Shown: in pieces, positions 1 to 28,995 of the stretch
How the letters are laid out: each line of letters begins with the position of its first letter
Position numbering within the stretch: position 1 is the stretch's first letter
NCBI GenBank assembly: GCA_964388005.1
Contig: CAYLZU010000004.1
Location: 1 to 28,995, forward strand
Length of the DNA stretch: 28,995 bases
Direction: 5' to 3'
DNA from: an uncultured Burkholderiaceae bacterium
GTDB lineage: Bacteria > Pseudomonadota > Gammaproteobacteria > Burkholderiales > Burkholderiaceae_F
The notes under the pieces: generated by a model
The model's database searches: none
The model's input: the letters and a program-made list of their open reading frames with translations, nothing else
Told to the model about the DNA's origin: nothing
Translations under genes and position numbers: made by a program

Positions 1-3
1 CTG

Positions 4-357
4 ATGCCGATCAAGGCAGAAAACAGGGGCCGCTACCCGGCCGACTGGAAACAGATGACCCGCGTCGCCGCGCTTGCCCTCGCCTGCATCCTCGCCTGGT
101 CTTCCACCGGCGCCGAGCCGATCAAGCGCTCCACGAGCGCGAAGCGGGCCTTCCAGAAGGCTGCTCCATGCCCCGCCACCGGCGAGCCGCGCGGAGCGTG
201 CCCTGGCTACGTGATCGACCACATCGTGCCGCTCTGCGCCGGCGGGCCCGACACGCCGGCCAACATGCAATGGCAGACGATCGCCGAGGCGCGGGAGAAA
301 GACAAGATCGAAGTCGCGAAATGCCGGGCGCTGCGCAAGGCTGGGCGCGATGGCTGA
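4..357 (+). CDS. HNH endonuclease family protein with signal-peptide-like segment; alternative start ATG 55
   Basis: YVIDHIVPLCAGGPDTPANMQWQT matches the DHxxP..GG.....N HNH core. From ATG 55 the sequence MTRVAALALACILAWSSTGA is hydrophobic like a signal peptide. Confidence 0.8.
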   Translation: MPIKAENRGRYPADWKQMTRVAALALACILAWSSTGAEPIKRSTSAKRAFQKAAPCPATGEPRGACPGYVIDHIVPLCAGGPDTPANMQWQTIAEAREKDKIEVAKCRALRKAGRDG

Positions 358-740
358 CACCAGCATCGAATGGACCGACGCCGTCTGGAACCCGGTGCGC
401 GGCTGCGCGATCGTCTCCAAGGGCTGCACCAACTGCTACGCGATGCGCCAGGCGCACCGCTTCAGCGGCAAGGGCGGCACCTACGAAGAGCGGCCCCGGT
501 GCGCGGCCATCGCACCCAGACTGGTTCCGCTCGCTACGCGACCAGTGTGCGGCAGCCAGTGTGCCGTACTTTTTCAAGCAGTGGGGCGCCTGGAAACCGG
601 CGGAGGGCACGGAAGCGATTGCGGCTGGCCGCCGGCACCGACGCCACTTGGGCGACGGCCTCGGCTATACGGTGCACGTCGGCAAGCGCGCCGCCGGCCG
701 CGAGCTCGACGGCCGCACGCACGACGAGTACCCGCGATGA
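350..740 (+). pseudogene. Phage Gp37Gp68 / DUF5131 family gene, internally deleted and frameshifted
   Basis: The N-terminus MADTSIEWTDAVWNPVRGCAIVSKGCTNCYA (350 to ~488) and the C-terminus SGPGARPSHPDWFRSLRDQCAAASVPYFFKQWG...GRELDGRTHDEYPR (489-740) are the two conserved ends of the family. They lie in different frames and total only ~130 aa. Confidence 0.85.
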
Positions 741-967
741 CCGACCTCCTCCTCCACGCCGTCGCCGGCGCCGCGATCAGCTACCTGGCGATCCAGGCGG
801 GCGCGCATCCGGCCCTCGCCATCCTGCTCGCCCTCGTCTGCGGCACCGTGCGCGAATCTCACCAGCGCGACTGGGAGAACCCGCTGCGCTTCACCGCGCA
901 CGCTTGGACCGAGGCGGCCGCCTGGGGAATCGGCGGCCTGCTCGCCGCCGCCATCGTTCTGTCGTGA
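737..967 (+). CDS. Small membrane protein (76 aa)
   Basis: ATGA overlap with the upstream stop at 738-740; hydrophobic stretches (LLHAVAGAAISYLAI, ALAILLALVCG, AAWGIGGLLAAAIVL). Confidence 0.7.
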   Translation: MTDLLLHAVAGAAISYLAIQAGAHPALAILLALVCGTVRESHQRDWENPLRFTAHAWTEAAAWGIGGLLAAAIVLS

Positions 968-1227
968 GCCTCACGCTCACCCCCGCCGAGCTCTTCGAAG
1001 TCACCGGCTACAAGCGCGGGCACCACCAGGCGGAGTATTTCCGTTCGCTCGGAATCCCGGTGCACCGCCGGCCAGACGGGTCGGTCAGCGTCTGCCGCCA
1101 GCACTACCTTGACCTCGTTCGCCGCGCGGAGGCACCATCCGCGTCTCGCCCAGCCCTTCGGTCCGATCATGAAAAGACGCCTGCCCAACCGGGTCTACGA
1201 AAACCACGGCTCCTACTGGTTCGTTGA
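964..1227 (+). CDS. Excisionase-like small DNA-binding protein (DUF4224-like)
   Basis: GTG 964 overlaps the upstream TGA. LTLTPAELFEVTGYKRGHHQAEYFRSLGIPVHRRPDGSVSV resembles DUF4224, and the gene sits directly before the integrase. Confidence 0.7.
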   Translation: MSLTLTPAELFEVTGYKRGHHQAEYFRSLGIPVHRRPDGSVSVCRQHYLDLVRRAEAPSASRPALRSDHEKTPAQPGLRKPRLLLVR

Positions 1228-2455
1228 CCTCGAGCGCCGCTGGCACAAGCTGTGCCGCATCGCCGAGGGCGAGGCTGCCATGTATGCCGCGCTCTCGGCG
1301 CGCGTCAATGCGCTGCCGCTCTCGCGCTTCGCCGCGGCGATCGCGAAGTTCAAGGCCGAGTACCTGAAGGGCCTGGCGGCCTCCACACAGAAGGAACACG
1401 AGCGCCTGCTCGATGTCGCCGGCGAAGAGTTCGCCGACTTCGGCGTGGCCGAGGTCCAGCCCACCGATGTCGCGCGCTCGGTGAAAAACCTCTACGCCGG
1501 CCGCCCCACCGCGGCGCGCAGCTACAAGGCCAGGCTCTCGACTTTCTTTCGCTGGTGCGTGGAGGAAGGCCTGCGCGCGGACAACCCCTGCCGCGAGATC
1601 TGGCTCAAGGCACCGCCGCGGCGCGATCGCTACATCACCGACGACGAGTTCAACCGGATCCGCGCCGCGCTCCTCACGGGCGAAGACGGCCTGCCCACGC
1701 CGGCGGGCGAAATGGCGCGCGCCTTCGTCGAGCTTTGCTACCTCACCGCCCAGCGGCCGACCGACATCCGGCGTCTGCTCTGGAGCCAGGTGCGCGCCGA
1801 CGGCATCGCCTTCCGGCCCACCAAGACCGCCGGCAGCTCGGGCGCGCGCGTGGTGGTGCCGCTCACGCCGGCGCTGCGCGACGTGCTCGAGCGCGCGCGC
1901 ACGTTCGCGCCGGCAAAGCGGAGATTCGGCTGCTGGAAAAACGGCCACGACCACGCCTTCGCCGAGATCTGCGCCTTCGGCGAAGATTCCCCCGTCCAGG
2001 TCGCCGGCACGACCCTCCACGAGCTCGGGCACGTGCTGGCGGGCATCGGCAAGGGTCACGGCAAGGGCTGGCTCGCCGCCTGCCGCAGGCTCGGCCTGAC
2101 CCACGTGCGCGCCGCCGGCACGAAATACTCGCTCGCCTGCTTCGCGCCCGACATCCGCGACGCGATCGCCGCGCTGCCCACGCCCACCGACGGCCGCCCG
2201 CAGCCCTTCGGCGGCTTCGGGCCGAACGGCATGCCCCTCCAGCTCAAGCTGCGCCCCTGCAGCGCCGGCATCGGCGTCAAGGGCGGCAAGTCGCGCGGCA
2301 CCGGCTCGGGCTCGCGGCTGCGCAAGTTCGCCTGCGACTGCGGTGTGATCGCCCGGGTGGCGCGCGATGAGTTCAATGCCACCTGCGGCGAGTGCAACAC
2401 GGCGTTTAAACGCGCCGAATCCAAGCCGCGCGCGGAGCTGAGGCTCGCGGCCTGA
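1169..2455 (+). CDS. int: Tyrosine integrase N-terminal/core region fused in frame to a SprT-like HExxH metalloprotease domain
   Basis: Integrase features: LSTFFRWCVEEGLRADNPC, RRDRYITDDEF, box I LCYLTAQRPTD (Arg at 1754) and PTKT. There is no HxxR/box II. After ~1920 come HELGH (2018-2032), GHGKGW and a CxC...CxxC tail. Confidence 0.85.
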   Translation: MKRRLPNRVYENHGSYWFVDLERRWHKLCRIAEGEAAMYAALSARVNALPLSRFAAAIAKFKAEYLKGLAASTQKEHERLLDVAGEEFADFGVAEVQPTDVARSVKNLYAGRPTAARSYKARLSTFFRWCVEEGLRADNPCREIWLKAPPRRDRYITDDEFNRIRAALLTGEDGLPTPAGEMARAFVELCYLTAQRPTDIRRLLWSQVRADGIAFRPTKTAGSSGARVVVPLTPALRDVLERARTFAPAKRRFGCWKNGHDHAFAEICAFGEDSPVQVAGTTLHELGHVLAGIGKGHGKGWLAACRRLGLTHVRAAGTKYSLACFAPDIRDAIAALPTPTDGRPQPFGGFGPNGMPLQLKLRPCSAGIGVKGGKSRGTGSGSRLRKFACDCGVIARVARDEFNATCGECNTAFKRAESKPRAELRLAA

Positions 2456-2463
2456 ATGTGGAG

Positions 2464-2477
2464 TGGCCGATCGGCCA
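2464..2477. promoter_or_regulatory. 14-bp perfect palindrome TGGCCGATCGGCCA, possible operator
   Basis: Perfect inverted repeat in the intergenic gap between the int fusion stop (2455) and the RBS of the next gene. Confidence 0.3.
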
Positions 2478-2513
2478 ACCGGCGCCTCGCGGATCAGGGG
2501 CCAGGAGATTGCA

Positions 2514-2891
2514 ATGGATGACGACAGCAACGACACGGCCGCCGCGATCGCGGAGACGCGCGCGCAGTTCGGCAGCGGCCCGAAGCCGATCGACAGCGTG
2601 GAGCGCCGCCTGCAGGCCTGGGCGGAGATCTGCCGCGGCGGAGCGATGAACCTGGTGAACGTGGACGGCGTGGGCTGGTCTTGGTCGACCGCGCCGCGGA
2701 TCCAGAAAAACGGATCCGCGATCGGGCGGGTCTACCGCCAGAGGAAGGGAGGGTTGTGCGTCGACGCGGGGAGCTACAAGATCGACGCGAAGGGGAAGGT
2801 GCTGCAGCTGCCGGCCGAACTGCGGGCCGTGCTGCCTGGTGGCGAGAGCGCCGAGATCTCGGCCGACGCCGAGACGGAGACCTCGCCATGA
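2514..2891 (+). CDS. Hypothetical protein (125 aa)
   Basis: AGGAG at 2503-2507 before ATG 2514; ATGA overlap with the next gene; no family recognised. Confidence 0.65.
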   Translation: MDDDSNDTAAAIAETRAQFGSGPKPIDSVERRLQAWAEICRGGAMNLVNVDGVGWSWSTAPRIQKNGSAIGRVYRQRKGGLCVDAGSYKIDAKGKVLQLPAELRAVLPGGESAEISADAETETSP

Positions 2892-3160
2892 CCGCGACTG
2901 CTAAACTGCGCGACGTGGCGAACCACCCGAACCGCAACAAGCACGCCGGCGCGGCCGCCAGCTCGCCATCGCCCGCCCAGGTGCGCTCGGCGCGCGAGGC
3001 CGCGGGGCTCACGCAGAGCGAGGCCGCGGCGAAGATCCACGGCACGCTGCGCGCCTGGCAGAACTACGAGGCCGACGAGGGCACGCCGGAATACCGGCGC
3101 ATGCACCCGGGCCTCTTTGAGCTCTTCCTGATCAAGACCGGCCAGCCGCGGCCGCGGTAG
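2888..3160 (+). CDS. XRE/Cro-type helix-turn-helix regulator (alternative start GTG 2915)
   Basis: VRSAREAAGLTQSEAAAKIHGTLRAWQNYE is a typical XRE HTH. Confidence 0.85.
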   Translation: MTATAKLRDVANHPNRNKHAGAAASSPSPAQVRSAREAAGLTQSEAAAKIHGTLRAWQNYEADEGTPEYRRMHPGLFELFLIKTGQPRPR

Positions 3161-3190
3161 AAAAGCAAAGCCCCGCGCGAGGCGGGGCTT
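3161..3190 (-). terminator. Intrinsic terminator of the late operon (possibly bidirectional)
   Basis: Stem AAGCCCCGC/GCGGGGCTT (3168-3190). The A-rich flank at 3161-3170 reads as a U-rich tail on minus, and the site lies between convergent genes. Confidence 0.75.
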
Positions 3191-3244
3191 CGGGTGAGGG
3201 CGGACTTTAGACGAGGAGAATTCTGCGCCCGGCGGGCGCAGAGG

Positions 3245-3880
3245 TCAAGGGGATGGACGGCCCGAGCGCTCGGCCTTCAGCGTGGCGCGGCAGAGCCGGA
3301 GCTTGCCGAGGGCGGCGTCGGCGCGGCCGGCTTCGGTGAGGAGGAAGTCGCTGGCGCGGCCTGAAAGAACGCCCGCAGCCGCTCGAGGAAGCTCTCCTCC
3401 CCCGTCTCGTCCAGCACTTCCGGCGGGATCGGCGGCAGCGCGGCCGCCTCCACGCTCACCACTGCCGGGGCACCCTGCCCCGGCTTCTGCGGCGGGGTCG
3501 CGCAGGAGCAAAGAACCATCGTGCAGAGCAGCGCGCAGGATCTCCAGGTTGCGGTGAGCATCGTTTTTCTCCTTGATGTGGGTGGCCACGGCGCTGGACA
3601 CGGCATGCGCGCGGCGCGCCTCTTCCTTGCGCGCGGCCGCCTCGAGCTCGCGGATGCGCGCGGTGGCCTGGATGAGCTTCTCGTTGTCGCGCGCCTCGTA
3701 CTCCGCGCGCGCCTTGTGCTCGCCGGCGGCGAAGATCGCGGCGTCGCGCGCCTCGATCCACTCGCCGACGTAGTTGACGAGCTTGTAGATCGCCCCCACG
3801 AGGAAGGCGGCGGCGAGCAGCACGCCGATGATCTGGAGCCAGCCGAAGCCGCGCTGCCGGCACTCGCGCAGCGGCGTCAC
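3245..3880 (-). CDS. Rz: Rz-like inner-membrane spanin
   Basis: GTG 3880 overlaps the upstream TGA. It has an N-terminal TM (WLQIIGVLLAAAFLVGAIY), a coiled-coil-like periplasmic region and a C-terminus ASDFLLTEAGRADAALGKLRLCRA, and lies downstream of the endolysin. Confidence 0.85.
   Translation of the reverse strand: MTPLRECRQRGFGWLQIIGVLLAAAFLVGAIYKLVNYVGEWIEARDAAIFAAGEHKARAEYEARDNEKLIQATARIRELEAAARKEEARRAHAVSSAVATHIKEKNDAHRNLEILRAALHDGSLLLRDPAAEAGAGCPGSGERGGGRAAADPAGSAGRDGGGELPRAAAGVLSGRASDFLLTEAGRADAALGKLRLCRATLKAERSGRPSP
3277..3561 (-). CDS. Rz1: Rz1-like outer-membrane lipoprotein spanin nested in Rz
   Basis: AAGGAG RBS before ATG 3561; lipobox-like LCSC followed by a Pro-rich mature region; entirely inside Rz in another frame. 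Confidence 0.8.
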   Translation of the reverse strand: MLTATWRSCALLCTMVLCSCATPPQKPGQGAPAVVSVEAAALPPIPPEVLDETGEESFLERLRAFFQAAPATSSSPKPAAPTPPSASSGSAAPR

Positions 3881-4023
3881 AGCAGGATCCACCCGACCAC
3901 CACGCCCGCGAGGAACGCCGCCACGCCGACCGCCGTGCGCGGGTGGTCCTGCGCCCAGATGCGCGCGTCGATGTAGGCGCCGTGGAGCGTGTTGCGGATC
4001 TGCTTGCGGGTTTCCTTCTTCAT
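3877..4023 (-). CDS. Small tail-anchored membrane protein (48 aa), not in the supplied ORF track
   Basis: AGGAG RBS. It reads MKKETRKQIRNTLHGAYIDARIWAQDHPRTAVGVAAFLAGVVVGWILL, and its stop overlaps the Rz start (GTGA). Confidence 0.7.
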   Translation of the reverse strand: MKKETRKQIRNTLHGAYIDARIWAQDHPRTAVGVAAFLAGVVVGWILL

Positions 4024-4032
4024 GGTCGGCTC

Positions 4033-4515
4033 CTAGGTGAGGTTCTCTTCGCCGGGCAGCGCCTGCGCGCGCGGCGGCATGGTGCTCGGGATGTACACGC
4101 GCCGGCCGGATCTCGGCGGCACCGACTGCAGGTGCACCCACGGGTCGCGGCCGCCGGTCCACATCGGCCGCTCCATCCACAGGCCGCAATTCTTGAGATC
4201 CGGCAGGTTGGCGAGGCACCACGCGGCGAGCGCGCGATCGGGCGTGTCCTGCAGGTCCACCGCCTGGCCGGTGAGGTGCCTGGAGGCGGCCGCGGCATTG
4301 CTCGTGCGCTCGTTCACCGCCGCCGGCCGCCAGCCGCTTGCCACGTGCGTGCCGGTCGCCTGGTCGAAGCCGGGCGTCACGCCGTCGGCCTCGGCAAAGT
4401 TGAGCAGCAGGTTCACCCTGCCCACCAGCTCCTCGGCGGCCGCGCGGATCCCGCCGGTGAGCTCGTGGGCGTACTCCACGTCCCGCCCCATCCAGTACTG
4501 CTCGAGCGTGATCAT
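4033..4515 (-). CDS. Endolysin, peptidase M15 family (Zn D-Ala-D-Ala peptidase fold)
   Basis: Motifs SGWR, SRHLTGQAVD and WVHLQ match M15 Zn ligands; flanked by holin-like and spanin genes. Confidence 0.88.
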   Translation of the reverse strand: MITLEQYWMGRDVEYAHELTGGIRAAAEELVGRVNLLLNFAEADGVTPGFDQATGTHVASGWRPAAVNERTSNAAAASRHLTGQAVDLQDTPDRALAAWCLANLPDLKNCGLWMERPMWTGGRDPWVHLQSVPPRSGRRVYIPSTMPPRAQALPGEENLT

Positions 4516-4594
4516 GTCTTGCAACGATGATTCCCCACCCCCACCAGCCGGCACCGACAGTACGGGGCGGTCGGCGGTGGTGGGGCAGCATCAC

Positions 4595-4885
4595 CTAGAC
4601 CCCGAGGATCTTGTCGATCGCGCGGTCCACCGCGCGCCGGCCTGAAGCAAGCAGCACCGCCACCGCAAGCAGCACGCCCAGGTGCGCCCAGTCGCGTGCC
4701 TCATCCGCAAGCGGCGCGCCGTAGGCCGGCGCGAACACGATCGCCGCCGCCGAGATCGCCAGCACCACGTTCGCCGCGCGCACCCGGTGCGAGGTCGCGC
4801 GCGACATCGCGTTGACGTTGCGAAGGGCAAAGGCAAGCACCGTGAGCGCCGTCAACCAGTCCACGAGCAGCAAGGCAGCGTTCAT
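4595..4885 (-). CDS. Holin-like membrane protein (96 aa, ~3 TM)
   Basis: Three hydrophobic segments and a basic loop NAMSRATSHRVR; ATGA-coupled to the upstream gene and directly before the endolysin. Confidence 0.65.
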   Translation of the reverse strand: MNAALLLVDWLTALTVLAFALRNVNAMSRATSHRVRAANVVLAISAAAIVFAPAYGAPLADEARDWAHLGVLLAVAVLLASGRRAVDRAIDKILGV

Positions 4886-5307
4886 CCGACCGGCCCCCCC
4901 CCTCCGCCCCAGCCGCCGCCGCCCCAGCGATTGCGCGCGATGGCGCGCAGATCGTCGAGAAACACCGGCACCTTCGCGATCGCCGCGAGCGCCGCGAGGC
5001 CGAGCAGGAACGCCACCGGCAGGTGCGGAATCCCCTCCCACAGGAACCCCGCGAGCGGGGTCACGTAAGCGGAGGCGACCGTGCCCATGACCACCCGCCC
5101 CACCAGCTGGAGGAAGGAAAGCACCGGCGGCAAAAAGGTGAGCGCCACCACCGCCCCGGCAAAGGCCGCGAGCAGCACCGAAAGCGGCACGCCGAACACC
5201 GCGATCGACCAGTCGGCCGTCCACCACGACGCCGCGCCAGTGGCGGCCGAAGTCGCGGCGGCCGCCACCTTCTGCATGGCGGGGTCTGCGGCGATGGCGA
5301 AGCGCAT
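4882..5307 (-). CDS. Putative holin/antiholin membrane protein (alternative start 5277)
   Basis: Multiple TM segments (FGVPLSVLLAAFAGAVVALTFL, VVMGTVASAYVTPL, LPVAFLLGLAALAAI); first gene of the lysis cassette. Confidence 0.65.
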   Translation of the reverse strand: MRFAIAADPAMQKVAAAATSAATGAASWWTADWSIAVFGVPLSVLLAAFAGAVVALTFLPPVLSFLQLVGRVVMGTVASAYVTPLAGFLWEGIPHLPVAFLLGLAALAAIAKVPVFLDDLRAIARNRWGGGGWGGGGGPVG

Positions 5308-5318
5308 CGGCTGGGTCC

Positions 5319-5702
5319 CTAGCGCAACTTCGAGCGCACGCCCACCGCGACCACCCAGAAGAGAATCCCCAGCCGCGTGCGTTCGGCGGCTGTGAGCGTC
5401 GGGAAGTTGTTCCCGGCCCACGCGATCCACTCGGCCTTGGTCTGATCGATCAGCGGCAGCACCTGCGGATCGACCGCGCAATCGCTCACCTCCAGGCCGT
5501 CCTGCTCGCGGCGCGCCTTCAGCGCGAGTCCGGCGGCATCGACGCCGGCGGCCGCCTCGAGCTCGGCTTGCGTGGGCTCTCCGCCCACGGCATCGCAAAA
5601 GCGGAAGATCCCGGCGCTGACCGCGAAGCGCTCGGCATCCGGGTGCTGGTCGGTGGGCGGGAATTCCGGCTCCCGCTCGTAGAGTGCGCGAATCATCCTC
5701 AT
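5319..5702 (-). CDS. Hypothetical protein after the tail fibre (possible fibre assembly chaperone)
   Basis: ATG 5702 overlaps the tail-fibre TGA. The chaperone role is inferred from position only. Confidence 0.6.
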   Translation of the reverse strand: MRMIRALYEREPEFPPTDQHPDAERFAVSAGIFRFCDAVGGEPTQAELEAAAGVDAAGLALKARREQDGLEVSDCAVDPQVLPLIDQTKAEWIAWAGNNFPTLTAAERTRLGILFWVVAVGVRSKLR

Positions 5703-7312
5703 GCCTGAATCTCCTCTGCTTCGATATAGGACGCCGCCGCGCCGTTCCAGCGTTGTGCGCCAGCCTCTCCGTTGTAGCTGGTCGTGCCGGCGCCATCCGC
5801 GCCGGCGCGCATCTTGAACGTAATTGCGGAGGTCGACTCGGCCAGGAGAAACGCATCGACAGTGCCGCGCAGATTTCGGTCTGCGCTTCCGCTCCATGTC
5901 GTGGAGACGGCAAGCGCATTCGCAACGGAGTCCTTGAACAACGCCAGCGCAATAAAAAGGGAGGACGTGTTCGCAAGCTGGGCGGCGCTGCGCACACGCA
6001 GACCGTTCGCGGCGCTGGAAGGGGTGATTGCCATCGACTGGTATTGGTCGCCCTCGGTGTTCTGGGGGATGGTGTTGTCGCGTGGGATCTGCGTCGTCCC
6101 AGTCGCCACCGCTCCATCTGGCGCGCGGACGGTCTGAATCACATTACCAGGCAGCGGCACGCCAGCGCCAAAAAGCTGGGTGCGCGATGGGGCGGTGTTC
6201 CAGGTGCCCGCGGTGGCGAGGCCGGATTCCCAGGTCGAATAGCCGACCACGGCATAGGCCTTCGAGGAAACCGCCACGCCGGTGTAGAAAACTTGAGCGC
6301 TGTCGGCCGCGCCCGCGCCGCCCTCGGCGGTGCTCGATGCGATGCCCCACCCTTGTAGCGGGTAGATCGCGGTGACATTGCGACCGGAGCCTGCGTTCGC
6401 TGCAGTGGTCAGGCAGTTGATCGCGGCCAGGCGCAGGGTGCCCGCGTCGTCGAAGATGGCGAACCACAGGCGCGCAGCGATCGCGCTGGTAAAACCCAGC
6501 GTTGAGCCGCTGGAGAGCGTGAGCGAGAGCGCTGCGGTGAGCGTGCGCACCACGTAGCCGCCGGTGGTCGCGGCCTGATCGCGGAAGACCACCAGCACCG
6601 GATCGGCCGCGCTGGGGTCGGCGCCGGCGAGGGTCTTGACGGCAATGGTTTCGGCGTTGCCCGTGCGCGAGTGCACGAGCGTGCCGTTGATGAGCGTGTA
6701 TCCGACCGCCGCATCGAAGCTGACGGCGGGGTCTCTCACGTCGGTGCCGTCGTTGTAGAGTGCCTTCGCGCGGCCCTGCCCGACCAGGATGCCGGTCTGG
6801 CCGGTGACGCGCACGGTGACGCTATATGCGCCGGTGGTGTCGTTCCTCACCGCCGCCCACTTCCATGGCGTCGCGTCGACCTCGATGTTGCGGTTGCCGG
6901 TCAGCACGCCGGTGAGGATCAGGATGTCGCAGCGCTGCTCGTCTTGCGTTAGCACCTGGGTGCCGGCGCCGCCGGCGATCGAGACCGACTTCACGCGCGG
7001 CGCGGTAAGTTGAGAAACCCAGCCGCAGCGGATCTCGACCGTGGTGTTCGCGCCCCAGCTGATCGCGGCGTCGGCGATGGAGGATTTGTGGATGTGCGTG
7101 CGCGCAAGCGTGGCCGGGCCCGAGCCCACCGTGCCAATGCCCTCTTCCCAGTTGATGCCGTCGGTCGCGTAGTAGGGCACGAGGTCCCCGGCCGACACGC
7201 CGCCGCCGAGGAACGCCTGAAAGCCGGTGGCCGCGCCCAGCAGCGTGTAGGTGCCCGCGCCGGTGATGAGGCTGGTTTCCAGCACGCGCGGCTTGATTCG
7301 GAACTGTGCCAT
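5699..7312 (-). CDS. Tail fibre / receptor-binding protein (537 aa)
   Basis: Gly/Ala/Thr-rich beta-type protein after the tail-tip genes, with phage-fibre-like segments (RVLETSLITGAGTYTL...WEEGIG, LTGVLTGNRNIEV, TTQIPRDNTIPQNTEG). Confidence 0.8.
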   Translation of the reverse strand: MAQFRIKPRVLETSLITGAGTYTLLGAATGFQAFLGGGVSAGDLVPYYATDGINWEEGIGTVGSGPATLARTHIHKSSIADAAISWGANTTVEIRCGWVSQLTAPRVKSVSIAGGAGTQVLTQDEQRCDILILTGVLTGNRNIEVDATPWKWAAVRNDTTGAYSVTVRVTGQTGILVGQGRAKALYNDGTDVRDPAVSFDAAVGYTLINGTLVHSRTGNAETIAVKTLAGADPSAADPVLVVFRDQAATTGGYVVRTLTAALSLTLSSGSTLGFTSAIAARLWFAIFDDAGTLRLAAINCLTTAANAGSGRNVTAIYPLQGWGIASSTAEGGAGAADSAQVFYTGVAVSSKAYAVVGYSTWESGLATAGTWNTAPSRTQLFGAGVPLPGNVIQTVRAPDGAVATGTTQIPRDNTIPQNTEGDQYQSMAITPSSAANGLRVRSAAQLANTSSLFIALALFKDSVANALAVSTTWSGSADRNLRGTVDAFLLAESTSAITFKMRAGADGAGTTSYNGEAGAQRWNGAAASYIEAEEIQA

Positions 7313-8080
7313 TTAAAGCCTCTCGATCAGGGTGAACTTCTGGCGGTAGATCTGCGGCAGGCGGTGAAAGAGCGGCTCGTTCGCCTGCAGCTGGCCAAAG
7401 ACGGCCTGCTCGGACAGGTACGAACCGTCGATGTCGGGAATCCCGAGCACGTCGCCCGTGATGCCCTGCTCCCAGCCAAGCCGGAAGGCGTTGCCGTACA
7501 TCTCGGCCTCGGCCATGTAGTCGAGCACGAACATCAGGCCGCGGCGCTTGGGGCGCTGGTCGGCGTAGGTCTGCCCGCCGTAGGAGCGCCCGATGACGGA
7601 GGCATCCAGCACCACCGGCGCCCAGTCGAAGAGCTGCGGCTCCGAGGTCTGCCACGACGGTCCGAGGAACACGCGCCCGACCTCGAGATAGCCGCCGGGC
7701 GCCGCGGCGTCATCGAGGTCGATGCGCCAGTAGCGCGCCGTGGCGGCGGTGAACGCCTTGTAGATCGCGCCGTAGCCGGCCTTCGCGCCGCCCGTGAGGA
7801 CGCCGGTGTCGCGCAGCAGGCTCCCGACCACGGTGGGGTCCGTGTCGGATGCCCGCACGCGCACCGTGCCCGTGGGCGTGAGGTTGACCCCGAGCAGCGC
7901 CACGATGTCGCAGGCGACCGATGCGCCCATGTCGAGGATCAGGTACGCCGCGGTATCGCCGTCGGTGCGCCACTTGCGCCCCACGTGCTCGACCTGCACG
8001 TGGCTCGCCGGCAACGAGCTGATCTCCGAGTCCGTGGAGATCGCCGCGCCGTCGGCGCGGTTTTCCCAGGCGATTTTCAT
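7313..8080 (-). CDS. Tail-tip protein (distal-tail-like, with a jelly-roll-like N-terminal part)
   Basis: 255 aa between the hub-like gene and the fibre. YLILDMG...ARYWRIDL...YLEVGRVFLG resembles galactose-binding-like domains. Confidence 0.65.
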   Translation of the reverse strand: MKIAWENRADGAAISTDSEISSLPASHVQVEHVGRKWRTDGDTAAYLILDMGASVACDIVALLGVNLTPTGTVRVRASDTDPTVVGSLLRDTGVLTGGAKAGYGAIYKAFTAATARYWRIDLDDAAAPGGYLEVGRVFLGPSWQTSEPQLFDWAPVVLDASVIGRSYGGQTYADQRPKRRGLMFVLDYMAEAEMYGNAFRLGWEQGITGDVLGIPDIDGSYLSEQAVFGQLQANEPLFHRLPQIYRQKFTLIERL

Positions 8081-8087
8081 GGCCCGC

Positions 8088-9782
8088 TCACGTCAGCACC
8101 AGCAGTTCGGTCCTCGTGCCCTCGGCGCGGTGTCCGACCACGCGCCCGACCACGCCATCGGTGAGCCCGAAGCGCGGATGGCTGAAGATGCCCACATCGC
8201 CCAGCTCGCGTGCGAGGCCGATCGCGAACATGCCCACGCGGTAGAGGGTCCGGCGCGCGCCCCACAGCGCCATCAGGCGGTCGCGCTCGACCTGGGCGTC
8301 GGCTTCCTCGGCGTAGAGCGCCTCGATCGGCCCCAGCGCCTGCGCGAGCAGGTGCCGGCTCTGCGTGCTCACGCTCTCGGTGGTGGACACGCGCAGCGCC
8401 TCCGCGCAGAACGTCCGGCGCGCGGCGGTGACCGAGGCGGCGAGGTCGGTCTGCACCGCGTAGTTGCGCTGCCAGCCCACGCCCACGCGCCAGACGATCG
8501 GCTCCACCGAGGCCGGCAGGTGCTCGATCTCCACCGAGCGGATGTCGATGCTGTCCACGCTGAAGCTCGACATCGCCCCGGCGGGCGAGGCCACCAGCCC
8601 CACGTTGAACAATCCCGAGCGGTCGAACCCGCCGAAGGCGCCCACGCCGTAGAGCAGCTCGTCGATCGCCTGCCCGCAGCTCACCGCGCCGGTGCCGTAC
8701 CACACGCCCACCGGGGCGGGCGCGGCGCTGGCGAGGTTGGACAGCGACGTGGTGTCGATCTCATCGGCCGCGAGCGCGCAGCGCAGCGCGAGGATGCGCA
8801 GCACGATGTCGGCGGTGTTCGCCGAGTAGCTCGGGCTTGCCTCGCCTTTCACGTCGGCGGTGCACAGCCCCGCGGGCGTCGCGCCCAGCCGGTAATAGCC
8901 GCCGCCCTTCCACACCCGGTAGGAGCCTGCCGCCGGCGCCACCGTGTTGAGTTCCGAGGCGTCGGCATAGTCCGCACCCTTGGTGAGCGCGACACCCCGG
9001 TCGTAGACCGCGGGCACGTCCTCGATCGCGCCGTCGTGCACCTGGTAGATGAGCGTGGCCGAGTCCACCAGCGGCGCGGGCACGTTGAGGCACACCCCGA
9101 GCGCGACGGGCTTGTTCTTGCCCTTGAGATCGTCGCCGCCTTCGAGCCCCCCGGAGCCGGCGTAGAGCGTCTCGTTCAGCAAGCGTCGCAGCTTGGCCGA
9201 GCCGTCCGAGAGCGTGATCCTGACCTCGCTCTCGGAGAGCTCCACGGCCTTCGCGATGCCGACGAAGAACTCGCCGAACGTGGAGCGCGCGGCCGTGGCA
9301 TCGCCGATCAGGATGCGCGCGCGCCGGCCCTCGATGGCATAGTCGCGCTTGAGGAAATCCAGCGCGCCGTCTTCGTTGCGCAGCGCGATCTCGGCGAACA
9401 CCTCGGTCAGGCCGCCCACGCCGTCGCGCCCCGAGATCCGGCGCTCGGCCACCGGCACGTCCGCGATGCGCCCCTCGTAAGGCGTATGCGCGGGTGAGTC
9501 CGCGGCGCTGGTCGTGTACTCCTGCGAACCGAAGCGCAGCGTGCGCACGCCGCCCGCGGCGGGCGCGGCGTTCTCCGAGATCGCCACCTCGGAGATCCCC
9601 GAATCCGAGATCGCCGCCGACACCCCGCCCGCGGAGGCGAGCGAGAAGGCATCGAGCTCGAGCAGGTAGCAGCGCGGGGCGGTCGCGCGCGCAAGGAACG
9701 CGAGGAACGCCGGGTCGTCACCCACCGGGGTGAACTCGTGCTCCGAGATCCCGAACTCGCCGATCGCGCCGCCGCTGATCAT
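8088..9782 (-). CDS. Tail-tip / baseplate-hub-like protein (564 aa)
   Basis: Directly downstream of the tape measure gene (ATGA overlap); KGKNKPVALGVCLNVPAP...YQVHDG resembles phage tail proteins. Confidence 0.7.
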   Translation of the reverse strand: MISGGAIGEFGISEHEFTPVGDDPAFLAFLARATAPRCYLLELDAFSLASAGGVSAAISDSGISEVAISENAAPAAGGVRTLRFGSQEYTTSAADSPAHTPYEGRIADVPVAERRISGRDGVGGLTEVFAEIALRNEDGALDFLKRDYAIEGRRARILIGDATAARSTFGEFFVGIAKAVELSESEVRITLSDGSAKLRRLLNETLYAGSGGLEGGDDLKGKNKPVALGVCLNVPAPLVDSATLIYQVHDGAIEDVPAVYDRGVALTKGADYADASELNTVAPAAGSYRVWKGGGYYRLGATPAGLCTADVKGEASPSYSANTADIVLRILALRCALAADEIDTTSLSNLASAAPAPVGVWYGTGAVSCGQAIDELLYGVGAFGGFDRSGLFNVGLVASPAGAMSSFSVDSIDIRSVEIEHLPASVEPIVWRVGVGWQRNYAVQTDLAASVTAARRTFCAEALRVSTTESVSTQSRHLLAQALGPIEALYAEEADAQVERDRLMALWGARRTLYRVGMFAIGLARELGDVGIFSHPRFGLTDGVVGRVVGHRAEGTRTELLVLT

Positions 9783-12700
9783 GCCGGCGCCCCGCCGAAG
9801 GACTCACTGCCGCCCATCTGGCGCAGGCCGCTGTTCAGGCGCTCGAGGCCAGCCTTCAGATCTTCGCGCAGCGCTTTCAACTGCATGACCATATCCTGGT
9901 TCGCCTCACGCAGCGCCGCCGGCATCTCGGCCAGCACCGCCTCCTGCGCCGAGGCCTGCTGGTCGAGCACGCGCGCGAGGTCGCTGTTGACCCGCTCGAA
10001 CAGGCTCTGGAACTGCGGCCCCGATGCGTAGTAGTCGCGCCCAGCGCCGAGCAGCCCCTGCGCAAGACCGGGCAGCGCAGCCGAAGCCCCGGCATCGCCC
10101 GTGCCCGCCAGCGCGAGCGCGTTCTCGTACATCGTGCGCGCGCCAGCGAGGCGCCGCTCGGGCGAGAGGTACTCGCTCACGCTCATGCTGCCGACGTAGC
10201 CGGCGATTCCCGAGGCGAGCGCACCGCCCCCCGTGGCGGCGAGCTTCGACTGCCAGGTGGCCACGTTCACCTGCGCAGCCTGCGCCGCCGGCGCGAGGTA
10301 TTCCTGGAACTTCGGCAGCAGGCTCTCGCCAGTGCCGCCGCGCTCCCCCTGCAGGGTCTTCCCCGTGAGCGAGCGCAGGACATCGGGGTCGTATTGCAGC
10401 GGATCGTTCAGCGCCGCGTTGAGCGCCTGGAAGGTCGCGTTGTTCTCGACGACCTGGTTGACGCCGGCCACGTCCGAGAGATCGGCCCAGAACCTGCCCT
10501 GCTCGTCCATCTGCAGCACGATTTTGGCGTGGGGCGGTTTTTTCTTTTTCTTGCCGAACATGCCGCCGATCACGCCGCCGAGGAACGATCCCGCGACCGT
10601 CCCGATCGGCCCGAAGGCGCTGCCGGCGATGCCGCCGATGGCCGAGCCGATCCCGCCGGCGACGTTGCCCTGCAGCGCCTGGATCGCGCCGCCAATGAGC
10701 GGCCCGGCGAAACTCAGGCCCGACGCCAGGCCCTGGCCAGCAACCCCCAGTCCGCCGATGCCCAGCGCCGCCGCCTCCTCGGCCAGGCCCCACGTCGCGG
10801 CGCCGGTAAGGCCGAGCGCGCTGTTGATTGCGTAGTTGACGGACCCGCCAGAGCCCAGGAGCGTGTTGCCCAGCGAAGACAGATCGTAAAAGGATGGCAT
10901 CAGGTCGGCGAGCCCGCCGCCGCCGCGCAGTCCGCCGCCGCCACCGGTCCCGCCGCCACCGAGCAGTCCGCCGCCGGTGGCCGCCTGCGCGGAGACACCG
11001 AACGCACCCAGCACTCCACCGGCGGCCGTTTGCGCGATCGGCTGGATGATCGGCCGCAGCACGAGGGTCTTGAACATGTTGACCAGGGCGTCCTTGAAGC
11101 TCTGCGCCCAACCCTTGCCGCCCTCGAAGCCGCGCATCAGCGCGTCCGTCAGCGAGCGCTCGATCACGTCCGAGGTCCGCTCGAACTCGTCCTCCCAGGC
11201 TTTGGCGGCATCCTTCGCGGCTTCCGCGGCCTTCTCGCGCGCGACCTTGGTGTCGATCAGCACGCCCAGGCGCGCCTTCTCGGCCGCCGCCCGCTCGTAG
11301 AGCGCGTCTATCGTCTCGGGCGTGGCCTGGACCATCGCCTTCTCCAGGGCCAGGTCGATCTTGCGGAACTCGATCGCCTTCTCGCGTTCGGCGGCCGAAG
11401 CGCCGACGAGCGAGGTCTCCAGCTCGAGCTCCTGCGCGTGCGCCGACATGGTGCTGTTGAGATTGGCGAGAATCTCGTCCTGCTTCTCCTGCTGCTCCAC
11501 CTGGCGCTGCGCCTGCTCGACGAGGAGCCTGGTCTCCTCGGCCTGCGCCTTGGTGAGCTCCTTCGCGAAGGACTGCTTCTCGATCAGCCGGGCGACCGCT
11601 TCGCTGTATTGATCCAGCGTGATCCGGCCCGAGGTGTAGCCCGCGTGGAGCGTCTGCAGGTCCTGGTAGAAATCCTTGGACACGCCCGCGCTTTCGTTGA
11701 GCAGGTCGCCCAGCGACTTGCTCTTGGCCTTCTTGTCGTCGGGGCCGGAGCCCAGAAGCTGCTTCAGCCTTGCCTCGAGAGCAACGTCCGTCCCAACGCG
11801 CCCTCGTTCGTCCACCCCTCCCGGCAACACGCGCCCACGTTGTTGAGAGCGCGTTACCTGGTCGTCATATTTTCCGGCCATGGCATCCAGGAGGTTCTGG
11901 GTGAGACGCAGCTGCGCATTCGCCCTCAGAAACGAGCCCTCGATCATGTTGCCGGCGGTGACGACACCAGACAGCAGGTCCTGCTTGCGCAAAGCGTCGA
12001 TGTGCGCGCCCAGCTTCGCGACTTCCTCCTGAGCCCTGCGCAGGTTTGCCGTTAGCTTTTTCGTCTCGCTGTCGTTCAGGCCAAGCGCCTCCGCGGCGAC
12101 GCCGCCCATCGCAATCCATACCGCCTTGAGGACTCCTGAGTCCTGGGCGGCCTCCTTCATCGCCTGGGTGATGCGGACCATCGCGGGCGAGAGCTCGTTC
12201 AGAATGGCGATCGCGGCGCCCTCGCCGGATTTCTTCACGGCTGCAAGATTGTCGTTGAACGCCTCGGCCGCCTTCGCCGTCTCGGTGCTCATCGTCAGCC
12301 CAAGGCGCTGTGCTTCTTCCTTCAGAGCGCGGATCCCGGCCTCGCCCATATTCAGCATGGGGATCATGTCCATGCCGGCCTTGCCGAAGATCTCCACCGC
12401 CAGCGCTGCCTTGGTGGTGCCGTCCGGGAGCTGTGCAAACGTCCTTGCGATCGCCTCGATCGCCGGCGTTGCCCCAGCGTTGATATCCACGCCGAGGGCC
12501 TTCATCAGCTGACCGGCCTTGCTCGTGGAGTCCACCGCCTCCGTCATCCGCTGCGACAGTCCCTTGACGCCTTTGGATAGCGCCTCGGTGGACACACCGG
12601 ACAGGCCGGCCGCGTACTGAAGCTGCGACAACTCTCCGGTCGCGATGCCGGTTTTCTGCGAAAGCTTGGACAGTGCGTCGGCCGAGTCGATCACGCTCTG

Positions 12701-12886
12701 AGCGAAACGCCCCACGCCGTACACGCTAAAGCCGACCCCGAGCGCGCCGAGCGCCGTCTTCGCGACGTTGACCGAGCGCGAGATGTCGCCCATCGCGGAC
12801 GCGACGACGCCCTTGGCATCCTGCATGTCCTTCTGCAGGCGCGCGACGTTCGCGGCGATGTCAACGACAAGTACCCCGGCCCGCAC
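9779..12886 (-). CDS. Tail tape measure protein (1035 aa)
   Basis: Long Ala/Gly-rich helical protein after the chaperone genes; GGAGG RBS before GTG 12886; typical N-terminus SADALSKLSQKTGIATGELSQLQYAA. Confidence 0.93.
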   Translation of the reverse strand: MRAGVLVVDIAANVARLQKDMQDAKGVVASAMGDISRSVNVAKTALGALGVGFSVYGVGRFAQSVIDSADALSKLSQKTGIATGELSQLQYAAGLSGVSTEALSKGVKGLSQRMTEAVDSTSKAGQLMKALGVDINAGATPAIEAIARTFAQLPDGTTKAALAVEIFGKAGMDMIPMLNMGEAGIRALKEEAQRLGLTMSTETAKAAEAFNDNLAAVKKSGEGAAIAILNELSPAMVRITQAMKEAAQDSGVLKAVWIAMGGVAAEALGLNDSETKKLTANLRRAQEEVAKLGAHIDALRKQDLLSGVVTAGNMIEGSFLRANAQLRLTQNLLDAMAGKYDDQVTRSQQRGRVLPGGVDERGRVGTDVALEARLKQLLGSGPDDKKAKSKSLGDLLNESAGVSKDFYQDLQTLHAGYTSGRITLDQYSEAVARLIEKQSFAKELTKAQAEETRLLVEQAQRQVEQQEKQDEILANLNSTMSAHAQELELETSLVGASAAEREKAIEFRKIDLALEKAMVQATPETIDALYERAAAEKARLGVLIDTKVAREKAAEAAKDAAKAWEDEFERTSDVIERSLTDALMRGFEGGKGWAQSFKDALVNMFKTLVLRPIIQPIAQTAAGGVLGAFGVSAQAATGGGLLGGGGTGGGGGLRGGGGLADLMPSFYDLSSLGNTLLGSGGSVNYAINSALGLTGAATWGLAEEAAALGIGGLGVAGQGLASGLSFAGPLIGGAIQALQGNVAGGIGSAIGGIAGSAFGPIGTVAGSFLGGVIGGMFGKKKKKPPHAKIVLQMDEQGRFWADLSDVAGVNQVVENNATFQALNAALNDPLQYDPDVLRSLTGKTLQGERGGTGESLLPKFQEYLAPAAQAAQVNVATWQSKLAATGGGALASGIAGYVGSMSVSEYLSPERRLAGARTMYENALALAGTGDAGASAALPGLAQGLLGAGRDYYASGPQFQSLFERVNSDLARVLDQQASAQEAVLAEMPAALREANQDMVMQLKALREDLKAGLERLNSGLRQMGGSESFGGAPA

Positions 12887-12899
12887 GATTTAAACCCTC

Positions 12900-12929
12900 C
12901 AAAAGAAAAGGGGCGCACGCGCGCCCCTT
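12900..12929 (-). terminator. Intrinsic terminator after the GIY-YIG gene
   Basis: On minus it reads AAGGGGCGC-GCGT-GCGCCCCTT followed by TTCTTTT. Confidence 0.8.
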
Positions 12930-12952
12930 CTATAGATAACTGGTTGCTGTTT

Positions 12953-13816
12953 TTACTGCGTGGTCTGCTTGCTTCCCATTCCGCGCCGCGTCTTCCAGGA
13001 ACCGGACCGCATTCGCGCCGACCACTCCGGTCGCTTGATGCCGCGAAGGGATGCTCCAATAGCTTCGCGATGCGCAGCCGTTAGAGTTCTGCCCTTAAGA
13101 GTTTGCGCAATTCGATCCTTCTTCCATTGTGGAACCTCACGGCCCCTCTGGGACGCGCTAATCTTAGCTACGATTTCCGCTCGCCTTTCGGTCGACAGAG
13201 ATTTCCACCACGCGCGGCGCTTCACACCTACGGACGGACGTTTTTGTCCGAGCTGTGACAAGCCAATGCGTTCGCGCTGCGCGGCCCCCAGTACGCGGCC
13301 GGTCATTGCCTTACTGCGAGCGGAGCGCTGCTCCATAGTGACGTTGGCGGTCCCGTTCGCCCGCCGTGTAGCCCACGTCTTAGCAATTGATTCAGGCGAC
13401 ATCTTTCGTCCCCGCAACGCTGCCGCCACCTTCGCACGATGTTCTGGCGTCAACTTGCGCCCACGAGGAGCGCCCATCCGGGCGCGCACCTCTGGAGCAA
13501 ATCGAACTCCAAACTGACTTCCCGCGCGAGGCGCAATGTTGTAGCCAGCACGGTCGTCAAGCGCAGCCCCGGTCAGGTCGAGCCAGTGTTGCTCGCGAGC
13601 TATTAGATCGGCTGCGTCATCCACGCGCTCGACGACTTCAAAAACAAACGCCCCTGCGCCGTATTTGTTCCATGCGTTCTGCAGTTTCGGATTTCGATGA
13701 GTCCCGCGCGTCAAATCACGCTTGTGACCTCCCCAACGATCCGCGATGTCTACTGCGCTTCCAACGTACACCCTGCCGCTCGCCCTGTGCCGGATGATGT
13801 AGATACCGGATTTCAT
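12953..13816 (-). CDS. Free-standing GIY-YIG homing endonuclease with NUMOD3-like repeats
   Basis: SGIYIIRHRASGRVYVGSAVDIADRW..H...L matches the GIY-YIG motif. The C-terminal repeats (HRAKVAAALRGRK, KIAQTLKGR, HREAIGASLRG) are NUMOD3-like, and the gene is visibly more AT-rich than its flanks. Confidence 0.92.
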   Translation of the reverse strand: MKSGIYIIRHRASGRVYVGSAVDIADRWGGHKRDLTRGTHRNPKLQNAWNKYGAGAFVFEVVERVDDAADLIAREQHWLDLTGAALDDRAGYNIAPRAGSQFGVRFAPEVRARMGAPRGRKLTPEHRAKVAAALRGRKMSPESIAKTWATRRANGTANVTMEQRSARSKAMTGRVLGAAQRERIGLSQLGQKRPSVGVKRRAWWKSLSTERRAEIVAKISASQRGREVPQWKKDRIAQTLKGRTLTAAHREAIGASLRGIKRPEWSARMRSGSWKTRRGMGSKQTTQ

Positions 13817-13824
13817 AGCACAGG

Positions 13825-13852
13825 ATTCTACTGCGGCGGCACGCATCGTCTA
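13825..13852 (-). promoter_or_regulatory. Putative sigma70-like promoter for the endonuclease gene
   Basis: On minus: TAGACG (13852-13847), a 16-nt spacer and TAGAAT (13830-13825), then 8 nt to ATG 13816 with no Shine-Dalgarno. Confidence 0.45.
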
Positions 13853-14197
13853 GTGCTTCTTCGTCCTCTTGGCGAGCGCGGCAAGGGCCGCGGATTCGAG
13901 AATGCGGAGCTTCTGAAAAAGCGCGGGCGTGCACTCCACGCCGGCGAGCTCGAGCCCGGCGCGCACGCGCGTGTAGTCAAGGCCCGTCGGGCCGTTCATG
14001 CCGAGCGACCATTGCGTCTGCACGGCGAGGAACGCCTGCAGGGCGGGCCAGTTCTCGGGCCAGACCGGGAAGCCTTCTTCCCTGGGGCCCAGCTCGGCGT
14101 CGATCTGCGCTTCGGGTACGCCCAGCACGCGCAGATCTTCGCGTGCCTGGTCGAGTTCGGCGCCGCCGCGCGCCCAGTACGCGGCGGCCTCGCTCAG
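13850..14197 (-). CDS. Tail assembly chaperone, frameshifted C-terminal part (gpGT-like, DUF1799-like)
   Basis: The -1 frame continues from the slippery site as LSEAAAYWARGG...VWPENWPALQAFLAVQTQW...GLDYTRV. The ORF track calls it from GTG 14128. Confidence 0.85.
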   Translation of the reverse strand: MSEAAAYWARGGAELDQAREDLRVLGVPEAQIDAELGPREEGFPVWPENWPALQAFLAVQTQWSLGMNGPTGLDYTRVRAGLELAGVECTPALFQKLRILESAALAALAKRTKKH

Positions 14198-14529
14198 TTT
14201 TTTGCGGGGCCCGTCACCGCCGATTCGAGCCAGGCGCGCACGATCGCGGCCTGCACCATCGGCTCGGCCAGGAGCACGGTCCGGTTGGCGTCGGTGACTT
14301 CGAGGTCCGTTCCGTCGGGCTGCTTCACCCCGGACCAGCCGACGAACTCGCTCGCCACCACTTCGGCGTCGCCGGGCAGGCCCTTCCTGATCATCTCCTC
14401 CAGCTCAGGCCGCGAGCGGCGCTTGAACTCGGCGATGAAGTCGAAGGTCTCCCACTTGCCCGTGGCGTCGTTCGGGCGCTTGACCTCCACCCTGAAGCGG
14501 TAGGTCGGTTTTCCGCTGAGTACGAACAT
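14194..14529 (-). CDS. Tail assembly chaperone (gpG-like)
   Basis: 111 aa after the tail tube gene, ending at a slippery heptamer. Confidence 0.88.
   Translation of the reverse strand: MFVLSGKPTYRFRVEVKRPNDATGKWETFDFIAEFKRRSRPELEEMIRKGLPGDAEVVASEFVGWSGVKQPDGTDLEVTDANRTVLLAEPMVQAAIVRAWLESAVTGPAKN
14197..14203 (-). other. Programmed -1 ribosomal frameshift site A AAA AAC
   Basis: Minus strand GCA AAA AAC TGA at the end of the chaperone gene; the -1 frame is open to 13850. Confidence 0.85.
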
Positions 14530-14535
14530 GATCGG

Positions 14536-15480
14536 CTACGTGTAGACGATCGACAGTTCGTCGTTCAGCGAGTTGCTGGGCGCGAACTCCAGGGCCAAAG
14601 ACAGCGTGCGCACCCCTTTCAGCGCGCCCACCTGCGGGTCGGTGAGCCGCACCTGGTTGGCGGTGAGCGTGTGGATCGCGCCCGCCACGGTGCCGTGGAC
14701 CACCGACAGCGCCCCGGTCGCACCCGAAGTGACGATGCTGTGGAAGTCCTTCTGCGCGATTGTGGGGTGCTCCATGGTCACGCGGCCCGAGGGCTTGCGG
14801 TTGACGATCAGCACCTTGTTCGTGCCGCCGCCGGGGAGCGACAGGTACTGCAGCTCGTTGCCGAGGTCGATCTCCAGCTCCTGCAGGCCGAACGAGTAGC
14901 CGTGCAGGGAGGCCGTGGGGGTGTTGGTGCGGTTCACCGGCTTCGGCGCCTGGTGCGCGGTGAGGGTCAGGGTGGGGAGCGCCGTGTCGGTGGGCAGGGC
15001 GTAGAGCGCCATGCCGTGCAGCCGGTAGAACGGGATCTCCTCGTTGCGGTACACGAGCGACACGCTCGCCCGCAGACCCAGGAGCTTTTGCTGCATGCCG
15101 TCGATGTTGGCGTACAGCGACGCGCTCTCGTGCGCGGCGGAGATCGGCGCGTAGGTGACGCTCACCCCGGGCGATATGGTCTCCGAGAGGCCGCAGGCGC
15201 GCAGCAGCGCCCCGTAGGGCGGCGCGGTGCCGGCGGCCGCCGCGCCGGTGATTTCGACCTCGAGGTCGATCTCGGCCCACTGGTAGGCAGTCTTCGAGGC
15301 AAAGCGCCCCAGCGCGGGGATCGCGATGTCGTCGCGCGACGCGTAGTTGACGGCCTGCGGGCGCCAGCCCGCGATGCGGGCGAGCACCGCGTTCGCCGCG
15401 CCGGTGGGAGTGGAATCGGTGCCGTAGGTGCCCTCGATCTTGGCGAGAATGGCGCGTTTTTTGTCGATCGCTTCGGTCAT
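14536..15480 (-). CDS. Major tail tube protein
   Basis: 314 aa; KKRAILAKIEGTYGTDSTPT N-terminus typical of siphovirus tube proteins; lies before the chaperone and tape measure genes. Confidence 0.85.
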   Translation of the reverse strand: MTEAIDKKRAILAKIEGTYGTDSTPTGAANAVLARIAGWRPQAVNYASRDDIAIPALGRFASKTAYQWAEIDLEVEITGAAAAGTAPPYGALLRACGLSETISPGVSVTYAPISAAHESASLYANIDGMQQKLLGLRASVSLVYRNEEIPFYRLHGMALYALPTDTALPTLTLTAHQAPKPVNRTNTPTASLHGYSFGLQELEIDLGNELQYLSLPGGGTNKVLIVNRKPSGRVTMEHPTIAQKDFHSIVTSGATGALSVVHGTVAGAIHTLTANQVRLTDPQVGALKGVRTLSLALEFAPSNSLNDELSIVYT

Positions 15481-15486
15481 GGGTCG

Positions 15487-15678
15487 TTACTCCTTCTTCG
15501 ATTTCCGGACGGAGTCGGCCGCCGTTCCCGTGTTCGCCTGGCCGCCTTCGGCCGCCGCGGGCAACGCGTTTTCCTGTACGCGCGTGCGCGTCTTCGTTTT
15601 CGGGTCGTAGACGAACGACCCGCCCTGCCCCTCGAACTCGTCGCCCTGCCAGGGCAGAGCCTTGTCTTTGCCTTCCAT
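15487..15678 (-). CDS. Small hypothetical virion-module protein (63 aa)
   Basis: AAGGAG RBS; GQGGSFVYDPKTKTRTRV motif; lies between the tail terminator and tube genes. Confidence 0.65.
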   Translation of the reverse strand: MEGKDKALPWQGDEFEGQGGSFVYDPKTKTRTRVQENALPAAAEGGQANTGTAADSVRKSKKE

Positions 15679-15691
15679 GCGCGCTGCTCCT

Positions 15692-16105
15692 TCAGTTGTG
15701 GAAAAACTCGAACGCGATGCCCTGCGTGTAGCAGCCGAGCTCGTGGTCGTAGTCGGCGGCCTGGTCGGCCTCGTCCGATTCGATGTCGTCGATCTTGTGG
15801 GCGGTGGCGCCCACCACCGCACCGCCCGAGTGGTAGCGCGCAAAACAGCTGCGCAGCTGCTCCACCACCAGCCCCGCCTCGCGCGCCGTGGCCGCGCGCA
15901 CGAGGAAGTCGAACACCGTGTAGCCCCAGCCGGTGTCTAGCCAGATGCCGCTGATCGGGCGAAAGGGCTCCTTCACCCACTCCACGTCGGGCAGCACACG
16001 CACCTGCGCGCCGCTCGGGTAGATCCGGCAGTTGTCGCCCGCGCCGACGAGCCCGGTGAGGCCGCCGTGCGCCTTGGCGATCGTATACATCGCGTCTTCG
16101 ATCAC
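15692..16105 (-). CDS. Tail terminator / completion protein (DUF3168-like)
   Basis: 137 aa with RIYP and an acidic C-terminus, in the canonical position after the gp10-like gene. Confidence 0.7.
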   Translation of the reverse strand: MIEDAMYTIAKAHGGLTGLVGAGDNCRIYPSGAQVRVLPDVEWVKEPFRPISGIWLDTGWGYTVFDFLVRAATAREAGLVVEQLRSCFARYHSGGAVVGATAHKIDDIESDEADQAADYDHELGCYTQGIAFEFFHN

Positions 16106-16112
16106 CGTGGCC

Positions 16113-16628
16113 TCACAGGTACCGGTCCGAGCCGCCGCCCATGGCCTCGATCTCGGTGGCGAGCGCTTCCTGCATCTGGATGAGCGCGAACTGCGCGCCT
16201 TCTTCCAGCGCGGGGCCGAGGTAGGGCTTCGCCTCGGCGCCCGGGTGCTCGACCTGCTCGGCGAACAACCCGGCGAGGAAGAGCGACTTCTTGCCCTTGG
16301 GCCGGATCTCGTGCCGGCGCGTGCCGCCCTCCACCATCCAGGCGTAGAACGGGTCGTCCTTCTTCACGCGCCGCCCGGCGATGATGCGCGCGACGAGCTT
16401 GCCGCCGCGGCGCACCACGGTGACGCGGATCGAGGCGCGCAGCTTGCCGCTTTTCACCGGCACCTGGCTGCGCGCGAGGTCGCGGATCACCCGGCCCGCG
16501 GCGCGCAGCGACTTGGCCAGGGCTTTGCGCTGCACCTTCTCCGGAAACTGGTCGAGCGAGAGCGCGAGCTCGCGCATCCCGGTAATGACGATCCTGTCCG
16601 GCGCGGTGCCCGCGACATCCAGGCTCAC
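16113..16628 (-). CDS. HK97 gp10-like neck/tail-completion protein
   Basis: Motifs VPVKSGKLRASI, YAWMVEGGT, HPGAEAKPYLGPA. Confidence 0.88.
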   Translation of the reverse strand: MSLDVAGTAPDRIVITGMRELALSLDQFPEKVQRKALAKSLRAAGRVIRDLARSQVPVKSGKLRASIRVTVVRRGGKLVARIIAGRRVKKDDPFYAWMVEGGTRRHEIRPKGKKSLFLAGLFAEQVEHPGAEAKPYLGPALEEGAQFALIQMQEALATEIEAMGGGSDRYL

Positions 16629-16948
16629 AGCGCGCGCTCCCGCAGATCCAGGCGCAGCTCGCGCCCGCGCGACTCCACGTCGTGCGCGGCGAGGACCTCG
16701 AAGGTCCGCCCCGAGAGCGTCACGCGCATGCGCGGGGTGACGCCGGCCACAAAGCGCCCGATGGCGACGTATTCGGCCGCGGCGTGGACCACGCGCCCGC
16801 GCAAGGTCTCGCCGCCCCGCACCTGCACGAGCTCGCAGGGCCAGCTCGCGCAGTAGCTGGACCAGGCCGCGACCTCGCCCCCGCCCGCGTCGCGCGTGGG
16901 CGTGTTCTGCTCGATCGCCGCCGTGTTGCGCATCCGTCCGCCACGCAT
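16625..16948 (-). CDS. Head closure / head-tail adaptor (SPP1 gp16-like)
   Basis: Motifs RDAGGGEVAAW, TPRMRV..SGRTFEV, RELRL; follows the connector gene. Confidence 0.88.
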   Translation of the reverse strand: MRGGRMRNTAAIEQNTPTRDAGGGEVAAWSSYCASWPCELVQVRGGETLRGRVVHAAAEYVAIGRFVAGVTPRMRVTLSGRTFEVLAAHDVESRGRELRLDLRERAL

Positions 16949-16964
16949 CGCCAGCCCGCGCGAG

Positions 16965-17768
16965 TCAGCCGAACCGGATCAGCCGGTACGGCGAAAGAAT
17001 CCGCTCCGCGCCCAGCGGCAGCGCATAGGTCTCGAAGTCCGAGTTCTGCTCGCGGTGCTCGTAGAAGTGGCCCACGAGCAGCAGCAGCGCGGCGACGATG
17101 TCGTCGGGCACCTGGCCAAGGAAGCTCTGGCCGGTGCCGGCGCCGGTGATGTCCACGGCCGCCCCGCCAGCCGTGAGCGATACCTGCAGGCTGTCGGCGG
17201 CGGGCGAGCGCACGTAGTACGGCGTGGCCTCCGAGAGCCCCGCCGGCACCGCGCCGCCGGAATTCCACACCCGCACCGGGTCGCTCGCGGCGAGGTCGTG
17301 CCCGTAGGCGGTGAGCGTGTCGGTGCCCGCGTCCACCGCGCTCACCGGCACCACCATGCCGGCGGTGTACTTGACGATCACCGCGTTGGACACCTCCAGC
17401 GGGGAGGGCCAGACGGTGCCGTAGGCGGGCTCGATGCGCCCGCGCTCGGCGTACTTGTCCACGCGGTAGGCCGAGGCCGACAGCGTCTGCAGGCCCCCGG
17501 CGGTGTCCACGTACTCGATGCTCTGCACCGCGCGCAACGGGCCCACCGGCAGCTCGATCTCGCAAGGGAAGGCAGCCAGCGAGAGCTGGCGCTGCTGGCG
17601 CACGATGGCGATGCGGCAGTGGCTCTCGGCGTGCCGGCGCGCCGCCGCGATCGCGCGGCGGATGAGCGCATCCTGCGAGGTGTCGCCCGAAGGGGCGCGC
17701 AGGTGCGCGCGCGCCTCGTCCAGGTGGACGGGCTCGGCAAGCGGCGGCGAGAGGACGATGTCGGCCAT
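16965..17768 (-). CDS. Head-tail connector (HK97 gp6-like) with an ~80-aa inserted domain
   Basis: PPLAEPVHLDEARAHLR ... YTAG [insert] VPDDIVAALLLLVGHFYEHRE. Confidence 0.88.
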   Translation of the reverse strand: MADIVLSPPLAEPVHLDEARAHLRAPSGDTSQDALIRRAIAAARRHAESHCRIAIVRQQRQLSLAAFPCEIELPVGPLRAVQSIEYVDTAGGLQTLSASAYRVDKYAERGRIEPAYGTVWPSPLEVSNAVIVKYTAGMVVPVSAVDAGTDTLTAYGHDLAASDPVRVWNSGGAVPAGLSEATPYYVRSPAADSLQVSLTAGGAAVDITGAGTGQSFLGQVPDDIVAALLLLVGHFYEHREQNSDFETYALPLGAERILSPYRLIRFG

Positions 17769-17798
17769 CGGGGAGTCCGGGTCGAACGCGCCCGCGGC

Positions 17799-17987
17799 TT
17801 ACTTCTTGCCCCTGGCCTTGCCCCCGGCCTTGACTTCGGTCATCGGGTCCGCAATCTCGACCTCCACCGCGTTGCCGCGGCGCAGGTGCTTGGCGAGCTC
17901 GGGCGCCTGGTTGTGCACGTCGCCCACGGCGTGGACCTTCGCGCCGTCGGCGAACACGTCGCGCACGAATCTGATTTTCCTGGTCAT
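17799..17987 (-). CDS. Small hypothetical protein (62 aa)
   Basis: GGAGG RBS before ATG 17987; basic C-terminus; position typical of head accessory genes. Confidence 0.7.
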   Translation of the reverse strand: MTRKIRFVRDVFADGAKVHAVGDVHNQAPELAKHLRRGNAVEVEIADPMTEVKAGGKARGKK

Positions 17988-18000
17988 GCCTGACCTCCGT

Positions 18001-18038
18001 GAAAAGAAACGGCCGGGAGCGCTCCACGCCCCCGGCCG
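18001..18038 (-). terminator. Intrinsic terminator after the capsid and accessory genes
   Basis: Stem CGGCCGGG/CCCGGCCG followed on minus by TTTCTTTTC. Confidence 0.75.
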
Positions 18039-18101
18039 CCAAACTGCCCTCCAAGGAACTGCTACAGCGGTACTGCCAAGCTGCGGTGCTGCGAACCGCG
18101 A

Positions 18102-18554
18102 CTAGCCGACGATCTCGTCGACCGCCGCGTCGTCGCTGTCCTGCGCCGGGCCGCTGCGCGGGCCGACTCCGAGCACGATGCCGCCCGCATCGGAGGTCGC
18201 CACCGCGACGGTCATGGACAGCCGGAAGTGCGTGAAGCCGTTGTCCAGATCCAGCTCGTCGGGCCGCAGGTTGATGAGCGCCTGCTTGTTGCTGTCGGTG
18301 CCCGCCTGCGTGAGCTGCGTGATCGCCTTGCCGGTGATGTCCTTCGCGCCGGTGCCCGAGCCGTCGGAGGCCTGCTGGAGCTTCGCATCCAGGGTCGCCG
18401 AGGCGCCCAGGTCGCCGGCCTGCACGATGGCAAGGAACCTGTGGAAGTTCTTGGCCGCGATCCAGCCGGTGGTGACGGTGCTCGCCGCGTAGGCGTCCGG
18501 GTCGATGTTGCCGACCACGGCCACCTGCTCGGAGGCTTTGAGGTTGAGGTTCAT
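18102..18554 (-). CDS. Putative capsid decoration/cement protein (150 aa)
   Basis: Directly after the major capsid gene with an AGGAG RBS; beta-rich small-residue composition. The function is inferred from position. Confidence 0.6.
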   Translation of the reverse strand: MNLNLKASEQVAVVGNIDPDAYAASTVTTGWIAAKNFHRFLAIVQAGDLGASATLDAKLQQASDGSGTGAKDITGKAITQLTQAGTDSNKQALINLRPDELDLDNGFTHFRLSMTVAVATSDAGGIVLGVGPRSGPAQDSDDAAVDEIVG

Positions 18555-18649
18555 GTTTCTTTTCTCCTGAAAAGTCGTGGGGCGCCGGCGGCAGATGCGC
18601 CGCCGGCATGCTGCGTTGTGCTGCTATGCCCTGCCGGCGCTCGCGCCGG

Positions 18650-19939
18650 TTAGGCGCGCGCGTCGAGGACCACGAACGGCGAGAGCGAGTTGCTGCCGTT
18701 CGCCGGCGTGACCGCCGCGGCGGCCGAAGGCTGGCCATCGACGCGGAAGGTGGCCCGGAAGGCCATCGCGCCCGCATCGAAGTACAGGTGCATCGAGGTT
18801 GCCGTCTCGATGCCCGCGCCCGCCTTGGTGATGGTGCGGTACGCCTTCCAGTCGGCAAAGGCGATGTCGCCCTGGTCGCCCACGGTCTTGCACAGCTGCG
18901 TGACCATGATCGGCCGGCCCATCAGCAGGCCGTTGGGCGCGTCCTTCAGGCCCGATCCCGGCGGCGTCCAGATCGGCGTGTCGCCGATCTTGAGCAGCAT
19001 GAGCTGCTGCAGCGCGTCGTCGTTGATCATCCAGATCGCGCGGCTGCGGCCGAGGTTACGACCGTACATCTTGACGATGTTCTCGGCCACGATCGTGTCG
19101 GCCGCCTGGCTGCCCTCCTTGGCCACGCTCACCTGCGCGGCGTGCCCGAAGAAGCCCAGCGGCTGGCCAACGCCCGAGCCCTGGAAGAACGCGAGATTGG
19201 CCTTCCAGCGGATCGACTCCGAGGTCTTGCGGCCGATGTAGCGGTCGAGCGCCGCGGCGTCGGCCGCGAGCTCGTCGGTCACCGGCACCAGCGCCATCAG
19301 CTTGTTCAGCCGCAGCGAGGCCACCGAGCCCTTGGGCTTGGTCTGCGTCGCGACGCCGGCCTCCGTCTCCCAGTAGGCGCGCATGCCGTCGGTGCCCCAG
19401 GGCGTGGTCTCGTCGCGCGGGAAGGTGAGCGAGTTGCCCGTGACCGGGTAGTCGTCGGTCAGCGGCAGCAGCGCGTCCTGCTCGAGCGAGTGCTGGAACA
19501 CTTCGCGCGAAAACTCGGGCGCGATCAGGAAGCCGCCATCGGCCCCCGTGGCCTCGTTGCCGTAGGTGGTGGGCGCCGCCGCCTGCCAGCGGGCGAGCTC
19601 GTCGGACACGTAGCCGCCGGGCAGGCCCGCGCGCATCACGTGCTGCGCGAAGTGCCCGTAGGAGCGGAAGCCGCCGCGCGGGTCGTCGGCGAGATTGTCG
19701 CGCACGCGGGCGCCCGAGCCGGCCGGGATCGCGGGCGCGCTGCGCTCGGCTTCGATCAGCGCTTCCTGGCGCTTCACGTCGGCGTTGATGGTCTCGAGCG
19801 CGGCCATGTGGCCGTCGAACTGCTTGCGCTCGTCGTCGGTCAGGTCGCGATTTTCGGCCGCGGCCTTGTCGGTGATCGCCTTCGCGGCGCCGACGGTTTG
19901 CTGCTTGCGCTCGAGCAGAGCGCGGAGTTGCGGGTTCAT
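18650..19939 (-). CDS. Major capsid protein, HK97 fold, with N-terminal delta domain
   Basis: AAGGAG RBS before ATG 19939; coiled-coil N-terminus; ADGGFLIAPEF, YWETE, KLMALVPVTDEL and AFRATFRVDG motifs. Confidence 0.95.
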   Translation of the reverse strand: MNPQLRALLERKQQTVGAAKAITDKAAAENRDLTDDERKQFDGHMAALETINADVKRQEALIEAERSAPAIPAGSGARVRDNLADDPRGGFRSYGHFAQHVMRAGLPGGYVSDELARWQAAAPTTYGNEATGADGGFLIAPEFSREVFQHSLEQDALLPLTDDYPVTGNSLTFPRDETTPWGTDGMRAYWETEAGVATQTKPKGSVASLRLNKLMALVPVTDELAADAAALDRYIGRKTSESIRWKANLAFFQGSGVGQPLGFFGHAAQVSVAKEGSQAADTIVAENIVKMYGRNLGRSRAIWMINDDALQQLMLLKIGDTPIWTPPGSGLKDAPNGLLMGRPIMVTQLCKTVGDQGDIAFADWKAYRTITKAGAGIETATSMHLYFDAGAMAFRATFRVDGQPSAAAAVTPANGSNSLSPFVVLDARA

Positions 19940-20062
19940 TCGGGTCTCCTTGGTTGATGTGGTCGGCAAAGCAGCTGCCGTCGGGCAGCGACGCCCCGGG
20001 GCTCGACGGAGCCCGGCGCGATCGGAGCGCCGCCGCGGCGCTCCCGGATTCGGAAATTCGGT

Positions 20063-21043
20063 CTAGCCGAGCGCCGCGAGGCGCAGCTGGTCCTCGGCGC
20101 GGGCGCGCGAGTGGGCGGCAGCACCTGCGCCGCCCAGCTTCGCCTGCAGCTCGCCGATGACCTGGTCCATGGTGGCGACGCGGTCGGCGAGCTTCGCCTT
20201 GACCGCATCGGCAGCGAGGAGCATACGCCCCTCGCCGTAGCCCGCGCGCACCGCCGAGGGCTTGTCGCCGCGGCCGCGGGCGACATCCTCCACGAACATG
20301 CCGTAGTACTTGTCCACCTGCTCCTGGATCGCCGCGCGCGCCTCGTCGCCCAGCGGCGCGTACTGGTTGCCCTCGACCTTGTACTTGCCGGCCGAGACGA
20401 GCTCCACCTTGACGCCCTTCTTCTCCAGGAACGCGCTCCAGTCCTCGTGCGCGGTCCACACGCCGATCGAGCCGGCCTGGCCGCCCGGGGTGACGACGAC
20501 CTCGTCGGCCTGCGCCGCGAGCCAGTAGGAGGCCGAGGCCGCGAGCGAGTTCACCACCGCGATCACGGGCTTCTTCCCGCGCGCGGCGTGGATGTCGGCC
20601 GCGAGCTCGGCAATGCCGAACACGCTGCCGCCGGGCGAGTCGTGGTCGAACACGATCGCGCCCACGTTCGGGTCTGCGACGAGCTGGCGGAAGTGCCGCC
20701 CGAGGATCTCGGTCGAGGTGCCCACGCCGGAGGAGGAGTCCTCCACCAGGTGCGCGCGGTGGCCGATGACCCCGGACACGGGGAGCACGGCGATCAGGTT
20801 GCTGCCCGCAGGGCGCACTCTCTCCTCGCGTGCCTGCCGGCGCGCTGCCGCCCGCTCCGGCGTGTCGTCCTCGCCACGGTCATAGGCGCCAGGCGCCACC
20901 GCTGCGCGGATCTCGTCCGCGTTTAAACGCACGCCGTCGGCAGCGCGGTGGAGCACGACCTTCAGCATCGCCAGGGTCTCGGGCAGCAGCGCCCAGGGCG
21001 TGCGGTAGAACTCGGTCATCAGGCGCACTAGACGGCCGTTCAT
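20063..21043 (-). CDS. Prohead protease, S49 (SppA-like) family
   Basis: Motifs DHDSPGGSV, LAASASYWLA, GSIGV, SAGKYKVEG. Confidence 0.92.
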   Translation of the reverse strand: MNGRLVRLMTEFYRTPWALLPETLAMLKVVLHRAADGVRLNADEIRAAVAPGAYDRGEDDTPERAAARRQAREERVRPAGSNLIAVLPVSGVIGHRAHLVEDSSSGVGTSTEILGRHFRQLVADPNVGAIVFDHDSPGGSVFGIAELAADIHAARGKKPVIAVVNSLAASASYWLAAQADEVVVTPGGQAGSIGVWTAHEDWSAFLEKKGVKVELVSAGKYKVEGNQYAPLGDEARAAIQEQVDKYYGMFVEDVARGRGDKPSAVRAGYGEGRMLLAADAVKAKLADRVATMDQVIGELQAKLGGAGAAAHSRARAEDQLRLAALG

Positions 21044-21052
21044 GGCTTCTCC

Positions 21053-22018
21053 TTAAAGATCGAACAGAAGGTCACGCTCGTCCTGCAACTGCCGCGCCGA
21101 GGGGCTCTGCTTCACCCCTGGCTCGCCGAACTCTTCGCCGCTGGCGATCGACGCCACCGCGGCCACCGCGCGCGCTTTCAGCTCGGCCTGGCCGAATGCC
21201 TCCGCGCTCTGAATGCCGAGGGCGCCAACCGCCTGCTGCGCGGGCCGCCTGCGGATGGGCGGCGCATACCACATGCTGCCGCCGAGCACGGCAGGCACGA
21301 CAACCTCGCCGCCCAGCGCGGTGGCGCTGCCGAAACTCTCCGCGCTGGCGATCCCGCCCGCATCGCCGATCGTCTGCGGACCCAGGACGACGGCCGCGCC
21401 GATCGCCTCCGCGCTGGCGATGTTGCCGGCCGCAAGGATCGTGAAGTTCGCCTGCCCGCCGCCGAAGGCCTCGGCCGTGCCGATCGCCCCGGCCGCGCCG
21501 ATGGTGAAGTTCAGCTTGCCTGCGCCGAAGGCCTCGGCCCCGCCGATCGCACCCAGGGCGAGCAGCGTGAAGTTCAGCTTGCCGCTGCCGAACGCCTCGG
21601 CGCTACTCACCGCGCCGGCAGCGAGCGTGAAATTCGCCTGCGCCGTGCCGAACGCTTCGGCGCCGGCGATGTCGCCCGCGCCGCTGATCGTCTGCCCGCC
21701 GCCCGAGGTTGCGACCGTGGCCGCGCCGATCGCCTCCGCGCTGGCGATGTTGCCGGCCGCAAGGATCGTGAAGTTCGCCTGCCCGCCGCCGAAGGCCTCG
21801 GCCGTGCCGATCGCCCCGGCCGCGCCGATGGTGAAGTTCAGCTTGCCTGCGCCGAAGGCCTCGGCCCCGCCGATCGCACCCAGGGCGAGCAGCGTGAAGT
21901 TCGCCTGCGCCGCGCCGAAGGCTTCGGCCCCGGCGATGCCGCCAGCGCCGGAGATCGTTTGCCCGCCAGCACCGCCGGCCGGGACATGCCCGAGAAACAG
22001 GCGCGAGCGCGCCATCAT
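21053..22018 (-). CDS. Gly/Ala-rich repeat protein with ~12 copies of G-I-x-[SGT]-A-E-A-F-G (about 21-aa period)
   Basis: Repeats are visible in the translation; coupled to both neighbours. Confidence 0.8.
   Translation of the reverse strand: MMARSRLFLGHVPAGGAGGQTISGAGGIAGAEAFGAAQANFTLLALGAIGGAEAFGAGKLNFTIGAAGAIGTAEAFGGGQANFTILAAGNIASAEAIGAATVATSGGGQTISGAGDIAGAEAFGTAQANFTLAAGAVSSAEAFGSGKLNFTLLALGAIGGAEAFGAGKLNFTIGAAGAIGTAEAFGGGQANFTILAAGNIASAEAIGAAVVLGPQTIGDAGGIASAESFGSATALGGEVVVPAVLGGSMWYAPPIRRRPAQQAVGALGIQSAEAFGQAELKARAVAAVASIASGEEFGEPGVKQSPSARQLQDERDLLFDL
21392..21902. repeat. 184-bp perfect direct repeat (21392-21575 and 21719-21902)
   Basis: The two copies read identically by eye; the 327-bp offset keeps the frame. 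Confidence 0.9.
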
Positions 22019-22332
22019 CAGGCCGTCGTCAGGATCGTGATCGCGAGATCAGCCCACTCCGGGGGCGAGGTCTGGTCGCTGAAGATGATCGTCACCTTGT
22101 CAGCGTTCATTTCCGTGCCGCTCAGAGCCACGTCCACCACTTTGCTCGACGACGGGTTCACCGCGGGCAGCGTAGCGAGGTTCGCGAGCGCCCCGTTATC
22201 TTTGCTGATCTTCACATCGCCGGCGGCGAGCGTCGGGTTCGATTTGAACAGGCCCGGGCTGGCGTAGTCCTCCAGACACACGTCGAACTCGAAATCCTCG
22301 CCCTTGACCGGCGGGTTCCAGGGCGCGGCCAT
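22018..22332 (-). CDS. Conserved-looking phage hypothetical protein (104 aa, beta-rich)
   Basis: FKSNPTLAAGDVKISKDNGALANLATLP...LSGTEMNAD; coupled to both neighbours. Confidence 0.75.
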   Translation of the reverse strand: MAAPWNPPVKGEDFEFDVCLEDYASPGLFKSNPTLAAGDVKISKDNGALANLATLPAVNPSSSKVVDVALSGTEMNADKVTIIFSDQTSPPEWADLAITILTTA

Positions 22333-23532
22333 TCAGCCTCCGACCAATTGATGTGACGCGCGCGGCACCGCGCGTTCCACGTTGCACAGAATTTCATCCA
22401 GCGCGATGTCGTTGAACCACGCGACCGGGGGAATGCGCGGCCCCGAGTACACGCGTGGGATCGTCGCCAGCCATTTCACCGCCTGCGCCGAGGCCATCGC
22501 CGAGACCTTCGTTTCCGGCCCCCATGTGGCGCCGCCGTCACTGCTGCCCTTGCAGTATATGTTCAGCGCGCTCGGGAAGGTCTCACCGCCTGCCGTGGCC
22601 CCGGCGTAGAACACCACCAGCTCCCCGGTATTGATGTTCAGGCTGATCGCGCACAACCCCTGGTCATCGGTGCTGCTCGACACCACGTCGGTGAGCGCGG
22701 TGATCGCGCCCGAATCCACCGTCCACGCCCGCAGCCGGGCGCTCGCGGCATCCACCGCCGACCACGCGACGAGATAGTGGCGCGTGTTGGCGATGTCCAT
22801 CGCCACCGCGAAGTGCGGGAAGGCGGTCGTCGCCGGGCTGTCGGTCATGCTCGTCGCGATGCTCGTCTCGGACCACGTATTGCCGGAGTCGTCGTGCAGC
22901 TTCCGGCTGACTTCGTTGGCGCTCGCGTCCCAGAAGATCGCCATGATGTCCTGCGTGTCCGCCGCATCGTAGTCCGGCAGCAGGATCATCATGTCGGTGG
23001 TGGCGATGGTCTCGTCCACCGTTCGCGCCGCATCCCAGGCGCCGTTCGGCACGTTGGCATTCGGCAAGCGGAAAAACCCACCCTCCGCGCCCGCGTCGAT
23101 CACCGTCTTGCAGTAGACGTTCCCTCCGACCGCGCGTGTAATGGAAAGATGTCCGCCAGTTGCCGTCGTCCCGCCGGCAAATATAACGGTCTGCGTCGAA
23201 AGTGCGTCCGCAGACTCAGTGTCGATCGTGCGGTACAGCGTGTCGTCGGTCGCGCTCTCCGTGTACGCGATATGGATCAGTCCGGCGCTGATGTTGCTCC
23301 ATCGGTCGTACCAGACCGAAAGGTTTGTCACCGTTCCTGCAAATACAACGGTCGGCGCGCTCCACGTCAACCCGCCGTCGGTCGACTTCTTGAACGCGAC
23401 ATCCGATCCCGTGTCGACGTAGACCAGGTACAGCGTGCCGCCTGGCGTCTGCACGATGTAGTTCGTGCCGGCGCCATTCCACTGCACGGCGGCGAGCGCC
23501 TGGGCCACGAGCACATCGGCGCGGCGCGGCAC
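22333..23532 (-). CDS. BNR/Asp-box (sialidase-like) beta-propeller protein (399 aa)
   Basis: Asp-box-like motifs KSTDGGLTWS, HDDSGNTWS and SSDGGATWG. Confidence 0.75.
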   Translation of the reverse strand: MPRRADVLVAQALAAVQWNGAGTNYIVQTPGGTLYLVYVDTGSDVAFKKSTDGGLTWSAPTVVFAGTVTNLSVWYDRWSNISAGLIHIAYTESATDDTLYRTIDTESADALSTQTVIFAGGTTATGGHLSITRAVGGNVYCKTVIDAGAEGGFFRLPNANVPNGAWDAARTVDETIATTDMMILLPDYDAADTQDIMAIFWDASANEVSRKLHDDSGNTWSETSIATSMTDSPATTAFPHFAVAMDIANTRHYLVAWSAVDAASARLRAWTVDSGAITALTDVVSSSTDDQGLCAISLNINTGELVVFYAGATAGGETFPSALNIYCKGSSDGGATWGPETKVSAMASAQAVKWLATIPRVYSGPRIPPVAWFNDIALDEILCNVERAVPRASHQLVGG

Positions 23533-23535
23533 AAC

Positions 23536-23880
23536 TCAGTGCCTCCGAATCGTCGGCAACCCGAACACTTCCCGCGACTTCACCCCGCCCGGCAACTGCC
23601 GGCGCAAATCCTTGTCGAACGCCGCCTCGTTCTTCGCCGCATCGAGCAGCCGCGGGTCGTTCGAGAGCGTGAACGGCGCGCCGCTGCGCATGAGAAACGC
23701 GGTGTCCTTCAACACCTGCTCGGCTTTCTCGTGCCCCTCGGCCAGGCGCGCGCAGGCCTTCAGCGCCGCCGCGACCTCGTCGGCCTTCTGCCATTCGAGC
23801 TCGAGGAAGGTGTCGTCGTTGATGTTGACGAACACCCGCGCGCCCTCGGCGCGGAGTTGGACCTTGCGGATTGCTTTCAT
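23536..23880 (-). CDS. Hypothetical protein (114 aa)
   Basis: ATGA overlap with the upstream gene; protein-like composition. Confidence 0.7.
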   Translation of the reverse strand: MKAIRKVQLRAEGARVFVNINDDTFLELEWQKADEVAAALKACARLAEGHEKAEQVLKDTAFLMRSGAPFTLSNDPRLLDAAKNEAAFDKDLRRQLPGGVKSREVFGLPTIRRH

Positions 23881-24041
23881 GCCGCCGGCTTACGTTGTGC
23901 GCGCTTGGCATCGAGCAAATACGACACCAGTTTTGCGTGCTCGGATAGCGCATCGCGCATGCGCGTCACGCGGGCGAGATACTCTTCAAGATAGGCAACG
24001 GTCTTCGCCTCCAGTTCTTCGGCTTTCAGCAGTTTTTCCAT
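23877..24041 (-). CDS. Small helical hypothetical protein (54 aa)
   Basis: ATG 24041 lies 8 nt after the upstream stop; amphipathic helix pattern. Confidence 0.6.
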   Translation of the reverse strand: MEKLLKAEELEAKTVAYLEEYLARVTRMRDALSEHAKLVSYLLDAKRAQRKPAA

Positions 24042-24049
24042 GGCCGCCC

Positions 24050-24457
24050 CTAGAGTTTGAATATCTTGTTTGCGCCCGCATCCCACTGGATCGTGATGTC
24101 GCCGCCGTTCGGCGTGCACGGCAGGCCGGTCGCCGTGTCGATGTTGCAGATCAGGCGCGAGGTGCTTTCCACGCCCGTGTCCTTGTAGATGTCGATGGAC
24201 TCGAACTGGTCGCCGGTCACGGCCGAGAGCACCACGTCGGCGGCGTCGGCCACGCCAGCGGTCGTGGTCTTGCTGGCGAAGTTGCCGCTCGTGGCGACCC
24301 GCGAGGCCACCGCGCGGTCGTCCAGGTTGTCGTCCGCCGCGAGATCGATCGTGTCGTCCGCCTCGTCCACACAGACGAGCTTGATGTTGTTGCCGTCCCA
24401 GTCGATGTCGCCGGCAAGGAACCCCTCGCGGCCCAGGTCATAGAGCGCGTTAGCCAT
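24050..24457 (-). CDS. Conserved phage structural-type protein (135 aa)
   Basis: MANALYDLGREGFL..DIDWD...GVADAAD...GLPCTPNGGDITIQWD.GANKIFKL resembles, from memory, proteins annotated as minor tail proteins in other phages. Its start overlaps the portal stop. Confidence 0.8.
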   Translation of the reverse strand: MANALYDLGREGFLAGDIDWDGNNIKLVCVDEADDTIDLAADDNLDDRAVASRVATSGNFASKTTTAGVADAADVVLSAVTGDQFESIDIYKDTGVESTSRLICNIDTATGLPCTPNGGDITIQWDAGANKIFKL

Positions 24458-26288
24458 TTGCCTTGATCTCCTTTTCGGTTTCGCGGACTCGCTTGATGAG
24501 CCCGGTTTTCGGGTCGCGCTCCAGCACTTCCTTCTCCACCACGCGCAGGCGCGGCGCTCGCGCAGGCGCGGGCTCGACATGCACATCCCCGGCCCTCACC
24601 TGCACCGCCCCTTCGGCGATCGTGACCTGCGTCACGGGCGCGGGCCGTGCCGCCACTGCCCGCGCGATGGCGTGCAAGCCGTCGTCACCGCCTGCATCCG
24701 CGCGTGGCCCGGAAGAGCCGCACAGGGCGAGTAGTTCGACGGCGCCGGATGCTTCCAGGCGTTCGAGATACCCGGACGCGCCACGATCGCCGGCAATGCC
24801 GCGCACGCTTTCGATGCGCTGCAGGCAGTAGCGCTCGGCGGTTTCTGCGTCCACCGCCATCACGTCCTCGACGAAATCGGCGTGGGCGAGGTAGAAGCGC
24901 TCGGCTTCCTCCACGAACGCCACCGCGTCGCTCGACTTCTCCACGAGGCGCCGGATCTGCGAGGCTTCCTTGCGCACCACGCGCTCTGCGGCGGCCTGCT
25001 CGAGTGCGCGCGCGCGGGCCCGCGCGGCATCGTTGCCGCCGCCCTTGTCGGAGCCGGTGCCGGCGGGCTTGTTGCCGCCCTTGTCCACCACGTCGTCCAC
25101 GCGGTCGGAGGGGACCATGTTGACGGGCACGTAGTAGCGGTCGCCGTCCTCGATCGGGTTCTCGTTCTCGCGCTCGCGGATGTCGTTCGGCGACATCGCG
25201 CCCACGCTGAACAGCTTGCCGTAAAGCTCGCCGCGCGCCTTGGCGTCGCCGCGCAGCAGGGCGTTCATGTTGAACTCGAAGTAGAGCTGCTCGTCTTCCT
25301 GTTCCTTTTCGGTGAGCAGTTGCGCCGAGAGCTCCTGCTCCCAGTTCGTGCACCAGGGCTGCATGGTGTCGGTCGCGTACTCGATCGACTGGTGCTCGAT
25401 GTTGCTGAAGGTCGCCCGCTCCATGAGGCCGATCTTGTGCGGCGGCATGCGGTTGATGGCCGCAATGTCGTAGCCCTTGAGCTTTCTCTGGTCCACAAGC
25501 TGCAGGTCCGCGTTGGAGACCTTGATTTCCTTGAACTGCATGCCGCGCTCGAGCACCGCCGTCTTGCCCACGTTGGCGCCGCCCTGGGCGGCCTGCCAGC
25601 TCGCGCGGAACGCGGCGCGCTCTTCGTCGCTCTTGAAATGGCCTTCCCACTCCAGCACGCCGCCGGGGCGCGCGTCGTTTTCCATGTTGCGGCGCGAGTA
25701 GTTCTGCGCGGCGAGCGCCTCGCTCACCGAGCCGCCCTGGTAGTCGAGCGGCGAGAAGCCTTCGATGCCGTCCGAGCTCAAGCCGCGCACGTGGAACATT
25801 TCTCCACGCACGAGGATGATCTCGCTGCCCGACTCCGGGCGGTAGCGGTAGCGGAAGGTGACCACGCCGTCCGCGCCCATGCCGCGCTCCACCGTCACGC
25901 GGTCCGGGTGGAGCGGCACCAGCTCCTCCACGCGCCCGCGCCGGTCGTAGTAGATGCGCGAGTAGGCGTTGTAGCGCAGCATCAGGTGCCACTGCATCAT
26001 CTGCCGCCACTGGAAGGCGGTCTGCCAGCGGTTCGGCCGGCGGTGGATCAGCCGGTAGAGGGGGTGATCCGTGGCCGCCGCGCGCGTGCGCCCGTCCTTG
26101 CGGAACAACTGGCACGGCAGCTTGCCGATGTCCTGGCCAAGCACCAGGGCGCAGGCGTACATGGCCGGCACCGCGAGCGCCGCAGCAACGCTCGGGCGTG
26201 CGCCGCCGAGGCTGTAGGGCGCAGGCATGTACCAGAAGTCGTCGGTCGGGCCGCGCCCGCTCGCGGCGATGTCCTGGGCGAGGAACAT
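24450..26288 (-). CDS. Portal protein, HK97 family, with an ~220-aa C-terminal extension
   Basis: Motifs HRRPNRWQTAF, LHPDRV, GFSPL, PPHKIG, FSNIEHQ, SPNDIRERENENP and YYVPVNM. Confidence 0.95.
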   Translation of the reverse strand: MFLAQDIAASGRGPTDDFWYMPAPYSLGGARPSVAAALAVPAMYACALVLGQDIGKLPCQLFRKDGRTRAAATDHPLYRLIHRRPNRWQTAFQWRQMMQWHLMLRYNAYSRIYYDRRGRVEELVPLHPDRVTVERGMGADGVVTFRYRYRPESGSEIILVRGEMFHVRGLSSDGIEGFSPLDYQGGSVSEALAAQNYSRRNMENDARPGGVLEWEGHFKSDEERAAFRASWQAAQGGANVGKTAVLERGMQFKEIKVSNADLQLVDQRKLKGYDIAAINRMPPHKIGLMERATFSNIEHQSIEYATDTMQPWCTNWEQELSAQLLTEKEQEDEQLYFEFNMNALLRGDAKARGELYGKLFSVGAMSPNDIRERENENPIEDGDRYYVPVNMVPSDRVDDVVDKGGNKPAGTGSDKGGGNDAARARARALEQAAAERVVRKEASQIRRLVEKSSDAVAFVEEAERFYLAHADFVEDVMAVDAETAERYCLQRIESVRGIAGDRGASGYLERLEASGAVELLALCGSSGPRADAGGDDGLHAIARAVAARPAPVTQVTIAEGAVQVRAGDVHVEPAPARAPRLRVVEKEVLERDPKTGLIKRVRETEKEIKANG

Positions 26289-26452
26289 CAGCCCTCGCGG
26301 CGTGCGGCCAGGCGTGCGCCAAAGGTCGTGAGGCCGATGAGCAAGAGGCCAAACGCGGCCAGGCCGTAGCCCACCCCGAACTGCAGCCCGATGCCCAGGC
26401 CCGTGCAGCTGAGCCCCGCGCCCACCGAGACGTTGTAGACCACATGGTTCAT
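26288..26452 (-). CDS. Small two-TM membrane protein between terL and portal (54 aa)
   Basis: ATGA overlaps at both ends; hydrophobic hairpin. Confidence 0.7.
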   Translation of the reverse strand: MNHVVYNVSVGAGLSCTGLGIGLQFGVGYGLAAFGLLLIGLTTFGARLAARREG

Positions 26453-28437
26453 ACCGTCAGTACTCCCGGATAGCTGGTGCTCGTTGTCTCTCCGCGGCTG
26501 GCGAGCCCGGAGGCCATGATCGCGGCGACGATGCCGTCGATGCGGCCCGTCGCCTTCTTCTTGTCGGGCTTCCTGCAGCCAGCGGAATCGCTCGCGTACA
26601 CCGCGTTCGCCGCGCACCAGGTGAGGCAGGGGTTCCCCGGGTGCCGCAGCGGCTTGTTTAAACGCGCGTGTTTCACGTTGCCCGTATCATCCTTCGCCGG
26701 CACGCCGACCAGCGCGGTCTCGAAGGCCTCCACCGCCGGCGTCATCGACTGGAAGCCCTGGCCAAACGGCACCAGCGGCAGGTCGATGCCTTCGTCGTCG
26801 AGGATCCGCTTGAAGTCCTCGATCCGCCAGCGGTCGTAGCCGAGCTGCTGCAGGTCGAACGCCTCGGCATCGGCCGCGCACTGCCTGGCGACGGCGAGCT
26901 TGTCGATCGCGCGCCCAGGCAACGCGATGATGTGCCCCGCATCGCGCCAGGCGATGTAGGGCACCTTGTCGCGGTCTTCCTTCGCCGCGAGCTCGTCGCC
27001 CGGGATCCACAGCCGCACGAGCAGCCGCCAGTGCGGATCGTCCGCCACCGGCTCGAACATGTACGCGGCCGCCGTGAGGTCGGTCGTGGAGGAAAGGTCC
27101 AGCCCTCCCCAGCAGCGCCGGCCACGCAGGCGCCCGAGGTCGAACTCGGTGTCCTCCGCGCCTTCCCACACGTGCCGCGGGATCGCCGGGTTGACCGACT
27201 CCACCCACTCGCAGAAGTTGAGCCGGCGCACCAGGCTCGCCTTCGAGGGCATGCCGCGCGCGGCGGCCACCTGCTCGCGCAGGTACTTCAGGCCCGGAAT
27301 GTCGAACTCTTCCAGGCTGGGGTTCGCCTTCGGCCAGCAGGCCTCCGACTTGAACGGATCCTCGCCCTTGTCCAGGCCGCACACGAAACCGAAGAAGCTG
27401 TCGTCCTGCAGCGCGCCGGAGGCGACCTTCACCGCGTAATCGTGGTACGCCCAGCACACCGAGTTCTTGTCCACGCCGCTGTTGGTGATCATCACCATCA
27501 TCGGCTGCCGGCGGTTCTTCTGGCCGGCCTTCAGCATCTCGACGACGTTGTTGTCGGCGTGCTCGTGGATCTCGTCGAGCAGCGACACGTGCGGCCGCGG
27601 ACCCGACTGCCCGTCGTCGGAGCTGATCGGCCGGAAGAAACTCCGCCCGGCCAGGTACGCAAGGTTCCAGGTGCGCTCGCCCACGCCCGACTTCTTGATC
27701 ACGTGCGTGAGCTCGGGCGAGAGGTCCACCATCGCGACCGCATCGCGAAAGAGGACCATCGCCTGGTCCTTCTTCGTGGCCGCGGCGTAGATCTCCGCGC
27801 GCCACTCGTTGTCCGAGGTAAGGCAGTACAGTCCGATCGCGGCGGCCTCGGGCGACTTGCCCGAGCCCTTGCCGGTCTCGATGTAGCCGGTGGTGAAGCG
27901 CCGCACCGTTGTCTCCGCACCACCCAGCCATGGCGCCTTGATCGTGCGCTTCCAGCCGAACAGGCTGCCGCCCACGAAACACTGCCAGGCGGTGGACTCG
28001 AAAGGCTTGCCTTCCCACTCGCCGCCGTTCAGCTTCAGGACATCGCGCTTGAAGTTCAGGTAGCGCGCCGCGGCCGCGACATCCCACACCAGGCCGCGCT
28101 CCGCACCGCGCTCCAGGTCCGCCAGGTGCCGGCGGCATGCGTCGCGCACCTGCGGGCCGGCGACCACCGCTCCACGCGCGACCGCCCTGGCGTATTCCGT
28201 CGCCGGATCCTTCGCGGTGCGGATCCGCTCGAAGGTCCGCCGCCGCCGTTCGATGCGCTTCTGGGCCCGCAGCTGGCCGGCCTTGGTCCGGCGCGCCGCG
28301 CTGAGCTCGCCGGCCCTGGTGACGCTCGACGCGCGGCGATCGCCCGACTTAGTGCGGCGCCGCGCCGCCGGTGAAATACGGCGAGCCTTTGCTCGGCTGC
28401 TTCGGCTGCTGTCCGTGCTCTGCGCGCTCGCCGTCAT
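26449..28437 (-). CDS. terL: Terminase large subunit (start uncertain)
   Basis: Walker A GKGSGKS, Walker B LLDEIHEH, nuclease motifs GGLDLSSTTDLTA and RIDGIVAAIMA. Confidence 0.95.
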   Translation of the reverse strand: MTASAQSTDSSRSSRAKARRISPAARRRTKSGDRRASSVTRAGELSAARRTKAGQLRAQKRIERRRRTFERIRTAKDPATEYARAVARGAVVAGPQVRDACRRHLADLERGAERGLVWDVAAAARYLNFKRDVLKLNGGEWEGKPFESTAWQCFVGGSLFGWKRTIKAPWLGGAETTVRRFTTGYIETGKGSGKSPEAAAIGLYCLTSDNEWRAEIYAAATKKDQAMVLFRDAVAMVDLSPELTHVIKKSGVGERTWNLAYLAGRSFFRPISSDDGQSGPRPHVSLLDEIHEHADNNVVEMLKAGQKNRRQPMMVMITNSGVDKNSVCWAYHDYAVKVASGALQDDSFFGFVCGLDKGEDPFKSEACWPKANPSLEEFDIPGLKYLREQVAAARGMPSKASLVRRLNFCEWVESVNPAIPRHVWEGAEDTEFDLGRLRGRRCWGGLDLSSTTDLTAAAYMFEPVADDPHWRLLVRLWIPGDELAAKEDRDKVPYIAWRDAGHIIALPGRAIDKLAVARQCAADAEAFDLQQLGYDRWRIEDFKRILDDEGIDLPLVPFGQGFQSMTPAVEAFETALVGVPAKDDTGNVKHARLNKPLRHPGNPCLTWCAANAVYASDSAGCRKPDKKKATGRIDGIVAAIMASGLASRGETTSTSYPGVLTV

Positions 28438-28921
28438 CGTTCGGGAAAAGGGTCAGTTGCGGATCCACCTGGACCCGTGTGCGCGCCGCCGGCGTCATGC
28501 CGAACTCGCGCTCGAGCGCGAGGACCTGCTTGAAGAGCATCGACTCGGCGAAGAAGAGCTGGTTCACCACCTGGGCGGGCGCGCCCCTCGCCTTCTCGGA
28601 CTTCTCGACCGCGAGCTCGCCGTCCTTCGGCGCGCGGTCGACCATGATGCCCAGGCGCTCCAGGTCCGCGATCGCGGCGCGATGCTTCGCGACCTTGTAG
28701 CACCACAGGGCGAAGGCCTCCACGTCGATCACCGTGAGCACCTTCGCGTTGCGCATCTTCTGCGCGTACTCGTTCCACACAACCTTCGCGCCATCAGGCA
28801 GCCAGGCCGGCGCCGTCAGGTCGTCCAGGTACTCTGGATCGGGCTCCTGGCGCGCGATCTTCCTCTTGCCAGGATTGCCCATCGCCTTCTTGATCTCGGT
28901 CGGAATCCTCGGTCGGCCCAT
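28349..28921 (-). CDS. terS: Terminase small subunit (P27-like)
   Basis: MGRPRIPTEIKKAMGNPGKR, APAWL and EFGMTPAAR motifs; directly upstream of terL. Confidence 0.93.
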   Translation of the reverse strand: MGRPRIPTEIKKAMGNPGKRKIARQEPDPEYLDDLTAPAWLPDGAKVVWNEYAQKMRNAKVLTVIDVEAFALWCYKVAKHRAAIADLERLGIMVDRAPKDGELAVEKSEKARGAPAQVVNQLFFAESMLFKQVLALEREFGMTPAARTRVQVDPQLTLFPNDDGERAEHGQQPKQPSKGSPYFTGGAAPH

Positions 28922-28995
28922 GAATCCACCCCACCCCTATCACCTACCCCCCCCCTGTCGGATTTCGCGGTAATGCGCGCGGATAGGGGCGCTCG

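Follow-up and report, generated by a model that had tools for sequence, protein, structure and literature searches.

Does a long open reading frame (ORF) that begins as a phage tyrosine integrase and ends as a SprT-like zinc protease encode a protein with a role of its own, or is it the scar of an event that joined two unrelated genes? We addressed this question in the window, by which we mean the whole 28,995-nucleotide stretch of DNA that was analyzed. The window is phage sequence (70% G+C) in which a plus-strand gene block (4-3160) converges with about 25.7 kb of minus-strand lysis and late genes. The frame in question lies within the plus-strand block, stays open for 428 codons, was called identically (1169..2455) by the JGI gene caller, and joins 252 integrase residues, with no stop between, to the C-terminal 176 residues of a SprT-like protein that has an HExxH motif and a zinc ribbon. 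Its parts are as follows.

1169..2455, plus strand: chimeric ORF of 428 codons, integrase residues 1-252 joined to SprT-like residues 53 to the end (ORF, Pfam/PHROG, homologue split, JGI gene call)
1169..1924, plus strand: integrase part, aa 1-252, with the arm-binding sheet, the core-binding domain and the first half of the catalytic domain (Pfam/PHROG, alignment A2, AF2)
1922..1924, plus strand: recombination joint, codon R252 (AGA), where integrase DNA homology ends at 1921 and SprT-like homology starts at 1925
1925..2455, plus strand: SprT-like part, aa 253-428, lacking the first 52 residues of its family (phrog_6361, homologue identity, alignment A1)

The initial annotation had placed the in-frame passage from integrase to SprT-like sequence around 1905-1926, and DNA homology narrowed it to a single codon. 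The closest integrase gene (L026, 82% nucleotide identity) aligned over window positions 965..1921, and the DNA alignments of the SprT-like genes of L001, L003 and L004 (71-84%) began exactly at 1925. Given that homology breaks at 1921 and 1925, the joint is the AGA codon at 1922-1924, and the protein across it reads ...ERARTFAPAKRR followed directly by FGCWKNGHDH.... Protein homologues divided in the same manner, integrases matching residues 3-250 and SprT-like proteins residues 253-428. Both halves had homologues at E < 1e-90, and the feature is therefore far beyond chance. Proteins from L015-L017, L031 and L039 that matched query residues 171-423 were rejected as joint-crossers; these alignments are gapped artefacts, with a 22-residue gap and then about 25% identity where the integrase hairpin region is set against the SprT-like N-terminus.

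As the data are metagenomic, an assembler could have joined an integrase contig to a SprT-like contig. The exact 428-aa protein was present on three contigs, namely the window contig, one of 21.6 kb in JGI 3300037501 and one of 2.8 kb in the Logan assembly of SRR12686701, where the joint lies mid-contig. Both of the latter matched the window at 100% identity from end to end. An identical joint in three assemblies from two pipelines makes a strong case against an assembly chimera, and no shared stretch or long k-mer was evident at the break in relatives; we consider this explanation exceedingly unlikely. Because the three carriers are 100% identical they represent a single clone, which offers no variation from which selection could be read.

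Recurrence of the same full-length fusion in independent genomes had been set beforehand as a test of its being a stable protein, and none was found. Among 5.8 billion proteins, none of the 66 homologues covered both halves; they were either complete integrases (313-400 aa, typically about 350) or separate SprT-like proteins, mostly of about 235-290 aa with a few reaching 463 aa through other extensions. Genome contigs (one genome per species) yielded no second fusion locus, and the fusion was likewise absent from IMG/VR viral contigs, searched by a degenerate joint pattern and by protein, and from the 41 loci recovered in JGI metagenome contigs. When the C-terminal part was run exhaustively with HMMER against 1.84 billion cluster representatives, 269 matches were returned. 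In complete proteins the match was preceded by 45-100 residues (in a few, by as many as about 180), so that all had at least 45 residues before the retained part and none had an N-terminal extension of about 250 aa. The fusion is confined to a single clonal lineage, with no recurrence in diverged ones.

The integrase-derived half is well preserved up to the joint. Residues 9-247 matched PHROG 1 (E 1e-31), residues 54-143 matched Pfam Phage_int_M (PF22022; 27.6 bits, cutoff 27), and residues 155-242 matched Phage_integrase (PF00589) at 25 bits, under the cutoff of 27.1 and over only profile positions 2-81 of 172. The AF2 model had a pLDDT above 90 for most of residues 1-244, including the sheet at 9-30 and the subsequent helices, and residues 1-252 were 56-82% identical to complete members of the family (P0016, P0001 and L005). 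The arm-binding and core-binding domains, box I Arg and Lys loop read from the sequence at first were all borne out. Arg-I is R196 in AQRPTD (nt 1754-1756) and the hairpin Lys is K219 in PTKTAGSSG (nt 1823-1825), each an invariant column in alignment A2, which comprises 32 complete integrases.

The same alignment bore out the absence of the HxxR, H/W and Tyr elements, in that the relatives' KDLRAK (Arg-II), AAAHSS (His) and TTEGY (Tyr nucleophile) are missing from the chimera. These catalytic residues lie past the joint position in 32/32 complete integrases, which run about 100 residues further. Judged as an active tyrosine recombinase, the chimera thus possesses the arm- and core-binding domains, Arg-I and Lys, and lacks Arg-II, His/Trp and Tyr. 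Its product cannot recombine DNA, because about 100 codons with Arg-II, His and Tyr were removed. Upstream, the usual partner of this integrase family is still in place, overlapping the int start by 59 nt, as it also does in L002.

964..1227, plus strand: DUF4224 gene, typically found upstream of integrases of this family (Pfam PF13986, E 6e-12)

On the other side of the joint, each of the HELGH, GHGKGW, CDC and CGEC motifs that were reported originally could be located.

2018-2032, plus strand: HELGH, residues 284-288 (motif)
2054-2071, plus strand: GHGKGW, residues 296-301 (motif)
2282-2323, plus strand: Gly/Ser/Arg-rich loop (motif coordinates)
2333-2395, plus strand: CxC...CxxC zinc ribbon, with CDC at residues 389-391 and CGEC at 406-409 (motif)

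The HExxH and the third His ligand (H297 in GHGKGW) are present here and invariant in the family alignment (A1; 33 sequences of about 237 aa). Residues 272-417 matched phrog_6361 over positions 77-203 of 203 (E 9e-13), and the retained part was 81-91% identical to the corresponding C-terminal regions of complete SprT-like genes. The Gly/Ser/Arg loop also gave a weak uL2-like match (E 0.84) in PDB sequence searches, which we set aside.

The name SprT-like, also given in the initial annotation, is moderately supported and stood in part. One family member (P0065) scored 30 bits with PF10263, above threshold, and this model reached E <= 0.01 in 7/33 members, of which one exceeded the gathering score; the SprT zinc-ribbon model was matched in one. 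The protein in the window itself gave a weak match around HELGH that fell below threshold (12 bits, E 0.19; cutoff 25.6), and the top Foldseek PDB match of an intact homologue was SPRTN (6mdx_A) at a non-significant E of 0.37 (TM 0.27/0.34). Searches of PDB sequences with the family profile and with the fusion gave nothing significant, NCBIfam and PADLOC had no match to the SprT-like protein, and no Peptidase_M78/ImmA Pfam domain was detected in the fusion or in any of the 33 family members. Our literature search found nothing on this SprT-like family or on integrase-SprT fusions.

What the SprT-like part has lost was assessed from conservation and from predicted structures. The missing 52 residues contain four invariant positions (Y40, G41, G43 and G49) and three near-invariant ones (E11, K37 and R48) of alignment A1; after the joint, 43/43 conserved positions are kept. 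For the intact homologue P0021, AF2 (pLDDT 84.6) places two helices (H10-22 and H27-35) and two strands (E37-41 and E49-53) in the lost segment, with the third strand at 66-71 and the HExxH helix at 78-94 coming after it. The third strand disappears from the model of the fusion, and a complete zincin core of N-terminal helices and three-stranded sheet is absent; predicted structures are weak evidence for instability, and in this case they are consistent with the conservation data. The protease moiety is probably misfolded or inactive, its activity having presumably been lost. The two halves had no defined mutual orientation in the fusion model (pTM 0.53), in which residues 245-274 formed a coil (pLDDT 51-61).

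The history may be one of scarring and the SprT-like C-terminal module may nevertheless work without its first 52-63 residues, its expression having been rewired to the int operon. The main observation in favor comes from L044, in which an independent 5′-truncated copy (63 codons missing, 91% identical) is still open and lies about 210 nt downstream of a partial tRNA-Lys (3′ half), an att-type fragment. Given this copy, an N-terminally shortened SprT-like protein might be tolerated or used, and an autonomous C-terminal module, if real, would explain why open 5′-truncated copies lie near att sites in two lineages, those of the window and L044. The retained part also keeps its conserved positions, and non-synonymous changes are not in excess: measured against relatives, its dN/dS (0.19-0.37) is no higher than that of intact-intact pairs. 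There is no signal of relaxed constraint, which fits a recent event but would also be compatible with continued selection, and neither dN/dS nor the conserved residues say anything on function. Against a working module stand the seven conserved positions in the lost segment and the predicted loss of the sheet. Moreover, the nearest intact relative of the L044 copy, L032, is very close (dS 0.19), such that both truncations may be young, and the short representatives in the HMMER scan may be contig-end fragments. We regard a working C-terminal module of this kind as improbable.

How the two genes came to be joined was sought in the surroundings of their relatives. The SprT-like gene normally opens a small cassette, of which the window retains the second and last genes.

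2514..2891, plus strand: orf125, second gene of the cassette, with homologues after the SprT-like gene in L001, L004, L014, L015 and L034
2888..3160, plus strand: XRE/MqsA-like HTH gene, last of the cassette (HTH_31 E 8e-5; weak MqsA-family matches)

The latter is the XRE gene that had been observed two genes downstream. In about 20 of the 21 loci that extended far enough, the SprT-like gene was followed by an XRE/MqsA-like gene, and an orf125 homologue often lay between the two; orf125 itself had no Pfam, NCBIfam or PADLOC match. In relatives the first genes past the integration module, or past a tRNA-like att sequence, are those of this cassette. L004, L017 and L039 have a large serine recombinase, 215-320 nt, the SprT-like gene and XRE, with gp37/68 before the recombinase seen in L004. 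L014, whose SprT-like protein is the second closest to that of the window (89% identical), has an excisionase-like gene, a tyrosine integrase of another family, tRNA-like pieces, a complete SprT-like gene, orf125 and XRE, and L056 shows the tRNA-like piece again, ahead of its SprT-like gene. Integrases of the same family as the one in the window adjoin tRNA genes, as in L049, where DUF4224 and int are followed 82 nt later by a tRNA-Ala. Many loci also carry a palindrome, TATAC-N-CA-W-TG-N-GTATA, about 170-190 nt upstream of the SprT-like start, and L014 and L056 have a second copy of it between TTGACA and TATTAT.

None of these intervening elements was detected in the window. We found no operator-type palindrome of the relatives' kind and no tRNA anywhere in it, no excess of T-arm-like motifs in a search for att remnants, and no sigma-70-like promoter on the plus strand of 1-3400. 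Comparison with relatives that use other recombinases suggests that the order to be expected would be DUF4224, int, attP, operator/promoter, SprT-like gene, orf125 and XRE; no close relative with the same integrase family beside a SprT-like gene was found.

We therefore favor with good confidence the view that the ORF is a scar left in frame by one deletion or illegitimate recombination across the attP region, and that it represents gene decay and not a targeted protease. A deletion had been put forward from the outset as one of two possibilities, and it agrees with the separate and complete genes of relatives, the position of their cassette beyond att, the restriction of the chimera to one clonal lineage, and a second scar in the same block (below). 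A single illegitimate-recombination event across the attP of a temperate siphovirus, most simply an intragenomic deletion of roughly 0.7-1.4 kb, would have joined codon 252 of the DUF4224-associated tyrosine integrase to codon 53 of the SprT-like gene, the normal start of the cassette on the other side of attP. The lost interval, from int codon 253 to SprT-like codon 52, would comprise three portions of roughly 300, 250-900 and 156 nt; we infer both this size and the presence of attP within it. Such an event would have removed about 100 integrase codons, the att sequence, the promoter and palindromic operator of the cassette, and the first 52 SprT-like codons, that is, two helices and two of the three strands flanking the HExxH helix. 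The phage would then be unable to integrate or excise via this module, orf125 and the XRE gene would be transcribed only by read-through from the int operon, and the in-frame outcome would be a one-in-three accident. Since attP separates int from the SprT-like cassette, the deletion would be expected in phage DNA that is circular or concatemeric, or in a tandem lysogen, and would not be expected in a single integrated prophage.

A second lesion lies 1.4 kb upstream of the joint.

350..740, plus strand: gp37/gp68 (DUF5131) pseudogene (the intact L016 homologue, 297 aa, aligned by tblastn in two pieces, frames +2 and +3)

Its N-terminal part of about 45 codons (about 353-480) and its C-terminal part of about 75 codons (486-734) are in different frames, about 175 codons are missing relative to the intact homologue, and the internal deletion is out of frame; the JGI gene call as DUF5131 covers only 561-740. 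In contrast, the late gene set looks complete, with small and large terminase, portal, prohead protease, major capsid, adaptor, neck, tape measure and tail proteins. Taken together, the gp37/68 scar and the intact-looking late genes imply that the accessory block is eroding. We also observed a GIY-YIG homing endonuclease inserted among the late genes and, where these meet the plus-strand block, a pair of hairpins.

3166..3242, no strand: two GC-rich hairpins between the convergent plus-strand block and the minus-strand lysis/late genes

No terminal repeat was found at the window ends, and no close relative of the window was found among GenBank phages. One GenBank phage, MW202512.1, encodes a 'sprT-like family protein' of 48% identity following a RadC-like gene, and has no integrase. 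The early region of the phage lies outside the window and may carry a second integration system, so the verdict on integration is limited to this int module.

The joint might instead have arisen by illegitimate recombination between two phages, a DUF4224 and tyrosine-integrase module having replaced a serine-recombinase module, in which case the functional verdict would be unchanged. Between gp37/68 and the SprT-like gene stands a serine recombinase in L004, L017 and L039 and a tyrosine recombinase of another family in L014, and such differing recombinases indicate frequent module exchange. The swaps seen in relatives, however, end at gene boundaries and not inside two ORFs, and the internal deletion in gp37/68 points to intragenomic deletions. 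No parent genomes that would decide between deletion and swap were found, and on balance we view a swap as unlikely, albeit a plausible minority option.

A functional new fusion, in which the arm-binding and core-binding domains of the integrase tether the HExxH/zinc-ribbon module to DNA, for example to act on the XRE protein or on DNA-bound proteins, must be weighed against the deletion scar. Several features are compatible with it: the frame is open and retains the native int start, the N-terminal 244 residues are modeled confidently, all metal ligands are kept along with the 43 conserved positions of the C-terminal part, and the SprT-like and XRE genes are in tight synteny in about 20 loci. 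Architectures that pair DNA binding with a zincin are also natural, as in SPRTN (PMC5127644) and the ArdC-like proteins mentioned in PMC7824862. The chimera nonetheless occurs in only one clonal lineage among billions of proteins, the N-terminal sub-domain of its protease is gone, including two of three sheet strands, the att DNA that it would target appears to have been deleted, and the neighboring gp37/68 is decaying as well. We judge such a tethered protease to be highly improbable. The broader proposition that the chimera is functional at all, either because the integrase domains deliver an active HExxH/zinc-ribbon module or because the C-terminal 175 residues are an autonomous active one, is likewise very doubtful.

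These same observations, together with the complete integrases and separate SprT-like genes of relatives, speak against the initial proposal of a stable fusion that targets a protease to att DNA. The accompanying analogy to SPRTN and to protease-XRE pairs fared better in one respect: it is a fair lead for the intact cassette, and nothing supports it for the chimera.

Considered as a fusion protein, then, the ORF is of little importance. As a deletion scar it illustrates how an in-frame deletion across attP can yield a long, tidy chimeric ORF that pipelines annotate as a gene, and it marks a phage lineage as integration-defective through this module. The cassette of SprT-like gene, orf125 and MqsA-like XRE, with its own palindromic operator, is conserved, uncharacterized and located beside attP; it occurs in many soil and freshwater phages with different integrases. 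It is a better target for functional study than the scar.

Among known systems, the cassette invites comparison with IrrE-DdrO, an ImmA/IrrE (COG2856) metalloprotease and XRE repressor pair (PMC6868357). Like these pairs, it sets an HExxH gene in tight synteny with an XRE-type HTH gene, with a palindromic operator upstream in relatives; unlike them, it has no Peptidase_M78/ImmA match, its gene order differs, and orf125 intervenes. Compared with SprT-like zincins (PF10263; SPRTN/Wss1 group), the chimera shares the HExxH, the third His in GHG and the CxC...CxxC ribbon, whereas the window copy lacks the first 52 residues and phrog_6361 as a whole is distant from characterized SprT/SPRTN (Foldseek E 0.37, no PDB sequence match). 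With arm-binding phage tyrosine integrases (PF22022 plus PF00589, encoded after DUF4224 and beside tRNA genes) it has in common the Arg-I, the hairpin Lys and the 59-nt overlap, and it differs from them in that the last ~100 residues are replaced by foreign sequence, with no att or tRNA-like sequence after it. Integration-defective derivatives of temperate phages are familiar from the lambda b2-type attP deletions and from mycobacteriophage D29, a deletion derivative of an L5-like phage. The window resembles these in having its proposed deletion in the non-essential region surrounding attP and an intact-looking late gene set, and differs from them in that its end points lie inside two genes, by chance in frame, leaving a long chimeric ORF.

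Ends were compared for the JGI contigs that reach an end of the window, over window regions 1-60 and 28900-28995. The 21.6-kb contig of JGI metagenome 3300037501 shared its terminal nucleotide with the window at nt 1, and at nt 28995 the contigs of 3300037501 and of a second JGI metagenome, 3300043177, ended exactly where the window does, while the Logan contigs of SRR12686701 ended at 26 and 28985. The small terminase gene, terS, lies 74 nt from the right end, which is on its upstream side. The window may stop at physical (cos) termini, or else at a shared branch of the assembly graph at which the early region differs. In the former case, the genome would measure just 29 kb and would lack replication and immunity genes.

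Among the late genes, a 155-nt direct repeat (window 21449-21601 and 21776-21928; copies 95% identical) was located within and just downstream of a repeat-containing 'minor tail protein' gene (21053-22018, minus strand), and a contig break of sample 3300037501 fell at this repeat. A further gene, with a GC content of 61-64% over its stretch versus ~70%, is probably a mobile insertion:

12953-13846, minus strand, GIY-YIG homing endonuclease gene, between tape-measure and tail genes

At the left end of the window, residues 26-112 of ORF 4-357 matched the phage HNH protein 'hnhc' of MW202512.1, which is 92 aa long. The first 17 residues of the ORF, MPIKAENRGRYPADWKQ, fall outside the 'hnhc' family, may be the leftover of another gene, and are followed by a signal-peptide-like stretch. 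The adjacent gp37/gp68 (DUF5131) gene (window 350-740) had lost ~175 codons through an internal deletion and carried a frameshift; this deletion is a second decay scar, close to the joint between integrase and SprT-like part.

An independent 5′ truncation of the SprT-like ORF, with 63 codons missing, was present in the homologous locus L044 (1-811), where the new N-terminus reads MPENPSRAP... and the 3′ half of a tRNA-Lys (nt 34-85, minus strand) lies 208 nt away from the ORF. The C part of this protein was the closest of all to that of the window (91%), and an intact sister copy of the gene, in L032, came from the same metagenome.

More broadly, the SprT-like gene, in some cases orf125, and an MqsA-like XRE gene formed a conserved set directly adjoining attP or the integration module in >20 loci with differing recombinases.

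Positions of the cassette in the window and three homologous loci
L004, 2110-3692
L014, 3200-5078
L056, 1080-1720
window, 1925-3160

A palindrome, TATAC...CA-W-TG...GTATA, was located 170-190 nt upstream of the cassette, and L014 and L056 each carried a second copy, placed inside a promoter of the TTGACA/TATTAT type. The cassette looks like an autoregulated operon at the prophage end. Some SprT-like family members also bore C-terminal extensions, namely P0029 (354 aa) and P0049 (463 aa), and the fusion of the SprT-like domain in P0049 to a 2OG-Fe(II) oxygenase (AlkB-like) domain hints at a family role tied to DNA or nucleic acid.

Follow-up and report, generated by a model that had tools for sequence, protein, structure and literature searches.

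A cassette between the portal and prohead protease genes of a Burkholderiaceae prophage joins two separately mobile gene modules and probably encodes an accessory virion fibre

The locus between portal and protease

The window analysed here is a 28,995-nucleotide stretch of DNA from an uncultured Burkholderiaceae bacterium, in which a prophage carries an HK97-type head module as a single operon comprising a PF04860 portal, a prohead protease and a PF05065 major capsid protein (18650-19969). Between the portal gene (24450-26288, minus strand; PF04860 at aa 41-375, E = 3e-95), whose product extends ~235 aa beyond the C-terminal end of the PF04860 domain, and the protease gene (20063-21043, minus strand; Peptidase_S49, E = 2.6e-37; phrog_53 head maturation protease, E = 2e-86) lie six ORFs, all on the minus strand and tightly packed across 21053-24457. 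The start codon of the first, A135, overlaps the portal stop codon (8-nt overlap, ATGGCTAA). The subsequent junctions are an 8-nt gap (A/B), a 4-nt overlap (B/C), a 3-nt gap (C/D), direct abutment (D/E), a 1-nt overlap (E/F) and a 9-nt gap (F/protease), so every junction of the cassette is 9 nt or less. A scan of 20000-26400 found no sigma-70-like promoter sites. The same scan gave five terminator-like hairpins versus 3.5 expected by chance, which does not make terminators significant. An earlier sequence-only reading had described six ORFs that separate portal and protease, are encoded in the head operon with overlapping or near-abutting junctions leaving no space for a promoter, and do not form a classic moron. 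The coordinates, shared orientation and packing agree with that description, as does the result of the promoter and hairpin scan.

The G+C content falls to 0.64-0.66 at ~22000-24500. Towards the protease and capsid, the head genes (18650-21043) have values of 0.70-0.73; that of the portal and terminase genes reaches just 0.67-0.70. The last genes of the prophage's tail module encode tail-tip proteins (564, 255 and 537 aa), and no recognised fibre gene was found in it. The head-tail adaptor encoded in the window contains a 70-aa insert resembling a tail-fibre domain.

Components of the two modules

A135 (24050-24457, minus strand; 135 aa) belongs to phrog_644 (E = 1e-34), and its residues 30-127 align with residues 2-100 of the 'Tail wing arm, gp31' of phage Bxb1 (PDB 9d93 chain Ra; phmmer E = 3.6e-10), marking it as a putative anchor or 'arm' protein. 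Homologues occur in 171 deposited phage records, where F116-like Pseudomonas phages encode them in structural regions and mycobacteriophages encode them behind minor tail genes, and in 51 viral-contig loci with identity up to 87%. C114 (23536-23880, minus strand; 114 aa) had no match in Pfam, PHROG, PDB or deposited phages, but a profile of C found it adjoining A in 32 of the 51 A loci, making it a conserved partner of A. Its C-terminus is invariant in the alignment (...S.E.FG.P) and ends with one copy of a G-[IV]-x-S-x-E-x-F-G motif (aa 99-107). In other loci the A-C pair is followed by variable ConA-lectin or beta-helix proteins, and in two (L065/L070) it stands behind tape-measure and distal-tail genes. 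The 54-aa ORF between A and C in the window, B54 (23877-24041, minus strand; predicted helical), may not be a real gene. Its GC3 is 0.62 versus 0.85-0.96 in the neighbouring genes, its sole homologue comes from L004, an overlapping second assembly of the same sequence, and its similarity to 70-90-aa ORFs after C in other loci is weak and of coiled-coil type (9 bits). The original count of six genes is thus doubtful at this position.

D399 (22333-23532, minus strand; 399 aa) scores 32.9 bits against Pfam BNR_2 (gathering cut-off 31.4). Its AlphaFold2 model (pLDDT 84.9, pTM 0.88) contains 28 strands, which indicates seven blades, in agreement with the earlier call of a BNR propeller. Asp-box motifs (S-x-D-x-G-x-T-W) were found at aa 50-57 (STDGGLTW), 330-337 (SSDGGATW) and 214-220 (DDSGNTW). 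The best Foldseek matches were seven-bladed PLL lectins together with GH145, PL25 and sialidase propellers (TM 0.45-0.59), with higher scores for the seven-bladed lectins (0.56-0.59) than for sialidases (0.45-0.47); propeller domains of large phage proteins reached TM 0.64. The D family has 2,996 representatives at E <= 1e-3 and forms at least 710 metagenomic clusters, every one unnamed. Among 37 aligned sequences ~70 columns are invariant, with D, E, R, Y or W in many cases, and many invariant residues fall at Asp-box positions that are structural parts of the blades.

E104 (22018-22332, minus strand; 104 aa) is an Ig-like beta-sandwich (AlphaFold2 pLDDT 91.7) that matched neither PDB nor deposited-phage proteins in sequence searches; its structural matches were generic Ig-folds, none better than E = 0.18. 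The family comprises at least 391 clusters, with a length of 104-106 aa in all those listed and an invariant N-terminus, MAAPWNPP. Identity across contigs of 39-74% G+C is 45-75% for D and 65-88% for E, and the conservation of the pair is well above that of the surrounding head genes. F321 (21053-22018, minus strand; 321 aa) matches phrog_13352, 'minor tail protein' (E = 9.5e-16). It begins with MMARSRLFLGH and continues with 21-aa repeats of G-I-A-S-A-E-A-F-G type, for which Tandem Repeats Finder gave a 63-nt period and 7.9 copies at 21426-21937. The 21-aa repeat of the sequence-only reading is therefore real, and its remark that one protein resembles those annotated elsewhere as minor tail proteins holds for F321 and also for A135, through some mycobacteriophage homologues. 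F321 contains nine copies of the motif that ends C114, and this motif was not found in the other 22 proteins of the window.

Co-occurrence and position of the modules

D-E-F frequencies were taken from 88 pooled loci. We defined the triad as a propeller, an Ig-like protein of 104-106 aa and an ORF that opens with an h-F-h-G motif and contains 20-23-aa repeats, all abutting; all three features are present in the window. E lies behind D in 67 of 77 evaluable loci, with a spacing of 25 nt or less in most loci, indicating that it is an obligate partner of D. The ORF after E opens with [FYI][FLYI]G at residues 5-8 (the h-F-h-G motif) in 56 of 59 loci, compared with 22 of 406 background ORFs. A period of 20-23 aa tops the list in 13 of 19 post-E proteins and is within the top two in 17 of 19, F321 included. 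F sequences from different lineages are mutually unrelated and keep this period; in one lineage (L091) the shared N-terminal motif is fused to a Laminin_G_3 lectin domain. More distant relatives contain the propeller and 20-21-aa repeats in a single chain, and further fusions join D-like propellers to glycine-rich domains and to N-termini of tail-fibre type.

The gene-neighbourhood comparison shows that the genes travel together within A-C and within D-E-F, but the six-gene unit proposed by the sequence-only reading did not recur. The combination was found only in the window, and A-C and D-E-F are separate mobile modules. An A-like protein does occur directly upstream of D in ~7 further lineages. 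Within 150 nt upstream of D we found four small families: phrog_644/A-like proteins, PF23140, phrog_3758 and a 195-aa family. Such unlike families in one position are the pattern expected of an exchangeable virion adaptor. The PF23140 protein, of the family of Gp80 from Ralstonia podophage GP4, lies directly upstream of D-E-F in at least eight relatives, and a Nitrospira prophage has the order Gp80-like protein, D, E, F and a GP4 gp77-like fibre-tail adaptor. When loci were tested for PF23140 and PF23148, GP4-type matches were obtained in L037, L038, L035 and the contig carrying P0091. Because A135 has no detectable profile similarity to the Gp80 group (hhalign probability 0.1%), calling these proteins 'interchangeable anchors' refers to their position only. 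C, D, E and F had no matches among 50,697 deposited phage genomes and are families without a name, annotation or cultured representative, and their arrangement does not correspond to a tail-tip module described before, in line with the earlier suggestion of a candidate undescribed system.

D-E-F starts at most 1.3 kb downstream of the portal gene in seven lineages that represent three portal Pfam families and one fused portal. These are the window, L029, L037 and L091 with PF04860 portals, L010 with an SPP1-type PF05133 portal, L015 with an abutting P22-type PF16510 portal, and L014 with a portal fused to a head-morphogenesis domain. The module starts within ~8 kb of the portal in ~15 of 33 lineages (binomial P ~1e-3 under a 6% null), and L037, L036 and two JGI contigs have the order portal, small genes, D, E, F, protease and capsid with an S78 protease. 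Placement right after the portal is thus a recurrent arrangement across unrelated portal families, which the sequence-only reading had not anticipated. D-E-F also follows tail-fibre-type genes, namely those for a J-like protein (L006), an S74-chaperone fibre (L007) and a collagen-repeat protein (L016), and in L103 it lies 7 kb away from a T7-type portal. MuF toxin cargo occupies the position behind the portal gene in the contig carrying P0091.

Of the known phage appendages, the Bxb1 'tail wing' (gp30 base, gp31 arm and gp33 brush; PDB 9d93) is related to the cassette through the homology of A135 to gp31. In Bxb1, gp31 joins gp30 and gp33 in a peripheral structure of the tail that the phage can do without, and the base of this wing has an enzymatic domain associated with halo formation (PMC12646305). 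Neighbouring small genes would likewise encode a peripheral assembly of several proteins in the window. [quoted passage not shown] No peptidase or polyglycine protein came up when B, C, D, E and F were compared with Pfam, PHROG and PDB, and the only peptidase-like ORF, a weak M15 match at 4033-4554, is ~19.5 kb away. The partners C, D, E and F are unrelated to those of gp31, the genes lie in the head operon rather than after the tail genes, and the host is not an actinobacterium (~70% G+C, with an HK97-type head and S49 protease).

The three-fibre system of GP4 (fibre I gp80, PF23140, PDB 8jou; adaptor gp77, PF23148) resembles the modules in combining a small anchor protein with a small Ig-like protein, and through the Gp80-family and gp77-like neighbours of D-E-F described above. 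Fibre I hangs from the neck ring (PMC11445570). A135 itself had no Pfam match at E <= 1, PF23140 included, E104 and a gp77-like protein gave an hhalign probability of 0.2%, and the descriptions of GP4 consulted mention no D-type propeller. Xanthomonas podophage PhiXacm4-11 has distal tail-fibre proteins gp37-gp39, of which gp38 and gp39 are present in virions and not placed in the map (bioRxiv 10.64898/2026.02.16.706137). Its gp38, with partial similarity to GP4 fibre I, adjoins gp39, a lectin/sialidase-like beta-propeller, following the same logic of a small anchor plus a propeller. However, there is no sequence relationship, gp39 is described as a small three-bladed propeller, the genes are in a tail-fibre cluster, and E- or F-type partners are not reported. 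Cyanomyophage A-1(L) has three-part neck fibres (PMC10966104) with gp82 as anchor, gp81 as chain and gp80 as distal carbohydrate-binding module, and the carbohydrate-binding neck passage structures of lactococcal 936 phages are grouped with them. Like the device proposed below, these accessory fibres are built from several components, with an anchor, a shaft of repeats and a sugar-binding part at the distal end, and they are dispensable for primary receptor recognition; the Bxb1 wing is dispensable as well. Their proteins have no homology to those of the window and their genes do not lie beside the portal.

Proposed device and alternative readings

From the gene anatomy, homologies, folds, co-occurrence, fusions and synteny, we consider it probable that the cassette encodes a virion-surface accessory fibre made from two horizontally mobile sub-modules that were joined in this prophage. 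Translated from the late head-operon transcript, its proteins would be carried on virions and have a role in adsorption to surface glycans. One sub-module, A135 with C114, would supply a gp31-type arm or anchor and its partner protein. In the other, the D399 propeller, as hub or carbohydrate-binding head, and E104 may form a conserved socket that carries a fast-evolving distal protein, docked through its conserved N-terminal h-F-h-G strand; the remainder of this protein would in most relatives form a shaft of repeats with a 20-23-aa period, and in one a ConA-type lectin domain. F321 would be a hybrid, combining the D-E-type docking motif with repeats that bear the terminal G-I-x-S-x-E-x-F-G motif of C114, and this common motif would tie the sub-modules into one device. 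The parts are of virion-appendage type, in keeping with the sequence-only reading. They comprise a homologue of gp31, a propeller resembling lectins and glycosidases, an Ig-like domain and a fibre of periodic repeats. The overlapping or abutting genes with no promoter, and a tail module without a recognised fibre gene, also support the accessory-fibre reading. Against it, the conservation of D and E far exceeds what is usual for receptor-binding proteins; this level fits a hub or an enzyme rather than a host-specific adhesin. Also against it are the missing homologue of gp30, on which gp31 is carried in Bxb1, the lack of a cultured phage with C, D, E or F, and the purely positional likeness of A135 to the Gp80-type anchors.

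A sharper version of the accessory fibre, possible but short of likely, is a set of neck or portal-vertex (collar) fibres, whose genes would adjoin the portal gene because the device mounts at the portal vertex. This grade is a share of that given to the accessory fibre as a whole and is not to be added to it. The seven lineages with D-E-F close behind the portal, the excess within ~8 kb, the recurrence of the portal-D-E-F-protease-capsid layout with an S78 protease and the fibre-like insert in the window's head-tail adaptor all point to the neck. So do the parallels with the A-1(L) neck fibres and with GP4, whose fibres, including the Gp80-type fibre I on the neck ring, are held by a 15-mer Ig-like ring around the head-to-tail adaptor. 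However, the solved homologue of A is at the tail tip, E is unrelated to GP4 gp77, and the modules also follow tail genes (A-C in L065/L070; D-E-F in L006, L007 and L016) or lie well away from the portal (L103), so the 'head, vertex or neck fibre' of the sequence-only reading is not supported as it stood. The MuF toxins found after the portal in the contig carrying P0091 suggest that this site may be merely permissive for insertion.

The conservation of D would also be explained by catalytic constraint if D were not a passive hub but a virion-borne enzyme, either glycosidase or lyase, with a widespread polysaccharide as its substrate, and with E and F as accessory binding parts. This proposal, which concerns the role of D only and is compatible with an accessory fibre, is in our view rather unlikely. 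The three Asp-box motifs, the fold shared with GH145, PL25, sialidase and anhydrosialidase propellers, the invariant D, E, R, Y and W columns and the enzymatic base of the Bxb1 wing are consistent with it. However, the top structural matches are non-catalytic PLL lectins, TM scores to any solved protein are just 0.45-0.59, the model points to seven blades rather than to the six that GH33 sialidases combine with an Arg triad, a nucleophilic Tyr/Glu and a FRIP motif, a catalytic motif of sialidases was not identified, and many invariant residues occupy blade-structural positions. It is very unlikely that the genes are non-structural cargo expressed via the late operon, whether for moron-like host conversion, defence or counter-defence, or as injected head-internal proteins. 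MuF-type toxin cargo downstream of the portal in a related contig, the unusual conservation and horizontal mobility of D and E, and a G+C dip suggestive of recent acquisition would suit such cargo, but the genes have no promoter or terminator of their own, and neither PADLOC nor NCBIfam gave a match. Their folds are of an extracellular or adhesin-like kind, the homologue of A is a virion component of solved structure, fibre proteins are encoded next to the modules in other loci and the propeller-repeat fusions look fibre-like.

Accessory fibres influence first phage adsorption and host reach and are targets for phage engineering. The two gene modules defined here are abundant in metagenomes (at least 710 D and 391 E clusters), and the way D-E-F repeatedly sits directly behind portal genes of unrelated families is a regularity in the organisation of phage genomes that has no explanation yet. 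D-E appears to accept unrelated distal proteins through a short common N-terminal motif; if this motif is a docking peptide, it would offer a ready-made route to swapping distal fibre parts. As a more speculative and doubtful extension, D-E may be a 'fibre socket' that is universal and passes horizontally between phages. A lineage-specific small anchor would mount it at the portal vertex or neck, and rapidly diversifying distal fibres would plug into it via a 6-8-residue N-terminal strand. Any tailed phage could then acquire D-E, including siphoviruses, podoviruses with P22- or T7-type portals and Mu-like phages. If so, the socket would represent a class of neck appendage that had escaped recognition, present in uncultured phages of several bacterial phyla.

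Anatomy of the cassette and its surroundings

The window element is of the temperate siphovirus type, with its structural genes on the minus strand. From high to low coordinates, these encode the small terminase subunit TerS (28349-28921), the large subunit TerL (26449-28437), the portal (24450-26288), the six-ORF cassette (24457 down to 21053), an S49 prohead protease (20063-21043) and the major capsid protein (18650-19969). Next come the genes for the head-tail adaptor, head completion and the neck, then those for the tail tube (14536-15480), the tape measure (9779-12886) and a trio of tail-tip proteins (564, 255 and 537 aa). A Peptidase_M15-like ORF (4033-4554, minus strand, weak match) lies beyond the tail genes, and a tyrosine integrase (phrog_1) is encoded on the plus strand at 1109-2455. 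The window contains no tRNA gene; the element thus resembles a prophage end without a tRNA attachment site in view.

The sequence-only reading had placed six ORFs between portal and protease, and their sizes and location were confirmed: A135 (24050-24457), B54 (23877-24041), C114 (23536-23880), D399 (22333-23532), E104 (22018-22332) and F321 (21053-22018), all on the minus strand. At the tight junctions it reported, neighbouring ORFs overlap by up to 8 nt or lie up to 9 nt apart, and a pattern scan agreed with the claimed lack of internal promoters and terminators, detecting neither promoter-like sites nor terminator-like hairpins in excess. Its BNR propeller is D399, which scores above the Pfam BNR_2 threshold and has three Asp-box motifs, and its 21-aa repeat protein is F321, which holds an array of 63-nt period. 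The likeness to minor tail proteins was also borne out: F321 matches a PHROG annotated as such, and homologues of A135 in some mycobacteriophages bear the same annotation.

G+C content is 0.64-0.66 over approximately 22000-24500. It reaches 0.70-0.73 in the genes for protease and capsid but only 0.67-0.70 on the portal side of the cassette. A second trough (0.61-0.66) at 11000-14000 spans the promoter-proximal portion of the tape-measure gene as well as the interval between tube and tape measure. Third-position G+C of B54 is 0.62, compared with 0.85-0.96 in its neighbours, and homologues of B54 were found only in a duplicate of the window contig; B54 may be a remnant or a non-gene. It precedes C, whereas at other loci an ORF of 70-90 aa encoding a coiled coil comes after C.

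Three nearby features were also recorded. The Pfam portal domain of the 612-aa portal protein stops at residue 375; the C-terminal ~235 aa are rich in Ala, Glu and Arg, and their weak match to a tape-measure PHROG suggests a coiled coil. The gp6-like head-tail adaptor (16965-17768, minus strand; PF05135/phrog_442) carries an insert of ~70 aa (residues 142-214) that matches the tail-fibre-protein domains phrog_9370, phrog_4711 and phrog_7765 and is a candidate appendage docking site. A small ORF between TerL and portal (26288-26617, minus strand) has a glycine-rich, hydrophobic C-terminal half; in L004, a second assembly of the window sequence, a 64-aa gene call overlaps just the end of this ORF and reaches the contig end.

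A conserved D-E pair and its variable partner F

We collected 27 viral-contig loci with relatives of D, 51 viral-contig loci with relatives of A and 77 metagenome loci with D, and further contigs were added via exact proteins. Only three prophage loci were found among 185,579 species genomes. The genes do not travel as six: B and C are absent from the 27 viral D loci, where BLAST also detected no F, and neither D nor E occurred in any of the 51 A loci. A profile search placed A-like proteins directly upstream of D in 4 of the 27 viral D loci.

A smaller unit does recur. Among 88 non-redundant D loci, E directly follows D in 67 of the 77 with enough sequence. Of 59 ORFs directly after E (post-E), 56 have [FYI][FLYI]G at residues 5-8, versus 22 of 406 background ORFs, and two of the three misses are the variants FVG and FSG. 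The N-terminus is MxxFRhFFGN-like; that of F321 reads MMARSRLFLGH. Beyond this motif the post-E proteins show no sequence kinship, which is why BLAST failed to link them. A tandem period of 20-23 residues is nevertheless the strongest in 13 of 19 post-E proteins, F321 included, and ranks in the top two in 17 of 19. In locus L091 the same N-terminal motif is followed by a ConA-type lectin domain. Judged by the motif and the shared period, F completes a triad with D and E, in which its N-terminus would serve as a portable docking element.

Some F-type proteins share with some propeller-repeat fusions a C-terminal tail that is basic, then acidic, then hydrophobic (window 21053-21200; post-E proteins of L014, L015 and L090; proteins P0336 and P0338), ending for example in EEEELLLLVA or RRAALLLLLAA; F321 ends in QDERDLLFDL. 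The acidic/hydrophobic form of the tail (EEELLLL-type) is restricted to some lineages.

An AF2 model of D399 built with 37 homologues was confident (pLDDT 85, pTM 0.88), and its 28 strands indicate seven blades. Foldseek returned generic propeller similarity only (PLL lectins, GH145, PL25 and sialidases, TM 0.45-0.59; propeller domains of large phage proteins, TM up to 0.64). E104 was modelled very confidently as an Ig-like sandwich (pLDDT 92); it too matched generic folds rather than a specific structural homologue, and its profile matched nothing in the PDB. No signal related E104 to the gp77-like adaptor of phage GP4 or to the ~100-aa ORFs behind F-like genes in A loci. None of the six cassette proteins matched defence-system or NCBIfam models.

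Across contigs of 39-74% G+C, D is 45-75% and E 65-88% identical; E has 104-106 aa and an invariant MAAPWNPP in every listed cluster. The portals of the same contigs are only 22-37% identical or belong to different families. This difference points to horizontal spread together with constraint by partners or catalysis, and speaks against D or E as a host-specific receptor-binding element; the variable part of F fits that role better.

Searching 1.84 billion representative proteins with the D profile yielded 2,996 relatives. Some consist of a propeller followed by 20-21-aa repeats in one polypeptide, and others contain multiple propellers or begin with an N-terminus of the tail-fibre type. The fusions of propeller and repeats provide independent evidence for a physical collaboration of D and F. 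The D gene is tandemly duplicated in two phages (L013, 8001-10397; L116, 3013-5408), and giant proteins of 1,700-2,400 aa carry up to four D-type propellers (P0267, P0281, P0282).

The A-C module and the proteins upstream of D

A135 belongs to phrog_644 and is homologous to the "Tail wing arm, gp31" of mycobacteriophage Bxb1 (PDB 9d93 chain Ra, E 3.6e-10). In Bxb1 the wing base gp30 binds the tail spike and carries gp31 and the "brush" gp33, and phages without the wing genes remain viable (PMC12646305). Homologues of A were present within structural regions of 171 deposited phages, including F116-like Pseudomonas podophages, Pseudoalteromonas phage Y7 and several mycobacteriophage clusters, in the last of which they directly follow minor tail genes. 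C, detected by its profile, adjoins A in 32 of the 51 A loci, usually with the coiled-coil ORF behind it and large, variable proteins after that; a ConA-type lectin (Laminin_G_3) or beta-helix domain is present in several of these large proteins. C114 and B54 had no match in Pfam or PHROG searches, and the C profile matched nothing in the PDB. The A-C pair lies after tape-measure and distal-tail genes (L065, L070), between TerL and portal (L055), against the portal (L040), between capsid and adaptor genes (L041) or after the adaptor (L056).

The two modules are linked by a motif, [GSA][IVN]x[SGT]xEx[FIV]G, that occurs nine times in F321 and once at the extreme C-terminus of C114 and is absent from the 22 other window proteins. 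It is invariant in the C family and also ends the coiled-coil ORFs behind C at other loci, and roughly half of the A loci have F-like proteins with the repeated motif within a few kilobases of A-C. This distribution indicates that the window F joins a docking N-terminus of the D-E type to a repeat of the A-C type.

The position directly upstream of D is taken by a phrog_644-type A-like protein in about seven other lineages, by a PF23140 "GP4 fibre I gp80" protein (PDB 8jou) in eight, by a phrog_3758 protein in six and by a 195-aa family in four to five. These families are separate by profile comparison. hhalign gave no support to a single superfamily of A135, Gp80, phrog_240 and phrog_3758; the sole links were A to phrog_644-like proteins (93%) and phrog_240 to Gp80 (97.6%). 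The simplest reading is an exchangeable adaptor before a constant D-E unit.

Portal-side placement and a proposed accessory fibre

The insertion between portal and protease had been read as an oddity of this phage. Instead, D-E-F starts no more than 1.3 kb downstream of the portal gene in seven lineages, with portals of the PF04860 type (window, L029, L037, L091), SPP1-type PF05133 (L010), P22-type PF16510 (L015, with D directly against the stop codon of the portal gene) and a portal fused to a head-morphogenesis domain (L014). L037 repeats the window layout with another protease family (TerL, portal, Gp80-like, two small ORFs, D, E, F, S78 protease, capsid). D-E-F also separates portal from S78 protease in L036 and two JGI contigs, there as part of a larger block that includes proteins of 464-513 and ~840 aa. 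The contig encoding protein P0091 has D-E-F flanked by a likely portal and a MuF/ADP-ribosyltransferase protein. The latter, a 566-aa Mu F and ADP-ribosyl exotoxin protein (JGI sample 3300075153, 11675-13375 of the listed stretch), is encoded immediately after D-E-F and before the capsid genes.

A recognisable portal lay within 8 kb in ~15 of ~33 lineages with enough upstream sequence. The seven lineages at ≤1.3 kb exceed the 6% null expectation (P ~1e-3) in this small sample, in which lineage independence was argued solely from differing portal families. Seed profiles and Pfam recognised no further portals in the extra metagenome loci, so the estimate rests on the ~33 lineages. D-E-F occupies other sites as well. 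A Nitrospira prophage has it with head-completion genes on one side and tail genes on the other (order Gp80-like, D, E, F, gp77-like adaptor), in L006, L007 and L016 it comes after tail-fibre-type genes, and in L103 it is 7 kb from a T7-type portal.

Several D-E-F phages have sugar-modification genes inside or just after the structural operon (L037, 12397-15827; L035, 13114-15868; L090, 11901-17321; L091, 17351-18663), encoding glycosyltransferases, methyltransferases, sugar-nucleotide epimerases, a pyruvyl transferase or a cytidylyltransferase, which suggests that their virions are glycosylated.

The earlier proposal of a co-expressed appendage module is broadly right in its idea but not in its unit: D loci lack C, A loci lack D and E, and the cassette is better described as two mobile modules combined. 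We consider it rather probable that the cassette encodes an accessory fibre of the virion; its siting at the neck or portal vertex is doubtful and is put forward only tentatively. The cassette would be translated from the late transcript, and its anchor, in the window the small A135 with or without C114, would hold the assembly on the particle. D-E would form a socket entered by the N-terminal strand of F, whose periodic, beta-rich and probably oligomeric shaft would project outward; C may cap the F repeats or co-fold with them via the common motif. The function would most likely be reversible binding of surface polysaccharide, to which D possibly adds lectin or glycosidase activity.

Known systems overlap with this assembly in part. 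Homology to the Bxb1 tail wing is confined to A. For the fibre I/gp77 system of GP4, as described second-hand in PMC11445570 and in Pfam, homology exists in relatives of the window module but not in the window. PhiXacm4-11 gp38/gp39 are unplaced distal fibre proteins, one fibre-I-like beside a lectin-like propeller (bioRxiv 10.64898/2026.02.16.706137), and A-1(L) has three-part neck fibres (PMC10966104). Proteins of the C, D, E or F type are absent from all four systems, GP4 as described in those sources. These four cassette proteins had no match across 50,697 deposited phage genomes, and a limited literature search found no published account of these families or of the portal-adjacent arrangement. 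Read as an accessory fibre, a known kind of structure, the D-E-F/A-C composite is unexpected in the very high conservation of D-E, the portable putative docking motif of F and the recurrent placement beside the portal.
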